64,000 bases of DNA. Origin: an uncultured Holophagales bacterium (GTDB lineage: Bacteria > Acidobacteriota > Thermoanaerobaculia > UBA2201). A program made the translations under genes and the position numbers. A model generated the notes under the pieces. The model worked only from the letters and a program-made list of their open reading frames with translations. It was not told the origin of the DNA and searched no databases. Positions 1-64,000 of this stretch are shown in pieces; position 1 is the first letter of the stretch, and each line of letters starts with the position of its first letter. The stretch covers positions 2,320-66,319 of the forward strand of contig CAZRVT010000007.1 in the NCBI GenBank assembly GCA_964603505.1. Reading direction: 5' to 3'.

Positions 1-1564
1 ACACCGTCATCTTCATGACGCTCCTGACGCCCTTGAGGGCGGCCAGCTTCTCCCCGCCGGCCTTGGCCGCGGCGGTTTTCATCAGCTCGGTCCCCTTGGC
101 CAGCGTGTCGGCCGTGGCCTCCGGAAGGGCCTCCCCCTTGGGCTTGGGGATGGCAATGTCCCAGGCCTGGACCTTGCCCAGACCGTCGAGCGGGGGCTGG
201 ATCTCGGCCCCGTTGCCCACCACGTAAATGATGAACTGCCCGGGGGCCCAGTATTGCTTGGCCACTCGGTTGACGTCGGCCACGGTCACCTTCTCGATCC
301 CGGCCTTGGTCTTGAGGATGAAGTCCTGCGGGAAGCCGTAGAAGGTGTAGACCTGCATGCGGCGGACGATCTGTCCCATGTTGTCGAAGTTGAAGACGAA
401 CTTGTTGAGGTAGCCGTCCTTGGCACGATCCAGCTCCTCCTGCGTGACGCCCCGCTCCATCAGCGCCTTGACCTCGGCCTCGATGGCCCGGACCGCCTCC
501 ACGACGGAGCCCGACTTGGTGAAAGTGAAGATGGTAGTGGTCCCATCGTGCGCGTAGCCGGCCTCGATGCCGCCGAAGATCCCGTAGGTGAGGCCCTTTT
601 CGGTGCGGATGCGCTGCATGAGCCGGCTGGAGAACCCCTCGGTGCCGAAGATCTTGTTCATCACCTCGACGGCAAAGTAGTCGGGGTTGTCCATGCGGAT
701 GCCGCGGTGCCCCAGCACGATGTAGCCCTGGTTGAGGTCGGACTTGTCGGTGAAGTAGACACCGGGGGCGCCCGCGAGGGCGAGGGCAGGGTAGGCGGGG
801 GCGGGGGCGGAGCCCTTTTCCCAGCCGGCGAAGGCGGCCTGCACGGCCTGCCGGACGGCCTCGGCCTGGACATCGCCCCAGACGGCCAGAATGGCGTTCT
901 CGGGATGGAAGAAGGCCCGGTGGAAGGCGGCCAGGTCGTCGCGCATGATGGCGTCGATGGTGGCGTATTCCTCCAGCCGGGTGTAGGGGCTGTCCTTACC
1001 CCACAGGATGCGGGAGAACTCCCGGAACACGATGGACCGGGGCTCGTCGTTGCGGCGGGAGATGCCGCTCTTGAATTGGTCCTTGGCCAGGGCGATTTTG
1101 TCCTCGCGGAAGCCGGGGTCCTGAATGACGCGCCCGAAGAGGGGGAATACCTCGCCGAAATCTTCGGAGAGGCTGTCGAAGAAGACGGTGACGAACTCGG
1201 CCCCGCCGCCGGTCTCGATGGAGGCGGCGCGGTTCTCCAGGAACTCGTCGATCTGGTCCCCGGTCATCGCGGAGGTGCCGCCGGTGCGGAGGACCTCCAT
1301 GGCCACGCCGGAGAGGCCGGCCTTGTCGGCCGGGTCGAAGACCGAGCCGGCGCGCAGCATGAGGCGGCCGGCGACGAGGGGGAGATGGTGGTCCTCGACC
1401 ACCATCACGCGGAGGCCGTTGGGCAGGGTGAACTGCACGACTTCGGGGTGCTTGAGGTCGGCCAACTTGGGGTATTTGAAGCTTTCGTACGGCTTCTTGC
1501 CGCCGGCCGGCGCGAGCGCGGCCAGGGCCAGAAGCGCCAGGACGGTCAGGACGCGTTTGGTCAT
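1..1564 (-). CDS. M16 family peptidase, non-catalytic partner subunit with C-terminal extension (runs off the window edge; not in the ORF track)
   Basis: Manual translation from ATG at 1564 gives MTKRVLTVLALLALAALAPAGG (signal peptide), then FTLPNGLRVMVVEDHHLPLV, RAGSVFDPADKAGLSGVAMEVLRTGG (no HxxEH) and SSRLMQRIRTEKGLTY. ATGA overlap with the upstream M16 gene. Confidence 0.88.
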   Translation of the reverse strand, partial: MTKRVLTVLALLALAALAPAGGKKPYESFKYPKLADLKHPEVVQFTLPNGLRVMVVEDHHLPLVAGRLMLRAGSVFDPADKAGLSGVAMEVLRTGGTSAMTGDQIDEFLENRAASIETGGGAEFVTVFFDSLSEDFGEVFPLFGRVIQDPGFREDKIALAKDQFKSGISRRNDEPRSIVFREFSRILWGKDSPYTRLEEYATIDAIMRDDLAAFHRAFFHPENAILAVWGDVQAEAVRQAVQAAFAGWEKGSAPAPAYPALALAGAPGVYFTDKSDLNQGYIVLGHRGIRMDNPDYFAVEVMNKIFGTEGFSSRLMQRIRTEKGLTYGIFGGIEAGYAHDGTTTIFTFTKSGSVVEAVRAIEAEVKALMERGVTQEELDRAKDGYLNKFVFNFDNMGQIVRRMQVYTFYGFPQDFILKTKAGIEKVTVADVNRVAKQYWAPGQFIIYVVGNGAEIQPPLDGLGKVQAWDIAIPKPKGEALPEATADTLAKGTELMKTAAAKAGGEKLAALKGVRSVMKMTV

Positions 1565-3054
1565 TGGACACCTCCTTCGGCGTGCACGATCTCCGCCACG
1601 GTGCGGTTGGACTCCGTGAACGTGGCCTTGGCCACGCGCATGATGTCGTCGGCGGTGACCTTGTCGATCCGTTCGAGCTGGGCGAAGAGCTTGGGCCAGC
1701 CGCCGGCCACCTTTTCGAAGAAGGCGAGCTGGGTGGCGATGCCCATCGGGTTCTGCATGGAGCGGAGGAGATCGGCCTTGGCGCGGGTCTTGACGCGGGC
1801 CAGCTCCTCCGCGGTCACCGGCTCGTTCTTGAGCTTCTCGATCTCGTCCAACACGGCGGCCTCGTTCTCCGCGTTGGTTTTCCCCTGCATGGGGACGGCG
1901 TAGAAGATGAAGAGGCCGGGATACTTGGCGCCCGGCAGGCCGGTGAAGGCGGCGGCGGCGAGGGCCAGCTTCTCGTCGCGCACGAGGCGCTTGTAGAGGC
2001 GGCTGGTCCGCCCGTTGCCCATGATGTCGGTGATGGCGGAGAAGACGGGGTCGTCGGGGTCGTTGAAGGCCCCCTTGTGGTACCCGAAGATCAAAAAGGG
2101 CTGGGACGGATCCTGGATCCGGACGCGGCGCTCGCCCCGCTGGGGGGGCTCCACCGTGGTGACCGGGGGGGGGACGGGGCGGTCCTGGAGCCGGCCGAAA
2201 TACTTTTCCATCAGGGGCCGGAGCGTCTTCGGGTCCACATCGCCGGCGATCGCCACGACCATGTTGCGCGGAACGTAGTGCTTGCGGAAGAAGGCCAGGG
2301 CGTCGGCGCGGGTCATGTTCTGGATGTCCGACATGTGGCCCACGACGAACGTGGAGTAGGGGTGCGCCCTGTAGGCCAATCCCAGAAACTCTTCGAAAAG
2401 GCGTCCGGTGGGCTGGCTCTCGATGCCCATGCGGCGCTCCTCCGAGATCACGTCGAGCTCGGTGTGGAACTCCCTCAGGACCGGGTCCACGAAACGCTCC
2501 GACTCCATGTAGGCCCACAGCTCAATTTTGTTGGAGGGGAAGCTGTAGAAGTACTGCGTTTCGTCGAAGGAGGTGGAGGCGTTGAGTCCCTCGCACCCCT
2601 CGCGCTCGACGATGCGGGCGAAGGCGTTCCCCTCGACCAGGGCCTTGGCCTCCTCCACGGCGGCCTTGAAGGCGGCCTCGAGCTGCTTGATCTTCTCGGG
2701 GTCGGCCAGGGGGCCCTTGGCCCGCTCGGCCTTCAGGGCGAGGAAGGCGGCCTCTTCCTTCTCGATGGCGGCCTTCTCCTTCTTGTAGTCGAGGGTCCCG
2801 ATGGTCGAGGTGCCCTTGAAGGCCATGTGCTCGAAGATGTGGGCCAGGCCGGTGATGCCCACGTGCTCGTTGACGCTCCCCACGTCCGCGTAGGTGACGG
2901 CGGAAAAGACGGGGCTTGTGTGGTCTTCATAGACGATCACCTTGAGCCCGTTGGAGAGGGTGAAATCGCTCACGTTCTTCTGAAGCTGGTCCAGGGCCCC
3001 GGCGAAGCCGGCGGCGGCCAGCCACAACAAGACGGCGAACAACCGTTTATGCAT
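1561..3054 (-). CDS. M16 family zinc peptidase, catalytic subunit (pitrilysin/insulinase-like)
   Basis: Signal peptide, FTLSNGLKV, inverted zinc motif GLAHIFEHMAFKGT, NASTSFDETQY, SRLYKRLV; AAGGAG RBS. Confidence 0.92.
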   Translation of the reverse strand: MHKRLFAVLLWLAAAGFAGALDQLQKNVSDFTLSNGLKVIVYEDHTSPVFSAVTYADVGSVNEHVGITGLAHIFEHMAFKGTSTIGTLDYKKEKAAIEKEEAAFLALKAERAKGPLADPEKIKQLEAAFKAAVEEAKALVEGNAFARIVEREGCEGLNASTSFDETQYFYSFPSNKIELWAYMESERFVDPVLREFHTELDVISEERRMGIESQPTGRLFEEFLGLAYRAHPYSTFVVGHMSDIQNMTRADALAFFRKHYVPRNMVVAIAGDVDPKTLRPLMEKYFGRLQDRPVPPPVTTVEPPQRGERRVRIQDPSQPFLIFGYHKGAFNDPDDPVFSAITDIMGNGRTSRLYKRLVRDEKLALAAAAFTGLPGAKYPGLFIFYAVPMQGKTNAENEAAVLDEIEKLKNEPVTAEELARVKTRAKADLLRSMQNPMGIATQLAFFEKVAGGWPKLFAQLERIDKVTADDIMRVAKATFTESNRTVAEIVHAEGGVQ

Positions 3055-3117
3055 GAGATCCTCCTTTAGGACTTGACGGGATTAATACGGCCGGGCCGGG
3101 AGAAGGTTGCCCTTCCC

Positions 3118-4533
3118 TCAATCACAGACCTTCACCCGGACGCGGTAGGTCAGGACGGCCTCGCCGTCCCGCTTGACCGGAACCTGGAACTCGCAGGCGA
3201 AGGCGGCGGTCTTTTCGTGGGGGTGGCTGGAGCGGACCATCGTCCACTCGCCGCCCACCGGCTCGATCACCCGCACGACCACGTCCTCGGCCTTGTGGTT
3301 GCGGATCTTGAGCTCATACTCGCTCTCGTAGAGGCAGTTGGAGAGGATGGCGAAGTCCTTCTGCTTCCGCTCGGCCGCCAGGTCGAAGGCGTTGCCCAGG
3401 CGCAGATGGAAGATCTCGTCCTTGGGGGTGTGGTCGAGCCGGTCCTCCCCCACGAACTGGGCGCTGCCGTCGGCGTCGCGCTGATAGACCCGCACGATCC
3501 CCGCCGGGAGGGGCATCCCCAGGCGGTCCGCCTTCCGGTTTTGCAGTTTAAGCCGCACGGCGACCTTGGGCTGGTCGCCGGTGAATTTCTGCCGGTAATA
3601 CCAGGACTGTCCCTCCAGAAGATACTCCCGCGGGGCGGGGACCCCTTCCCCCCGCAGCAGCTCCACCTGCTTCTGTTGGTTTTCGCCCAGGTCGGTCTTC
3701 CGGTCGAGGGTGTAGAGGTGGTATTCGAAGAAGGACTTCTCCTGGAATTGCGGCGCCGGGGCGGCCTTGACCGCCATGGTGCGCATCTCGTGTATTCTAT
3801 CCTCCTCCGGCTGGACCACCTGGATATCCCCGGCGACGAGTTTGAGGTCGGCGTTCCGGAACGCCGCGCCGGAAGTGTTGTTGAGGGTCACCCAGCCGGT
3901 CAGGTCGCCGGCCCGGCCGTCCTCCCCAAGGATGAAGACATAGTCGGCGCTCCAGGTCATCCCGCCGGTGAGGTAGGAGACCTCCACCCGGACCTTTCCC
4001 CCGTCCGACTCCCCCAGCCACACGAGGGTGGGGCGGGCGTAGAGGTTCTCCGGCACCTCGGGGTATTCCAGCCAGGCATACGAGGGGTTCGACAAGATGG
4101 CGCCGCCAGCCTGCCACACCGTGCCGTTGTTGGCGGCCAGGAGTCGGGCGGTGGTGCGGCGGGCCACCGTGGTGGCGTTGTCCTGGTGGAGTTGGACCAG
4201 CACCGCGTCGCGGCCGACGAACTTCTCCAGGAGCTTCTGCGGGGAGATCAGGTCGTATTCGTAGTTCTGCTCCAGGACCCGCAACGATGCCCCGCTCAAT
4301 CCCTTGAGGGCCACGGTCTGCGGCAGGATGGCCGACGGCACCCCCTCGAAGTCGAGCCGGAACCGCCCGGCGGGCAGGACCACCTCCCGGGTCTCGGTGA
4401 TCATGGCGCGGTTGGAGTTATAGACGGTGACGCTCACGCCGGCCCGTTGCTCGGGGGTGGAGGCCACCGTGGGGACCTCCGCGGCCGGAGCCAGGACCGG
4501 GAGACAGGCGAGCAGGATGACTGGGATCTTCAT
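3118..4533 (-). CDS. DUF4139-domain exported protein
   Basis: True start MKIPVILLACL with GGAGG RBS. Motifs VSVTVYNSNRAMITETR, VLEQNYEYDL, SYLTGGMTWSADY, EYHLYTL, LGMPLPAGIVRVY. The upstream extension of the ORF-track call overlaps wzt. Confidence 0.85.
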   Translation of the reverse strand: MKIPVILLACLPVLAPAAEVPTVASTPEQRAGVSVTVYNSNRAMITETREVVLPAGRFRLDFEGVPSAILPQTVALKGLSGASLRVLEQNYEYDLISPQKLLEKFVGRDAVLVQLHQDNATTVARRTTARLLAANNGTVWQAGGAILSNPSYAWLEYPEVPENLYARPTLVWLGESDGGKVRVEVSYLTGGMTWSADYVFILGEDGRAGDLTGWVTLNNTSGAAFRNADLKLVAGDIQVVQPEEDRIHEMRTMAVKAAPAPQFQEKSFFEYHLYTLDRKTDLGENQQKQVELLRGEGVPAPREYLLEGQSWYYRQKFTGDQPKVAVRLKLQNRKADRLGMPLPAGIVRVYQRDADGSAQFVGEDRLDHTPKDEIFHLRLGNAFDLAAERKQKDFAILSNCLYESEYELKIRNHKAEDVVVRVIEPVGGEWTMVRSSHPHEKTAAFACEFQVPVKRDGEAVLTYRVRVKVCD

Positions 4534-4577
4534 GGTCACCTCCACAAATTCTATTCTACGCCTTCGGGGGCCCCGGT

Positions 4578-5759
4578 TCAAATGTCGAGGCGCCATCGGG
4601 TGGGGGGATGGATGATGCCGAAGTATCGGTACCCCTCCGGGGGGACCACCCGAAGGCCGTTGGGCAGCTCCCGGAGGTGGTACACGTGGAGCCCCTCGGG
4701 GTCGGTGACGAAAAAGGCGGGCTTGTACTGCCCCTTGACCAGGGGGAGGGCGTCGAGCTCGAGGCGGCAGCGGTACCGCCCCTTTCCCCGCAGGGGGGGC
4801 TGATCGAAGCTGCCCGCCGTGAAGATCTCCACCTCGTCGTTGCGGAAGAGGACGAACCCCACCCGCAGGGGCCGATCCGGCTCTTGGCATTCCACCTCCA
4901 CCTCCGCGGCGAAGGGCTCGCCGAAGGCGAAGCGCTCCGTTGGGGCGCCGCCGGATCCCAGGAGGCGCACGGAGACGATCCGCGCGGGGGTCGGCTCGGC
5001 CGGCGGCCGCCCGGCGGCCGCCGGCGGGGCCTTGCGGGCGTTGAGGTAGTTCTCGTAGGCCAGGGTCACCTCGCGGGCGTCGCCGGCCATCTCCACGCGC
5101 CCCTCCTTCAGCCACAGGGCCCTCTGGCAGAGGGCGCCCACGTAGTAAAGGGCGTGGCTGCAGAGCAGGATGGTGCGGCCGTCCCCCTGGAGGGCCCGGA
5201 TGGCGTCGATGCACTTCTTCTGGAAGTAGCCGTCCCCGACGGCGAGGGCCTCGTCAATGATGAGGACGTCGGGATTTACATTCACCGCCACGGCGAAGGC
5301 CAGGCGCATGGCCATCCCCGAGGAGTAGGTCTTGAGGGGCTGGTCGATGGCGGGGCCCAGTTCGGCGAACTCGAGGATGCGGGGGAGGGCCGCCCACACC
5401 TCGGCGGGCCCCAGCCCCATAAGCGCGGCGTTGAGGGCGGCGTTGTCGCGGCCGGAGAACTCCCCGTGGAACCCCATCCCCAGCTCCAGGATGGCCGCCA
5501 CCGTCCCCCGCTTCCGCACGGTGCCGCTGGTGGCATAGGCGCAGCCGGTGACGATCTTGAGGAGGGTGGACTTGCCCGCGCCGTTGTCCCCCACGATCCC
5601 CCAACTTTCCCCCCGGGCCACCGTGAAGGAGACCCCATCGAGGGCGCGCACCTCCCGGTGGCGGGGCCGGCGGGTGATCCATTCGGCGAGGCGGGCTTTC
5701 TGGCTGGGGTAGATCCGATAGACCTTGGTGAGGCCGCGGACCTCGAAGACGGGATCCAT
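4578..5759 (-). CDS. wzt: Polysaccharide/glycan ABC exporter ATP-binding subunit with C-terminal carbohydrate-binding (Wzt_C-like) domain
   Basis: Walker A GDNGAGKST, YSSGMAMRLAFAVA, VLIIDEALAVGDGYFQKKC, C-terminal beta domain (IVSVRLL...ERFAFGE). Confidence 0.92.
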   Translation of the reverse strand: MDPVFEVRGLTKVYRIYPSQKARLAEWITRRPRHREVRALDGVSFTVARGESWGIVGDNGAGKSTLLKIVTGCAYATSGTVRKRGTVAAILELGMGFHGEFSGRDNAALNAALMGLGPAEVWAALPRILEFAELGPAIDQPLKTYSSGMAMRLAFAVAVNVNPDVLIIDEALAVGDGYFQKKCIDAIRALQGDGRTILLCSHALYYVGALCQRALWLKEGRVEMAGDAREVTLAYENYLNARKAPPAAAGRPPAEPTPARIVSVRLLGSGGAPTERFAFGEPFAAEVEVECQEPDRPLRVGFVLFRNDEVEIFTAGSFDQPPLRGKGRYRCRLELDALPLVKGQYKPAFFVTDPEGLHVYHLRELPNGLRVVPPEGYRYFGIIHPPTRWRLDI

Positions 5760-5774
5760 CGGAGCATTATAGCA
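5760..5774 (-). promoter_or_regulatory. Extended -10 element directly upstream of the wzt start (likely leaderless mRNA)
   Basis: Minus strand reads TGcTATAAT-gctccg-ATG with no Shine-Dalgarno. Confidence 0.6.
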
Positions 5775-5827
5775 AAGCCCCGCCCCCGGATCGGGGGCGG
5801 GGCCGGGTGCGGCGAAGGGACGGGGCG

Positions 5828-8800
5828 CTACGGCTGGAGGGGTTCGATGTAGATGGGATCGTTGGTGATGTTGTCCACCAAGGAGGCGTAGGCATGGACA
5901 TTGTCACCCCCGACGGTGAGGACGAGGGTGGCCCCCTCGAACGGCCCGGAAACCCCCAGGTCCGCCAGGAGCTGGCCGTTGTCGATCTGCAGCCCCATGC
6001 GGAAGTAGGCGAAGTAGTACTCGTGGGTGCCGAGCACCCCGCCGTAGGTGTTGAGCAACTGGGCGGTGACGAGGGCCGGACCGTCGGTGTCGGCGTTGAT
6101 GATGCCGATGTTGAGCCGGAAGGCATTATTGGAGCCGAGCCCGGTCATGATCAGCTTCCCCCCCCCGCCCGCTCCGCCGGCGTAGTCGGCGGCCGGGATG
6201 TACTGGCCGTAGGTGCTGGGGCCCTTGACGGGGTCCTGGTAGTAGTTGTAGGTCCGGGCCGAGACGAGGGGCTGGGAGGCCACCGCATTCACGGGAACGG
6301 CGACGAGGTAGCCGGACTCGGCGGCGGCAAGGCCGGGGAAGATCGTGAGGACGTCCTCGAGCAGCAGGGTGCCCCGGGCCGGGATGGGATTGAGGCGGAT
6401 GCCCATGGCGAAACCGTCGTAGCCGTAGCGGTAGTAGTTGAGCTGGACGGTGACGGGCTGGGCGTCCGGGTTGTAGATGCTGAGGTCGGTCTTCCAGTTG
6501 GAGCCGGCCGCGCCGGCCGCGTGGGCCACGCCGGGGACGAGGCTCTCCGCGTGGGACCGGATCTGGTCGCTGATGAAGGAGGCGTCGCCGGTCCGGTTGT
6601 CCACGATGGAGGCGTAGGCGACGAAGTCCTTGACGCTGACCGATTCGACCCGGGCCGAGAAGGCCGGAAGGGTGGAGCCGCCGCCGGCCGTCGCCAGGAT
6701 GTCGTCCACTTGGATCATGTTGTAAGGCGCCAGGGTGTAGGCAAGGGTCCCCCCGACCGGGTTGCCCGAGCCGTCATAGAGGGTGATCCGGAGCTCGTTC
6801 CAGAAGGCGGTGACGTTGACCAGTCCGACATTGGAGCGGTAGCGGTCGGTCTTGGCCAGGCCGAAGAGGATCGAGGGGATGTTCCCGGCCGTCCCCCGGG
6901 TGCGGCCGTCCACCGCGATGGCGGGGACGAACTGGCCGTAGGTGCCCAGGGCCCCCTGGTCGTTGTAGACGCGCGAGGAGACGGCGGGCGGGACGCCGCC
7001 GGTGTACTCCAGGAGGAGCGATCCCCGGGAGTACCCCATGAAGGCGGGAAGGCTGGCGTTGTTGAGGACGTCGCGGAAGATCAGGTTCCCGCCCGGACTG
7101 ATGCTGAAGGTGACCTCCGGGGGGATGTCGTTGGCCGCGTTCGACTTGATGAGCTTGAGGGTGTAGCTGGCCGAGGCCGAGGAGCCGTTGTGGATCTGGA
7201 GGTCGGTCTTCCAGTCGGTCCCCTGCGCCCCCGCGGCATGGGCGACGACGGGAATGACCAAGGCGTTCCCCGAGCCCCCGCCCACCGGGACGGTGAAGTC
7301 CCCGTTGGAGACCGTCGCCCCGGCGACGGTAATGCGGAACGGGACGGTGGCGGCGGCGTAGGCCGCGTCCAGGGTGGCCCGGAACTTGACCGTGGCCGTG
7401 GCCCCCGCGGCGGCGGTGAAGAAGGCGTTGGACGAATTGACCGTCACGCCGGAGGCGCCGGTGAACACGAGGGTGGCCAGGGCGTTGTTCAGCGCCGATT
7501 CGCCGGTGTTCTGGAGGGTGACGTAGAGGTCCACCGTCTCCCCGGGCTGCCACTGGTCGTCCCCGGTGAGGTCGTCCACCGTCGTGCCCAGGTAGCTGAG
7601 GGTGGGGGCGGAGGAGGTGCCCACCGTGACGGTGAACGAGGGGTTGGTGACGGAGGCCCCCGCCACGGCGATGGAGAAGGGGACGGTGGCGCCCGCATAG
7701 GAGCCCGAAAGGGTGACGGCGAAGACCGCCGTCCCGATCTTCCCCGCCATGGCGGAGAAGCTGCTCGTCCCGGCGATGGTGACCCCCGAGGCGGAGGTGG
7801 TCAAGGTGGCCGTGGCCCCGTTGATGGCGGTCGAGCTCTCGTTCTTGAGGGCCACCGAGAGGGCGACCGCCTCTCCGGGGTCGAGGATGTGGTCGTTGTC
7901 TCCCGCGGCGTCGTCCACCGAGTAGGACTGGTAAGTCAGCGTCACATCCCCGCCGGCGTTGTAGACCGTCAGGGGGATGGTGCCGGTGAAGGCGCTGGGG
8001 GCGCAGGAGGAGGTGATGGAGACGGGGAAATAGTAGGTGCCGGTGACGGCGTCGCCGGTGAGGTCGAACTTGTAGGTAGTAGTGTTGCGCTTGCTCTGCG
8101 CCGCCGCGATGGTCCCGAAGGACTGGGTGGGGGCCGTAAAGTTGGTGTACTGCGCCTTGTTCGCGTCCTCGCTGACCGTGGCGCTGACGGACGGGGCGTC
8201 GGCCGTGCCGGTGTTCTGGATCTCGATGGTGAACTCCACGTGCTCTCCGGGCTCCGCCTTGCCGTTGCTGTTGGTGTCGGCCGCGATCTGGAGGGAGCCG
8301 GTTTTGTAGGACAGGATGCAGGCGGAGCCGCCGCCGCCCTGGTTCGCCTTGACGGCGAACTGGACGTCGGCCTGGAACCCGTAGTCGGGGATGCCGAGCC
8401 GCAGTTTCAGCGGCGGGCAGGTGCTGTCGTCGCCCGAGCAGTAGGTGTCCTTCAGTTCCACGATGAAGGGCAGGGCGTTATACCCCTCCGCCCCGGCGGC
8501 GAGGGTGTAGGTGGCGGTGTTGGTGGTGATGAGCACGTCCGAGTCGTTGCTGATGTCCAGCAGAGTGGCCGGGATGTCGGTCGCGTTCGAGGTGCCCGTG
8601 TTTTGCAGTTTGAACCAGAAATTGATGCGGGCGGGCCCGGTGGAGGAGCCCTCGTAGATGTCGGGATGGAGGTTCGTGCCGCAGTTGACCCCCACGGCGC
8701 AGTGCTTCTCGTCCTTGTAGGCGAACTGGATGTCGGTAAGGCTGTGGACGAAGTCGTAGGCCCAGCACCCCTGGGCGGAGGCGACGGCGGCCGTGAAGGT

Positions 8801-10786
8801 GACGTTCCCGGTGGTCCCGTCGGGCACCGTGAACTGGGCCGTGCGGGTGACGCTGGCCCCGGCGGCCATGTCCCCGTAGGCCACCGGCATGCCGGTGGTC
8901 CAGGTGAGGGTGCCGAGCGAGGCCGAGAGGGTCGCCGCCACCCCGCCGGCCGCGGCCGTCCCCTGGTTCTTCAGGGTCAGCGTGAGGGTGTACACGCCGG
9001 CGGTCTTGGAGAGCGAGGAGGCGGCGCGCAGGACCATGGGCCGGCCGGCGGTGCCGTTGATTTCCACGTTCACGTCGGCCGGGTCGTTGGCGATGGTAGG
9101 GTCGGTGTTGGCCACGTGGAGGCTGATGAAGTCCACCGGGGCGCACGCGCCGGGGCCGGTGGTGCTGTAGCCGTAGCTCTTGGTCGCCGAAGCCCCCTTG
9201 GCGATGGTCCCGGTGAAGGTCTGCGTCTCCGGGGCGATGGTCACGCCGGCGGTCCAGGGGGTGAGCGTGACCCCGAACGAGCCGCTGTAGTCGGCGTTCC
9301 CGGTGTTCGTGTAGGTCACCAGGATGGCCGCGGTCACGTCCTTGGTGATGGAGCGCACCAGGTTCGGGTGCGGAGCGTTGATGTTGACCACGAAGTCGGC
9401 CGTCCAGGGGCCGCCCCCGGTGCCGGTGATGTCCAGGTGGAAGTTGATGGGCCCCGCCGGGGCGTTCCCCGCCACGGTGATGTTGAAGGTTCGGGACACC
9501 GCCGCCCCGCCCCCCGCGAGCGTGCCGTAGGTCTGGGAGGCGGGCGCCTCCACGGTGACGGAGGCGTGCGTCTCGGAAAGCGTCGCCCCCACCCCGCTCA
9601 CATCCACGTTGCCGGTGTTCTTGAGGGTCACGGTGAGGGGGTAGGTGCCCCCGGGGTCCACGGCCGTGGGGGAGAACGACTGGAGCTGGACGTTGGCGAA
9701 GTCGCCGCAGTTCTCGATTTTGTAGGTCTCCTGCACCGTGAAGGCCGAGCGGAAGAAATAAGAGGTCCCGCTTCCGCCCACCGGGCAGGGGACGAGGTCG
9801 AAGTCCTTGGCGCCTCCACACTCGTGCGGCGTGAAGTCGGCCGGAAGGACGGAGTACATGTTGGCGGGGTCGGTGATGTCCACGATCTCGAACCCGCCCG
9901 TTTGCTGACACCCCCCCAGCCCCAGATAGGCGAACCGGTCGTCCACCCACACGTCGATGGCCTCGGTGAAATTGGCCCCCGTGAAGGCGCCGAGCTCCTG
10001 CCCGTTGGGGACCGAATAGACCCGCAGGCCCCACGGCTTCCCGTCGTTCTTGTTCCGTCCGTTGATGTAGAGCCGTCCGTTGTAGAAGCGGGAGCCCCAC
10101 GACTCGATGTTGGTGGAGAACACCTGGGTCGCGCCGTTGGGGAAGGCCGTCACATCGTAGAGCGAAAACCCGTCGGTGAGGGAGTTCACCGCCAGGTAGT
10201 ATTTTCCATTCCAGTAAAAGCAGTCCATCTGGCTCGGGGTGTCCCCAATGCTGTTCCACCAGTCCCACTGCACCGGGATCTTCTCCGTGGTGGAGGACCC
10301 CAGGTCGGTGAAATCGGTGTAATAGATCTTGTTGCCCACGGCGTTCAGGAGGTACCGCGCGTTGTTGATCTTCAGCGAGGCGATGGCCAGGACGGTGTTG
10401 GCCTTGGCATACCCCTTGCGCGCGGGCGATCCCGGGCTCGAGGCCGTCTCATAGGCGATGATGCCGTGGCACTTGGTGGTCAGGAAGATGACGCTGTCGC
10501 CGGGGAACATGGCAGTGTCGTAGGTGCTCTGCTGGCCGTCCCCGCAGGTGTAGATGAAGTTGTCCGTGTTCCCCACCGCCATCGGCTGGTCGCAGGTGCC
10601 GATGTTGAACACCTTGATGAAGTTCGCCCCGTGGATGTAAAGATACGACCCCCGGATGTGGGCCTTCATCGGCGAGTATCCCCCGCTGACCCCCAAGCTG
10701 GAAAGATAGGTCACCTGGCAGTTCTGGGCCAGGAGGGGGGAGACGGCGAGGACGAGGAGGGCGGCGGCGAGGAATTTTTTGGTCAT
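5828..10786 (-). CDS. Large exported surface protein: N-terminal LVIVD-like propeller region, tandem Ig-like modules, C-terminal fourfold beta module
   Basis: Signal peptide MTKKFLAAALLVLAVSPLLA. Repeats of type DxNxxGxxEPGExVxxxVxLxNxG. C-terminal paired modules (IPVVAHAAGAQGTDWKTDL / VPGVAHAAGAAGSNWKTDL; RYRSNVGLVN / FRLNIGIIN). Strong GC3 bias on this strand. Confidence 0.88.
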   Translation of the reverse strand: MTKKFLAAALLVLAVSPLLAQNCQVTYLSSLGVSGGYSPMKAHIRGSYLYIHGANFIKVFNIGTCDQPMAVGNTDNFIYTCGDGQQSTYDTAMFPGDSVIFLTTKCHGIIAYETASSPGSPARKGYAKANTVLAIASLKINNARYLLNAVGNKIYYTDFTDLGSSTTEKIPVQWDWWNSIGDTPSQMDCFYWNGKYYLAVNSLTDGFSLYDVTAFPNGATQVFSTNIESWGSRFYNGRLYINGRNKNDGKPWGLRVYSVPNGQELGAFTGANFTEAIDVWVDDRFAYLGLGGCQQTGGFEIVDITDPANMYSVLPADFTPHECGGAKDFDLVPCPVGGSGTSYFFRSAFTVQETYKIENCGDFANVQLQSFSPTAVDPGGTYPLTVTLKNTGNVDVSGVGATLSETHASVTVEAPASQTYGTLAGGGAAVSRTFNITVAGNAPAGPINFHLDITGTGGGPWTADFVVNINAPHPNLVRSITKDVTAAILVTYTNTGNADYSGSFGVTLTPWTAGVTIAPETQTFTGTIAKGASATKSYGYSTTGPGACAPVDFISLHVANTDPTIANDPADVNVEINGTAGRPMVLRAASSLSKTAGVYTLTLTLKNQGTAAAGGVAATLSASLGTLTWTTGMPVAYGDMAAGASVTRTAQFTVPDGTTGNVTFTAAVASAQGCWAYDFVHSLTDIQFAYKDEKHCAVGVNCGTNLHPDIYEGSSTGPARINFWFKLQNTGTSNATDIPATLLDISNDSDVLITTNTATYTLAAGAEGYNALPFIVELKDTYCSGDDSTCPPLKLRLGIPDYGFQADVQFAVKANQGGGGSACILSYKTGSLQIAADTNSNGKAEPGEHVEFTIEIQNTGTADAPSVSATVSEDANKAQYTNFTAPTQSFGTIAAAQSKRNTTTYKFDLTGDAVTGTYYFPVSITSSCAPSAFTGTIPLTVYNAGGDVTLTYQSYSVDDAAGDNDHILDPGEAVALSVALKNESSTAINGATATLTTSASGVTIAGTSSFSAMAGKIGTAVFAVTLSGSYAGATVPFSIAVAGASVTNPSFTVTVGTSSAPTLSYLGTTVDDLTGDDQWQPGETVDLYVTLQNTGESALNNALATLVFTGASGVTVNSSNAFFTAAAGATATVKFRATLDAAYAAATVPFRITVAGATVSNGDFTVPVGGGSGNALVIPVVAHAAGAQGTDWKTDLQIHNGSSASASYTLKLIKSNAANDIPPEVTFSISPGGNLIFRDVLNNASLPAFMGYSRGSLLLEYTGGVPPAVSSRVYNDQGALGTYGQFVPAIAVDGRTRGTAGNIPSILFGLAKTDRYRSNVGLVNVTAFWNELRITLYDGSGNPVGGTLAYTLAPYNMIQVDDILATAGGGSTLPAFSARVESVSVKDFVAYASIVDNRTGDASFISDQIRSHAESLVPGVAHAAGAAGSNWKTDLSIYNPDAQPVTVQLNYYRYGYDGFAMGIRLNPIPARGTLLLEDVLTIFPGLAAAESGYLVAVPVNAVASQPLVSARTYNYYQDPVKGPSTYGQYIPAADYAGGAGGGGKLIMTGLGSNNAFRLNIGIINADTDGPALVTAQLLNTYGGVLGTHEYYFAYFRMGLQIDNGQLLADLGVSGPFEGATLVLTVGGDNVHAYASLVDNITNDPIYIEPLQP

Positions 10787-10817
10787 GGCGGGTCTCCTAA
10801 CGGGTCCCTTTATAGGG

Positions 10818-10853
10818 AAAAGGCGGACAGCCTTGGTCCCAAGGCTGTCCGCC
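10818..10853 (-). terminator. Intrinsic terminator of the 489-aa surface-protein gene
   Basis: Perfect 15-nt inverted repeat GGCGGACAGCCTTGG..CCAAGGCTGTCCGCC (10822-10853), followed by TTTT on the minus strand. Confidence 0.85.
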
Positions 10854-10876
10854 GGGTTGAACGATGCGCGGAGCGA

Positions 10877-12346
10877 TTAGTGCGTGGGATACGGAGTAAA
10901 CTGTAGGTTGACGGCATCCCACAGCAGGATGCAGCCGTTGAGGTAAGAGCCGGCGGAGAGCCCGACGGTGTAGCGGTCGAGCGCCTGGTACCGGACGTTC
11001 ACCCAAGCCTGGTCGAACGCGTTGTCGAAGCCGGCGCCGGTGTAGTACTGGTCGGTGTCGAAGGCGATGGCGATCCAGCCGGACTCGTCCACGAGCGGCC
11101 AGTCGGGACTCACGACCTCCACCCGCTGGGTCTCGAGGAAGAGCAGGTCGAAGCCGGCCACCGGGGGCGGGGGCGAGGGGCCGCCGCCGGTCTGGGCGGT
11201 GTTCTCCTCCTCGTCGAAGACGATGAGGGCGGGGCGGGGCAGGCCGAGGGTGCCGTCAAACAGGTTGTAGAGAGCGGTGTACGCGGAGCCGAGGCCGCCC
11301 CACACGCAGGGGCCGCCGGGGACATACCAGTGGTCGAAGATCGGGTGGTGGGAGCGCCACACATCCACCATCGTGCCGCCGTCGAAGGCCGCGTTGCCGA
11401 TGTAGCGGAAGGCCCACCACAGCGGGAGCTGCTCGCGGGCGTCGTTGGGCGGGAACACGCCGCTCTCGAACTTGTAATAGAAGGTGTTGATGCCGAGGGT
11501 GGCGAAGTCGGCGGGGGTCATGCCCCAGGTGTGGCCGGCCAGGGTGTTGTCCTCGCCGAAGGCCTCGATGTGGACCAGCGGCATGCCGTCGGAGACCATG
11601 TCGGCGTTGCTGTAGAAGAAGATGTCGCCGAACATCACGTTGCTGTTCTCGAGGATGCCGTGATCCGGGGTGTTGCCGGCGTCGTTATCGGTGTCGATGT
11701 AGTCGGTCTGGAAGTAGCGCAGAGAACCATCCTGCATGCCGCCGTTGCAGGTGATGGTGTTGTCGATGGTGATGTAGCCGACATAGTTGGCGTTCCAGCC
11801 CTCATAGGAGCCGATGGAGAGCTTGCACTGCCAGTCGGCCAGGGTGGCGGCGGAGATGGTGTCGTAGCAGGCGATGTCCATCGCGTAGCCGGTCACGCTG
11901 AAGAGGCCGTCGTTGAGGGTCCAGGCGTTGTCGAAGTACTGGCCGTTGCCGTTGCAGTCGATGTACCGGGTGGTGAACCGGGACGAGGAGGTGGCGCAGC
12001 CGTTGTTCGGCATGTTGCCGTAGACCAGGATCTGGCGCATGGAGAAGGTGACGACGTCATAGCCGGTCAGGTAGATGTTGAAGTCGAAGACGCCCCAGGA
12101 GTCCACGTTCCAAACCACCACGTGGGCCACGATCGGGTCGTCGTCGGCGTTCACGAGGCCGACCAGGGTGTCCAGGCCGGCGGTGTCGCTGGAATCCACC
12201 TCGAAGTAGGGGACCAGGACGGAGGCGGCCGTGTTGTTGCCGAGGTCGCACAGGGAGCCGACATTGATGACCGGCGGATCGGGCGGGGTCTGGGCGATGC
12301 CCATCGCCGCGATCAGAACCATAATGGCGAACCAAACTTTCTTCAT
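10877..12346 (-). CDS. Exported acidic protein, candidate S-layer/major surface protein
   Basis: Signal peptide MKKVWFAIMVLIAAMGIA, motif CDLGNNTAASVLVPYFEVD, Asp/Asn/Gly/aromatic-rich and Lys-poor; AGGAGG RBS; own consensus promoter and terminator. Confidence 0.8.
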   Translation of the reverse strand: MKKVWFAIMVLIAAMGIAQTPPDPPVINVGSLCDLGNNTAASVLVPYFEVDSSDTAGLDTLVGLVNADDDPIVAHVVVWNVDSWGVFDFNIYLTGYDVVTFSMRQILVYGNMPNNGCATSSSRFTTRYIDCNGNGQYFDNAWTLNDGLFSVTGYAMDIACYDTISAATLADWQCKLSIGSYEGWNANYVGYITIDNTITCNGGMQDGSLRYFQTDYIDTDNDAGNTPDHGILENSNVMFGDIFFYSNADMVSDGMPLVHIEAFGEDNTLAGHTWGMTPADFATLGINTFYYKFESGVFPPNDAREQLPLWWAFRYIGNAAFDGGTMVDVWRSHHPIFDHWYVPGGPCVWGGLGSAYTALYNLFDGTLGLPRPALIVFDEEENTAQTGGGPSPPPPVAGFDLLFLETQRVEVVSPDWPLVDESGWIAIAFDTDQYYTGAGFDNAFDQAWVNVRYQALDRYTVGLSAGSYLNGCILLWDAVNLQFTPYPTH

Positions 12347-12488
12347 ACTTCCTCCTAAGATTTTTCCGTTGATTGAACAGTTGTTGCGGATGCGGCTGTG
12401 GTGCTTGCGGTTCGTTCAGAGTCGGATGACCTCGGTCATCACCCCCTTTGTGGAAATTTGGCATAGAACCAGATTCTTGTCACCGAAT

Positions 12489-12517
12489 AGTATATCCCGA
12501 AAATACCCCCTTGTCAA
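12489..12517 (-). promoter_or_regulatory. Near-consensus sigma70 promoter
   Basis: Minus strand TTGACA (12517-12512), 17-nt spacer, TATACT (12494-12489). Implies a leader of about 135 nt containing the hairpin GATGAC-CGAG-GTCATC. Confidence 0.85.
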
Positions 12518-12566
12518 CCCCCTATGCTGAAAAATCATATTTCATCGGCCAATGCCTGGGATTCCA

Positions 12567-13883
12567 TCATTTAGCGTTCACCAGGTAGGCCTGGAGGGTC
12601 CCGCCCGTTTTTTCGGAGCCGTAGGCGACGGCCAGGTCCGGCGTCCCATCGCCGTTGAGGTCGGCCGCCCCCACCCAGGAGGCGCGCCCCTTGACCACCC
12701 ATCCGGCGGCGTCCGCCCGCTCGAAGGCGCTGCCGTCCCGGTTGAGGAGCAGGTGGAGGGCCCCGTCATCAAAGACGGTGGCGATGTCGGGGAACCCGTT
12801 GCCGTCGTAATCCGCCACGGCCATCCCTCGGAACTGCCTCTTGGTGCTCCCTTCGGCGCGCCGGGCCACATCCCGGACCTCCCACCCTGTGGCCTTGTTG
12901 TAGGCCACCATCACCGTGGCGACCACGGTCTTCTCCTTGTTCTGGCGCGCGGAGGCCGAGCGGTCGAAGACGACCCCCGCGTAGGCGAGGTCGAGGCGCC
13001 CGTCCCGGTCGAAATCCCCGCTCCCGACATGATACAGGTAGGCCAGCCACGGCAGAGCGGCGAGGTCCTCCGCGAAGATCCCATCGGGGCGGTTGTAGAA
13101 CAGCACCTGTTTGACGCTGAAGACATGGCAGGCGGTGGCGAAATCGGTCCGGCCGTCCCCGTCGAAGTCCCCCAGGGCCATCGAGTCGCCGAAGGCCTGC
13201 GGGGGCGGGTTGCCGGGGAAGACCGGGAGCCGGGACCACCGTCCGTCCCGCCAGGCCAGGACGACCTGGCGCAGGTTGTTGAGCTGTTGGCGATCGGCGT
13301 AGACCGGGCTTTCGCCGAGGGCGATGAGTTCGGGGCGGCCGTCCCCCGTGAGGTCTGCGAGGCGGACCATCCGGGACGAGAACGCCGCCGCGGGCGGGAT
13401 GCCGTCCGCCCGGTTCTCGAAGACCCCCGGTTCCGTCTGGAAGAGGGCGGCCATGTCCCGCTCGTGGCAGCCCAAGGCGAGGTCCATGAGCCCGTTGCCG
13501 TCGATGTCGGCCACATCCACCCCGCCGTAGCCGAGCGCAAGCGGGGGGAAGCGGGCCTCGGTCCACTCCCGCCACCCCCCCCACCCGTCGCCCAAAAAGA
13601 TGTAGGGCCTCAGCGATTCGTTGCGCGGGGGGGGCGTCACGAGGTCGATGTTCCCGTCCCCGTTCACGTCGGCCAGGCACATGTTCTGCCGCCACAGCGC
13701 CTCGCGGGCGATGCCGTCGAACACCGGCGTCAGCCGCACGGCGCCCCCTGCGGGGGGCTCCAGGAGGACGGTCGTCTGCTTCGCCGCCACGGGCGGCGGA
13801 GCGGGGGCCGGGACCGCCTGCTTTTCGGCGGTCGAACAGGCGGTCAGGGCGAGGATCAGGAGGGGGAAGAGGATTTGACGCAT
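12567..13883 (-). CDS. FG-GAP/VCBS-repeat lipoprotein
   Basis: Start MRQILFPLLILALTAC (lipobox) with AAGGAG RBS; repeated ADVNGDGNIDL, ADIDGNGLMDL, GDFDGDGRTD, ADLNGDGTPDL motifs. Confidence 0.88.
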   Translation of the reverse strand: MRQILFPLLILALTACSTAEKQAVPAPAPPPVAAKQTTVLLEPPAGGAVRLTPVFDGIAREALWRQNMCLADVNGDGNIDLVTPPPRNESLRPYIFLGDGWGGWREWTEARFPPLALGYGGVDVADIDGNGLMDLALGCHERDMAALFQTEPGVFENRADGIPPAAAFSSRMVRLADLTGDGRPELIALGESPVYADRQQLNNLRQVVLAWRDGRWSRLPVFPGNPPPQAFGDSMALGDFDGDGRTDFATACHVFSVKQVLFYNRPDGIFAEDLAALPWLAYLYHVGSGDFDRDGRLDLAYAGVVFDRSASARQNKEKTVVATVMVAYNKATGWEVRDVARRAEGSTKRQFRGMAVADYDGNGFPDIATVFDDGALHLLLNRDGSAFERADAAGWVVKGRASWVGAADLNGDGTPDLAVAYGSEKTGGTLQAYLVNAK

Positions 13884-13916
13884 GGGAACTCCTTGCAATA
13901 CGGTATTTTCGGAACG

Positions 13917-14708
13917 CTACAGGAGGTCCGCGAACTGGGCGCGCCCCCGACTGAAGGCCCAAAGACCCGCCCATGTTACCACAGCCCCCCCCATGAGGAG
14001 GAGGGCCAGATCCGCCGCGGGGGGGGCCTGACCCCTCAGCAGAACGTCCCGGAAGGCCTCCACGAGGCGCGCCGCGGGGTTCCATGCCAGAAGGGTCCGC
14101 AGGCCCTCCTGATGGACGAGCGACAGCGGATAAACGATGGGGGTGCCGTAGAACAGCACCATCAGGCCGTACCCCACCAGCTGGGCGGTGTCCCGAAAGA
14201 ACACCTGGAGGGCCGCGCAGAGGAAGCACGCCCCGGCGACCAGCAGAACCTGGAGGGCCATCAGGGGAACCAGCCAGAGGGCGGTCCACGCCAGGCGCCC
14301 CATCGCCCCCAGCACGGCCAGGAAGACCGCGGCCGCCAGGGCCTGGTGGACGGCGGCCGACACGAGGGTCCCGGCCACCAGGAGGTGGGGGGGGAAGGCC
14401 AGCTTCTTGACCAGCGCGGACTGGTCCACCAGGACGGTGGTGGAGCGCTGGACCATCTCCTGGACCCCCATCCAGGGGAGGAGGCCGGCGAATAGAAACA
14501 GGGGAAAGCTCTCCCCGCCGCCCCGTTCGCCCGCCAGGGAGATCTTGAGGACGGTGGAAAAGACGAAGGTGAAGAGCAGGAGCTGGAGCAGGGGCTGAAG
14601 GAACGCCCACAGGATCCCCAGGGTGCTCCCGACATACCTGGCGCGGAGGTCCCGCTTGGCCAGTTCCCAAACGAGGTGGATATGATTTTTCACCATACGC
14701 CTTGACAT
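13917..14708 (-). CDS. wzm: Polysaccharide/glycan ABC exporter permease (start 14708 or 14696)
   Basis: ELAKRDLRARYVGSTLGILWAFLQPL, FLFAGLLPW, LVKKLAFP, FFRDTAQL, YGTPIVYP, NPAARLVEAFRDVL. Confidence 0.92.
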   Translation of the reverse strand: MSRRMVKNHIHLVWELAKRDLRARYVGSTLGILWAFLQPLLQLLLFTFVFSTVLKISLAGERGGGESFPLFLFAGLLPWMGVQEMVQRSTTVLVDQSALVKKLAFPPHLLVAGTLVSAAVHQALAAAVFLAVLGAMGRLAWTALWLVPLMALQVLLVAGACFLCAALQVFFRDTAQLVGYGLMVLFYGTPIVYPLSLVHQEGLRTLLAWNPAARLVEAFRDVLLRGQAPPAADLALLLMGGAVVTWAGLWAFSRGRAQFADLL

Positions 14709-14730
14709 TGTGCCATAATCTTCCTAAAAT
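14702..14730 (+). promoter_or_regulatory. Sigma70 promoter of the XRE-TPR operon, overlapping the wzm start region
   Basis: TTGACA (14702-14707), 17-nt spacer, TAAAAT (14725-14730). Confidence 0.8.
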
Positions 14731-14751
14731 ATAAAGTGGAGCTCAAGCAGA

Positions 14752-15105
14752 ATGTCCTCCATCCGTCAGGCCAAGCTGGCCGGGCTGAAGATCCGCAGCC
14801 TCCGCAAGAAGCGCCACTTGACACAGGCCGAGTTGGCCAGTAGAATAGGAGTGCAGCAGTCCGACCTCTCCCGCATGGAAAAGGGGGAGTATCGGGTTTC
14901 CTTGGACACCCTGTTCAAGATCCTCCAGACCTTCGAAATGACGATGGCGGAGTTCTTCGACGAGGTGATCCAGGGCGGGGTCTCGGAGAAGGACCAGGAG
15001 ATCCTGAACGAGTTTCACCGTTTGGACTTGGACGATCAGCGGGAAGTGCGGGAATTCATCCAGTTCAAGCGGCAGCAGCAAGAGAAAGGACCGGAGGGGG
15101 AATGA
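14752..15105 (+). CDS. XRE-family helix-turn-helix transcriptional regulator
   Basis: KIRSLRKKRHLTQAELASRIGVQQSDLSRMEKGEYRVSLDTLFKI. Confidence 0.92.
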   Translation: MSSIRQAKLAGLKIRSLRKKRHLTQAELASRIGVQQSDLSRMEKGEYRVSLDTLFKILQTFEMTMAEFFDEVIQGGVSEKDQEILNEFHRLDLDDQREVREFIQFKRQQQEKGPEGE

Positions 15106-15998
15106 ACCTCAGCCAGCGGTACCACTCGTGGCGCAACAAGGGCAAGCGGGCCATCCAGAAGGGGGACTTCGCCCGGGCCGAGGCGTGCTTCCGGGAGTCC
15201 CTGGCCGTCGCCCGCACCCTCGGAGACGCCCGGCTCCAGGACCTCGCGGTCTGCAACCTCTGCGCCGCGCTCATCGAGCAGAACCGGACGGACGAACCCG
15301 AGATCCTTCAGCTCCGCCCCATCTACATGCGCTCTTCCGACCCCAAGACGGTCCGGTTGAGCGCCTACCACCTGGCCCGCGCCCTCGAGCTCCAGCACGA
15401 TTTCTCCAAGGCCCAGTTCTACGCCCGCATCGCCCTGGACCGGAGCCTTCAGCTCCGCCGGGCCGACTACATCGCCTCCTCCCACAACCAGATGGGCAAC
15501 ATCCTCACCTGCCAGAGCTACTTCACCGAGGCGGCCGCCTGCTACCGAAAGGCCCTGGAGGTCCTGCCCCCGGACTATCCCCTCCTCCGGGCCCTCATCA
15601 CCGACAACCTCGGCTATTGTCGCATCGCCAAGGGCGACGCGGCGGAGGGCGTGGCTTTCTGCGAATCCGCCCTCGACATCCTCGAGACCCACGACGCGGC
15701 CCCCGGGTTCCTCGTCTATCCGCACATGGACCTGTGTCTGGGACGCCTGGAACTGGGGCAGCTGGAGCGGGCCGTCGAGCACGGCAAGATGGCCTTGGAG
15801 ATCGCCCGGTTCCAGGGCAACGCCGAACGGACCAAGAACGCGCTCCTTCTCCTGGGCGAGGCCCACGCCAAACTCGGCGACGTGGACGCCGCCCAGGCCT
15901 ACTACGGAGAGCTGGCCACCTATTATCCGGGGGTCCGTATCGCCGCGGACTTCCTGATGGCCTTCGAGCTCCGAAAGGTGGTGAATTTCCGCCTATGA
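15102..15998 (+). CDS. Stand-alone tetratricopeptide-repeat protein (cytoplasmic)
   Basis: Helical TPR-like repeats (GDFARAEACFRESL, IASSHNQMGNIL...FTEAAACYRKALE, ALLLLGEAHAKLGD); ATGA overlap with the XRE gene; no signal peptide. Confidence 0.85.
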   Translation: MNLSQRYHSWRNKGKRAIQKGDFARAEACFRESLAVARTLGDARLQDLAVCNLCAALIEQNRTDEPEILQLRPIYMRSSDPKTVRLSAYHLARALELQHDFSKAQFYARIALDRSLQLRRADYIASSHNQMGNILTCQSYFTEAAACYRKALEVLPPDYPLLRALITDNLGYCRIAKGDAAEGVAFCESALDILETHDAAPGFLVYPHMDLCLGRLELGQLERAVEHGKMALEIARFQGNAERTKNALLLLGEAHAKLGDVDAAQAYYGELATYYPGVRIAADFLMAFELRKVVNFRL

Positions 15999-16981
15999 GA
16001 CGCCTGCTCCTGCTGTTGAGCCTCCTCGCCTTCGCCGCGGCCGGAACGGCGGCCGACAAGGCCCTCGATCGGGACGGGAACCTTTACTGCGTGGTCCCCG
16101 CCACGGTCGACGAGGCGCCCGTGCTGCAGATGCAGATTCTCTTCTCCTCCGGGGTCAAGACCTTCCTGACCGTCCCGGGGAGCGAGGGGCCCGAGGTCGA
16201 ATCCTCGCCCCAGGTCTACCTCTCCAGCAACGCCCGGAACCTGTACATCGCCTACGAACGCTCCGGCCCCGACTCCGGCGGTATCGTCCTCGCGACCTAC
16301 GCCATCGGCGCGGGGTTCGCCGGCTCCGTGACCCTTGCCGATGGGGGGCCGGGGGTCTTCTGCCGCAATCCGCGCCTGATGCAGACCCACGAGGTCCGCG
16401 TCAATGACGACGGCACCAAGACCATCCTGCAGTTCCTTCACCTGCTTTGGTGGGAGACCGGGACCCGCCCCGGGGCCGTCTATTGCAACATCCCCGTCGT
16501 CCTGGGGATCCTCGACCTCGATTACCGAACGGTCATCCGGCTGAACGACCTCACCGACCCCTCGGGCGTGCCGGGCGACCTCTCCGGCATCTCCCCACAA
16601 CTCTACGAGGCCCCGGCCTTCTACGCCCCGCTCGGCAACCGCAACCACCTCTATGTCCTGTTCGCCGACCTCGGGGCGCTCCAGTACCGCGTGCTCGAGT
16701 TCCGGTACTCCCTCGACGGCGACACCCTCCGCGACCGGGCGCACTTCCCCGACATCGGCGTGAGGAACTCCATCGCCCTTCCCACCCTTCTGTCCCCCAC
16801 CCAGTCGGTCTCCGCGGTCATCGGCCTGGACGCCCGGATCGGCCTCTTCTCCATGGAGCCGAACGGCACCCTCTTCGCCCTCTACTGCGACGCTTGGACC
16901 GCGCCGATGTGGCTGCCGCCGGGGTTCAATCCGCTGGAAGTGGGCAACCTCCTCCGTTCTCTGGTGGACGACCTGCAGTAG
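15995..16981 (+). CDS. Exported hypothetical protein
   Basis: ATGA overlap at 15995; signal peptide MRRLLLLLSLLAFAAAGTAA; strong coding bias; terminator follows. Confidence 0.8.
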   Translation: MRRLLLLLSLLAFAAAGTAADKALDRDGNLYCVVPATVDEAPVLQMQILFSSGVKTFLTVPGSEGPEVESSPQVYLSSNARNLYIAYERSGPDSGGIVLATYAIGAGFAGSVTLADGGPGVFCRNPRLMQTHEVRVNDDGTKTILQFLHLLWWETGTRPGAVYCNIPVVLGILDLDYRTVIRLNDLTDPSGVPGDLSGISPQLYEAPAFYAPLGNRNHLYVLFADLGALQYRVLEFRYSLDGDTLRDRAHFPDIGVRNSIALPTLLSPTQSVSAVIGLDARIGLFSMEPNGTLFALYCDAWTAPMWLPPGFNPLEVGNLLRSLVDDLQ

Positions 16982-17006
16982 CGCCCCCCTCCTTTCCGTT
17001 CCTCCG

Positions 17007-17037
17007 CCGCCCCGGCCCCTCCGGCCGGGGCGGTTTG
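17007..17037 (+). terminator. Intrinsic terminator
   Basis: CCGCCCCGGCC-CCTCC-GGCCGGGGCGG followed by TTTG. Confidence 0.7.
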
Positions 17038-17081
17038 TCGTCCGGGCTCAGGCCGGCCGATCTGGTATGCTAATGGCGGAC

Positions 17082-17801
17082 ATGCGCCTATCGCTCATCG
17101 CCCGAGTGCCCTGCACCGCCTCCACCAACTCCCTCCTGGCCCAACTCCTGGCGGAAGGAGGGGAACTCGGGGGCGGCCTCCCCACGGCTCTCCTCTTCGC
17201 CGACGAGCAAAGCGCCGGCCGGGGCCGCGGCGGCAACGTCTGGGCCTCGCCCCGCGGAGGCCTATATTTCTCCGTCCTCTTCCCGGCGGATCCCCTGCCG
17301 CCCCACCTGCCTCTCACGGCGGGCATCTACCTGGCCCGCTGGCTCTCCAGGACGGCGGGATGCCGGATCGCGGTGCGGTGGCCCAACGACCTGATGCGGG
17401 GGGATCGCAAGCTGGCCGGCATCCTCGGCGAAAGCAAGGCCCCCGGCATCTGCATCCTCGGCGTCGGGGTCAACGTCAACACCGATGTCCCGGCCACGCC
17501 CGACCGCGCCCCGGTCTCCCTGCGCGAATGCCTGGGGAAAGAGATTTCCCTCGACGGCCTGCGCTCCGCAGTCGAGCACTTCGTGGGGGGGGACTTCATC
17601 CCCTTCATCCTCGACGCGGCCAACCTCCGCCTCTGGCCCGATCACTCCTATTTCGTCCCGGGGCAGGGGCTGACCTGCCGGAGCGGGGACCGCGTGGTCG
17701 AGGGAACCTACCGGGGCATCAACGCCCTGGGCCACCTCCGGGTGGAATCGGGCGGCCGGGTCCTGGAACTCGCCAGCGCGGAGGAGGTCCGGCCGACCTG
17801 A
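17082..17801 (+). CDS. birA: Biotin-[acetyl-CoA carboxylase] ligase without N-terminal HTH (start uncertain, 17067-17082)
   Basis: STNS, ADEQSAGRGRGGNVWASPRGGLYFSV, RWPNDL, RKLAGIL, GVGVNV, GINALGHL. Confidence 0.9.
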   Translation: MRLSLIARVPCTASTNSLLAQLLAEGGELGGGLPTALLFADEQSAGRGRGGNVWASPRGGLYFSVLFPADPLPPHLPLTAGIYLARWLSRTAGCRIAVRWPNDLMRGDRKLAGILGESKAPGICILGVGVNVNTDVPATPDRAPVSLRECLGKEISLDGLRSAVEHFVGGDFIPFILDAANLRLWPDHSYFVPGQGLTCRSGDRVVEGTYRGINALGHLRVESGGRVLELASAEEVRPT

Positions 17802-17877
17802 TCGTCCCCCTCAACGGATCGTGCCGGGCTTCCGTTTAGGACCGTAGACCGCACCGTCGAAAGGAGCGGCATCCTTC

Positions 17878-20616
17878 ATGCGCGATTGGGTCGTCCTGGT
17901 TCCCCTTGCCTCCTTGTTGCTGCCCGCCCCCCCGACATTCGCCTCCCACGACAGACCCGCAGACGCTCCGGGGTTCCCGGCCTCCCTCCGCCTGGTCGAA
18001 GACCTCGATCCCTCCGCTCCACCCGTGGACTTCCGGAAAACCTCCGATCTGGTGTCCTTGGGGGCGGCCGCTTATTTCCTCGGCGGGACGGGCGGCGGGA
18101 CCGGCCGCGAGACGGGATTATGGATGACCGACGGCTCGCCCGCAGGAACGCGGCTGGTGCGTTCCCTCTTGATGCCCAACGCCGATGGCGCGGCCTCCGA
18201 ACTGGTCGTCGCGGGCGAGCGGCTATTTTTCGTCGCCGGGAACGGTGGCCCCGGGGTGTATCTCTGGGTCAGCGACGGAACCGCGCAAGGCACCCGTCCC
18301 TTGGTTCCCGTCGTCGGCAGCTGGTTCGAACCGATTCGTCTCATCCCCTTGGACGACCAGGTGTTCTTCATGAACTATCCGAGCGATCCCTCCGCCGTCA
18401 CGGAGCTGTGGACGAGTGATGGAACCGAGTCGGGGACCTGTCGGCTCCGGGTGTTCAGGAATGCAGAGCGCTATTCCGTGGGCGCACTGACCGCCTGTAG
18501 GGGCAAACTCTATTTCCGCGGGTGGGACCAGGACGCAGGGGCCGAGCTTTGGACTAGCGATGGAACGACCTCCGGGACCCGAAGGGTTCGAGATATCCTT
18601 CCGGGACGCTCGGGGAGCTGCCCGACCGACCTGACCGCGTGGGGGGAACGGCTCTGCTTCAGCGCCATGGCGCGCAACGATGGGCTCTACGAATTGTGGG
18701 TCAGCGACGGCACGGAAGCCGGGACGGCGAGGATCCCCGACACGCCGGTGATGCAAAACGGCGATGTCCCGATCTTCGTGGGGGGGGGGTTCCTTTATTT
18801 CTGGGCCTACACGGCCGAACGGATTTACGGCTTCTGGCGGACCGACGGCCGCGCGGGCGGGACGGTATTCCTGAAGGCGATCGAAGTGCCGGGTGGGGAT
18901 CCCGGATACTGGGCCGAGCTCGCCTCGAACATCATCCTGTTCAACGGCTATGACTCGACACGAGGATACGAGTTATGGCGCTCGGACGGCACGCCGGAAG
19001 GGACCAGGCCGGTGGCGGATCTTCTTCCGGGGGCGGGTTCATCGTTTCCCTACGACCTGACCTCTCTGAACGGCCGGGTGTATTTCAGCGCCAGGGGGGC
19101 CTGGACGGGGATCGGTCTGTGGGGCACCGACGGGACGGAGGAGGGCACGGTCCGGCTCGGCGATCCCCCGCACCACCCGCAGAACCCCGAACAAATCCAG
19201 ACGTGGAGCGGCCGGCTCTGGTTCTTGGCCCTGCACAGCGCCTTCGGTGTTGAATTGTGGACCAGCGACGGCACCGACGCGGGGACCCGCCTCTTCGCCA
19301 ACCTCGCTGCGGACGCCGGCTCCTCCGTCATTGTATCCATGATCCCCTGGGGGCCCGGCGGAGCGATGCTGGAGACGGCGCGAACGGAGACGCTCCCTCA
19401 CCGGTTTTGGACCACCGACGGAACCGCGGAGGCGACCGTCCCGTTTTTCGAACTCGATCCCGAGGTGAGCTGGCGTATTTCAACCGATTTTTCTTCGACC
19501 AACGGTGTCGCCTTGTTCACTCTTCAGACCGTGGAGCTGGGGAACGAACTGTGGCGCACCGACGGCACCCCGGCCGGAACACGAGTGGTGTTGGACATCG
19601 TTTCCGGCCCCGCCGATTCCGTGGACTGGTCCTCCGTTCAAGGGGCGTTCCTGGAAACCGATTACTACTTTTCCGCCAGCGACGGCGTCCACGGTCTCGA
19701 GCCTTGGCGCACCGACGGCACCGCGACCGGCACCCGCATGGCGGCCGACGTCTGCACCGGCCCCCAGGAGAACAATCCCACCGCTTCCTCGTGGCCGGGC
19801 GGGTTCATCGCGGGAGGGGGCCGGGTTTTCTTCACCGCCCGGGGCGACGACGGGGACGCAGGGTGGTACGCCACGGACGGCACGGCCCCCGGCACGCGGC
19901 GGCTGGCCTCGTTCCTCGTGCCGTCGGACCGGATTGACATTCAGCCCCTCGCCGTCACCGGCGAAAAGGCCTTCCTGTTCACCCACGCGGAATGGAGCCC
20001 CTTTTGGGAGCTGTGGCGGAGCGACGGCACGCCCCAGGGAACCGAGCCCGTGGCTTTCCTCTATGTCTCCGCTTACCCCTACTGGGCCCCGGGCCCTCTG
20101 TTCGCCTTTCAAGAGCGGGTTTACTTCCAAGCCGCTCCGTATGATGGGGCCGAGCTGTGGGTCAGCGACGGTACGCCCCAGGGAACGGGCCTGCTGAAGG
20201 ACATCCGCGCCGGCGAGGGAGATTCTTCCCCCGCCGATTTCGCTGCGATGGGGGACCGCTTCTATTTCCGCGCCGACGACGGCGTCCACGGCGCGGAGCT
20301 TTGGACGAGCGATGGAACCGAGGCCGGGACCTATATGCTCGCGGACCTCTGTCCCGGCCTCTGCTCCGGCTATCCGATGGGGATGGCCTCTGACGTGGAG
20401 CGGATCCTCTTCGCCGCCACCGACGGGGTGCATGGGCACGAACTTTGGGTGACCGATGGAACGGCGGAGGGAACGGTGATGGTGGCGGACCTCCGGGGCG
20501 GTCCCGGATCCTCCTCCCCGGAGCGGATCACCCCCTCATGGCCGGCGATCTATTTCACCGCGGACGATGGCCGGACCGGGCGGGAACTCTGGCGCTGGGA
20601 CCCGGTCGCCGAATAG
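17878..20616 (+). CDS. ELWxxDGT-repeat exported beta-propeller protein
   Basis: About 17-18 copies of (E/G)LWx(S/T)DGT; signal-like N-terminus; more A/T-ending codons than neighbouring genes. Confidence 0.9.
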   Translation: MRDWVVLVPLASLLLPAPPTFASHDRPADAPGFPASLRLVEDLDPSAPPVDFRKTSDLVSLGAAAYFLGGTGGGTGRETGLWMTDGSPAGTRLVRSLLMPNADGAASELVVAGERLFFVAGNGGPGVYLWVSDGTAQGTRPLVPVVGSWFEPIRLIPLDDQVFFMNYPSDPSAVTELWTSDGTESGTCRLRVFRNAERYSVGALTACRGKLYFRGWDQDAGAELWTSDGTTSGTRRVRDILPGRSGSCPTDLTAWGERLCFSAMARNDGLYELWVSDGTEAGTARIPDTPVMQNGDVPIFVGGGFLYFWAYTAERIYGFWRTDGRAGGTVFLKAIEVPGGDPGYWAELASNIILFNGYDSTRGYELWRSDGTPEGTRPVADLLPGAGSSFPYDLTSLNGRVYFSARGAWTGIGLWGTDGTEEGTVRLGDPPHHPQNPEQIQTWSGRLWFLALHSAFGVELWTSDGTDAGTRLFANLAADAGSSVIVSMIPWGPGGAMLETARTETLPHRFWTTDGTAEATVPFFELDPEVSWRISTDFSSTNGVALFTLQTVELGNELWRTDGTPAGTRVVLDIVSGPADSVDWSSVQGAFLETDYYFSASDGVHGLEPWRTDGTATGTRMAADVCTGPQENNPTASSWPGGFIAGGGRVFFTARGDDGDAGWYATDGTAPGTRRLASFLVPSDRIDIQPLAVTGEKAFLFTHAEWSPFWELWRSDGTPQGTEPVAFLYVSAYPYWAPGPLFAFQERVYFQAAPYDGAELWVSDGTPQGTGLLKDIRAGEGDSSPADFAAMGDRFYFRADDGVHGAELWTSDGTEAGTYMLADLCPGLCSGYPMGMASDVERILFAATDGVHGHELWVTDGTAEGTVMVADLRGGPGSSSPERITPSWPAIYFTADDGRTGRELWRWDPVAE

Positions 20617-20670
20617 AATCCATGGGGGCGGGCCCGGGGCCCGCTCGATCCATCCCCTGCAGCGCCCCCC

Positions 20671-21744
20671 TTACTTGTACTTGATACAGAAGATGCGATA
20701 GGGCTCCTCCGGCTTCGGGGCAAGGTGGAGTTGCGATGTGGTAACGAAGAGGAGACCCTCGGGGCTGAGGGCGATGCTGTCTGGCCACTTCAGGACCGGG
20801 TCCTGCGCAAGGACGGAGAGGTTCCCCTTCGGGTCCACGCGGGTGACGGCGTTCTTTTCGATGGAGGCCAGGTAGAGGTTCCCCTCGGCGTCGGCCGCCA
20901 AGCCGCCGGAGGGGCCCGGCTCGGCGACCTTCTCCACGGCGGCCCCGATGCGGTCGTCGGGGACGAGGGGGTCGCGGAGCAGCCGCGTGGGGACCCGGTA
21001 GAGGGTCCGCCCCGCAAGGGCCTGATAATAGAGCCAGTCCCCCTTGGGAGCCAGGGCGACGGCGTCGGCATGCACCCGCTTCTTGAACTCCCGCCCCTCC
21101 ACGGTCACGACGGTCTCCTCGGCGCGGGTCGAGGGGTGCCCCTCGAGGACCCGCCAGGCGGCCCCCTCCTTCAGGTCCGCCACCAGGATCGCGCCGAGGC
21201 CCGAATCGGTGATGTAGGCGAGCCGCCTCTTCGTGTCGATGCGGACATCGTTCAGGTAGCTGTCGCGGGGGGCGGCGGTCGCGTCGAAGAGGATTTTAAG
21301 GGAGACCCGATTGGTCTTGAGGTCCACGCGGACCAGCTTCGCCCCGCCGGGCACCACCCCTTGGAACTCCGGGTTGGCCGCGTCGAGGACCCACAGCCCC
21401 CCGGCGTCGTCCGCCACGACGCTCTGGACGCAGATGAAATGGTCGGTGGGCGGGAGTCCCGGTTCCCAGCGGTTCCAATCGGCGTCCGGATAGGGCGTGG
21501 TCGCTCCGGACATCGCCACCTCCACCAGGGAGGGGCCGGCGGCGGACCCGCGGGGAAAGGAAGCGAAGAGCCGCCCGTCCGGAGCGATGGCGACGCCGGT
21601 CCATTGCCGATCGGAGCGGGCCACCTCTCGCAGGGACGCGGCCGCCTGGGGGGGCGGCGCGGGGCACAGCACCCCCGGGAGGATGCAGACGAGGATCAGC
21701 GCCATCGCCGCCGACGGGCACGGGAGGGCCTGCCGTGGTTCCAT
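20671..21744 (-). CDS. Yellow/major royal jelly protein (L-dopachrome tautomerase-related) family protein
   Basis: QWTGVAIAPDGRLFASFPR, FICVQSVVADD, LWVLD, SYLNDVRID, AYITDSG, LKWPDS; GGAGG RBS. Confidence 0.88.
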   Translation of the reverse strand: MEPRQALPCPSAAMALILVCILPGVLCPAPPPQAAASLREVARSDRQWTGVAIAPDGRLFASFPRGSAAGPSLVEVAMSGATTPYPDADWNRWEPGLPPTDHFICVQSVVADDAGGLWVLDAANPEFQGVVPGGAKLVRVDLKTNRVSLKILFDATAAPRDSYLNDVRIDTKRRLAYITDSGLGAILVADLKEGAAWRVLEGHPSTRAEETVVTVEGREFKKRVHADAVALAPKGDWLYYQALAGRTLYRVPTRLLRDPLVPDDRIGAAVEKVAEPGPSGGLAADAEGNLYLASIEKNAVTRVDPKGNLSVLAQDPVLKWPDSIALSPEGLLFVTTSQLHLAPKPEEPYRIFCIKYK

Positions 21745-22030
21745 GCGATCACCTCCTGGAGATTCTACGATCTATTGTAGCGCAGACCGGCTCCCACTTC
21801 TGGTCCTCTTCCCGGCAACCGAGTGGAGGCCGGACGCAACCCCGGTGCCCCCCATTCAAGGTCGGGACGACGCGGAATCTCCGAAAATGGGCCGATTTCG
21901 GCCCTCCCGGCCCCCTCGGCAACCCGGCATGCCGCTTGCTTGCGAGGGGAAATGGATCCGCCGGATGAATGAGAAGAGAGGGGGCCTCCTCCTGCCCTAC
22001 GGATCGTCCTTGAAATGATGGGAATCGAAA

Positions 22031-22060
22031 CCCGCCGGTCGACACCCCGCGGCCGGCGGG
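22031..22060 (-). terminator. Probable terminator of the AlkP-TPR gene cluster
   Basis: CCCGCCGGTC..GGCCGGCGGG stem; followed by TTTCGATT on the minus strand. Confidence 0.5.
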
Positions 22061-22062
22061 AT

Positions 22063-22085
22063 GCCCCGCTCCGGCGGGGCTTTTT
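22063..22085 (+). terminator. Intrinsic terminator on the + strand
   Basis: GCCCCGC-TCCG-GCGGGGC-TTTTT. Confidence 0.75.
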
Positions 22086-24817
22086 CATCGGCGCTCGCGG
22101 GCCCGCAACGCTTCGAGTTTCCGCCTCGCCTCGGCGTTCGAGGGCTCCGCGGCCAAGAGCGCATCAAGGACGGCGCGCGCTTCCGCCGTTCGGCCGAGGC
22201 GCTGGTAGGCGTCCGCCAGCGCCAGGTGGAGTTTGGCCCCCTGCAGGCCGCGGTCGCGGGCCTGGAGGAAGAGTTTCAGCGCCTCGCCGGCCCGGCCCGC
22301 CTCCAACAGCGCCGCGCCGTAGTTGAACCGCAGCTGAGCGTTGTCGGGCTGGGAGCGGAGCGCCTGTTCGAACACCGCCCTCGCCTCAGCGTCCCGACCC
22401 TGTGTTTGGAGCGCCACCGCCAGGTTGGCCAGGACGCCGCCGTTGTCGGGGTCGGAGGCCAGCACCTGCCGGAAGATCTCCTCGGCGATGCGGCCCAGGC
22501 CGTGGCGCAGGCAAACGATGCCCAGGGTGTTCATGGTTTGGATGGAGCCGCGGGAGGCGTCCCAGGTCTCCTTCAGCAACCGGGAGATGGCCTCCAGGTC
22601 GCGGCGGGCCGCCAGGCGCTTGAGGATCTCCTCCGCGGCCGCCGCGTTCGAGGGATCCAGTGCCCGGGCCCGTTCGAACCGGCGCATCGCCCCGTCCTCG
22701 TCCCCCTTCGCCGCGAGGAGCATCCCCTCGGCGACGGGCAGGAGGGGCTCCCCCTGCCAGGCTGGCCCCACCGCCGCCAGGACCGCAAGGGCTTCGTCCT
22801 CGGCCCCGATGCGGACGGCCTCCGCGGCCAGTTGGGTGAGCGTCTTCTCCGGCGGCCGGTCGGCCCCCCGGAGGGCCCGTTTGAGCCACGCGTAGGCCTC
22901 CCGGTGGTCGCCCCGCAGACCGTAGCACTGGGCCAGCGAATAGAGGCCGAGGGCGAAGTCGGGGCGGAGGTCGACGGCTCGGCGGTACTGCGCCATGGCC
23001 CCCTCCAGATCGCCGCGTTGGTAGAGGGTGTTCGCGAGGTTGTAGGCCTTGGAGAAGTCGTCGGCGGCGACCGTTTCTGTCGGCGCCCCGGGCCCTTGCG
23101 CGCGGCCGGCCGTCTGCGCGGCGCCGCCGATGTACCCGAGGGCCTGCAGTTCCTTCATCCGCTCCTCATCCAGCGCCACGGGCGCCGGGTCGCGCAGGGG
23201 CGGGGGGAGGAACTCGTAGGTGTCCACCCGGGGGCCCTCCGAACCGAAGGTGAAGGCCTCGGCCAGCGCCCGCCCCTTCATCTCCCGGGAAGCGGGGACG
23301 CCGAGGCAATGGAACAGGGTGGGGATCAGGTCGTAAATGGTGGCGTTTTCCACCTTCCCGGGCCGGACGCCCGGGCCCGCGATGACGAGGACGCCCGTCA
23401 GGCGGTGCCAGTCGGGGGCGCCGGTGCCGAAATCGTCGGGCCGCGAGGAGGGGCGCGCCTCGCCGGTGAAGAAGCCGTGGTCCGAAGCGATGATCCAGAC
23501 GGCGTCCCGAGGCCCTTCGCGCATCATGGCGCCGAGTTCCGCGTCCATCCATCGGTAAAACCGGGGGAGTGTATCGTGAAAGGCCCGGAAGTCCTCCTCG
23601 GACACCCGCGGCCGGCGGGGCGGGAGGAATTCGGCGAACCGGTGGGCCGCCGTGTCGGTCCCCTCGATGTAGTAAGCGAGCACGTCGAAGGGCTCCTTCA
23701 GGAGGACGCGGGTGGTGTTGAGGACGGAATGGGTGGAGGCGAGGATCTTGCGGAGGTGGTTGACGCGATCCCCGTGGAGGTCGCCCGACCGCACCCCCGC
23801 CTCCCACCGCCGCTCCAGCGCCCCACGATCCAGGTCCACGAACCGCCCCACCTCGTCGAAGGGGACCTGCTCGGCGCGCACCATCGCCGGGGCGAGTCGG
23901 GCCTCCGCGTCGGGGGGGTAGGTGTTGCCCGGGACGAGCTTCGGGGGTTCGATGCCGAACAGACTGAAGAAGAGGCGCTCCGTGACCATGGTGCCCCGAA
24001 TCCGCTCGGCCGGAAACGTGGCCCACCACCCCACCACGCTGGTCCGCAGCCGGAAGGCGGAGAGGATGTTCCAGAAGGCCTGCACCTTCCGGTAGTGGGA
24101 GGTGATGGGGGCGTCCTTTCCGGTGGCCGGGTCTCGGACGATGAAGTCCAGGACGCCGTGCTGATCGGGAGGGCGCGAGGTGGCGATGGAGGTCCAGAGC
24201 AGGGGGGAGAGGAGGGGCTTGGCGGAGGCCAGGTCGGCCCAGGCGCCCTCGCGCTTGAGACGGGCGAAGGTGGGCATCCTCCCCTCGCCGATGAGGCGGT
24301 CCACGAGGATCCAGTCCAAGGCGTCCAAGCCGCAGAACACCACCCTCCGTCCCGTGGGGCGGTAGGCGGCCCTCACCGCCTCGGGGAGTTCCCCCTCGAT
24401 GTCGGTGCTCAGCGACAGCACGCGCAGCGGCAGGGAAGCCAGCCGCTCCTCCAACGCCCGCCGCAGACCGCCGTCCGCCGGGTACTCCGTCAGCGCGGTC
24501 AAGGCCTCGCGCGGGGCCTCCGGCGGCACGGGGTTGCGGGCGAGCCGCTCGGGGTCCCAGGCCACCTCCGCCCGCACCTCCCCCTCTTTGCGCGCCCCCT
24601 CGCGGGTGAGCAGGGAGAGCCGGACCGAGACGGCGGCCCGCTCGGGGTAGACCCGGGTCCGGCTCCAGGGGGCCTTGGCATGCCATCCGGGGTCCAGGAC
24701 GCGCCCCCCCGCGACGGCGAACGCCCCCTCGGGGACCCGCGCCACGGAGAGCCAGCCGGCCGCCAGGAGCGCGGCCGCCGCTGCCGGGACGAGCCATCTC
24801 TTCATGTCGGGAGCCAT
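22085..24817 (-). CDS. Membrane-anchored alkaline-phosphatase-superfamily (NPP/phosphodiesterase-like) protein with C-terminal TPRs (start 24817 or 24805)
   Basis: CGLDALDW, LLSPLLWTSIATS, DQHGVLDF, GTDTAAHRF, IIASDHGF, WHRLTGVL, EERMKELQALGYIGG, then many TPRs. Confidence 0.88.
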   Translation of the reverse strand: MAPDMKRWLVPAAAAALLAAGWLSVARVPEGAFAVAGGRVLDPGWHAKAPWSRTRVYPERAAVSVRLSLLTREGARKEGEVRAEVAWDPERLARNPVPPEAPREALTALTEYPADGGLRRALEERLASLPLRVLSLSTDIEGELPEAVRAAYRPTGRRVVFCGLDALDWILVDRLIGEGRMPTFARLKREGAWADLASAKPLLSPLLWTSIATSRPPDQHGVLDFIVRDPATGKDAPITSHYRKVQAFWNILSAFRLRTSVVGWWATFPAERIRGTMVTERLFFSLFGIEPPKLVPGNTYPPDAEARLAPAMVRAEQVPFDEVGRFVDLDRGALERRWEAGVRSGDLHGDRVNHLRKILASTHSVLNTTRVLLKEPFDVLAYYIEGTDTAAHRFAEFLPPRRPRVSEEDFRAFHDTLPRFYRWMDAELGAMMREGPRDAVWIIASDHGFFTGEARPSSRPDDFGTGAPDWHRLTGVLVIAGPGVRPGKVENATIYDLIPTLFHCLGVPASREMKGRALAEAFTFGSEGPRVDTYEFLPPPLRDPAPVALDEERMKELQALGYIGGAAQTAGRAQGPGAPTETVAADDFSKAYNLANTLYQRGDLEGAMAQYRRAVDLRPDFALGLYSLAQCYGLRGDHREAYAWLKRALRGADRPPEKTLTQLAAEAVRIGAEDEALAVLAAVGPAWQGEPLLPVAEGMLLAAKGDEDGAMRRFERARALDPSNAAAAEEILKRLAARRDLEAISRLLKETWDASRGSIQTMNTLGIVCLRHGLGRIAEEIFRQVLASDPDNGGVLANLAVALQTQGRDAEARAVFEQALRSQPDNAQLRFNYGAALLEAGRAGEALKLFLQARDRGLQGAKLHLALADAYQRLGRTAEARAVLDALLAAEPSNAEARRKLEALRARERR

Positions 24818-24836
24818 CCCCGCACGGGGACGGGGG

Positions 24837-25898
24837 TTATCGCTCGGGGGCCGCCGCGCCGGCGGGGGCCTCCGGCTCCGCGGGGGCGGCCGCCGGGGGT
24901 CTGAAAAGATTCAGGAGGTCGAGGGGGAAGTAGGAGATCCCGTTGTAGAAGAGGGTCGGCGTGTGAACCACGCCGAGGTCCACGGCCATCTGCATGGCGG
25001 CGAGGACCGCGTTGATGTTGCCCTCCTTCATGTAGCAGGCCAGAAAGGGCTCCTCCAGCCCCTTCATCTCGGCGAACCCGTAGTTGGTAAGGTCCACCGT
25101 GGCGAACTCGACGTCCTTCCGCAGGGAGTAGAAGTAGTCCATGAACTCGAAGTACAGGCCGTTGCCGCGCTCCAGGTAGCACAGGGACGCGGCGGCCGCC
25201 TTGAACGCCAGGGGGTGCCCCTGCGTGAGGGGAAACTGGAAGAACCCGGCGCGGACGTCGGACCGGGCCTTGAGCAGGGGGAGCAGCTCCTGTTCGAGTT
25301 TGGCGCAGTGGGGGCACTCCAGGTCCAGGAACACCGCCAGCGTGTTGGGCGCGTCCGCGGGGCCGACCACGCCCCCGCGCTGCCACTGGATCCCCCGGAT
25401 CCGCTCGGCCACGGGGTCGGCGTCGAGGGCGTAGGCCTTCCCCATGATGAAGTGGAAACGGCCCACGAGCCAGGCGGAGAGGAGGACCTTTCCATAGCCC
25501 GTCTCCTGAAGGACGCTGAGGGCGGCGGGATCGCTCTTCGGTTCGGTCTGCACCACCTTGACCGCCGAGCCCATGGCGGTGGAGAGGAACTCGGCCACCA
25601 AGGCGGGATCGATGGTCCGGTCCTTGAACCGGCCGAGGTTGAAATAGTCCCCGACCAGGATCCGCTTCTGGGAGGGCTGGAAGATGAGGGTCCGCTGGTC
25701 CGTGGTCTTGCCGTCCGCCCCGGTGCGCTTGGCAAGGTAGACGACAAACCCGGTCCCGGACTCCTTGGTTTCCAGCGCGAGCGTCCCGGGGCGGCGGTCC
25801 ATGACCTTCTCCATCAGCTGGAGGATGCGGCCCTCCTGGGGGTCGGCGGCGAAAACGGCGGCCGCGAGGGCGAGCAACAGGACGGCAAAGCGCTTCAT
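24837..25898 (-). CDS. Exported DsbA/thioredoxin-fold protein
   Basis: Signal peptide; GPADAPNTLAVFLDLECPHC, FFQFPL, LGVVHTPTLFYNG. Confidence 0.88.
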   Translation of the reverse strand: MKRFAVLLLALAAAVFAADPQEGRILQLMEKVMDRRPGTLALETKESGTGFVVYLAKRTGADGKTTDQRTLIFQPSQKRILVGDYFNLGRFKDRTIDPALVAEFLSTAMGSAVKVVQTEPKSDPAALSVLQETGYGKVLLSAWLVGRFHFIMGKAYALDADPVAERIRGIQWQRGGVVGPADAPNTLAVFLDLECPHCAKLEQELLPLLKARSDVRAGFFQFPLTQGHPLAFKAAAASLCYLERGNGLYFEFMDYFYSLRKDVEFATVDLTNYGFAEMKGLEEPFLACYMKEGNINAVLAAMQMAVDLGVVHTPTLFYNGISYFPLDLLNLFRPPAAAPAEPEAPAGAAAPER

Positions 25899-25978
25899 GG
25901 CGGGGTCTCCTTCGTGCGGGGGGGGTCGTAGCAGGGCATTTTATCACACCGCGCCGGCGGTCCCAGCGAACCGGGGAA

Positions 25979-28789
25979 TTACCGCGGGGGACCGCCCAAG
26001 GCGTCCAGCATCTCCCGGACCTCCGGCTGGTCGGGCGCCATGGCGAGAGAGCGTTCGAGCCACTCGGCCGCCTCCCCGCGCTTCCCCAGGCGGAAGGCCA
26101 CCTTCGCAAGGGCGTTGTAGAGGGCCGGGTCCCGCATTCCGTACTGCTCGGCCCGCCGGAGGTGGTCGTGGGCCTCGGTCAAACGCCCCCCGTTCGCCAG
26201 CGCCGCCCCGTAGTTGAAGTGGACCCGCGGATCGAAGGGGCCGGCCACCAGCGCCTTTCGGAACAGCCGCTCCGCCTCCTCCGACCGCCCCCCCTGCTGG
26301 CGGGCCATCGCCGCGTAGAGCAGGAGCTCGGGGTCGCTGTCGTCGGAGGCCAGCGCGCGCGAAAGGAGAGCCTCCGCCTCGGGGACGAGGCCCAGGCGGA
26401 GGCAGGCCTTGCCCAGGTCCCGCAGGGCGCCGAAAGGGACCGCGGGGTCCCGGAGCGCCGCCTGGAGGGCGGCTTCGGCGGGGGTGGGCCGGCCGGTCCG
26501 GGCGGCGAGCCGAAGGTCCTCCTCGATGGCGTAGGGGTCGGTGGGGTCGAGCGCCAGGGCCCGGCCAAAGGCCTCGTGCGCCTCGCTCTCCCGCCGCTGG
26601 TGGAGGAGGGCGATGCCCACGGCGCTGTGGTAGGCCGCGGCCCCCCCGTACTTCCCCTCGAGAGCGCGCAGGTGCTCCAAGGCCTCCGGGACGCGCCCGA
26701 CGAGCCGCGCCTCGTCCACCAGGTGGACGGCCGCGAGGGCGGGGACCTCCCGGCCGACGCGCATGGCCTCATCGAGCCAGCGCACCGCCTCGGCGTGGTT
26801 CCCGCTCCTGGCCTCGAGCGAGGCCAGGTGGAACATCGCCAAACCGAAAGAGGGGTTGGCCCCGAGGGCCTTGAGGAAAAACTCTTTCGCCTTGTCCCCC
26901 TCTCCCCGATACATGGCGGCGTTGGCCAGGTTGTACCAGGCGGTGTAGCTCCCTTCCTCCCCGCCGCCCCCCGGCGCCGCCGGCGCCGGCCCTCCACCCC
27001 CTCCGATGTAGCCCAGGGCCTGCAATTCCTTCATGCGCTCCTCCATTGCGGCGTCGGGGGCCGCGGCGGGTGTGGCGGGGCGGCCGCCGGCTTCCTCGTA
27101 GGTGGCGATGAAGGCGGGGGGACGGTCCGCGAGGGTGGAGGCCTCGAAGACGGCGGGGAGCCGGCCGTCCATGTCCCGCGCCAGGGGCATCCCCTGGAGG
27201 TAGAGGACCAGGGGCGCGAGGTCGAGGATCGAGACGGGCTCGGCTCTGCCGCGCCGGACGCCGGGGCCCGCGAGCATGAAGACCCCGAATTTGCGATGCC
27301 ACTGGGGCGCCCCCAGGACCATGTCCTCGGGGCTCGCCTGCGGGCGCGAGGCCCCGGTCTTGAAGCCGTGGTCGGAGGCGATCAGGACATATCCATCGGC
27401 GGGGAAGGCGCGGACGAGGTCGCCGACCACGCCGTCGATGAGGGCGTAGTAGGCGTCGAGGGTCCCGGAATACCGGGCGAACTCCGACGCGTCCACCCAC
27501 GGGGGGCGGGGCGGCAGGTACTGGGCGAACCGGTGGCCGGCGGTGTCGGTCCCCTCGAAGTAGGGCGCCATCAGATCCCAGGGACCGCGCCGAAGAAGGT
27601 CCAGGGCCAGGTCGCGCACCGTGCCGGTGGAGGCCAGGATGGCGCGCAGGTGGTTGAGCGGGTCGGCGAACGGGTCCTTCGCCCTCGCCCCCTCCTCCCA
27701 GGCGCGGTCGAACTCCGCGCGCGAGACGTTCACGAGGGGCCGCACCCGGTCGAATCCCACGTCGGCGGCCCGCGTCATGCCGGCCGCCGGAGCGGGGGTG
27801 GGAAAGGGGGAGACGAGGCCGGGTGCGTCGGCGAAGGCACCGCTGAGGCCGAAAAGCTGGTAGCCGACACGCTCGGAGACCAGGACGCCGTCCACCCACT
27901 CGGCGGGGTGAGTGGCCCACCACCCCAGCACCGCCGTCCTCCGCCCGAAGGCGCTCAGAATGTTCCACAGCGCTTTCACCCTCCGCTTGTCGGCGGTGAC
28001 CGGCAGTTCCCTGCCGGTGGCCGGATCGCGCGTGGTGAACTCCAGGATGCCGTGCTTCTCGGGCCGCTTTCCCGTGGCGATGGAGGTCCACAGGATGGGG
28101 GAGAGCATCGGCTCCTCCGAGACGATGTCGGCCCATGCCGACCGGGCCTTCAGCGCCGCCAGGTTCGGCAACGCCCCGCGGGCCATGAGGCGGTCCAGGA
28201 TCATCCAGTCGGCCGCGTCCAGCCCGATGAAGAGGACCGGCCTCGGAGGGCGCGTCAGGGCCCGCACCCGCCCCTTTGTCCCCAGGGCCGCGGCCACGGC
28301 CCCCGCGTCCACCTCCCATTCCAAGCGGGAGAGGGCGAACCCCCGCCTCCTGGCGCGGTCGCGGACCCGTTCCTCCACCAGGGGGCGCTTCGCCGGGTCC
28401 GCCCACTCCTCCAGCCGCAGGGTCAGGCCCGCCTCGACGAAGGCGGCGCGGAGGGCCTCCGCGGCCCGTTCGCCCGACACCCGGTCGCCCGCCGGGCGGG
28501 TCTCCAGGAACTCGAGGGTGAACCGCCCAACGCCCCGGGCGGCGAAGGGGAGCGGGACATACTCGCAGGAGTGGAGGGTCCCCTTGGAAGCGGAGGAGAA
28601 CTCGCGGGCCTCCGGCGCCGCCCCCCGGGCCCGGGGGCCGACCCAGTGGAAGCCGGGACCGAGCTTGCGGAAGGCGTCCCCCTCGGCGGCCCACCGCGCC
28701 TTCCCGGGGGGGACCCGGACCAGGCCGATCCAGACGACGACCGCGGCCAGGACGGCCGCGGCGGCGAAACCCCACGCGAGCTTCTTCAT
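25979..28789 (-). CDS. Second AlkP-superfamily/TPR protein, paralog of 22085-24817
   Basis: IGLDAADW, MLSPILWTSIATGK, EKHGILEF, GTDTAGHRF, LIASDHGF, EERMKELQALGYIGG, TPRs. Start placed at MKKLAW, 7 nt after TGcTACAAT. Confidence 0.88.
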   Translation of the reverse strand: MKKLAWGFAAAAVLAAVVVWIGLVRVPPGKARWAAEGDAFRKLGPGFHWVGPRARGAAPEAREFSSASKGTLHSCEYVPLPFAARGVGRFTLEFLETRPAGDRVSGERAAEALRAAFVEAGLTLRLEEWADPAKRPLVEERVRDRARRRGFALSRLEWEVDAGAVAAALGTKGRVRALTRPPRPVLFIGLDAADWMILDRLMARGALPNLAALKARSAWADIVSEEPMLSPILWTSIATGKRPEKHGILEFTTRDPATGRELPVTADKRRVKALWNILSAFGRRTAVLGWWATHPAEWVDGVLVSERVGYQLFGLSGAFADAPGLVSPFPTPAPAAGMTRAADVGFDRVRPLVNVSRAEFDRAWEEGARAKDPFADPLNHLRAILASTGTVRDLALDLLRRGPWDLMAPYFEGTDTAGHRFAQYLPPRPPWVDASEFARYSGTLDAYYALIDGVVGDLVRAFPADGYVLIASDHGFKTGASRPQASPEDMVLGAPQWHRKFGVFMLAGPGVRRGRAEPVSILDLAPLVLYLQGMPLARDMDGRLPAVFEASTLADRPPAFIATYEEAGGRPATPAAAPDAAMEERMKELQALGYIGGGGGPAPAAPGGGGEEGSYTAWYNLANAAMYRGEGDKAKEFFLKALGANPSFGLAMFHLASLEARSGNHAEAVRWLDEAMRVGREVPALAAVHLVDEARLVGRVPEALEHLRALEGKYGGAAAYHSAVGIALLHQRRESEAHEAFGRALALDPTDPYAIEEDLRLAARTGRPTPAEAALQAALRDPAVPFGALRDLGKACLRLGLVPEAEALLSRALASDDSDPELLLYAAMARQQGGRSEEAERLFRKALVAGPFDPRVHFNYGAALANGGRLTEAHDHLRRAEQYGMRDPALYNALAKVAFRLGKRGEAAEWLERSLAMAPDQPEVREMLDALGGPPR

Positions 28790-28847
28790 CGCGCGCATTG
28801 TAGCATACGGGGGAGGACGCTCCCGTTGGAGGGAAGAGGCCGGGGCC

Positions 28848-31022
28848 TCAGGGGGGCGGCAGCGCCTTCACCTTGCGGCGGACCCGTTCCCCCGCGGCCG
28901 CGTCGAGGGGGAGGGCGAGGGCGCGGCCGTAGGCCCGGCGGGCCCCCGCGGCGTCCTGCGCGAGCGCGCACAGGTCCCCCTCCAGCTCCCAGGCCTCGGC
29001 GTTCGACGGGTCGAGGGCGGTGGCGGCCCGGACGAGGGCAAGCGATTCCTCCGGAGGGTCGCCCAGGGTCCGCTTCACCCGGGCGAGGTCGAGCCGGGCC
29101 GGGAGGAGCCCCGGCTCCAAGCGCACGGCCCGCTCCCAGTGCCCCTTCGCCGCTTCGGCGTCCCCCGCCTCCAGGGCGCAGGTCCCCAGCGAGTACCAGG
29201 CGGGGGCGTAGCCGGGCTGGGAGGCCGTCAGCTCGCGGAGGACCGCCTCCGCCTCCCCCCGCCGCCCCAGCGCCAGCAGCGAGAGAGAGCGCCGCCACTC
29301 CAGCTCCGGCGCGTCGTACCCCCGGGCGCGCGCGTCCGCGTAGGCCCGGAGCGCCTCCGCATGCCGTCCCTCTTGGGCGTCGAGGAGGCCGCGGTAGTAG
29401 GCGGCCAGGGGGTCGCCTGGGATGGCGGCGGCGTAGCGCCGGAGCTCCGTCCGCGCCTCCGCCGGCCGCCCCAGCCGGATGAGGACCTGCACCAGCTTGA
29501 TGCGGACCTCGTGAAGGCCCGGCGCCGCGGCCAGCGCGGCCCGGTACCGCTCGAGCGCCGCCGCGTACTTCTTTTCGCGGCGGTCCAGGTCGCCCAGCAC
29601 CTTGAGCGCCTCGGCGTCGCCCGGGTACTTTCGCCGGAGCGCCTCGAGCGCGGTCCGCGCCGCCTCCGGCCGGCCGGCCACGATGAGGCCGAGGGCCTCC
29701 TCCCATCCGTTCAAATAGTCGCGCCGGTCCTTGGGGTCGGGCAGGTCCTTCCACTTCCCCATGGGCGGGATGTCGGGCCGGCCGCCGGTGAGGTAGCCCA
29801 GGGAGAGGAGCGCGTCGCCGTCGTCCGCGCCGGACGGCTTGCGCCCGCCGCCATCGGCGTCCTTGAACGCGCGGGCCAGCGCCGAGCGGAGGCGCCGGGC
29901 CTCGGCCGGCCGCTGTTCGGACAAGTCGCGGGTGAGGCCGGGATCGGCCTGCGTGTCGTAGAGCTCCTCGCGGGGGGCGAGGATGTACCACCCGTTCCCG
30001 TCCACCAAGCCCCGCAACGGCGACAGGCCGTGGTGGAGCCAGGGATAGAGCGTTTCCATGGCGCGGGGACGGGGGGGCGGCGGGGGCTCCGCGAGAAGGT
30101 CGGCGCCGGAGCTCGGCAGGGGCGGAAGGCCGGCGCGCGCCAGGAGCGTGGCGGCCAGGTCGGCTAAGCGGGCGGGCCGGCGGCTCCGCCCCGTGGGGCC
30201 GCCGCCCCGCGGGGGGACGAGGAGGCAGAGGACGCGCATCGTGGAGGGGTAGAGGAACGCCCCGTGGGTGGCCTCTCCGTGGTCGCCCAGCCCCTCGCCG
30301 TGATCGGAGACCACGGCGATCCAGGTGCGCTCCGGGCGCGGCAGGGCGCGCACAAGCTCCGCCAGCCGGGCGTCGGCGCTGGCCACCTCGCCGTCGTAGG
30401 GGTCCTGGAAGGCCGCGTCGAACGGAGGAGGCGGATCATAGGGGGCGTGGGGGTCGTAGAGGTGGACCCAGGCGAAGAAGGGGCGCGGACCCCGCGCCCG
30501 GAGCCACTCCCCCGCCGCCGCCACGGTCTGCGCGGAGGGCCGCTCGGGGACCGCGATCCCGCCGGAGCGGAGGGCGTCGAGCGGGAGCTCGTCGTACCGC
30601 CCGAACCCGCGGGCCAGGCCGAAAGGGGAGGCCAGGACATAGGCGCTGACGAACGCCGCGGTGTCGTAGCCCGCCGCCGCGAGGCGCTCCTGCAGGAGGG
30701 GGAGGTCGGGGGGGACGCTGTAGTTGGCGTTGTCGCGCACCCCGTGCTCCCAGGGCTCCAGGCCCGACAGCAGGGTGGCGTGGGCGGGGAGCGTCAGCGG
30801 GACGGGGCTGAGGGCGTCCGGGAAGAGGAGGCCGCGGCGGGCGAGGGCGTCGATCGACGGGGTGGTCGGCCGCGCGGTGCCGAGGCACCCCACCCGGTCG
30901 GCGCGGAGGGTGTCGATGGAGACCAGAAGGAGGTCCGGGGGCTCCGCCGCCGACGGCGCGGCGGCGGCCGCGGCAAGGGCGCCGGCGGCCAGCGCGGCGA
31001 GGAGGACCCGGTATCGGAACAT
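28848..31022 (-). CDS. Sulfatase-like hydrolase/transferase with C-terminal TPRs
   Basis: LLVSIDTLRADRVG, VPLTLPAHATLLSG (no CxPxR), FFAWVHLYDPHAPY, YDGEV, VSDHGEGLGDHGE, ELYD, LLSLGYL. Start placed at MFRYRV, 7 nt after TACAAT. Confidence 0.88.
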   Translation of the reverse strand: MFRYRVLLAALAAGALAAAAAAPSAAEPPDLLLVSIDTLRADRVGCLGTARPTTPSIDALARRGLLFPDALSPVPLTLPAHATLLSGLEPWEHGVRDNANYSVPPDLPLLQERLAAAGYDTAAFVSAYVLASPFGLARGFGRYDELPLDALRSGGIAVPERPSAQTVAAAGEWLRARGPRPFFAWVHLYDPHAPYDPPPPFDAAFQDPYDGEVASADARLAELVRALPRPERTWIAVVSDHGEGLGDHGEATHGAFLYPSTMRVLCLLVPPRGGGPTGRSRRPARLADLAATLLARAGLPPLPSSGADLLAEPPPPPRPRAMETLYPWLHHGLSPLRGLVDGNGWYILAPREELYDTQADPGLTRDLSEQRPAEARRLRSALARAFKDADGGGRKPSGADDGDALLSLGYLTGGRPDIPPMGKWKDLPDPKDRRDYLNGWEEALGLIVAGRPEAARTALEALRRKYPGDAEALKVLGDLDRREKKYAAALERYRAALAAAPGLHEVRIKLVQVLIRLGRPAEARTELRRYAAAIPGDPLAAYYRGLLDAQEGRHAEALRAYADARARGYDAPELEWRRSLSLLALGRRGEAEAVLRELTASQPGYAPAWYSLGTCALEAGDAEAAKGHWERAVRLEPGLLPARLDLARVKRTLGDPPEESLALVRAATALDPSNAEAWELEGDLCALAQDAAGARRAYGRALALPLDAAAGERVRRKVKALPPP

Positions 31023-31051
31023 CGGGAGCATTGTATTCAATCCAGGAGAAT

Positions 31052-31080
31052 AAAAAAAGGGGGCTCCCGAAGGAGCCCCC
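31052..31080 (-). terminator. Intrinsic terminator of the TonB-dependent receptor gene
   Basis: Minus strand GGGGGCTCC-TTCG-GGAGCCCCC-TTTTTTT. Confidence 0.92.
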
Positions 31081-31103
31081 GTTGGGGCGAGGAACGAGGG
31101 AAC

Positions 31104-34100
31104 TTAGAAGCTGAGGGTGAAGCCCAGGCGGATGGAGCGGGGGGCCTGGTAGACCAGGGGCTCGCCCCAGGTCGGGTTGAGGTAGTCGCAGTAGGCGCTG
31201 CGGCCGGTGTCGCCCTCGGGCAGGTCGCAACCCTGGGGGTCCCACTCGTAGCCGTCCGCCGCGCCATCGCCGTTGACATCCCAGGTGCCGGTGTCGTCGG
31301 TCCACTGGGCGGCGAAGGAGCTCCAGGTCTGCTCGACGACCATCGCGTGCTGGAAGTTGAACACGTTGAAGACGTCGAGGATGATCTTGAACTGCATGGA
31401 GTCGGAGAACTTGATGGGGTAGGCGAGGTGCAGGCTGAAGTCGTAGACGTCCTCGCTGCGGCCGTAGGAACCGCGGGCACCGACGAACCGCTCGTCGTCG
31501 CCGTAGTCGAGGTGGGCGCCGAGCTTGGACCGCGGGGTGCCGGTCATCCACCAGGCGTCATAGCCGGCCACCAGGCCGAACGGGAAGCGGTAGGAGCCGT
31601 AGGTCTTGAACTGGTACTCGCGGTCGTTGGGGAGCAGGCCGCGCGAGCCGGGGAGCAGCTGGGGCAGGTCGTAGAGGGAGGTGATGTAGGGGTCGAGCTG
31701 GCCATTGTCCTGGCGGAAGAGGCCGCCGTAGTTGCCCTCGCTCTTGCTCCACAGGAAGGAGAAGCTGGCCTGCCAGTTGTTGGAGAAGCGCTTGCTGAGG
31801 GAGAGCTCCACCGCGCGGTAGAAGCGGACCGGGGTGACGAAGCAGAAGGTCCGCTCCTCGGGGGTGGCCTCGACGTCGTTGCCGACGGTCACGCAGGCGC
31901 TTTCGACGCCCACCAGGGATCCGGGGTTGCCGATCTCGTAGGAGGAGCCGCCGTCGAAGGAGTAGTCCTCCATGACGTCGGCGATGGAGCGGTAGGTGCC
32001 CTCGAGTCCGACGGAGACATTGGGCATGATCTCGTACTCGCCGCCCATGATGATCTCCTCCTCGTAGGAGGGTTTGATGCCGTCGGCGATGGTGGCGGCG
32101 CCGCCGGAGAGGCGGACGCGCTGCAGCAGGCCGGGATTGCTGGTGGAGGGAAGGGTCGGGTTGCCCTCGGCGTCGGTGGGATACTGGTAGTAGTAGAACC
32201 AGTACTCCTCGAGGCCGAACGCGCGGACGTTGATCTGCAGCGGGATGTCGTTGAAGAACTTGCCGTAGTGGCCGTAGACCTTGGACCGGCCGTTGTTCAT
32301 GAAGTCCCAGATGAAGCCGATGCGGGGGGAGATCATGTCGGAGAAGCCGAAGTCGAGGCCGGGGGAGTAGCCGAGCTCGGTGGCGTTGCCCTCGCTCTTG
32401 GAGCTGTCGGCGCGGACGCCGAGGTTGAGGGTGAAGTTGGGCATGATCTTCCACGAGGCCTGGGCGAACAGCGCCGTCGAGGTGGTCTGGCCGACGGAGT
32501 TGTTCTGGTAGTTGCGGTTGTAGTAGTCGAAGTAGGAGGAGAAGCCCTGGTTGTAGAGGTACCAGCGGTTGCCGTGGCGCGCCTCGACCATGAAGCCGGG
32601 CTGGCCGTCCTCGGTGGTGCAGGCGCGGCCGGTGGCCTCCGCGAGGTCCGCCATGCTCATGCCGGTGGGATGGAAGTCCTCATCGTACCAGTTGGTGACT
32701 CCGTCGCCGTCCTCGTCGCCCCAGTAGTCGTAGCCCGCGTTGGCGCGGATGTCGCCGATGGGGGCGCAGAAAGCCTCGCTGGAGCCGTTGACGCCCGCGA
32801 GGTCGGTGAACTCGAGCTCCTTGTAGTCCACGCCGAACTTCATCTCGAGAGGGCCGACGAACCAGGAGAGGGAGGCCTTGGCCTGGTCGCGGAAGCGCTC
32901 GGTGTTCATCTCGTCGAAGCCCGCGCCGCCGAAGGAGATGCCGTTGCCGCAGTCCACGCCGAAGGTGGTGTGGTTGCCGTAGCAGGTCCAGTCGCCGTTC
33001 CAGTCCACCCAGGTCTCCTGGTTGAGCGTCGGGCGGCGGTCCACCTTGGTCTCGTGGTGGCCGAACTTCAGCTCGAGCAGGAGGGAGGGGGAGAGGATGG
33101 AGTTCCACACGGCGCCGTAGTTGTAGCCGCCGGTCTCGTAGCTCCGGTCGAAATCGGTGACGATGGGCTCGCCGGGGTTCTTGGGGTTGGCGTAGTCATA
33201 GCCCGCGTCGGAGACGTCGATGAAGTAGTCGCCGTACAGGTCGTTGCCGTCGCGCGGGTCCATGATCACGTTGGCGACGACGCTGTTGGAGGGGTTGATG
33301 GCCCAGTTGAGCTTGAGGGCGCCGTAGCCCGGGTCGCCTTCCCGCTTCTCGGTGAAGGTGCCGTATCCCTCGATCGGAAGGAGGTAGGTGTCCTCGCGGT
33401 AGACGGGGTTGAGGGCCACGAAGTACCACAGCTTGTCCTCGATGATCTTGCCGCCAAGGGACAGGCCGTAATCGTACTCCTTGAAGGACTCCAGGGAGGA
33501 GCCGCCGACGGGGGTCTCGCCCTCGTCGGTGAGGGAGTCGTCGGTGAAGTAGCCGAAGGCCTCGCCCTGGAACTCGTTGGAGCCGGACTTGGTGACGACG
33601 TTGACGATGCCGCCCATGGCGCCGCCGTACTCGGCCTCGTAGCCGCCGGTCTTGACCTCGACCTCCTGCACGAAGTTGAAGGTGACGTTCGTGCCGATGG
33701 TCCCGAAGGCGGGATCGGAGGTGTCGATGCCGTCGACCAGGTAGCGGTTCTCGGCGCCGGAGGCGCCGCCGATGGAGGCGTTGTTGCCGAGCTCACCGTT
33801 CACCGCGCTGGGCGCCAGGAAGGAGAGGCTCTGGTAGGAGCGGCCCGCCGGCAGGTCCTGGATCAGTTCCTGCGTCAGGTTCACGCCGCCCGTGGTGGAG
33901 GAGACGTCGACCAGGGGGGACTCCCCGGTGACCGTGATCTTCTCCTCGAACGCCGGCTGCAGGTTCACCTGGAGGGTGACCGTGCGGCCCAGGCCGACCT
34001 GGATGCCGACCTGCTCGAGGTCCGCGAAGCCGCTCATCCGGGCGGTGAGCTTGTAGTCGCCGATCGGAAGGACCTTCGCGATGAATTTGCCGTTGACGTC

Positions 34101-34271
34101 GGTCTGGACCACGCGGGCGCCCTGCAGCGCCGGAGAGGTCAGCTCGACGGTGACGCCGGGAAGGGGCTGTTTGTTGTTGTCATAGACCGTCCCTTCGATG
34201 GCGCCGGTCGTCTGGGCCAGCGCCATCGCGGTCACGAAGAGCGCGGCCAAGAAGAACTTCAGATACTTCAT
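31104..34271 (-). CDS. TonB-dependent outer-membrane receptor, Oar-like, with N-terminal carboxypeptidase-regulatory-like domain
   Basis: Signal peptide, TTGAIEGTV...LPGVTVELTS, plug GGASGAENRYLVDG / EVEVKTGGYEAEYGGAMGGIVNVVTKSG, terminal PRSIRLGFTLSF. Confidence 0.93.
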   Translation of the reverse strand: MKYLKFFLAALFVTAMALAQTTGAIEGTVYDNNKQPLPGVTVELTSPALQGARVVQTDVNGKFIAKVLPIGDYKLTARMSGFADLEQVGIQVGLGRTVTLQVNLQPAFEEKITVTGESPLVDVSSTTGGVNLTQELIQDLPAGRSYQSLSFLAPSAVNGELGNNASIGGASGAENRYLVDGIDTSDPAFGTIGTNVTFNFVQEVEVKTGGYEAEYGGAMGGIVNVVTKSGSNEFQGEAFGYFTDDSLTDEGETPVGGSSLESFKEYDYGLSLGGKIIEDKLWYFVALNPVYREDTYLLPIEGYGTFTEKREGDPGYGALKLNWAINPSNSVVANVIMDPRDGNDLYGDYFIDVSDAGYDYANPKNPGEPIVTDFDRSYETGGYNYGAVWNSILSPSLLLELKFGHHETKVDRRPTLNQETWVDWNGDWTCYGNHTTFGVDCGNGISFGGAGFDEMNTERFRDQAKASLSWFVGPLEMKFGVDYKELEFTDLAGVNGSSEAFCAPIGDIRANAGYDYWGDEDGDGVTNWYDEDFHPTGMSMADLAEATGRACTTEDGQPGFMVEARHGNRWYLYNQGFSSYFDYYNRNYQNNSVGQTTSTALFAQASWKIMPNFTLNLGVRADSSKSEGNATELGYSPGLDFGFSDMISPRIGFIWDFMNNGRSKVYGHYGKFFNDIPLQINVRAFGLEEYWFYYYQYPTDAEGNPTLPSTSNPGLLQRVRLSGGAATIADGIKPSYEEEIIMGGEYEIMPNVSVGLEGTYRSIADVMEDYSFDGGSSYEIGNPGSLVGVESACVTVGNDVEATPEERTFCFVTPVRFYRAVELSLSKRFSNNWQASFSFLWSKSEGNYGGLFRQDNGQLDPYITSLYDLPQLLPGSRGLLPNDREYQFKTYGSYRFPFGLVAGYDAWWMTGTPRSKLGAHLDYGDDERFVGARGSYGRSEDVYDFSLHLAYPIKFSDSMQFKIILDVFNVFNFQHAMVVEQTWSSFAAQWTDDTGTWDVNGDGAADGYEWDPQGCDLPEGDTGRSAYCDYLNPTWGEPLVYQAPRSIRLGFTLSF

Positions 34272-34396
34272 ACAACCTCCTTAAAGGGTTTTGGATAGTT
34301 GCCGTTGCCTTGAAATTCCGAGATCGGGAAATCGCGCGTTTCGTGGGTCACCGGTCCGCGACCACCCCCTTTCTGGACTTTCACGCCGTAACTATG

Positions 34397-34412
34397 AGCA
34401 AGTTTCGTGCCA
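34397..34412 (-). promoter_or_regulatory. Sigma54 (-24/-12) promoter
   Basis: Minus strand TGGCACG-AAAC-TTGCT, matching the RpoN consensus, about 125 nt upstream of the receptor ATG. Confidence 0.85.
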
Positions 34413-34497
34413 ACCCATTATGTCCCAGGCAGGAGGATATGAGCGTCACTTGTCCACATTTTTGAATATTCCGTCCAATTTGTTTATCCCCCCCGGG

Positions 34498-34526
34498 TGG
34501 ACATCCCGGGGGCGTTTTGGTATCGT
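34498..34526 (+). promoter_or_regulatory. Sigma70-type promoter giving a leaderless tldD transcript
   Basis: TGGACA, 17-nt spacer, TATCGT (extended TG), then 6 nt to ATG 34533. Confidence 0.55.
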
Positions 34527-34532
34527 GGGGCC

Positions 34533-35681
34533 ATGGTCGCCGGCCGCGTGGCGCAGATCGCCCTGGAGGAGTGGGAGACCTCGTGGAGCTTCGGCCCGCG
34601 GGGGATGGATCTGCGCGCTCGGGCCGAGGGGGGGCGGGCCGAGCACCGCTACGAGGGGGAGCGTATCGCCGTCCAGTCCGCCTCCCTGGCCCCCGACCCG
34701 GCCCCCCCCGAGCACCCGGCGCCGGCGGCCGTTTGGTGGCGCTTCGCCCGGCGGTGCGGGGCGCGGGCGATGGAACTGACCGTGACGGTCCAACGGTACC
34801 GCCACGCTTTTCAGCCCGGCCCGGCCCGCCTCGACCACCGCCGCTCGTGCGTCCTCAGAATCCACCTGGGGTCGGAGAGCGCCGTGTTCCATTTCGCCCA
34901 CCCGGCGGCGCACCACCGGGCCGCCGTGGAGCGCCACCTCCGTGAGCTCGAGTGGATGCGGAGCCAGCCCCCGCGAGAGCTCCCCGGCCGCCTCCCCGTC
35001 GTCTTCGGGCGCGGCACGGGGGGCATCCTGATGCACGAGGCGCTGGGGCATTTCCTCGAGGCCGACCTCGGCCACATCCCCATCCTGTGGAAGCGGATCG
35101 GGAGCCAGGCGGCCCACCCGCGGCTCACGGTGGCGGACGACCCGCGCGCCCCCGGTCTCCCCGCCTGCCGGCGGTGGGACGACGAGGGGCAGCCGGCGGT
35201 GCGGCGCACCCTGGTGGAGGACGGCGTGCTCCGGGACCTGCTGTGCGACCTGCGCGGCGCGGAGAAGTATTTCCTCCACCCGGGCTGCGCCCGCACCGCC
35301 TCGTTCGTCGAGGCCCCCTCGCCGCGGATGACCAACCTGGTGGTCGGGCCCGTCCCGGGCGGGCCCGCCGACCCGGGGCGTCTCTTCACCCGCTTCCTAT
35401 GGGTGACGGGGGTGGCCTCGGCCCGCTCCCTCCCCCCCGACCGGCTGGAGCTCGAGGCGGGACCGGCGTTCGTGGTGGCGGGGGGGCGGGCGGTGTCGGG
35501 CCATCCGCGCGTCCTCGTTCGAGGCCGGGAGGAGCTCTTCCTCCACGGGCTCGCCGCCATCGGCCCGCGGACGGAGGCGTGCATCACCTTCGGCTTCTGC
35601 ACCAAAGACGGCCGTCCGCTCCCGTCCGGGGCGGCATCGCCCTATCTGGCCTACCCCGAAATGGAGGTCTCCCCCCTGTGA
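34533..35681 (+). CDS. tldD: TldD-like metalloprotease (short form)
   Basis: GILMHEALGHFLEAD (HExxGH), TVADDP, WDDEG, LVEDGVL, SPRMTNL. Confidence 0.8.
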   Translation: MVAGRVAQIALEEWETSWSFGPRGMDLRARAEGGRAEHRYEGERIAVQSASLAPDPAPPEHPAPAAVWWRFARRCGARAMELTVTVQRYRHAFQPGPARLDHRRSCVLRIHLGSESAVFHFAHPAAHHRAAVERHLRELEWMRSQPPRELPGRLPVVFGRGTGGILMHEALGHFLEADLGHIPILWKRIGSQAAHPRLTVADDPRAPGLPACRRWDDEGQPAVRRTLVEDGVLRDLLCDLRGAEKYFLHPGCARTASFVEAPSPRMTNLVVGPVPGGPADPGRLFTRFLWVTGVASARSLPPDRLELEAGPAFVVAGGRAVSGHPRVLVRGREELFLHGLAAIGPRTEACITFGFCTKDGRPLPSGAASPYLAYPEMEVSPL

Positions 35682-36850
35682 GCGAGCGCGAGCGGACGAT
35701 CAAATGGGGCGCGTCGGTGGCGCTGGCGACCCGTTTCGATGGGGTGGTGGAACGCCGCCGGGGCCGGGCGATCGGATATGCCGTCCGCCGCCTCGACGGC
35801 CCCCGAGTGCGGTTCGCCGCCGGAACGGGCCCCGTGGACCTCGCGGGTTTTCCGCCGGAGGGCGACGGACCCGCGGTGCCGCCCCTGCCTGGAACCTGGG
35901 GCTCCTTCGCCCCCCCCGAGGGGTGCGCCCTCCCCTCGCCGGCTCTCCTGGAGGAGACCGCCCGCGGGCTGGCCAACGCCCTGCGGGACCGGAGCCGCGG
36001 CCGGGTGAAGCTGGCGGCGGCCCTCCTCGAGGCGGGCGCGGCCTGGCACCGGCTGGAGAACAGCGCCGGGGCGCGGGTGGAGTGGGGCGCCTCCCTCTTC
36101 TCGGCGGGGCTCCACTTGGAGACCCCGGGCGGGCCCTTGGATCTCCCCCTGGCTCGCCGCGGCCTGCACGGGTTCCGCCCGGAGGAGTGCCTGGAGGCGC
36201 TGGAGCCGTACTTCCACCTCCCGCTCCCCGAGGAGCCGGCGCCCGCCGGCCGGTTTCCCGCGGCATGGTTCCCCTTCGTCGGAGCGTTCGTGGCGGCGCG
36301 CCTGGGGCGCCGCCTCCTGGAAGGGGCCGCCCCGCCGCGTCTGCCGCCCGGGTTCGCCCTCGCGGACGACCCGATCCACCCGCAGGGACTGGCTTGGGCG
36401 CCGGTGGACGGGGAGGGGCGCCGCACCCGGTTGTGGAGGGCGGGGGAGACCCCTCCGGCCGACACCGTGACGGCCCGGCGCCTGGGGACCCCGGCCACCG
36501 GACACGCCGTGCGCGTGTCCATTTTCCACCCGCCGTGCACGGGGTTCCACAACCTCCACTTCACGGGCCCCGACACCCGACCCGCCGGGGCCGACGACGG
36601 CCTGTGCCTGACCCTCCCCCTCCGAATGGACTGGCACGGGGGGGGGAAGTTCACCCTCTTCGCCCAGGCGTTCCGCTTTCGCGGCGGGGTGCCGGAGACC
36701 TTCCTCCCCTGCGTGCGCGTCCGCTCCTCCGTGGGCGACTGCCTCGCCTCGCTCGCCGGGTGCCGCCCCCCGGTCCATTTCTTCCCCCTCGAAGGGTCCG
36801 CAGGGGCTCCGCTGCTGTTCTTCAAAGGGCTCAATTTCGTCCCTTGGTAG
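35678..36850 (+). CDS. PmbA/TldE-like non-catalytic partner (divergent)
   Basis: GTGA overlap with tldD; LADDPIHPQGLAWAPVDGEG motif; no HExxH. Confidence 0.65.
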   Translation: MSERERTIKWGASVALATRFDGVVERRRGRAIGYAVRRLDGPRVRFAAGTGPVDLAGFPPEGDGPAVPPLPGTWGSFAPPEGCALPSPALLEETARGLANALRDRSRGRVKLAAALLEAGAAWHRLENSAGARVEWGASLFSAGLHLETPGGPLDLPLARRGLHGFRPEECLEALEPYFHLPLPEEPAPAGRFPAAWFPFVGAFVAARLGRRLLEGAAPPRLPPGFALADDPIHPQGLAWAPVDGEGRRTRLWRAGETPPADTVTARRLGTPATGHAVRVSIFHPPCTGFHNLHFTGPDTRPAGADDGLCLTLPLRMDWHGGGKFTLFAQAFRFRGGVPETFLPCVRVRSSVGDCLASLAGCRPPVHFFPLEGSAGAPLLFFKGLNFVPW

Positions 36851-36890
36851 GGGTGCATCCCTCCCCCGTTTCGGGTAGAATGGGATTTCG

Positions 36891-38351
36891 ATGAATCCCT
36901 GTTCCCCTCTCGGATTGGAGATGGCCGCCCGCCCGGTTCTGGCGGTTCTTCTCGTTCTGCTGGCGGCGGCATGCGGCCGCGCCCCCGCCACGGTGCACAT
37001 CGCCCTGAGCACCCCCGTGCTCGACCTGGAGCCGTGCTCCGAGGACCACGAAACCAACCTGGTGCTGGGGAACGTCTACGAGCCGCTCGTGGAGTACGAC
37101 CGGGACTTCGGCCTGCGCCCGTGCCTGGCCGAATCGTGGGAGACCCCGGGCCCCAACGCCTGGGTGTTCCGCCTCCGCTCCGGCGTGAGGTTCCACGACG
37201 GGGCTCCCCTCACCGCCGCCGATGCGGCCGCCTCGCTGCTGCGCGCCCGCGACCACTCCGAGAGCCTCCTGGCCTCGCACTTCGCCCCGGTCGCGTCCGT
37301 GACGGCCCCCGACGCGCGGACGGTCGCCATCGCCACCCGCTCGCCCATCGCGGACCTCCCCCACTTCCTCACCGCGGCCGGCATCGTTCCCGCGGGGCGC
37401 GAGCCGGACGGCGTCGGCACGGGCCCCTACCGGCTGGTCTCCCGCACGGAGGAGGCCGTCGCGCTGTCCGCCTTCGACGGCTACTGGGGCGGGCGCCCCG
37501 CGATGAGGGAACTGCGCTTTTTCCTCGTCCGCCCCGACGATCCCATCGAAACCCTCGTCCGAAACCGGCCTCTCTTGATCCTCCGCGACGCCGCGCGCTT
37601 CGCCGAACTCGCCCGCCGCGGCTTCCGCGTGGAGAAACGCCCCGGGATGTCGGTGGCCTACCTGGGGTTCAACCTGGAGGCACCCCCCTTCGACGACGCG
37701 CGGGTTCGCCGCGCCGTCGCCCGGGCGGTGCGGGCGGAGCGCATCGTCGAGGAGCGCCTTCTGGGCAACGGCCGCGTGGCCTGCCAGGTCACCCCCGTCG
37801 GGGCCTTCGGCCATCACCCGTCGCTCGCCTGCGCCCCCGACCCCGCCGCGGCCCGGGCCGAACTGGCCGCCACGGGCCTCCCCCTGCCGGTGGCGGTGAC
37901 CCTGCTGACCGCCCCCAAAGGGGAGCGGACGGTCCGCCTCGTGGCCGCGGACCTGGAGGCCGCCGGCTTCGCCGTGACGGTGGAGGCGCGCCCCTGGCCC
38001 GAGGTGGTCGAGCGGATGCTCCGGCGCGAAGCGCCCTTCTACTTCTCCGGCTACATGAGCTCCTTCGGGAACGCCCTCCCCACGCTCGAGACCCTGTTCG
38101 CCTCCTGGGGCTCCTCCAACACCTTCCAGTACCGCAGCCCCGCGATGGACGACCTCCTGCGCCGCGCGGCCGCCGCGGCGGACGACACCGTCCGCCTGCC
38201 CCTGCTCCACCGGGCGGCCGAGACCGCCGCGGAGGACCTGCCCCTGGTCCCCCTCTACAACGCCTTCGAGACCTACGCCTTCACCCCCCGCCTGCGCTGG
38301 GAGCCCCGCGCCGACGGGCGCATCCTGGGCAAGGAACTGCGGCTACAATAA
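36891..38351 (+). CDS. ABC transporter substrate-binding lipoprotein, family 5 (OppA/DppA-like); start 36891 or 36921
   Basis: LLAAAC lipobox, NVYEPLV, LAESWE, FRLRSGVRFHDG, GTGPY, FDDARVRRAV; no adjacent permease genes. Confidence 0.88.
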   Translation: MNPCSPLGLEMAARPVLAVLLVLLAAACGRAPATVHIALSTPVLDLEPCSEDHETNLVLGNVYEPLVEYDRDFGLRPCLAESWETPGPNAWVFRLRSGVRFHDGAPLTAADAAASLLRARDHSESLLASHFAPVASVTAPDARTVAIATRSPIADLPHFLTAAGIVPAGREPDGVGTGPYRLVSRTEEAVALSAFDGYWGGRPAMRELRFFLVRPDDPIETLVRNRPLLILRDAARFAELARRGFRVEKRPGMSVAYLGFNLEAPPFDDARVRRAVARAVRAERIVEERLLGNGRVACQVTPVGAFGHHPSLACAPDPAAARAELAATGLPLPVAVTLLTAPKGERTVRLVAADLEAAGFAVTVEARPWPEVVERMLRREAPFYFSGYMSSFGNALPTLETLFASWGSSNTFQYRSPAMDDLLRRAAAAADDTVRLPLLHRAAETAAEDLPLVPLYNAFETYAFTPRLRWEPRADGRILGKELRLQ

Positions 38352-38595
38352 TGGCGGACCCGGCCAAGCCGGAAACGGGGGGGGAGAGCGGTCATCGTGA
38401 CCGGTGCCGGGATGGGGTGGATGGGGACGGGTCTGTCCCTGACCCCCGCCATGATGATTCTTCCACGGGCGCAGCCGAAAGGCGCCAAGCGGCAACTTGC
38501 CCTTCGATGCCACCATCCGCCTTGTCTTTCCGTGTAGAGTATAATTTCGGGATGCCTCGTCATGGTGCCACTGCGGCGCACAGCGCGAGGGCGGT

Positions 38596-39231
38596 ATGAT
38601 CATCGCCCTCGTGAACCAGAAGGGGGGGCCGGGCAAGACCGCCTTGGCCTACAACCTCGCCGGCATACTCTCGGAGCTGGAGCCGGTCGCGGTCCTCGAC
38701 ACCGACCCCCAGGGCTCCCTGATGGCCGCCTGGTCCCTGCGCGCCCGCGACCTCCCGGTCACGGTGAAGGCCGACCCGGCCTTCCCTCTCGACCACCCGC
38801 TCCTCTCGGCCCCGCTGTGCCTGGTGGACACCCCGCCGGGCCACGAGAAGCACGCGCGCAAGGCCCTGGCCCTGGCCAACCTCGTCCTGGTGCCCCTCAC
38901 GCCGTCTCCACTCGACCTGATGGCCTCGCTCCCCCTGCGGGCCATGGCGGCCGAGGCGCGGCGCGTGAATCCCGGGCTCAAGATGCTGGCGGTCCTCAAC
39001 CAGGTGAAGGCCAACGCCACCCTGCGGGAGACCATCGCGTCGATGGCTCGGGAGCAGGGGTTGGCGGTGGCCCAGAGCTGGGTCCCCCACACGGTGGCCG
39101 TCTCGGAGGCCTTCCTGGAGGGCCTGCCGCTCAACTACGCCCGCCCGCGCCACCCGGCCGTGGAGTTCTTCCGGGAGCTGGCGCGCGAGGCGATGGAGGT
39201 GATGGCCTATGGCCCGGACCAGAGCGGATAG
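38596..39231 (+). CDS. parA: Short ParA-family ATPase (type Ib-like)
   Basis: NQKGGPGKT deviant Walker A, DTDPQGS, DTPP, LVLVPLTPSPLDL; 211 aa; no N-terminal HTH. Confidence 0.85.
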   Translation: MIIALVNQKGGPGKTALAYNLAGILSELEPVAVLDTDPQGSLMAAWSLRARDLPVTVKADPAFPLDHPLLSAPLCLVDTPPGHEKHARKALALANLVLVPLTPSPLDLMASLPLRAMAAEARRVNPGLKMLAVLNQVKANATLRETIASMAREQGLAVAQSWVPHTVAVSEAFLEGLPLNYARPRHPAVEFFRELAREAMEVMAYGPDQSG

Positions 39232-39541
39232 GCGCAAGGCCCTGGAGGCCTTCGTCGAACACGGCGCCGGCTTCTATCCCGCCGGCCCCCCGGCCGGGGA
39301 CGCTGCGGCCCCCGAGCCGCCGGACGGCCGCCCCTCGCCGGGGGCGGAATGGCTGGGGGGCGCGGCGTGGTTCCGTCCCGGCGAGGACGGCACGGAGCGG
39401 CTGACGGTGCCCCTTCCCCGGAAGATCGCTGCGGGGGCGAAGGCGGCGGCGGCGCGCCGGGGAATGACCCTGGCGGAGTTCACCGCCCGGGCCCTCAAGC
39501 GCGAGATCAAGCGGACGCACAAGAAGTTGGACGACGCGTGA
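39209..39541 (+). CDS. Small ribbon-helix-helix protein, probable ParA partner
   Basis: Overlaps the parA 3' end; flexible N-terminus, then RLTVPLPRKIAAGAKAAAARRGMTLAEFTARAL (beta-helix-helix pattern). Confidence 0.65.
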   Translation: MARTRADRRKALEAFVEHGAGFYPAGPPAGDAAAPEPPDGRPSPGAEWLGGAAWFRPGEDGTERLTVPLPRKIAAGAKAAAARRGMTLAEFTARALKREIKRTHKKLDDA

Positions 39542-40161
39542 GGCGCGGGTTCCGGACCGCCGGGCTGGCGCTCCTGCTGGCCGGGTGCGGGGGCCCCTCC
39601 GTGGAGGTCGTCCGCAACCTCGACGGCCCGCCCGTGGAGCGCATCGCCGCCTTCGGCGACTCCCTCACCGAGGGGACGGGGGTGGAGCGGGAACGGGCCT
39701 GGCCGGCCCTGCTGGAGACGCTCGTCGGCCTTCCGGTGGAGAACCTCGGCCGCGCCGGCGACACCACGGCCTCGGGGCTGGCCCGCCTGGGCGAGGTGCT
39801 GGATTCGGAGGCCCGCCTCGTCCTCGTGGGGTTGGGGGGCAACGACTTCCTCGGGCAGGTTCCCCGGGAGGAGACGGAGCGAAACCTGGACGCCATCGTG
39901 GAGCGCCTGCAGGCCAACGGGCGGGTGGTGGTGCTCCTCGGGATGAACCTCGGGCTCTTCACCGACGAGTATTCGCCGATCTACAGGCGGGTGGCGGAGG
40001 CGAAGGGGGCCTGGTTGGTCCCCAAGGTCCTGGACGGCGTCCTGGACGATCCGTCGAAGCGCCAGGAGGACCGCATCCACCCCAACGCCGCGGGGCACCG
40101 GATGATGGCGGAGCGGATCGCGGAGGGGCTGGGCCCCCTGCTGGAGCGCCTGAACCCCTGA
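39538..40161 (+). CDS. GDSL/SGNH arylesterase (TesA-like) lipoprotein
   Basis: GTG start overlapping the previous stop; LLLAGC lipobox; FGDSLTEG, GDTT, GGNDFL, DRIHPN. Confidence 0.88.
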   Translation: MRRGFRTAGLALLLAGCGGPSVEVVRNLDGPPVERIAAFGDSLTEGTGVERERAWPALLETLVGLPVENLGRAGDTTASGLARLGEVLDSEARLVLVGLGGNDFLGQVPREETERNLDAIVERLQANGRVVVLLGMNLGLFTDEYSPIYRRVAEAKGAWLVPKVLDGVLDDPSKRQEDRIHPNAAGHRMMAERIAEGLGPLLERLNP

Positions 40162-40242
40162 CCCCGGCCGATCACGGGCGGCGAACGGACCGCAATCCCG
40201 GCATGACAAGGATCTCCCCACGGGTGTAGAATCGGACCGTCC

Positions 40243-41241
40243 ATGATGACCTTCGTCTTCCTCATCATCGCCCTGGCCCTGTTGTTCGATTTCTTCAACG
40301 GGATGAATGACGCCGCCAATTCCATCGCCACCGTGGTGGCCACCCGCGTCCTGTCGCCGACCCTGGCGGTGGCCTGGGCCGCGTTCTTCAATTTCGCCGC
40401 CGCCTTCTTCTTCGGCGTCCATGTCGCCAGCACCATCGGGAAGGGGATCGTGCGCCCCGATGTGGTGGATGCTCCCCTGATCTTCGCGGCGGTGATGGCC
40501 GGGGTCGTTTTCACGGCCCTCGCCACCCACTGGGGCCTTCCCGTTTCCGTCTCCCACGCCCTCATCGGAGGGCTGGCGGGCTCGGCCGTCGCCAAGCTCG
40601 GGGGGCTGGACGGCCTCGTGTGGAAGGGGATCGCCAGGACCGGCGCGTTCATCTTTCTGGCCCCGCTCCTCGGGTTCACCGCCGCCGCCCTCTTCATCGT
40701 CGCCACGACCTGGATCGTCCGCCGCCGGGCGCCGTCCCGGGTGGACCGCTGGTTCAGGATCCTTCAGCTGGGCTCCGCCGCGGCGTACAGCCTCGGGCAC
40801 GGAACCAACGACGCTCAGAAGACCATGGGGATCATCGCCATCCTGCTCTTTTCCCAGGGAATGCTGGGGTCCGAGTTCCACGTGCCGATGTGGCTGGTTT
40901 TGCTCTGCCACCTGGTCATCGCGCTGGGGACTTTCATCGGCGGCTGGAAGGTCATCCGGACCCTGGGCGTCCGCATCGCCAAATTGCGCCCCATCGACGG
41001 GTTCTGCGCGGAGACGGCCTCGGCGCTCACCCTGTTCGGGACGGCCGCCGCGGGGATCCCCGCCTCCACCACCCACACCATCACCGGGGCCATCGTGGGC
41101 GTGGGTTCGGTCAAGCGCCTGTCGGCCGTCCGCTGGGGGGTTGCGGGCAATATCATCGCCGCCTGGGTCCTCACCATCCCTTTCACCACCGCCATCGGCT
41201 GGCTCGTCTATCGGCTCGTCGCCCTGCTGAGCCCGGCTTGA
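40243..41241 (+). CDS. pit: Inorganic phosphate transporter, PiT family
   Basis: FNGMNDAANSIATVV, GLPVSVSHALIGG, GHGTNDAQKTMG, GIPASTTH. Confidence 0.93.
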   Translation: MMTFVFLIIALALLFDFFNGMNDAANSIATVVATRVLSPTLAVAWAAFFNFAAAFFFGVHVASTIGKGIVRPDVVDAPLIFAAVMAGVVFTALATHWGLPVSVSHALIGGLAGSAVAKLGGLDGLVWKGIARTGAFIFLAPLLGFTAAALFIVATTWIVRRRAPSRVDRWFRILQLGSAAAYSLGHGTNDAQKTMGIIAILLFSQGMLGSEFHVPMWLVLLCHLVIALGTFIGGWKVIRTLGVRIAKLRPIDGFCAETASALTLFGTAAAGIPASTTHTITGAIVGVGSVKRLSAVRWGVAGNIIAAWVLTIPFTTAIGWLVYRLVALLSPA

Positions 41242-41257
41242 TCGCCGGGCCTTCCGC

Positions 41258-41926
41258 TCAGTCCGTCCGGTCCTCCGGGTGCAGGTGGCGCACCCATTTC
41301 CCCTCGACAAGGTAGATGACCATCTCGCCGATGTTGGTGGCGTGGTCGGCCAGCCGCTCCAGATATTTGGCCACGTAGGTGATGCGGGTGGCGCGGGGGA
41401 TGATGGTGGGATCCTGGACCATGAAGATCATCAGCTCGTTGAAGATCTGCACCGTCAAGGCGTCCACCTCGTCGTCCCGGCCGATGACCTCCCGGGCGAG
41501 GGCGGCGTCGCCGCGGACGAAGGCGTCGAGGGCGTCCCGCACCATCCGCCGGGCCGCCCCGGCCATGCGGGGAACGTCGATGTAGGGCTTGATGGGCGGC
41601 TCGGCCGCCAGTTCCACCGCCCGCTCGGCGATGTCCACCGCCAGGTCCCCCATCCGTTCCAGATCGGTGTTGATCTTCATCGCGGTGGTGATCAGCCGCA
41701 GGTCCCCCGCCTTGGGCTGGCGGCGGGCCAGGAGGCGGATGCACTCCTCGTCGATCTCGTTCTCGAGGGCGTTGACGGCGGCATCCTCCTCGATGACCCG
41801 GCGGGCCAGGGCCTCGTCCCGATCGGTGAGGGAGCGCACCGCCTCGCGCACGGCGGACTCCACCAGCCCCGCCTGCCGCAGGAGCATCTCCTTCAGGTGC
41901 GTCAGTTCAGCGTCGAATACCGTCAT
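41258..41926 (-). CDS. phoU: Phosphate signalling complex protein PhoU
   Basis: QPKAGDLRLI, DLERMGDLAVDIA, DDEVDAL, YLERLADHATNIGE; GGAGG RBS places the start near 41926. Confidence 0.95.
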   Translation of the reverse strand: MTVFDAELTHLKEMLLRQAGLVESAVREAVRSLTDRDEALARRVIEEDAAVNALENEIDEECIRLLARRQPKAGDLRLITTAMKINTDLERMGDLAVDIAERAVELAAEPPIKPYIDVPRMAGAARRMVRDALDAFVRGDAALAREVIGRDDEVDALTVQIFNELMIFMVQDPTIIPRATRITYVAKYLERLADHATNIGEMVIYLVEGKWVRHLHPEDRTD

Positions 41927-41996
41927 CATTGCCTCCGGCGGATGGCCGTTCCAGATTTCGCCGCCCCATGCCCGTCCCTCCTCTCCCATCCCTCTT

Positions 41997-42905
41997 CTAA
42001 CCGAATCTCCCCGTAATATACTCCTCCGTCAATTTCTGCGCCGGATTGGTGAAGATCCGGTCGGTGGCGTCGTACTCGATCAGCTTGCCCAGGTAGAAGA
42101 AGGCCGTGGTGTCGCTGACGCGGGCTGCCTGCTGCATGTTGTGGGTGACGATGACGACGGTGTAGTCGCTCTTGAGCTCCATGATCAGCTCCTCGATCTT
42201 CCCCGTGGCGATGGGGTCGAGGGCGGAGCACGGCTCGTCGAAGAGGATCACGTCGGGGCGGATGGCGATGGCGCGGGCGATGCAGAGCCGCTGCTGCTGG
42301 CCGCCCGACAGCGACAGGGCCGAGGCGAAGAGGCGGTCCTGGACCTCCTCCCACAGCCCCGCCTTCCTCAAACTGCTTTCCACCACCGCGTCCAGGACCT
42401 CCCGCTTCGACGTGCCGTTGATGCGGAGGCCGTAGGCGATGTTCTCGTAAATGGACTTGGGGAAGGGGTTGGGTTTCTGGAACACCATCCCGATGCGGCG
42501 CCGCACCTCGATGACGTCGGTGCCCTTCCCGTAGAGGTCGGTCCCCTCGTGGAGGATGCTGCCGGTCACCCGGAAGGAGGGGATGAGGTCGTTCATCCGG
42601 TTGAGGCAGCGGATGAAGGTGCTCTTGCCGCACCCCGAGGGGCCGATCATGGCCGTCACCGACTTCGGGGCGATGTCCAGGGTCACCCCGAAGAGGGCCT
42701 GTTTCTCGCCGTAGAAAACGTCGACGCCCCGGACGACGAACGCGGGCCCGGCGGGGCCCGGTTCGGGGGTTCCGGCGGAGACGGAGAGGGGGGCCTCCCC
42801 TTCCGACCGGCTTGAGGGAGCCTGGGTTTCCGGGCCGCCCGGGCCCGCCACGGCGGACGGGGGTAGGGGCGTGGGGACCGTCGGACCCGTCATCAATTGC
42901 ATCAT
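41997..42905 (-). CDS. pstB: Phosphate ABC transporter ATP-binding protein
   Basis: [63 protein letters not shown]. Confidence 0.96.
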
Positions 42906-42909
42906 GGCT

Positions 42910-43797
42910 TCACCACCTTATTTTCTTGCGGAAATGGTTGCGGACGAGGATGGCGACCCCGTTCATCACGAAGACGATGCCCAGGAGGACGATGATCCCC
43001 GCCGCCGCGTTGTAGGAGAAGGCCCGCTGGGGCCTCGACACCCAGTTGAACACCTGGATGGGGAGGGCCGTGAACGGGTCGAACAGCCCCTTGGCGGAGA
43101 GGAAGGGGAATTCCGCCGTCACCGGGTGCGCGGGGAGGAACGCGATGTAGGTCAGCGCCCCGATGGTGATGAGGGGGGCCGACTCCCCGATAGCCCGCGA
43201 CATGGCCAGGATGGTCCCGGTGAGGATCCCGGGCAGGGCCGCCGGCACGACCTGGTGGCGGACGGTCTGCCACTTGGTGGCCCCCACGGCCAAGGAGGCC
43301 TCGCGGATGGAAGGGGGGATGGCCCGCAGGGACTCGCGCGTGGCCATGACGATGACCGGGAGGACCAGGAGGGCCAGCGTCAGGCCGCCCGCCAGCACGC
43401 TCCGGCCCATGTGGAGGGTGCGGACGAAGATCCCCAGCCCCAGGAGACCGTAAATGATGGAGGGGACGGCGGCCAGGTTGGCGATGTTCATCTCGATCCA
43501 CCCGGCCAGACGGTTCTTTTTCCCGTATTCCTCCAGGTAGGTCCCCGCGGCGACGCCGAGGGGGAAGGCCACGAGGGCCGTGACCGCCATCAGCCACACC
43601 GTCCCCACCCAGGCGGAGAGGATGCCGGCCTCCTCGGGCTTCCGGGAGGGGAAGGTGGTCAGGAAGGTCCAGGAGAGGCGGGCGAAGCCGTCCTGGAAGA
43701 CGGTGTACAGCAGCCAGCCCAGGACGAACAGCCCCGCGATCGTGGCGACGAAGCCCACGACCTGGAACGAGCGGTCGAAGAACTTACTCGCGCGCAC
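42910..43797 (-). CDS. pstA: Phosphate ABC transporter permease
   Basis: GTG start after GGAGGAGG; [38 protein letters not shown]. Confidence 0.94.
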
Positions 43798-43820
43798 GGT
43801 TCCCTCCCTCCTCCGCTCCC

Positions 43821-43932
43821 CGTTCCTGGTTCCGGGTTCCGGGTTCCGGGTTGAAGAAATCCAGCCTGCCCGTCGCCAACGTATTCGAGGGGCGCGGGAA
43901 CCAGGAACAAGGAACTCGGAACTCGGAAACGG
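43821..43932. repeat. Inverted heptamer-repeat array in the pstC-pstA spacer
   Basis: GTTCCTG-GTTCCGG-GTTCCGG-GTTCCGG, about 45 nt of unique sequence, then GGGAACC-AGGAACA-AGGAACT-CGGAACT-CGGAAAC. Confidence 0.85.
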
Positions 43933-43934
43933 CA

Positions 43935-44828
43935 TTAATCATATTCTTCCCTGAACTTCTTCTTCAGCCAGTAGGAGAACATGTTGAAGACGAGGGTGAT
44001 AATGAACAAACTCATCCCGGCGGCGAAGATGGTGCGGTACTCGATGGTGCCGTAGGGGGTGTCGCCCAGGGAGACCTGGACGATGTAGGCGGTCACGGTC
44101 TCGACGCTGGCCAAGGGGTTGAGGGTCATCCGCGGCTGCTGGCCGGCGGCGATGGCCACGACCATCGTCTCGCCGACGGCGCGGGAGATCCCCAGGATAA
44201 AGGCCGAGCCCACGCCGGAAAGGGCGGCGGGGAGGACCACGCGGAGGGCGGTCTGCAGGCGGGTGGCCCCCACGGCCAACGAGCCCTCGCGCAGGGCCAC
44301 CGGGACGGCGGTGAGGGCGTCTTCGGAGAGGGAGGCGATGATGGGGATGATCATCACCCCCATCACCACGCCGGCGGAGAGGGCGTTGAACCCCGCCAGC
44401 TCGGGAATGAACTTCCGCAGGAAGGGGGTCACGGTCAGGAGGGCGAAATAGCCGTAGACGACCGTGGGGATGGCCGCCAGCACCTCGAGGGCGGGCTTGA
44501 TCGTGTTGCGCACCCGCGGCGGGGCGTATTCGGAGAGGTAGATGGCGCTCACCAGGCCCAGGGGGCCGGCCACCGCCATGGCGATCACGGAGGTGAGGAA
44601 GGTGCCGCAGAGCAGGGGGAGGATGCCGAAGTGCTTGTCCTCGAACAGCGGGGTCCACTGCGTCCCGGTGAGGAACTCCCACGGGGAGACCTCCCGGAAG
44701 AACTCGACCGTCTCGAACAGCAGGACGCCGACGATCCCGAAGGTGACGAGAACGGTCGCGAGGGCGCTCGCCAGGAGCGCCCCCTCGATCGTCCGTTCCC
44801 GAAACCGCTGGATGGTGCGTGCCGTCAT
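43935..44828 (-). CDS. pstC: Phosphate ABC transporter permease
   Basis: FGILPLLCGT, AIYLSEYA, LEVLAAIPTVVYGYFA, LSEDAL, ISRAVGETM. Confidence 0.95.
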   Translation of the reverse strand: MTARTIQRFRERTIEGALLASALATVLVTFGIVGVLLFETVEFFREVSPWEFLTGTQWTPLFEDKHFGILPLLCGTFLTSVIAMAVAGPLGLVSAIYLSEYAPPRVRNTIKPALEVLAAIPTVVYGYFALLTVTPFLRKFIPELAGFNALSAGVVMGVMIIPIIASLSEDALTAVPVALREGSLAVGATRLQTALRVVLPAALSGVGSAFILGISRAVGETMVVAIAAGQQPRMTLNPLASVETVTAYIVQVSLGDTPYGTIEYRTIFAAGMSLFIITLVFNMFSYWLKKKFREEYD

Positions 44829-44830
44829 AT

Positions 44831-44900
44831 GTTCAGGGTTCAGGGTTCAGAGAAAAAACCGGCATCCTTCACGCCTTTCTCTGAACGCTCAACTGTCTAC
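44831..44900. repeat. Second heptamer-repeat array in the pstS-pstC spacer
   Basis: GTTCAGG-GTTCAGG-GTTCAGA, then a degenerate inverted arm TCTGAAC-GCTCAAC-TGTCTAC. Confidence 0.7.
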
Positions 44901-44984
44901 TCCTTCGTTCATGGCGCGGAGGTTCGGAGTGGGGCCCCCCGGACCGGCGGGGCCCCTTCCCCGAACGCCGCAAACCGTTCAATC

Positions 44985-45971
<987 letters not shown>

Positions 45972-45993
45972 GCGTTCCTCCTTATAATTTAGT

Positions 45994-46048
45994 AAGTTAG
46001 TGCCGTTCCATGAAGCGAGCGTTAAGAAACGGTTAAGATTGCGTTAAG
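45994..46048 (-). promoter_or_regulatory. Pho-box-like array and -10 upstream of pstS
   Basis: Minus strand CTTAAC, CTTAAC, CTTAAC, CTTCAT (plus-strand copies start at 46043, 46032, 46021, 46010; 11-bp period), 10-nt gap, TAACTT. Confidence 0.8.
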
Positions 46049-46078
46049 ACGGGGGCGGCCCCAAAGGCCGCCCCCGTC
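46048..46078 (-). terminator. Hairpin after the porin gene, abutting the pstS boxes
   Basis: GACGGGGGCGGCC-N5-GGCCGCCCCCGTC, 13-bp stem, weak U-tract. Confidence 0.6.
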
Positions 46079-46085
46079 GGGACGG

Positions 46086-47234
46086 TTAGATCTTGACGAT
46101 GAAGTCGATCTGGAACCGGGTCAGGTCCTTGTAGGCGTCGGTGGGATCTTCGATCCGGTCGGTGAGATAGACGGTGGCGCCGAGCGTGCTCCACTTGGTC
46201 GTGGCGTAGGTGAAGTCGAAGCGGTGGGACTCGCTGTTGGTGCCGATGGTGCAGTCGGACTGCACATAGGCGTAGAAGAGAGCTTCGGCCTCCATGTAGT
46301 AGTAGGTGTAGCGAACTTCCCATCCGCCCTTATCCTTGGTCCCTCCATACGAAGTCCGGAGCATGTAGGCGGTGTCCTCGTCGTTATAGGCGCCGTTGTT
46401 GACAAAGTAATGGCCGAAGAGGCCGAACTTGCCGGTCTTAAAGTGGATGAACCCCTCGACGATCTCGAAGTCGCTCTTGAGGGCCTCGAACTTGCCGTCG
46501 GCGGTCTTGGTGTAGGCGTTGGTCAGCGGGTTGCCCCCCATAATCTTTTCGTAGGTCAACCGGGCGAGCGCGTCGGGATTCTGGTATTCCTCGTAGGAGC
46601 CCCCGATGATAAAGCTCATGGAGTCGCTTTTCATCTCGTAGTAGGGCTGGAGGCCGAAAAGATAGGTCTCGTTGGCGGCGCTCTGCTCGCGCATCACGTA
46701 CTGGAACAGATTGACTTTGAGACGGTGCTCCGCCAATCCTGGGGCCTTCCCGGAGGAAAAGGCCAGGGATTCGGCGAGGCCTTCGACGTTCAGGTCGTCG
46801 TCCCACTCCATGTCGGCGTTGATCCTCGCCTTGTTGATGGGGAATTTTCCGGCATGCAGGGCGAAGAGCCCGGAGGGGGTCCAATCCACAAAGGCCTCGG
46901 CGATGCCGATGAACTTCTTGTTCGAGCCGCCGGTCAGGGTGGTGTTGTCCGACACGGGATCGCCATCCTGCTCGCCGGAGCGCAACCCGAGCGTGAAATT
47001 GGTGTTGTCGGAGAGCTTGGCGGAGAGCTTCAGACGGAGGCGGAACCGCTCGCGGAACCGGTCATCCTTTCCGTCCTGCATGAACCCCTCGTAGCGCAGA
47101 CGGAAGTCGCCGCCGAGCTTGATCTTCTCGTACCACTCCTTCTTCTTGGGCTCTTCCTTCTTGGGGGCCGGGGCCTGCGCCCACGCCAGGGAGCCGATGA
47201 TCAGGATCGCTGCGATGCTCAGAAAACGCTTCAT
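46086..47234 (-). CDS. Putative outer-membrane porin (likely phosphate/anion uptake)
   Basis: Signal peptide, IKLGGDFRLRYE, RERFRLRL, alternating beta strands, C-terminal FQIDFIVKI; directly upstream of pstS. Confidence 0.8.
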   Translation of the reverse strand: MKRFLSIAAILIIGSLAWAQAPAPKKEEPKKKEWYEKIKLGGDFRLRYEGFMQDGKDDRFRERFRLRLKLSAKLSDNTNFTLGLRSGEQDGDPVSDNTTLTGGSNKKFIGIAEAFVDWTPSGLFALHAGKFPINKARINADMEWDDDLNVEGLAESLAFSSGKAPGLAEHRLKVNLFQYVMREQSAANETYLFGLQPYYEMKSDSMSFIIGGSYEEYQNPDALARLTYEKIMGGNPLTNAYTKTADGKFEALKSDFEIVEGFIHFKTGKFGLFGHYFVNNGAYNDEDTAYMLRTSYGGTKDKGGWEVRYTYYYMEAEALFYAYVQSDCTIGTNSESHRFDFTYATTKWSTLGATVYLTDRIEDPTDAYKDLTRFQIDFIVKI

Positions 47235-47267
47235 ACAACCTCCTCATGGATTTTTAATTTTCGCGGC

Positions 47268-47322
47268 AGTGTACGGGCCCCCCGTTAAGAAATGATGAAG
47301 ATTTCATGAAGGGTCGGTGAAG
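47268..47322 (-). promoter_or_regulatory. Pho-box-like array and -10 upstream of the porin gene
   Basis: Minus strand CTTCAC, CTTCAT, CTTCAT, CTTAAC (plus-strand copies start at 47317, 47306, 47295, 47284), 10-nt gap, TACACT. Confidence 0.8.
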
Positions 47323-47356
47323 AAAGACCCGGGCCCGGCCGCCCGGTATCCCGGCC

Positions 47357-47584
47357 ATGCCCGCCCCTTCCCCCCGCACCGCCGGGAATGCCCGTGACCG
47401 GTTGCCCCTCGCCGCCTCCCTCGCTGGTTCCGCCCTCCCCTTCTACTCGGAGTTCGGCTTGGACACCCTCGGCGTGCTCATAGAGGCGGCGGTGGCCGCC
47501 ACCGTCGCGGCCCACGCGGCCAACACCCTCTTCAAGCAGGCGGTGCAGGCGCTGGCCGGCGCCATCCTGCCGGCCCTGGGCTAG
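47357..47584 (+). CDS. Possible small hydrophobic protein or gene remnant
   Basis: 75-aa ORF with an Ala/Leu-rich C-terminal half and GC3-biased codons; no clear RBS. Confidence 0.3.
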   Translation: MPAPSPRTAGNARDRLPLAASLAGSALPFYSEFGLDTLGVLIEAAVAATVAAHAANTLFKQAVQALAGAILPALG

Positions 47585-47613
47585 GGGATGCGGTAAGGCC
47601 CCCTCCCAAGCGG

Positions 47614-47668
47614 CTTCACCGATTCTGAACACGCCCTTCATCAAACCCTAACCGTCCTCCCGTACCGT
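47614..47668 (+). promoter_or_regulatory. Pho-box-like array and -10 upstream of olsB
   Basis: CTTCAC (47614), CTGAAC (47625), CTTCAT (47636), CCTAAC (47647), 10-nt gap, TACCGT. Confidence 0.72.
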
Positions 47669-47715
47669 TGTGTGAGCGCCCCCGGGCGCCCAATCTGCGA
47701 AGACGAGGAGGCCCC

Positions 47716-48573
47716 ATGTGGCTTGACTCCGCCCTGCGACCCTTCCCCGGCCTGTTCCGTCCCCGGCCCCAGCCGCCCCTGCGCCTCCCCACCAAGCTCA
47801 ACGCGTTCCAGCCCCGCATCCAGTTCAATCTCGCCAAAGGGCGCTATGCCGTCCGCACCGCCGGCGACCCGTCCGACCTGGCCCGCGTGCTCCGGCTTCG
47901 GCACGAGGTGTTCTATGAGGAGCTGCTCCACCGCGCCACGCGCACGGGCCTCGATTGGGACCGCTACGACCTAAAGGCCGATCACCTGATGGTGGAGGAC
48001 CAGGTCACCGGGCGGCTCATCGGCACCTACCGGGTCATCACCTCGCTCCATTCGAACACCTTTTACTCCCAGAGCGAGTTCAAGATGCGGTCCATGCTGG
48101 CGCTGCCCGGCGTGAAGATGGAGCTGGGGCGCGCCTGCGTCCACCCCGACCACCGCAACGGCGCCACCATCCTCCTGCTTTGGCGCGGGATCAGCGCGTA
48201 CCTGAAGGCCTGCGGCGCCCGATGGCTTTTCGGCTGTTCCTCCCTCAAGGCCGTGGACCCCGTGACGGTGAATCTGGTCTATCGCTACCTGCACCAGAAC
48301 CATGCGGTCGGCCCGAGGATGCGGGTGCGCCCCCGGCGGAAGTTCCGCTACCCCGGGCTGGACCGGGCCCCCGAGGCGCGGTCGCTGACCGAGGCCGAGA
48401 CGGCGCAGGCCCGGGAGCGGATCCCCTCCCTGCTCCAGGCCTACCTGCGGGCGGGGGCGGTGGTCGGTGGGGAGCCCGCCTTGGACCGCGACTTCCAGTG
48501 CGTGGATTTTTTCACCCTCCTCGACGTCTCCCGGCTCGACGCCGCCGTGGAGCGGAAGTACCAAGTATGCTGA
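47716..48573 (+). CDS. olsB: GNAT-family N-acyltransferase, OlsB-like (aminolipid/ornithine lipid synthesis)
   Basis: GAGGAGG RBS; LRLRHEVFYEE, DWDRYD, HLMVED, IGTYRV, FYSQSEF, MELGRACVHPDHRNG, LFGCSS, PSLLQAYLRAGA, DRDFQCVDF. Confidence 0.78.
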   Translation: MWLDSALRPFPGLFRPRPQPPLRLPTKLNAFQPRIQFNLAKGRYAVRTAGDPSDLARVLRLRHEVFYEELLHRATRTGLDWDRYDLKADHLMVEDQVTGRLIGTYRVITSLHSNTFYSQSEFKMRSMLALPGVKMELGRACVHPDHRNGATILLLWRGISAYLKACGARWLFGCSSLKAVDPVTVNLVYRYLHQNHAVGPRMRVRPRRKFRYPGLDRAPEARSLTEAETAQARERIPSLLQAYLRAGAVVGGEPALDRDFQCVDFFTLLDVSRLDAAVERKYQVC

Positions 48574-49394
48574 GGGCCCTCTGGAGGGGGCCGCTCCTGG
48601 CGGTCCTGATCGCGGCCTTCCTGGCCTCGGGCGCCGCGGTCCGCCTTCTGTCTCCGGCCCGGTCCCGGCGGGGACGGCAGGCGCGGCTGACGGGCTTCTT
48701 CGCCCGGCAGGCCCTCGCGCTCCTGGGGGTCCGGGTCGTCCGTGCCGGCCGCCCCATGGCCCGGGGGGGGCTGCTGGTGGCGAACCACCTCTCCTATCTG
48801 GACATCTTGGTCTGGGCGTCGCTGCGTCCCGTTCTGTTCGTGACCTCCATGGAGGTGGGGGCCGACCCCTTCCTGGGCCTCCTGGCCCGTTTGGGGGGGA
48901 GCGAGTTCGTGGAGCGGCGCCGCCCGTCGGGCCTGCGGGGCGAGATCGACCGCCTCTCCCGCCGGCTGTCGGACGGGAACACGGTGATGCTCTTTCCGGA
49001 GGGGACCTCCACGGACGGCTCCCGCATCCTCCCTTTCAAAGCGGGCCTGATGGAATCGGCCCTGCGGGCGGGCGTCCTGATCCAGCCCGCGTGTCTGAGG
49101 GTCGTCGCGGTCGGCGGGCGCCCCTTCGTCCCCGGGGCGGACGACCGGTGGTGCTGGCACGGCCGGATGCGCTTCCTCCCCCACCTCCTCCGCGTCCTCT
49201 CCACCTCCTCGTTTGAGGTTTCCGCCCGGTTCCTGCCCCTTCTCCGCCCCTCCGAGGAGGCCTCCCGCAAGGACGCGGCCGAGGCCGCCCACTTCTTCGT
49301 GGCCCTGGCGTACGAAGCCGGCCGATGCGCCGACCCGGCGGCCGGAGGGCCGGCCCCGTCCGCATGCGCCGAGGCGGGCACGGGGGCGGCCTGA
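48567..49394 (+). CDS. olsA: PlsC/OlsA-family lysophospholipid O-acyltransferase
   Basis: Overlaps olsB; ANHLSYLDI (HX4D), FPEGTSTDG, FKAGL, IQPACL. Confidence 0.78.
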   Translation: MLRALWRGPLLAVLIAAFLASGAAVRLLSPARSRRGRQARLTGFFARQALALLGVRVVRAGRPMARGGLLVANHLSYLDILVWASLRPVLFVTSMEVGADPFLGLLARLGGSEFVERRRPSGLRGEIDRLSRRLSDGNTVMLFPEGTSTDGSRILPFKAGLMESALRAGVLIQPACLRVVAVGGRPFVPGADDRWCWHGRMRFLPHLLRVLSTSSFEVSARFLPLLRPSEEASRKDAAEAAHFFVALAYEAGRCADPAAGGPAPSACAEAGTGAA

Positions 49395-49454
49395 ACGGTC
49401 CGTAAGACCCGCCCCCCCGGACCTTCCCATTCGATTCGATCGCAGGAGGTTCTC

Positions 49455-49733
49455 GTGAAGAAGAAGCCCTCTCCCCCGCAGAAGAGCCCCCGCCGCGTCG
49501 GCGCGCCAGGCGCCCGCCGCCCAGCGGGGCCCTCCATGGCGGAGGTGCGGAGCCGGGCCCGGGCCCACGGCATCCCCATCCTCCGGCGCACCAAGCAGGA
49601 CCTGATCCGCGCGATCCAGATCGCCGAAGGCAACTTCGACTGTTTCGGCACCGCCTTGAGCGGGGAGTGCGACCAGGAGAACTGCTCATGGAGGGGGGCC
49701 TGCCTGGACCGGCCGCACAGGACGAGCCCATAG
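49455..49733 (+). CDS. Small SAP/Rho-N-like domain protein with a four-cysteine C-terminal motif
   Basis: AGGAGG RBS, GTG start; TKQDLIRAIQIAEGNFDCFGTALSGECDQENCSWRGAC. Confidence 0.75.
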   Translation: MKKKPSPPQKSPRRVGAPGARRPAGPSMAEVRSRARAHGIPILRRTKQDLIRAIQIAEGNFDCFGTALSGECDQENCSWRGACLDRPHRTSP

Positions 49734-49788
49734 CCCCGTTGGGGCCCCCGCGGCCCCTGGACTTCCCTCCCCGTCCCCAACGCCCGGC

Positions 49789-51621
49789 TCAGAGTTCCAT
49801 GCAGGCCAGGTGATCCTGTGAATGTTTGGCCCGCCGCTTGAGCTCGGCCAGCAGGCCGCCGACCGCGTCCGGGGACAAGGCGGGCCCGGCGGCGCGGACG
49901 AAGAGGATGGCCGCGGAGGCCTCCAAGGTCCGATAGCGTTGGAAACGGCCGCGCCGGTCAAGGGCCCGGAATCCGCCGGACTCCAACGCCGCCCGGGAAT
50001 GGAAGGCCAGGGCATCGCCCCGGAACTTTTCCAGAAGACCGCGCACGAACGCCACCACCCCCTCCGGCCCGGCCTCGTCCATCGGGACGGAAACGATGAA
50101 GTCGTCCCCGCCGATATGACCCAGAAAACAATCCCGGCCCGCCGAAGCGGCGCGCAATAGGTCGGCCATCAAGAGGAGGATGCGGTCGCCGACCCGGAAG
50201 CCGTGCACGTCGTTGAACGGCTTGAAATGGTCGATGTCGAGATAGATCAAGGCCCGCCCCTCCCGCCGGGTGAGCACATCGGAAAGATGCTCGTGGATGG
50301 TGCGGTTTCCCGGGAGGCGGGTGAGGGGGTTCTGCTCGCGGGCGAGGGCGAGGTTCTTTTCGTTCATGGCGTGGAGAAGGGCCCGGGCCGAGAGGAATCC
50401 GGCGTAGGCCCCTTCGTGCGTGAGCAGGACCCCCTCCGCCGCCGGGTCCAAGGCCAGCATTTCCAGGATGGACTCCACCCGCGATTCGAGGGGGGCGACG
50501 GGGGCGGGGGAAACGAAGTCCGCCACCCGCTTCCCTAAGGAACGGTTCATCAGGAGGTCGCGGCCGTAGGGGGAATAGACATACTCCTTCAGGTCCCGCT
50601 CGGTGAGGAGGCCGAGCGGCCGCCGCTGGGCATCGACCACGGGGAAGTGGCTGCGGTCCTTGTTCCGGCGGAAGATTTCGAACACGTCCCGCAGGGAGGA
50701 GGCGGGGAATTGGATGGGTTCGGGAGTTTCCATCCAGCCCCGGAGAAGGTCTCGGTCGTGGCCGCGGGTCCGGCGGTCCGCCGCCACCAGGCGCCCCACC
50801 GCCTCGTAACGGGCGAGGACCTCTTCCGGGGCCATCGTCGGCCGGGCCACCCAGAACCCCTGCACATAGTCGCAGCCGATCTCCCGGCAGACCCTGAATT
50901 CCGTCTCGGTCTCCACCCCCTCGGCGATGACCTGGATGCCCAGCGTATGCGCCAGGCTGACCACGGTGGAAATGAAGAGCGCCTTCTTGGGCTCGCGGTC
51001 CACGCCGCGCACGAAGAACTTGTCCAATTTCAGGTAGTCGGGCTCGAGCCGGTAGAGCAGTTGGAGACCCGCGTAGCCGGAGCCGAAATCGTCCACGGCC
51101 ACCCGGTAGCCCTGCTGGCGGTACAGGGCGAGGAGGTCGCCGTCCTCCGTCCGGTCGTAGAACCGCTGGTGCTCGGAGATCTCGAAGCACACCGCCCCCA
51201 GCGGCAGGCCCTGCGCTCCGAGAAGGGATTGGGTCATGCCCGGAGTGAAGTCGGGCATGGAGGAGACGCGGGGGTCGACGTTGAGGAACAGGAGCTGGCG
51301 CTCATGCCCCGGCAATCGGACGAACCGTTCCACGGCCCGGCGCCGGAGGTGGAGCTCGAGGCGGAACAGCGTCCCCTCCTTCACGGCGGCGTCCAGCAGG
51401 GCGTGGACCGTCGGAAAGCCGGCCTGCTCTTGGCGCCGGGCCAGCGCCTCCACCCCGAGGCACACCCCCGTGTGGACGTTGACGATGGGCTGAAAGGCCA
51501 CTTCCAGGATTTCGACGATCCTGCTCCATCGCTCGTCGGACCCTTCGGCTTCCCGACGAGGAGGCGGCGCGGCGTTCCCGTCGTCGGAGGGACAGAGGAA
51601 CCGATCGCCGGCAGGGGGCAT
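49789..51621 (-). CDS. EAL-CBS-GGDEF c-di-GMP turnover protein (start approximate)
   Basis: AFQPIV, VEALAR, DDFGSGY, YLKLDK, IAEGVET, QGF; CBS-like HFPVVD; NPLTRLPGN, DIDHFKPFND, GHIGGDDF. Confidence 0.88.
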   Translation of the reverse strand: MPPAGDRFLCPSDDGNAAPPPRREAEGSDERWSRIVEILEVAFQPIVNVHTGVCLGVEALARRQEQAGFPTVHALLDAAVKEGTLFRLELHLRRRAVERFVRLPGHERQLLFLNVDPRVSSMPDFTPGMTQSLLGAQGLPLGAVCFEISEHQRFYDRTEDGDLLALYRQQGYRVAVDDFGSGYAGLQLLYRLEPDYLKLDKFFVRGVDREPKKALFISTVVSLAHTLGIQVIAEGVETETEFRVCREIGCDYVQGFWVARPTMAPEEVLARYEAVGRLVAADRRTRGHDRDLLRGWMETPEPIQFPASSLRDVFEIFRRNKDRSHFPVVDAQRRPLGLLTERDLKEYVYSPYGRDLLMNRSLGKRVADFVSPAPVAPLESRVESILEMLALDPAAEGVLLTHEGAYAGFLSARALLHAMNEKNLALAREQNPLTRLPGNRTIHEHLSDVLTRREGRALIYLDIDHFKPFNDVHGFRVGDRILLLMADLLRAASAGRDCFLGHIGGDDFIVSVPMDEAGPEGVVAFVRGLLEKFRGDALAFHSRAALESGGFRALDRRGRFQRYRTLEASAAILFVRAAGPALSPDAVGGLLAELKRRAKHSQDHLACMEL

Positions 51622-51650
51622 ACGGGGGGACGCGCCGGAGGACGACGCGG

Positions 51651-52190
51651 TCAGCTGTACAGGACGGCCGTCACCACGGCCGTGGCGGCCGCCCCGTCCT
51701 CGCTCTCCAGGACCAGCCGATACCAGGCGAATAGAAGGAGGACCGGGTCCCCCCGGAGGTACGCCCATTCCGTCTCGCCTTCCAATGCCCCTCCCTGGGA
51801 ACGCCAGGAACGGGCGAACACCATGCGGCGGAAGCGCCGGTCCAACTGACCGGCTTCCACCCCTGCGGGACGCACCGCGCGCCAAAGGTGTTGCCGCCCA
51901 TCGGCCCAGTGGAGGATGGCCGGACCCCGGACCGGGAATTCCATCCGGGCCAGATCGGCCGTCGCTCCCGCCACACGGACGGTCAATTGAGGCCGGAAGA
52001 ACCCCACCCGTTTGAAGGTCCAGAGGCCCTCCGCCGTCGTCCCCTGCGCGAGCGAGCCGCCGGAGGAACGGAACTCGAGATGGGCCAGTGCCCCCTCCTC
52101 ATCCCGGAGCAGCCAGGCCCGCCCCTCTTCGGGGACCCAGCGGCACGGCTTTTCCGAACGAGGGGGAAGGGGGCGGAGGGAGAGTTTCAT
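51651..52190 (-). CDS. Hypothetical protein
   Basis: ATGA overlap with the upstream gene; Trp-rich beta-type sequence (GLWTFKRVGFFRPQLTVR). Confidence 0.65.
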   Translation of the reverse strand: MKLSLRPLPPRSEKPCRWVPEEGRAWLLRDEEGALAHLEFRSSGGSLAQGTTAEGLWTFKRVGFFRPQLTVRVAGATADLARMEFPVRGPAILHWADGRQHLWRAVRPAGVEAGQLDRRFRRMVFARSWRSQGGALEGETEWAYLRGDPVLLLFAWYRLVLESEDGAAATAVVTAVLYS

Positions 52191-52840
52191 CGGGCCCCTC
52201 CGGCTTTGCTGCCTTCCCCGCCACCCTTGCGCACAAACAGGGCGGGGTCATCGAGGGCTTCGATGACCCCCGTCAACCCCAGTCGGTCCATCGAGCGCCT
52301 CTCCGCGACCCGATAGAGAGTGAAGGTGAGATCGTACTTCTGGCCGGAAACCATGCGGGTGACGGGAGTGCCGAGCAACCAGGGGACATAGAGGTTCAAG
52401 TCCACCTTGAAGGGCTTTCCCTGAGAAGGGGCCGACGGGGCGGTCCAGGGGAACTCCCCGAACTCCCGGGCGAGGACGATGTACACGGGGTAGGGCACCA
52501 CTTGCTCCGGAAGGGCGTAGAACCGGTCCACCCCGCCCAAAATGTTCTGCGGGTTCGAGTCCTTCATCCAGAAGATGTAGGAATACTCGGCTTGGGCCGG
52601 GAACCGGTTCCGCTCGTGCTTGGACAGATAGAGGAAAACGGCGCCCTCGACGCGGAATTGTTTCTTGAAGGTGGACGCCATGAACTCGCGGTTCAGCGCC
52701 TCGTCCTCCCCGGGGGATTGGGCGCGGCGGACCTGAAGGGAGGCGTAAGTCCGGAGGAGGTCGCCGAGACCGGCCACTTCGGCCGGCGCGCCGGCGGCCA
52801 GCAGGACGACGGCCAAGAGGCTGAGGCGCACGATGCCCAT
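52187..52840 (-). CDS. Exported hypothetical protein
   Basis: GGAGGG RBS; signal peptide MGIVRLSLLAVVLLAAGAPA; normal codon bias. Confidence 0.7.
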   Translation of the reverse strand: MGIVRLSLLAVVLLAAGAPAEVAGLGDLLRTYASLQVRRAQSPGEDEALNREFMASTFKKQFRVEGAVFLYLSKHERNRFPAQAEYSYIFWMKDSNPQNILGGVDRFYALPEQVVPYPVYIVLAREFGEFPWTAPSAPSQGKPFKVDLNLYVPWLLGTPVTRMVSGQKYDLTFTLYRVAERRSMDRLGLTGVIEALDDPALFVRKGGGEGSKAGGAR

Positions 52841-52851
52841 CCCGCCCTCCC

Positions 52852-53223
52852 TCAATCCCTTCCCCCGGCGGGGGCGCCGGGGTCCGGCTCCAGGGCCAAC
52901 AGGGCGCGGCGGACCTCCCGATAGACCAGGAGGGCGAAGAACCCGGCGACCGCCGATCCGAGGAGAAGCCAGCCCGCCGGGTCGTCCGGGACCGCGCGGA
53001 TGCTGCGGAATCCGCCCGCGGCGGCCGCCCCGGCCCCCGCCAGGAACAGGGCGGGGGTCCATGGGCTCTTCGCGGCCATTCCCAAGGAGGCGAGGGTCAT
53101 CCACCCCGCGATGACCCAGGCCCCCCCTCCCACCGGATTGGAGGGGCTCGCCCGGTAGGCCGCCGAGAGGGCGATCAGGGACGAGAGCAGGGAGGGAAAG
53201 GTGCAGAGCAGGAACCGCGTCAT
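52852..53223 (-). CDS. Small membrane protein (about four TM helices)
   Basis: GGAGG RBS; hydrophobic segments throughout. Confidence 0.65.
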   Translation of the reverse strand: MTRFLLCTFPSLLSSLIALSAAYRASPSNPVGGGAWVIAGWMTLASLGMAAKSPWTPALFLAGAGAAAAGGFRSIRAVPDDPAGWLLLGSAVAGFFALLVYREVRRALLALEPDPGAPAGGRD

Positions 53224-53328
53224 GGGAGGACCTCCATCCGCTCCGGGTTCTTCGCCCGGGAAAACCGGGCCGGCGCGGGGCCTGGACGGCCCCGCGTCGG
53301 CCTTGCCACAGGTAAGGAGGGTGTATGT

Positions 53329-54024
53329 TTAACGGCCATGGGCCGTTTCCGGCGTTCCGCGGGAGGCGGCCCGCACGAACCGTCCCGTCCAGGAACGGCC
53401 TTCCGTCAGGGAGATGCCGGAGAGCTCCGTCCCTCCCCGGCGCCGGGGAACCGCCGTCGCTCCGGGGCAGTCCCGGCACTCCCATCCATCCAGGACCACC
53501 GACACGGGCACCTGCCGGCGCCCGGCGGTGGTCCGGTCGGCCACGAGGATCTCCAGCGCCTCTCCGGAAGGAAGGGGGGCCTCCAGCACCACGGTGCCTT
53601 CGATGCGCTCGTGCCCCCGGACCGGACCGTCCGATCCGGAGGAGGAAAGGGCGGTGCGGCGCAGTTCCGGGACCGCCCCGTTGCACTGGATGCGCAGGTC
53701 CTTGAGGATGAGCGCCGACAGGTGCTCCTCCAATTCCCTCCGCTCTTCCTCCTCCAGCCCTCCGCTCCCGTCCCGGTCGAACCGTTCCCGCAGAGGCCCG
53801 GTCTCGTCCCCGTGGTCGAGGACGAGGGTCAGGATCACGCGCACCCGGTCCGGCAGGACCTCCAGCCGGTCCTGCTTGGGATACTGCACCCAATGGCCGA
53901 AGGCCCCGCCGGCGGCGAGGACCAGGGCAATGAGAAGGAACAACCCCTCGATGGAAAAAGGGACCCGCCCCCCGGCGGGCGCGGCCGGGGGCGGGTCGAG
54001 GGGAGAGTATTGATGGGCCGTCAT
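53329..54024 (-). CDS. Membrane-anchored hypothetical protein
   Basis: Start MTAHQY; TM segment GLFLLIALVLAAGGAFG; EF-hand-like FDRDGSGGLEEEE. Confidence 0.65.
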   Translation of the reverse strand: MTAHQYSPLDPPPAAPAGGRVPFSIEGLFLLIALVLAAGGAFGHWVQYPKQDRLEVLPDRVRVILTLVLDHGDETGPLRERFDRDGSGGLEEEERRELEEHLSALILKDLRIQCNGAVPELRRTALSSSGSDGPVRGHERIEGTVVLEAPLPSGEALEILVADRTTAGRRQVPVSVVLDGWECRDCPGATAVPRRRGGTELSGISLTEGRSWTGRFVRAASRGTPETAHGR

Positions 54025-54037
54025 GCCGTTGCCTTGC

Positions 54038-57000
54038 TCAGGGACAGGTGCAGGAGACGGGGGCGGAGGCGCTGTTGCGCGGGGGGTTGGGCTCCGCAGC
54101 CGTCTGATTGATGGTCGCAAAATCCGAGTTGTTGTTGTTTGTTTCCGTGCAACCGGCGGTCTTGCGGTCGTCCGCGGTGGTGTTGGACGGCGCCGGGGCG
54201 GGTCCGGCCCCTTCATAGCAGTTGGCTGTCCCGAACCCCACGAAATCCTTGATCTGCGCCCCGGTGGGACAGGCCCCGGAGAGGGCCGTGGTCGAGGCCA
54301 CCAGCGCCACCTTGCCGGCGGTGGAGGACATGGCGATGGAGCCGACGGCGTCGGCGGAGGGGAGGTCGGCGGTCCCGCCGGAGCCCTGCGCCTCCCAGAC
54401 GAGGTAATAGCCGCCGGAGGGGATGGAACCGGAAAGGTTCGTCACCTGCCAGGTGGTCCCGGTGGCGGAGGCGTATTGCACCGACCAGCCGGCGAGGTCC
54501 TGCGAGGAGCCGCCGCGATTGTGGAGTTCGATGTAATCCCGCTTCCAGTAGGCGCCGGAGTTCCCGCCGCCGCCGTAGACCCGGCTGATGACCACCAGCG
54601 GGTCGCAGGCGGAGCCGGCCTCGACGGTGACGGGCACGGTGTCGAGGGCCGTCTGCGCCCCGCCGGGGCAGGCGTCGGTGACGCGGATGGCGGCGGTGTA
54701 GGAACCGGCGGACGGGTAGGTGTAGGTTGTCGAGGCGCCGGTGGCCTCCGCGGCGAAACTCCCGTCGTAGTGGAAGTCCCATTCATAGGTGAGGGCGCCC
54801 TCCCCGCTACCCGTCCCCGCGAAGGTCTGCGCGGTTCCAAGCAGGACGGTGGTGTCGGGGTCCACGTTGACGATGGAGGCGGAGACGCCGGCGCAGACGA
54901 CGGCGCCGCAGCCGATGGCCGTCGGGGCCGTCCGATCGGCGTCGCGGACCGCGTAAGCGCCGTCGGAGGTGTAGCCGTAGGGCCCCTCCACCCCCCCCGC
55001 CTCGGCGACGACGCGGTAGAAGCCGTCCGGGAGCTGGGCGATGTTTCCGAGGGTCCATTGAATGTAGGTGGCGTTGTCGGTGGACCAGGACCCCTCGGCA
55101 TTATTCTTGAGATCGCAGGCCTTGACCCCGTAGGCCCCGGCGTCGATGGCGTCCTTCCCCGAGGCGCCGTAAAGGTGGTACCGGTAGGCGCTTCCCTTGT
55201 AGTCGGCGCGCACCACCAGGCCGCCCCCCGCCTTGGTCAGGGTGAAGGGGACGGCGGCCCCCGCGGGGCTCACTTCGGGGGGGGAGGAGACGGGAAGGGG
55301 GGTGTTGAACTGCCCATCGACGGAGCGGAAGGTTCCGCCGCCGCAGGCGGCGGAGACGCTCTCCACCTGGAAGTGATAGGTGGTTCCGGGGGCAAGCCCC
55401 GACAGGGTGGCGTAGTGGTGGCGCGTGCCGGAGGGGCCGGTGACGGTGGTCCCATAGGCCGTGGAGGTCCCGTACCGGACCGTGGAGGTGGAGGCGAGGT
55501 CGGTGTCCCACACGATCTGCACCGTGGCGGCGTCCACGAACTGAACCACGGGACCGTAGGTCGCCTGCGGGACGATCCCGGCGGCCGTGGTGAAGGTGAA
55601 GTCCCCCGAAACGATCCCGTCGGTCGTCACCCGATAGTGGTAGAGCGTGCCGGCCGCGAGGCCGCTCAGCGAAACGACATGCTGGTTCACGCTCGAGGCG
55701 CCGGTGGCCTGCGACCCGTAGGCGGAGGTGGGGCCGTAATCCACCACGCTCGTTCCCGGCTTCGTGGTGTACCAGGTGACGGTGGCGCCGCACGCGGTGA
55801 CCGGCCAGGCGGCGGGACCATGGAGGATGCGGTTGGGATGGCCCGATTCGATGATGTCGATCCGCTGGCGCGGCAGGAGCTGATAGCTGTCGCGGTAGGG
55901 GCTGGCGGGGTCGTATTGCCCCAGGACCGCAATGACGTCGAAGGTCCCGACGGGCGCCGGCGTCCCGTCGATATCGGTGTCGGAATCGATCCGCATGGTC
56001 ATGTAATTGGCGCCGTCGTTGACCGTGATGTTGGCACTGTTGCCGTAGGCGGGCCAGGTGCCGCCGGTGATGGTGAGGTTGTTGACCCGCACCAGCATCC
56101 CCTCCCACTGGTCGGCGTTGGCCCAGGTCCAGAGGTCGTACACGGTCCGGACCGAGGGCTCGGGGACGGGGCGCCCCTCGTCCAGCAGTTCGATGGAGAC
56201 GCCCGAGAGTTCGAGCAGGCCGTTGTAGTTGGTGATCGTCCCGGTGGCCTGGATGTAATCGCCGGGGTACAGCTCCGGCTTGATGAGGCCGTACTGGTAG
56301 ATGGTGGTCCCGCCGGAGCGCTTGTTGACCGTGTCGATGCTGTCGTCCTGGAAATAGACGGTGTTGGAGCGGTGGTCGAAGGTCCAGGAGCCGGCGGTGA
56401 CGGTCCCCTGGACGGTGACCACCTCGTTCAGGCGCGTGTACTGGTAATTGGCGTCCACCGGCCGAATCTGGCTGATGGGCTCCACCCGAAGGCCGGCGTT
56501 GCCCGGGGCGTCGAAGAGGCCGTTGTTGTTGAAATCGGCGTAGTGCGGGTTGGTGTGGGCGTAGGGGCACACCGGGTCGGTGCCGTACATGGGGGGAAGG
56601 AGGGGATCGAGCCGGCCCGGACAGCCGGGGGTGATGCAGACATTGGAGGCATCGGTCTCGCACTGCCCTCCCTTGACTTCCACCGCCACCCACGCGTCGC
56701 GCGAGAGGGTGAGCGGGTAGGTCTGGTCCAGCCGGACCACGGTGCCGGTGGCGGGGACGATGGAGACGGTTTGGACCGTTTCGCCGTTGACGATGATGTT
56801 CAGTGTGTCCACCGTCATCCAGGCGGGGGCCTGGATCCGCACCCGGAGGGTGGCGGCGCCGGAGGGGGCGCTCACCAGGGCCCCCATGGGCTGGCCGTCC
56901 AGCCAGGTCTCCACGAAGGGGCCGTTGGTGAGGACCACGCGCCCGCTTCGGACCGCGTCGCGGAAGGCGGCCTCGGTGATCGCCGCCGGCGCGTCCGTCC

Positions 57001-59032
57001 CCGTATAGACATAATTGCGGGGATAGCCGATCTCCTGGGAGAAGATTTGGTGGGTGTCGGTGTTCCCCACCCCCACCACCCGGTGGCCGGCGTTGAGGAG
57101 GTTGTACCAGTCGTTGAGGACCTGGGCCACCTGGTAGAGCCGCTTGCCGTTGACCACCTCCACGGCGTCGTAATCGTCGGAGTAGGCGGGGTCGCCGGGT
57201 TCCGCCGTGACGGGGTTGAGGGCGCAGAGGTCGAAGTAGCCCAGCCCTCCGGCCCTGGGGTGGTTCACCTGCACCACCGGGTCCTTCGGGTCGGACCGCA
57301 GGGCGCTGAAGATCTGCTGGGGGGAGAGGCCCGCGTGGTCCAGGGCCCCGTTGCGGGGGGCGCCGGGGTCCCGTGTGAGCGGGTAGCCGTTGTGGTGGCC
57401 CCAGGTGTTGGTCGTCACTTCATCCCCGGAGAACGCATTGACATGCGCCCCCATCCCCGTCGCGGCGATGGCGGTGTTCATCTCGGAGATGTAGTCGTGG
57501 TCGGTGACCACCACGATCTCCAGCCCCTCGGCCGCGGACTGGACGGCGCGGTCCTCCCACGCAATGGCCGAGTCGGCCGATCCGGCCCCGTGGACGTGCA
57601 TGTCCCCGGAGACATAGCCCGCGGTGTCCACCACCTTCTGCAGGACGGCGTTGAAGACGGCGGTCCCCGCCTCGGCCACCGTGAGGGTCTGGACCGCCGG
57701 CTCATACTCGACGCCCCGGGTGGCCCATACCTGGTAGGTGCCCGGCGGGACGATGGTGGAGCCCGGCCCGGAGCCCGAGAGGATGGCGTACCCGCCGATG
57801 AGGCTGCGGCTGTCCCCCAGCGTGGGCCCCTCCCACTTGGCGGTCAGGGGGGAGTAGAGGACGGAGATCTTGGCGGGCAGGGGCCCGCCCAGGGCGTCCC
57901 GGATGTCCCACGCGAGGGTGCCGGGCCGCGACATCGTCTGGTTCAGCGTCGTGGTGCTGCCGGCGGCGACGGCGACCGTCTGGCAGGCGGTGGTGGTGCG
58001 CCCCACGGCCTTGAACAGGACGTAATAGGTCCCCGGCTCAAGGTCGGCCGAATAGGCGCCGGAGGCGTTGGTGCGGGCGATGGTGTAGGACTTGGAGCCG
58101 GAGGCGCCCAGGCAGGCGCCGGTGTTGATGACCACCGAGGCCCCCGACACGGGGTTGCCGGTGACATTCTCCACCACGGCCCCCGCCAGCGTCCCGGTGA
58201 AGGTCCCGCTGAGGTGGAAGGCCTCGTCCGAGACCGAAGCGATGGAGCCGGTCCCCACGATGAAGTATCGCGTATACGCCCCCGTCCCCCCCCCGGCCGG
58301 GAGGTTCAGGTAGATGAAATTGGTGTCCGACCACGTGGAGCCGTTGGACATCTCGATGAGAGGATTGCCCGCGGGCCGGCCCACGCCGTAGGCCGATCCC
58401 TGTCCGTCCCCGGCCACCCAAGGACAGTCGAGGGTCTTGCCGCCGATGTCGTAGCCGTCGCCAAGGATGTTGCGGTTCAGGTTGGCCCACCCCGGGGCGA
58501 AGTGGGTGGTGAGCCCCCACTGCACCGCATCCCCCACCTGCAATTGCTGGATGTCGGACGGGCCTTGGTTGGTCAAGGTGGTGGTAACGGTCACGAACCG
58601 GTCGCCGGGCGCCAGCGTGTAGTCCGTGACCACCGCGATCTCGGGGTTTTCCGAGTCCACCCCCGTGCAGCGGATGTGCGCGGTCTGGCCGCCCCCGCCG
58701 GGATTGACGACGGCCAGGGTCGTGTAGTTGGCCTGCCGGCCGAAGTGGTTGTCGAACATGGTGAACATCGAGGCGAACCGGTCCTCGCCGGCGGCGTCGG
58801 CCGCGTCGATGATGTTGCCGCCGGTGTTGGCGAAGCCGTGGGGATGGTCGATGGCGTCGATGATCACCCGGATCTGCCCGTTCGAAAGCAGATAGTCGCC
58901 GATCTGACCGTCGGCCGTGACGCCGGGGATGAGCTGGGCGGACGACGTGATGGGGACCGCGGTGGCTTGGGCGGTCAACCGCAGAGGGGCCAGCACGAGG
59001 AGCAACAGGGCCAACATCCGGATGGATCGCAT
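54038..59032 (-). CDS. Giant exported PHP-domain metallohydrolase (CehA/McbA-like) with OB-fold, FN3/purple-acid-phosphatase-N-like, PKD and lamin-tail domains
   Basis: AAGGAGG RBS, signal peptide; PHP motifs GDMHVH, TDHD, HHNGY, NHPR, GNTDTH; OB-like VVTVQGTVT..YFQDD; two VxYGxxxxYG...LxGLxxGTxYHY/F repeats; PKD TYEWDF...YTAAIRVTD; LTD VISRVYGGGGNSG..DYIELHN. Confidence 0.88.
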   Translation of the reverse strand: MRSIRMLALLLLVLAPLRLTAQATAVPITSSAQLIPGVTADGQIGDYLLSNGQIRVIIDAIDHPHGFANTGGNIIDAADAAGEDRFASMFTMFDNHFGRQANYTTLAVVNPGGGGQTAHIRCTGVDSENPEIAVVTDYTLAPGDRFVTVTTTLTNQGPSDIQQLQVGDAVQWGLTTHFAPGWANLNRNILGDGYDIGGKTLDCPWVAGDGQGSAYGVGRPAGNPLIEMSNGSTWSDTNFIYLNLPAGGGTGAYTRYFIVGTGSIASVSDEAFHLSGTFTGTLAGAVVENVTGNPVSGASVVINTGACLGASGSKSYTIARTNASGAYSADLEPGTYYVLFKAVGRTTTACQTVAVAAGSTTTLNQTMSRPGTLAWDIRDALGGPLPAKISVLYSPLTAKWEGPTLGDSRSLIGGYAILSGSGPGSTIVPPGTYQVWATRGVEYEPAVQTLTVAEAGTAVFNAVLQKVVDTAGYVSGDMHVHGAGSADSAIAWEDRAVQSAAEGLEIVVVTDHDYISEMNTAIAATGMGAHVNAFSGDEVTTNTWGHHNGYPLTRDPGAPRNGALDHAGLSPQQIFSALRSDPKDPVVQVNHPRAGGLGYFDLCALNPVTAEPGDPAYSDDYDAVEVVNGKRLYQVAQVLNDWYNLLNAGHRVVGVGNTDTHQIFSQEIGYPRNYVYTGTDAPAAITEAAFRDAVRSGRVVLTNGPFVETWLDGQPMGALVSAPSGAATLRVRIQAPAWMTVDTLNIIVNGETVQTVSIVPATGTVVRLDQTYPLTLSRDAWVAVEVKGGQCETDASNVCITPGCPGRLDPLLPPMYGTDPVCPYAHTNPHYADFNNNGLFDAPGNAGLRVEPISQIRPVDANYQYTRLNEVVTVQGTVTAGSWTFDHRSNTVYFQDDSIDTVNKRSGGTTIYQYGLIKPELYPGDYIQATGTITNYNGLLELSGVSIELLDEGRPVPEPSVRTVYDLWTWANADQWEGMLVRVNNLTITGGTWPAYGNSANITVNDGANYMTMRIDSDTDIDGTPAPVGTFDVIAVLGQYDPASPYRDSYQLLPRQRIDIIESGHPNRILHGPAAWPVTACGATVTWYTTKPGTSVVDYGPTSAYGSQATGASSVNQHVVSLSGLAAGTLYHYRVTTDGIVSGDFTFTTAAGIVPQATYGPVVQFVDAATVQIVWDTDLASTSTVRYGTSTAYGTTVTGPSGTRHHYATLSGLAPGTTYHFQVESVSAACGGGTFRSVDGQFNTPLPVSSPPEVSPAGAAVPFTLTKAGGGLVVRADYKGSAYRYHLYGASGKDAIDAGAYGVKACDLKNNAEGSWSTDNATYIQWTLGNIAQLPDGFYRVVAEAGGVEGPYGYTSDGAYAVRDADRTAPTAIGCGAVVCAGVSASIVNVDPDTTVLLGTAQTFAGTGSGEGALTYEWDFHYDGSFAAEATGASTTYTYPSAGSYTAAIRVTDACPGGAQTALDTVPVTVEAGSACDPLVVISRVYGGGGNSGAYWKRDYIELHNRGGSSQDLAGWSVQYASATGTTWQVTNLSGSIPSGGYYLVWEAQGSGGTADLPSADAVGSIAMSSTAGKVALVASTTALSGACPTGAQIKDFVGFGTANCYEGAGPAPAPSNTTADDRKTAGCTETNNNNSDFATINQTAAEPNPPRNSASAPVSCTCP

Positions 59033-59079
59033 GACAACCTCCTTGCATTCAATCAGCGGGCGGCGCACGCCGCACGGGC

Positions 59080-59134
59080 AGTGTCGGGCATTCGTGTAAA
59101 TATTGACTAAGGATTCGGTTTGGATTGCGTTAAT
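59080..59134 (-). promoter_or_regulatory. Degenerate Pho-box-like array facing the PHP hydrolase gene
   Basis: Minus strand ATTAAC, CCAAAC, CCTTAG, ATTTAC at 11-bp period, 10-nt gap, GACACT. Confidence 0.4.
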
Positions 59135-59166
59135 TTGGCCCCGCTCAAACATGCCCGCGCCGCCGA

Positions 59167-59234
59167 CTTCCGGCCGGCTTCATCGGAACTTTACCCATTC
59201 TTAGCCCAAACCGAACAATCGTGGATGATATTAT
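59167..59234 (+). promoter_or_regulatory. Pho-box-like array and extended -10 upstream of the SPFH gene
   Basis: CTTCCG (59167), CTTCAT (59178), CTTTAC (59189), CTTAGC (59200), CCGAAC (59211), then TGaTATTAT. Confidence 0.6.
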
Positions 59235-59389
59235 TGTTGCAAAGTGCTCGCCTTCCATTCCTGCATGGGCACCGGGACGGCTTCCTTTCAGCGCTTCAGA
59301 GCCGACCCGGGAGTTTCGCTGGTGGGGCGGACCCAGCCCCCGCGGCGGCCTTATTCCCGCCGGGCATCTCTATTTTTTAGGAGGAGACG

Positions 59390-60268
59390 ATGATGATCAT
59401 TGTCGGTTTGTTGATGGGCGTTCTCACCGCCGCGGCATGGTGGCTGGCCTCCATGGTCCGCGGCCGCGGGCCGGTCCCGGTCCGCCGTCTGGCCGCGGTG
59501 GCGGCGGCCTGGTTGGCCTTCGGCCTGGCCGCCGCCGCGGTCCGCATCGTCCCAGCGGGCCATGTCGGCGTTTTGGATTTGTTCGGCCGCATCAGCCCCC
59601 AGCCCCTCGCTTCGGGGCTGCACCTGGTGAATCCGCTGAGGCAGGTCCACCGCATGGACATCCGTACCCAGGAGGTCAAGGAGACCGCCGATTCCCCTTC
59701 CCAGGAGGGGCTCAACATCCACTTGGAGGTCTCCCTCTGGCTCCAGGTCATCCCGGAGCAGGCGCCGGAGGTGTACCGGACCATCGGGACGGATTACCTT
59801 CAAAAGATCGTCATTCCCTCGTTCCGATCGGCTCTGCGCAACACCACCGCCCGACACGAGGCCAAGGCGCTGTACACGGGGGCCCGCGAATTGATCGCCG
59901 AGGAGGTGCAGGGAACGCTGAAGCCCCTGCTGAAGGCCCGGGGGATCGAGGTCCAAAGCGTGATGCTTCGCAAGGTGGAACTCCCGCCGCGCGTCGCCGA
60001 AGCGGTCAACCAGAAGCTGGCCGCGGAGCAGGAGGCGGAGCGGATGAAGTTCGTCCTCCAGAAAGAGCGGCTGGAAGCCGAGCGCAAGGCGATCGAGGCG
60101 GAGGGGATCGCTCAGTTCCAGCGCATCGTCTCCCAGGGGATCACCCCGACCTACCTGGAGTGGAAGGGGATCGAGGCGACCCTGAAATTGGCCGAGTCGG
60201 CCAACGCCAAAACGGTCGTGGTCGGCAATCCCAAAAACGGCCTGCCCCTCATCCTCTCGGGGCAATGA
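59390..60268 (+). CDS. SPFH/prohibitin (band 7) family membrane protein
   Basis: AGGAGG RBS; IVPAGHVGV, SGLHLVNP, SQEGLNI, AVNQKLAAEQEAERM, AIEAEGIA, YLEWKGIEA. Confidence 0.92.
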   Translation: MMIIVGLLMGVLTAAAWWLASMVRGRGPVPVRRLAAVAAAWLAFGLAAAAVRIVPAGHVGVLDLFGRISPQPLASGLHLVNPLRQVHRMDIRTQEVKETADSPSQEGLNIHLEVSLWLQVIPEQAPEVYRTIGTDYLQKIVIPSFRSALRNTTARHEAKALYTGARELIAEEVQGTLKPLLKARGIEVQSVMLRKVELPPRVAEAVNQKLAAEQEAERMKFVLQKERLEAERKAIEAEGIAQFQRIVSQGITPTYLEWKGIEATLKLAESANAKTVVVGNPKNGLPLILSGQ

Positions 60269-60364
60269 GGCGCTTCCAGGCCCCCATCGAGGGGCGATGC
60301 CCGCGGAGCAGGAGTGCAGGGGAGCGCCTTCTCCAGAGGGAGGCCATCGATGGGCCGATTTGAA

Positions 60365-61762
60365 ATGACCGCCAGGCCCCGGGATCGGCAGCCCGATCGG
60401 GCGGGGCGGACCGCGCTTGCCGGCATCCTCCTGTGGATCGTCGCCGCCGGGGGGGCGGGGGTTGACCTGCAGGTGCAATTCGACGTGCCCGGGGGGCCCC
60501 TGAGAAACCTCAACGGCGTGAACAACGGGCCGCGCTGTTTGACGGCCGTGGGGGACTGCGATTACTGCGAAGCCCACCGGGCCATGGGGATCCCGGCCGT
60601 GCGCACGCACGATTTATACGGGCCCACGGATTGGGACCATATCTTCCCCGATTTCTCCCGCGATCCGGACGATCCCGCCAGCTACAATTTTTCGGATTCC
60701 GACCCCTACCTGCTGGCCATCTCCGCGTGCGGGGAGGAAATCTTTTTTCGGATGGGCGTTTCCTGGGGAGGCAGTCCGATTCCGCCGGCCGACCCCGCCA
60801 AGTGGGCGCGGATCGCCGTCCGGATCCTTCAGCACTACAATGACGGCTGGGCGGACGGGTTTCATTTAGGGATCCGGGAGGTGGAGATTTGGAACGAGCC
60901 CGACATCTCGTTGTTCTGGCGGGGAACGCCGCGACAGTATTTTGCGATGTACGAGCGGGCCGCCCGAGCCATTAAGTCCTACGATCCCGCCATCCGGGTC
61001 GGGGGGCCCGGGCTGTGCTGCGACCTCGGCTTCCTGAGGGAGTTTCTCGAGACCTGCCGGAAGGAATCGATTCCCCTGGATTTCGTCTCCTGGCACCACT
61101 ACAGCTCCCAAAGCGAGGCGTATGATCCTTCCGCGCTGAAGAAGTGGGGCCTTTACATCAAGTCCTTGCTGACCAACGCGTATGGTTTTCCGGACACGGG
61201 GAACTATCTGACCGAGTTCAATCGCTCCCTAAAAGACGACGAATTGGAGAACAACTTGAATCTGACGGGAGCGGCCTGGAGCGCGGCCGCCCTCATCCAC
61301 TTGCAGGACGGCGCGGTGGACGCGGCCTTCCGCTACCGGGGGGATGTCCATCCCCTGGGAATGTGGTGGCCGGCCGACCGCGCCTGGCCCGTCCAAGAGG
61401 CATACGCCGCGATGGCCGGAATGCACCGCCTCTCGATGCGCGCATCGATCCGGGGGCTCGGCCGCTGGGTCCCGGAGTCGGCCTTGGCGGGATGCGACGC
61501 CGGAGGACGGGAGTGCCGGATCCTCCTGGCGGATCCGGCGGCGGGCCCTGGAAATCACATCCTCCGCCTGTCGGGCCTGGCCCACGGCCCTTGGGCGGTC
61601 ACCGTCAAGCGTCTGTCGGAAAGCGGCTGGAGGGTGCTGCGCGAGGAGGTCCACCCCGGACCGGAATTCACTTTAGATTTTTCCGCCCCAGCGCCCTTCA
61701 CCGCCGTAGTGGAGTTGCACGGGCCCGGCTCGGAGCACACCCGCCCCACGCCTCCCCCCTGA
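60365..61762 (+). CDS. GH39-like glycoside hydrolase (start uncertain)
   Basis: GVNNGP, VRTHD, EIWNEPD (acid/base), RVGGP, DFVSWHHY, LTEFN (nucleophile). Confidence 0.8.
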   Translation: MTARPRDRQPDRAGRTALAGILLWIVAAGGAGVDLQVQFDVPGGPLRNLNGVNNGPRCLTAVGDCDYCEAHRAMGIPAVRTHDLYGPTDWDHIFPDFSRDPDDPASYNFSDSDPYLLAISACGEEIFFRMGVSWGGSPIPPADPAKWARIAVRILQHYNDGWADGFHLGIREVEIWNEPDISLFWRGTPRQYFAMYERAARAIKSYDPAIRVGGPGLCCDLGFLREFLETCRKESIPLDFVSWHHYSSQSEAYDPSALKKWGLYIKSLLTNAYGFPDTGNYLTEFNRSLKDDELENNLNLTGAAWSAAALIHLQDGAVDAAFRYRGDVHPLGMWWPADRAWPVQEAYAAMAGMHRLSMRASIRGLGRWVPESALAGCDAGGRECRILLADPAAGPGNHILRLSGLAHGPWAVTVKRLSESGWRVLREEVHPGPEFTLDFSAPAPFTAVVELHGPGSEHTRPTPPP

Positions 61763-62021
61763 CGCTATTCCGTTCCATCGGGGACCAGGGGCCCGTGAAG
61801 ACGCATCCTGATGGGCCCTGACGCCTGGACGCTCCGGGTCAACGGAGCGGTCCGCGCCTTCGCCACCGTCAAGACGGGTCCGTTCCAGCCCTCCCCCGGC
61901 TCTGCTTCCACCGGGCAACGGGCCGCCGGCTTCCGGGGAGGCCCGGTCGCACCGGCGGAGGAGACCCGCCACGGACTCGAAGCGTAAAGGCGAGGAGCGG
62001 TTCGGATTGGGAGGATCCCGT

Positions 62022-64000
62022 TCAGGCCTCGGTGGGTTGGGGCGCCAGCCGTGGGAACGGCCAAGGGGCCCAGGCCGCCGCCTCCTCCGGGTCCGGTTCC
62101 GGCTTGGGGTCATGCTCCGGGTCGGGGGGATCGGGCCACAGGCGGAAGGGGGGGATCCGCTGCGGCTCGCAAAGCTCGGCCAGGGCACGATCCCAGCCGC
62201 AACGCTCCACGGCCCGGTCCCGGGCGGCCTGCCGCATGGCCGCCATCGCTTCAGGGCGCTCCACCTCCATCCGCTCCATGTCGAGGAGCGCCCCGACCCA
62301 TGCCTTGAGGTCCCCGGCCGGCAGGATGTACCCCGTCCGCGCATGATCCACCAGGTCCTGCGGCCCGCCCCGATCGGACACCAGGGCCGGCACGCCGCAG
62401 GCCATCGCTTCGGCCACCGCCATGCCGAAGGTGTCGGTGGTGCTGGGGAACACGAACGCGTCGGCGGCCGAGTACCATTCGGGCAGGTCCTCCCACGGCA
62501 GGCGTCCGGCGAAGAGGACGCGGGAAAGGCCGCCCACTTTGCGGCGGAATTCCTCCAGATCCGGGCCATCTCCGGCGAGGATGAGGTTGACGGCGGGCAG
62601 GCGCCGGGCCAGCTCCCGGTAGACCTGGATCAGGAAGCCGATCCCCTTGTCCTCGGAGATCCGCCCGGCGTAGAGGAGCGTGAAGCCCGCCGGCAGGCCC
62701 GTGCGCTGTCGCAGGCGCTTGGAGGCGCCCTCGCGCGGGGTGAACAGTCCGGTGTCCAACCCGTGAGGGAACAGAGCGATGCGTTCGGTGCGGTAGCCCC
62801 GCTCCCGGAGGAGGCGGGCGTAGTGGGGGGTGGCGACCCGCACCTCGTCCATCGCCCCGTAGAACCAGCGGAGTCCCGCCTCGAGCGTCGCGAGCAGCGA
62901 CTCGTCGCCGGTGATGGCCCGGGCCTGGAGGGTGAAATCGGTGTGATAGAACCCGACCGCGGGGACGTTCAGAAGGCGGGCGTAGAGGAGGCCGAGGAGC
63001 CCCACGGGCCCGGGGGTGGAGATGTAGACGATGTCAGCCTCGGAGGCCTGGAGGCGGTCCAACGCTCCAAGGACCGACGGCACCCGGAGAAGGTATCGCT
63101 CGTAGTAGGGCAGGGGGAACACATGGATGGCCGGCAGGTCCTCCACACGGGCGGAGGGCAGGTCCGCCGGCAGCGGCCTGTTCAGGGAAGTAACCAGACG
63201 CAACTCCATCCCCCGGGCCTCGGCCGCCCGAAGGATCCCCTGGAGCGTCACTCCGACCCCGTTGAGGTCGGTCAGGGTGTCGGTGAACCAGAGGATCCGC
63301 TTCCCCTGCTTTTCGGCGGGCGCTTTCAGGGCCCGGCCGGCCTCCTCCAGGAGCTCGCGCCCCTGGAACAGGTGCCGCAGGGTGGTGAAGAACGGGACGC
63401 AGAGGAAGATGCCGGGCAGGGCCCCGGCGATATTGCGCACCATGCCCGCCAGGTCGCCTTCCTTGACGTGGCGCTCGGCGGAGCGGAGGAGCGCCTTGAG
63501 GAACTCGTCGCTGACGCGGGTCAGGCCCGGGTAGAGGTGTTCCAGCCGGTCCGCCACCGGGGCCCCCGTGCCGGCCTTGACCTGGTCCACCAGGTCCAGC
63601 CAGGCCGATTGGAGGCCCTCCTCCCTCCCCTTGCCGAGGAGGCGGAGGCGCGCCACCTTCCAGCGGTTCTGGATGCTCATGGACTTCCGTTCGAAGAGAG
63701 AAGCGGCCAGCTGGTCGATCAGGGTCCCGGCCGCCGATCCGGCCTTGGTTTTGGAGAAGTCGTAGGCGACCTTGTAGACCGTGAAGGCGAGGGCCTTGAA
63801 GTCGCTCGACCGCCCGGCCGGTTCGGACCGCTTCGCTCGGATCGCCTCCAGAAAGGCGGCCATCCCCTCCCCTTCGGCCACGGTGTGCGCCCGCCCGACG
63901 AACAGACCGCCGTGGTCGTCCGAGCCGCCCGTCAACCCCTTGACCCAGGGGGTTTCGGGGGTGGGTTCGATCCGGTGGCGGCGCCGGAGGTCCTCGATCT
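62022..64000 (-). CDS. PHP-domain/GT4 glycosyltransferase fusion (N-terminus outside the window)
   Basis: Frame is open to the window edge. PHP end motif GLTGGSDDH; GT-B motifs FTDTLTDLNGV, STPGPVG, YHTDF, LYAGRISEDKG, FPSTTDTFGMAVAEAMACGVP. Confidence 0.85.
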   Translation of the reverse strand, partial: IEDLRRRHRIEPTPETPWVKGLTGGSDDHGGLFVGRAHTVAEGEGMAAFLEAIRAKRSEPAGRSSDFKALAFTVYKVAYDFSKTKAGSAAGTLIDQLAASLFERKSMSIQNRWKVARLRLLGKGREEGLQSAWLDLVDQVKAGTGAPVADRLEHLYPGLTRVSDEFLKALLRSAERHVKEGDLAGMVRNIAGALPGIFLCVPFFTTLRHLFQGRELLEEAGRALKAPAEKQGKRILWFTDTLTDLNGVGVTLQGILRAAEARGMELRLVTSLNRPLPADLPSARVEDLPAIHVFPLPYYERYLLRVPSVLGALDRLQASEADIVYISTPGPVGLLGLLYARLLNVPAVGFYHTDFTLQARAITGDESLLATLEAGLRWFYGAMDEVRVATPHYARLLRERGYRTERIALFPHGLDTGLFTPREGASKRLRQRTGLPAGFTLLYAGRISEDKGIGFLIQVYRELARRLPAVNLILAGDGPDLEEFRRKVGGLSRVLFAGRLPWEDLPEWYSAADAFVFPSTTDTFGMAVAEAMACGVPALVSDRGGPQDLVDHARTGYILPAGDLKAWVGALLDMERMEVERPEAMAAMRQAARDRAVERCGWDRALAELCEPQRIPPFRLWPDPPDPEHDPKPEPDPEEAAAWAPWPFPRLAPQPTEA

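What the first reader, a model, noticed from the sequence alone, without database searches (positions are those of the whole stretch)
54038..59134. 1664-aa exported PHP hydrolase carrying the accessory toolkit of extracellular nucleases and phosphatases
Seen: a complete PHP metal-binding motif set, then tandem OB-fold-like units, two purple-acid-phosphatase-N-like FN3 repeats, PKD and a C-terminal lamin-tail domain. Known: OB-fold plus LTD combinations typify ExeM/NucH/YhcR-type extracellular nucleases; CehA/McbA-like PHP proteins are mostly uncharacterised. Inferred: a surface enzyme that binds extracellular DNA/RNA or other polymers and releases phosphate with a PHP active site, a different catalytic solution from known secreted nucleases. 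A weak box array upstream fits P control.
Basis: partly seen in the sequence, partly recalled or inferred. Interest (0 to 1): 0.62.

Follow-up and report, generated by a model that had tools for sequence, protein, structure and literature searches.

The report
Phosphate-starvation exported PHP hydrolase with nuclease-style arm
A real 1664-residue exported enzyme joins a metal-dependent PHP hydrolase core to binding modules seen mainly on secreted nucleases and sits behind a phosphate-starvation promoter, so it is probably a new kind of phosphate-scavenging enzyme, though nobody has tested its activity.

Summary
The gene is on the minus strand. The CDS runs 59032..54041 with its stop at 54040..54038, giving 1664 aa with a Sec signal peptide.

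The domain order is:
- beta-supersandwich
- CarboxypepD_reg
- beta-sandwich
- CehA/McbA-type PHP barrel with all nine metal ligands
- DUF5689 (two five-stranded beta units)
- two Pur_ac_phosph_N FN3 domains
- a beta domain
- PKD
- LTD

The "weak box array" is a real promoter candidate. It has four 7-nt boxes at 11-bp phase, then N10, then GACACT. This is the same layout as the strong pstS, porin, olsB and PHP-GT promoters of this genome. It ranks 7th of 6.06 million genome positions and is conserved in a 90%-identical ortholog contig.

Long-form orthologs are rare (about six species representatives, Acidobacteriota and Binatia). They repeatedly lie next to PhoX, PhoD, a 5'-nucleotidase, a PstS-like gene or olsBA. 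All are followed by a conserved ~200-aa partner gene.

The best reading is a Pho-regulated exported phosphoesterase, most likely acting on extracellular nucleic acid. The substrate is inferred only:
- DUF5689 also occurs with cupredoxin and starch-binding modules.
- The only characterised members of the CehA/McbA family are carbamate hydrolases.

Verdict: new variant of a known kind; interest about 0.55.

The parts
59080..59135 (-). Pho-box-like promoter. Four 7-nt boxes (AATTAAC, TCCAAAC, TCCTTAG, TATTTAC) at 11-bp phase, then N10, then a -10-like GACACT (59085..59080).
   Evidence: Same layout as the pstS, porin, olsB and PHP-GT promoters. PWM score 21.9 bits, rank 7 of 6.06 M genome positions. 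Conserved in ortholog contig L015: 62% identity in the block against 38% in the rest of the intergenic region.
59038..59044 (-). Shine-Dalgarno AAGGAGG, 5 nt before the start codon.
   Evidence: Sequence read. The porin gene has a similar GAGGAGGTTGT-ATG.
54038..59032 (-). CDS of the 1664-aa exported PHP hydrolase, stop codon included.
   Evidence: Orthologs at 54-90% identity, P0003-P0014.
58964..59032 (-). Sec-type signal peptide (MRSIRMLALLLLVLAPLRLTAQA); no lipobox Cys.
   Evidence: Read directly from the translation. Relatives have equivalent N-termini.
58193..58963 (-). N-terminal beta-supersandwich domain (residues 64-320).
   Evidence: AlphaFold model with pLDDT 86.5 and pTM 0.83. Foldseek matches to the YidC P1 domain, GalM, rhamnogalacturonan lyase and GH38 C-terminal domains.
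57623..58192 (-). CarboxypepD_reg domain (321-407) plus a second beta-sandwich (408-510).
   Evidence: Pfam; model.
56537..57619 (-). CehA/McbA-type PHP metallohydrolase domain (512-872) with nine metal-ligand positions, followed by a C-terminal beta-sandwich.
   Evidence: NF038032 at 181 bits against cut-off 80. Ligands conserved. Alternating beta/alpha pattern in the model.
55853..56455 (-). DUF5689 module (900-1100): two tandem five-stranded beta units, OB-like.
   Evidence: Pfam 31.9 bits; 37 bits in the genome search. ExeM_NucH N-terminal part matches 914-1030. Model strands. Homologous modules in other proteins also hit PF01336 OB-fold.
55298..55825 (-). Two FN3 domains of the Pur_ac_phosph_N type (about 1110-1285).
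   Evidence: Pfam; PDB profile hits to FN3 pairs.
54893..55285 (-). Beta domain with no family match (about 1290-1420).
   Evidence: Model, pLDDT 55-85; no Pfam hit.
54629..54871 (-). PKD domain (1428-1508).
   Evidence: Pfam PKD_4, E 1e-8.
54173..54595 (-). Lamin-tail domain (about 1520-1660).
   Evidence: Pfam, 56 bits; genome search. 45-68% identical to the LTDs of nuclease-type proteins.
54041..54172 (-). C-terminal tail ending in CTCP. An extreme C-terminal Cys-x(0-1)-Pro is shared by 11 of 13 family members; the two Binatia proteins P0012 and P0013 end in ..REP.
53329..54024 (-). Conserved partner gene (231 aa). It starts 13 nt after the hydrolase stop. Features: signal/TM segment, invariant His right after it, RFDxDGDG EF-hand-like loop.
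   Evidence: Alignment A4. Found after every long-form ortholog. No Pfam family.

Best explanation
The gene encodes a Sec-exported, phosphate-starvation-induced phosphoesterase.

Proposed sequence of events:
1. When phosphate is scarce, an OmpR/PhoB-type regulator binds the four 11-bp-phased boxes upstream. These take the place of a -35 element. It drives transcription of the hydrolase and probably of the ~200-aa partner gene that follows it.
2. The protein has a compact catalytic core, the canonical ~830-aa CehA/McbA-type unit. This is a beta-supersandwich, two beta-sandwiches and a PHP barrel with a complete three-metal site.
3. Attached to the core is a long C-terminal arm: tandem OB-like DUF5689, two FN3 spacers, a beta domain, PKD and LTD.
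4. The arm holds an extracellular phosphodiester polymer, most likely DNA or RNA, or tethers the enzyme at the cell surface.
5. The PHP metal centre cleaves phosphoester bonds.
6. The released phosphate or nucleotides are taken up through the neighbouring Pho-regulated porin and PstSCAB. In relatives, an adjacent 5'-nucleotidase, PhoX or PhoD would finish the release.

Shown here: gene, domains, conserved ligands, promoter architecture and its conservation, and genomic association with phosphate-acquisition genes.

Inferred: induction by low phosphate, phosphoesterase chemistry, the nucleic-acid substrate and the final location of the protein.
For: Catalytic core:
- NF038032 at 181 bits.
- Nine PHP ligand positions conserved in 14 and in 67 relatives.
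- Confident compact model, pLDDT 86.5 and pTM 0.83.

Pho control:
- pstS, porin, olsB and PHP-GT share the layout 4 boxes / 11 bp / N10 / TAnnnT.
- A PWM built from those four ranks this gene's upstream site 7th of 6.06 M positions. Above it are the 4 training sites, 1 shifted register of a training site, and 1 contig-end site (C44); sequence shared with the C106 and C40 hits suggests it is a repeat, which was not checked further.
- The -10 lies 47 nt before the ATG.
- The array and GACACT are kept in the 90%-identical ortholog contig while the rest of the spacer has diverged.
- PhoU follows pstB, and a PhoB-like regulator exists in the genome.

Context in long-form orthologs:
- 5'-nucleotidase adjacent, plus olsBA.
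- PhoX adjacent, plus a fused OlsA/B.
- PstS-like-OmpA with HD and PhyH genes.
- PhoD 4 kb away.
- TonB-dependent receptor adjacent.

Arm:
- 75 of 103 LTD-matched proteins carry nuclease-type catalytic domains (my count).
- DUF5689 is DdbD of the Bacteroides DNA-utilisation locus, modelled as a DNA binder like the p202 DNA-binding domain (bioRxiv 10.1101/2025.03.18.642099).
- The OB region of ExeM is essential for its nuclease activity (PMC6085458).

Own genome:
- No EEP, Endonuclease_NS, PhoD or PhoX domain at all.
- This is the only DUF5689 carrier.

Precedent: a secreted Zn-dependent PHP phosphodiesterase, Sb-PDE (PMC5460133).
Against: - No activity data exist for any long-form member.
- The only characterised CehA/McbA proteins are carbamate hydrolases (PMC8292978).
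- No solved structure is close. PDB searches by sequence or profile give only weak motif-I hits.
- DUF5689-like modules occur more often with cupredoxin or CBM48/CBM20/SusE-like modules than with nuclease domains.
- The module is net acidic, -14.
- The box PWM finds nothing upstream of more distant orthologs, so Pho control is shown for this lineage only.
- Three long-form loci show no phosphate genes nearby.
- Core-only relatives are rarely next to phosphate genes.
Confidence: 0.5

Rival explanations
1. It is a Pho-regulated exported phosphoesterase, but its substrate is not nucleic acid. Candidates are other organic phosphorus compounds such as phospholipid head groups, teichoic-acid-like or glycan-linked phosphodiesters, phosphomonoesters or polyphosphate. 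In this reading the C-terminal arm only anchors the enzyme to the cell surface or to matrix polymers.
For: - The Pho evidence is as above.
- DUF5689-like modules pair mostly with cupredoxin and starch-binding modules in surface proteins.
- The module is acidic.
- The N-terminal domain has a carbohydrate-enzyme-type supersandwich fold.
- A second LTD/FN3 protein in this genome has no nuclease domain.
Against: - The LTDs most like this one sit mainly on nuclease-type proteins.
- Part of the module matches the OB region of ExeM/NucH.
- Neighbours in relatives include a 5'-nucleotidase.
- DUF5689 is linked genetically to DNA uptake and use in Bacteroidota (10.1101/2025.03.18.642099; PMC8459023).
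Confidence: 0.27
2. It is a hydrolase of non-phosphate esters or amides, as CehA/McbA are for carbamates. It would act on some natural ester or on an envelope component. Its place in the phosphate island would then reflect envelope remodelling, or chance.
For: - The only biochemically characterised members of NF038032 are carbamate hydrolases whose essential histidines lie in the PHP-like domain (PMC8292978).
- The wider family of ~830-aa relatives is seldom next to phosphate genes.
Against: - The promoter shares the Pho-type architecture and is conserved.
- Different phosphate-scavenging genes neighbour the orthologs in different lineages.
- From my own knowledge, apart from CehA/McbA the characterised PHP enzymes hydrolyse phosphoesters. 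Examples are histidinol phosphatase, pAp phosphatase, the PolX and Pol III exonucleases and RNase AM. Sb-PDE is documented in PMC5460133.
- The carbamate substrates are man-made, so they are unlikely to be the native function.
Confidence: 0.18
3. It is a non-catalytic surface adhesin or structural protein whose PHP domain has lost its function.
For: More than half of the protein is beta-sandwich, FN3, PKD and LTD modules typical of adhesins.
Against: All nine metal-ligand positions and many neighbouring residues are invariant across relatives, which argues for a working active site.
Confidence: 0.03

Closest known systems
CehA / McbA carbaryl hydrolases (NCBIfam NF038032, CehA/McbA family metallohydrolase domain)
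   Same: The catalytic domain matches the family model well above its cut-off. The canonical ~830-aa layout is shared with thousands of relatives: N-terminal beta domains, CarboxypepD_reg, then the PHP barrel. The protein is exported.
   Different: It carries an extra ~810-residue arm (DUF5689, two FN3, a beta domain, PKD, LTD). It sits behind a Pho-type promoter and has a conserved partner gene. CehA and McbA are transposon- or plasmid-linked xenobiotic esterases (PMC8292978). No carbamate context is seen here.
ExeM / NucH / YhcR-type extracellular nucleases (LTD + OB + EEP or 5'-nucleotidase domains)
   Same: LTD and an OB-like module sit in one exported multidomain protein. The N-terminal OB part of the ExeM_NucH model aligns to residues 914-1030. 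A role in phosphate or eDNA scavenging is plausible.
   Different: There is no EEP, Endonuclease_NS or metallophosphatase domain. The ExeM_NucH score is 26 bits against a cut-off of 300. The catalytic fold is PHP instead, and the module order is reversed, with the catalytic core N-terminal and the LTD C-terminal.
DdbD (DUF5689) of the Bacteroides thetaiotaomicron ddbABCDEF DNA-utilisation locus and its Riemerella natural-transformation homologue
   Same: It belongs to the same Pfam family, PF18942. DdbD is predicted to be a surface DNA binder with a fold like the p202 DNA-binding domain (10.1101/2025.03.18.642099). One ortholog here (L008) lies directly after a TonB-dependent receptor.
   Different: DdbD is a stand-alone partner of a TonB-dependent transporter. 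Here the module is fused to an enzyme. DNA binding by DUF5689 has been predicted but not measured.
Sb-PDE, secreted PHP-superfamily phosphodiesterase of Sphingobium sp. TCM1
   Same: It is a signal-peptide-bearing, Zn-containing PHP enzyme that hydrolyses phosphodiesters (PMC5460133). It shows that exported PHP phosphodiesterases exist.
   Different: It is a 441-aa single-domain protein. Its relation to the CehA/McbA subfamily could not be tested here: no matching sequence was found among the 150 best representatives.

Membership tests
PHP superfamily (Pfam PF02811) | Conserved motifs supplying nine metal ligands: HxH, D/H, H, E, H, H, D, H. | tested here: met
   H519, H521, D527, H552, E578, H586, H631, D699 and H701 are present. 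They are invariant in 14 relatives and at least 90% conserved in 67 relatives.
PHP superfamily (Pfam PF02811) | Score above the Pfam gathering threshold. | tested here: not met
   PF02811 gives 11.9 bits against 26.4, and only motif I aligns. Profile hits to PDB PHP enzymes are weak, E 0.003-0.3. The link to the superfamily rests on the motifs and on NF038032.
PHP superfamily (Pfam PF02811) | Distorted (beta/alpha)7 barrel fold. | tested here: inconclusive
   The model shows alternating strand and helix elements over model residues 473-702 with high pLDDT. Foldseek on the whole multidomain model listed only beta-sandwich matches in its top 50.
CehA/McbA family metallohydrolase (NF038032) | Domain model score above the curated cut-off. 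| tested here: met
   181.2 bits against 80, model positions 1-314 of 315; 185 bits in the genome search.
CehA/McbA family metallohydrolase (NF038032) | Carbamate ester hydrolase activity. | not testable with these tools
   Needs an enzyme assay.
ExeM/NucH family extracellular endonuclease (NF033681) | Full-length model match, including the EEP catalytic domain. | tested here: not met
   26.3 bits against a cut-off of 300, and only model positions 1-116 align. No PF03372 in the protein or anywhere in the genome.
DUF5689 (PF18942) | Score above the gathering threshold over the full model length. | tested here: met
   31.9 bits against 28.6, model positions 10-217 of 217; 37 bits.
OB-fold nucleic-acid-binding module | Five-stranded closed beta barrel that binds nucleic acid. 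| tested here: inconclusive
   Two five-strand units appear in the model, and homologous modules also hit PF01336. There was no domain-level structure comparison and no binding data, and the net charge is -14.
Lamin-tail domain (PF00932) | Score above the gathering threshold. | tested here: met
   56.1 bits against 34.3; 57.6 bits.
Pho regulon of this organism | Promoter with the lineage's box array at the position seen in pstS. | tested here: met
   Rank 7 of 6.06 M positions, same N10 spacing to the -10, conserved in L015.
Pho regulon of this organism | Induction under phosphate limitation and binding by the PhoB-type regulator. | not testable with these tools
No expression data are available.

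The most novel reading that the evidence does not exclude
The PHP three-metal domain is here a true extracellular nuclease or phosphodiesterase. That would make it a further catalytic fold, beside EEP, Endonuclease_NS, MBL and PLD, plugged into the LTD/OB scaffold of secreted nucleases. It would serve as the main eDNA/organic-P scavenger of a bacterium that lacks all the usual secreted nucleases as well as PhoD and PhoX. It would work with a dedicated exported partner that carries an N-terminal His and an EF-hand-like loop and may load metal. This would also suggest a native phosphoesterase role for the large uncharacterised CehA/McbA family.
Probability: 0.35. Interest if true: 0.72.

Novelty: new variant of a known kind. 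Interest (0 to 1): 0.55.

Why it matters
Extracellular DNA and other organic phosphorus are major phosphorus sources in soils and sediments. The enzymes known to release that phosphorus belong to a few families.

This gene would add a PHP-based enzyme to that list. It would do so in poorly studied Acidobacteriota and Binatia lineages. In this genome the usual secreted nucleases, PhoD and PhoX are absent.

It would also give a testable native function for the CehA/McbA branch of the PHP superfamily. That branch has about 4000 clusters at 50% identity and is known so far only from pesticide hydrolases.

The promoter analysis also defines a candidate Pho box for this lineage. It marks a compact phosphate-starvation island: pstSCAB-phoU, a porin, olsBA, a PHP-GT4 fusion and this hydrolase.

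Tried and rejected
- **+ strand ORF 54023..59110.** Rejected as a shadow frame.
- **First ATG at 59152 as the start.** Rejected, because the promoter and the Shine-Dalgarno sequence lie inside that extension.
- **PDB sequence and profile searches.** With the whole protein, the PHP segment and two family profiles they gave no useful PHP match.
- **Foldseek on the two multidomain models.** It returned only beta-sandwich or FN3/Ig chains. So neither the PHP barrel nor the OB units could be compared at domain level.
- **Box PWM on distant ortholog loci L007-L014.** Nothing found. Either their Pho boxes differ or they are not Pho-regulated.
- **tblastn with PstB.** It gave only generic ABC ATPase hits, which I discounted.
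- **Search for Sb-PDE among the representatives.** I used its published N-terminal peptide and end sequence and found nothing.
- **Literature.** No paper with the phrase 'McbA family metallohydrolase', and none linking PHP domains to secreted nucleases.
- **PhoA-type gene on C19.** It has no box array under this PWM.
Full report
**1. Is the gene real?**

The window is 63-76% GC, so long shadow ORFs are expected. Two ORFs overlap at the stated place. One is on the + strand, 54023..59110, and its translation is a Gly/Arg/Pro-rich string. The other is on the minus strand, 54038..59152, and has ordinary protein composition. The minus-strand frame is the gene.

Its first ATG (59152) is not the start:
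- At 59032 there is an ATG preceded by AAGGAGG.
- A classical Sec signal peptide follows it (MRSIRMLALLLLVLAPLRLTAQA|TA).
- The stretch between 59152 and 59032 holds the promoter described in section 5.

Residue numbers below count from the ATG at 59152; subtract 40 to count from the true start.

**2. Domain architecture**

| Residues | Domain | Evidence |
|---|---|---|
| 321-407 | CarboxypepD_reg | Pfam |
| 512-872 | CehA/McbA metallohydrolase | NCBIfam, 181 bits against cut-off 80 |
| 900-1100 | DUF5689 | Pfam, full model length, above threshold |
| about 1110-1285 | two Pur_ac_phosph_N FN3 domains | Pfam |
| 1428-1508 | PKD | Pfam |
| from 1520 | LTD | Pfam |

The OB-containing N-terminal part of the ExeM/NucH model aligns weakly to 914-1030. 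The classical Pfam PHP model only touches motif I, at 11.9 bits.

All nine positions that bind the three metals in PHP enzymes are present: H519, H521, D527, H552, E578, H586, H631, D699 and H701. They are invariant in an alignment of 14 relatives. They are invariant or at least 90% conserved in 67 diverse relatives.

AlphaFold models built on family alignments:
- Residues 41-900: pLDDT 86.5, pTM 0.83. A high pTM over 860 residues suggests one compact unit. The order is a beta-supersandwich, two beta-sandwiches, an alternating beta/alpha barrel and a closing beta-sandwich. Foldseek matches the supersandwich to the YidC P1 domain, GalM, rhamnogalacturonan lyase and GH38 C-terminal domains.
- Residues 880-1704: pLDDT 78.6. 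DUF5689 forms two consecutive five-stranded beta units. Two FN3 domains, an unassigned beta domain, PKD and LTD follow.

Foldseek on these multidomain models was swamped by FN3/Ig chains. The OB assignment therefore rests on three things:
- homology to DUF5689;
- the ExeM N-terminal match;
- homologous modules in other proteins that also hit PF01336 OB-fold.

**3. How the protein relates to its family**

I searched the PHP segment against 1.84 billion representative proteins. It found 3982 proteins at E < 1e-3 and 1118 at E < 1e-30.

Most are 800-880 residues with the PHP domain at about 460-830. They have the same N-terminal layout, including CarboxypepD_reg. So the first ~850 mature residues here are the canonical CehA/McbA-type protein, and the last ~810 residues are an addition.

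Proteins with that addition are few:
- P0003-P0014, 54-90% identical, from Acidobacteriota and Binatia metagenome-assembled genomes.
- Six of 185,579 species-representative genomes.

They are each other's closest relatives. Identity falls from 57-68% within the group to 53% (P0125) and then about 43% for the canonical forms.

Within the group, DUF5689 and the two FN3 domains are constant. PKD and LTD vary.

**4. What the added arm says**

When the whole protein is used as query, all hits outside the family match through the LTD at 45-68% identity. By my count of the table, 75 of 103 such LTD proteins carry a catalytic domain of a nuclease or phosphodiesterase type. These are Exo_endo_phos, Endonuclease_NS, metallo-beta-lactamase (with DUF5689 and an OB fold) or PLD (with DUF5689).

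Published findings point the same way:
- DUF5689 is DdbD of the Bacteroides thetaiotaomicron DNA-utilisation locus. [quoted passage not shown] Its Riemerella homologue is needed for natural transformation (10.1101/2025.03.18.642099; PMC8459023).
- In ExeM the OB region is essential for nuclease activity, and the LTD improves it (PMC6085458).

A direct search with residues 895-1105 tempers it:
- The most similar modules in long proteins sit mainly in Bacteroidota T9SS surface proteins.
- Their partners are cupredoxin + LTD + OB, or CBM48/CBM20/SusE-like modules.
- Only a handful sit with MBL or 5'-nucleotidase domains.

Two further cautions:
- The module is net acidic here (-14) and equally so in the nuclease-type carriers.
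- A second LTD/FN3 protein of this genome (contig C34) has no recognisable nuclease domain.

The arm is thus a surface polymer-binding or tethering kit. It is enriched on nucleases but not exclusive to them.

**5. Phosphate control**

Upstream of pstS, of the porin gene and of olsB in this window lie arrays of four 7-nt boxes (TCTTAAC/TCTTCAT-like). The same array lies upstream of the PHP-GT4 fusion gene just beyond the window end. The boxes repeat at exact 11-bp phase and are followed after 10 nt by TAnnnT.

I built a PWM from these four promoters and scanned both strands of the whole 3.04-Mb genome:
- The site at 59135..80 is AATTAACgcaaTCCAAACcgaaTCCTTAGtcaaTATTTACacgaatgcccGACACT.
- It scores 21.9 bits, rank 7 of 6,058,140 positions.
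- Above it are the four training sites, one shifted register of a training site, and one contig-end site (C44); sequence shared with the C106 and C40 hits suggests a repeat, which I did not check further.
- Its -10 lies 47 nt before the ATG, much as in the training promoters.

A second array on the + strand (59177..59232, rank 11) faces the SPFH-GH39 genes.

The contig of the 90%-identical ortholog (L015) has the same SPFH/GH39 neighbours. Its three best PWM hits fall at two sites in the same spacer, one facing each gene. The promoter block is 62% identical, with GACACT intact, against 38% for the rest of the spacer.

PhoU follows pstB, and a full-length PhoB-like OmpR-family regulator is encoded on C33.

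The PWM finds nothing near more distant orthologs. Direct evidence of Pho control is therefore limited to this lineage.

**6. Genomic company**

In this window the gene lies 7-18 kb from olsBA, the porin, pstSCAB-phoU and a PiT transporter. It is about 3 kb from a PHP-GT4 fusion that has its own box array.

| Locus | Lineage | Phosphate-related neighbours |
|---|---|---|
| L007/L020 | Acidobacteriota | Metallophos/5'-nucleotidase divergently adjacent; olsBA |
| L021 | Acidobacteriota | PhoX directly upstream; fused OlsA/OlsB-like gene downstream |
| L023 | Binatia | PstS-like-OmpA protein next to HD and PhyH genes |
| L011/L025 | Binatia | PhoD 4 kb away |
| L008 | unnamed (ENA metagenome contig) | TonB-dependent receptor directly upstream |
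| L009/L022, L010, L024 | Acidobacteriota | nothing obvious |
| L012 | distant core-only homologue (unnamed JGI metagenome contig) | Porin_O_P adjacent |

Core-only relatives in general are not near phosphate genes.

The neighbours differ from locus to locus. The association therefore looks like repeated recruitment to phosphate-starvation clusters rather than inherited synteny.

This genome is 98.3% complete. It has no match to Endonuclease_NS, Exo_endo_phos, PhoD or PhoX, and one PhoA-type gene with no box array.

**7. The partner gene**

A 197-231-aa gene starts within a few bases of the hydrolase stop in every long-form locus. It also occurs in two core-only loci.

The proteins share:
- an N-terminal signal or anchor segment;
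- an invariant His immediately after it;
- an RFDxDGDG loop that weakly resembles an EF-hand.

They match no Pfam family. A role in metal delivery or anchoring is a guess.

**8. Verdict**

Good evidence says this is an exported PHP-type metallohydrolase under phosphate-starvation control. The nucleic-acid substrate is plausible but unproven.

I put about 0.5 on the full statement. About 0.27 goes to a Pho-regulated phosphoesterase with another substrate. About 0.18 goes to a non-phosphate hydrolase.

The architecture is rare and uncharacterised. Databases call it 'CehA/McbA family metallohydrolase' or, by its OB part, 'YhcR-like'. I found no paper on it.

I class it as a new variant of a known kind, with interest about 0.55.

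Noticed in passing
window 45994-46049 (-), 47268-47323 (-), 47613-47668 (+); C7:66943 (just beyond the window end): This genome has a candidate Pho box: four TCTTAAC/TCTTCAT-like 7-mers at exact 11-bp phase, then N10, then TAnnnT. It lies upstream of pstS, the porin gene, olsB and the PHP-GT4 fusion gene. These four sites are the top four of a genome-wide scan.
   Followed up: yes
window 62022-64000 (-), continuing to about 64607: This gene fuses a PHP domain to a GT4 glycosyltransferase and has its own box array. It is divergent from a Ppx/GppA-like gene. It could make phosphorus-free glycolipid during phosphate starvation. A similar large GT gene lies near the ortholog in L023.
   Followed up: partly
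window 59177-59232 (+), upstream of 59390-61762: A second box array (rank 11 genome-wide) faces the SPFH (Band_7) and GH39 genes, with a leader of about 150 nt. The array and both genes are conserved in the ortholog contig L015.
   Followed up: partly
window 53963-53980 (-): A GC-rich hairpin followed by a T-run, terminator-like, lies 58-77 nt after the hydrolase stop. It falls inside the predicted 5' end of the partner ORF. It might attenuate read-through, or the partner gene may start later than 54024.
   Followed up: no
window 54041-54052 (-); C-termini of P0003-P0011 and P0014: 11 of the 13 family members end in Cys-x(0-1)-Pro at the very C-terminus (CTCP, CSCP, VCP, CAP and so on); the two Binatia proteins P0012 and P0013 end in ..REP. 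None of the ~107 other hits (mostly LTD proteins) ends in CxC or CxCP. The meaning is unknown.
   Followed up: partly
genome contig C34:14915-18544 (+), outside the window: This is the only other LTD protein of the genome (about 1190 aa). It has an N-terminal ~340-aa domain with no clear family, four FN3 domains and two LTDs. It has no nuclease domain.
   Followed up: partly
whole genome G000: The genome has no match at all to Exo_endo_phos (PF03372), so it lacks even an exonuclease III-type enzyme. It also has no match to Endonuclease_NS, PhoD or PhoX, in an assembly rated 98.3% complete.
   Followed up: partly
genome contigs C44:68, C106:72, C40:47 (contig ends): The same AT-rich sequence (..CCCTAATGTTGCATTAAATGACGAAAACTAATGT) sits at several contig ends. 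It is probably a repeat that breaks the assembly. It scores in the box PWM by composition alone.
   Followed up: no
proteins P0283-P0322 and P0341-P0389: Bacteroidota T9SS surface proteins fuse a DUF5689/OB module and an LTD to a cupredoxin domain or to CBM48/CBM20/SusE-like modules. Their function is unknown, and some automatic labels call them nucleases.
   Followed up: no
window 49789-51885 (-): An EAL-CBS-GGDEF protein lies between the olsBA genes and the genes downstream of the hydrolase. A link to phosphate signalling was not examined.
   Followed up: no
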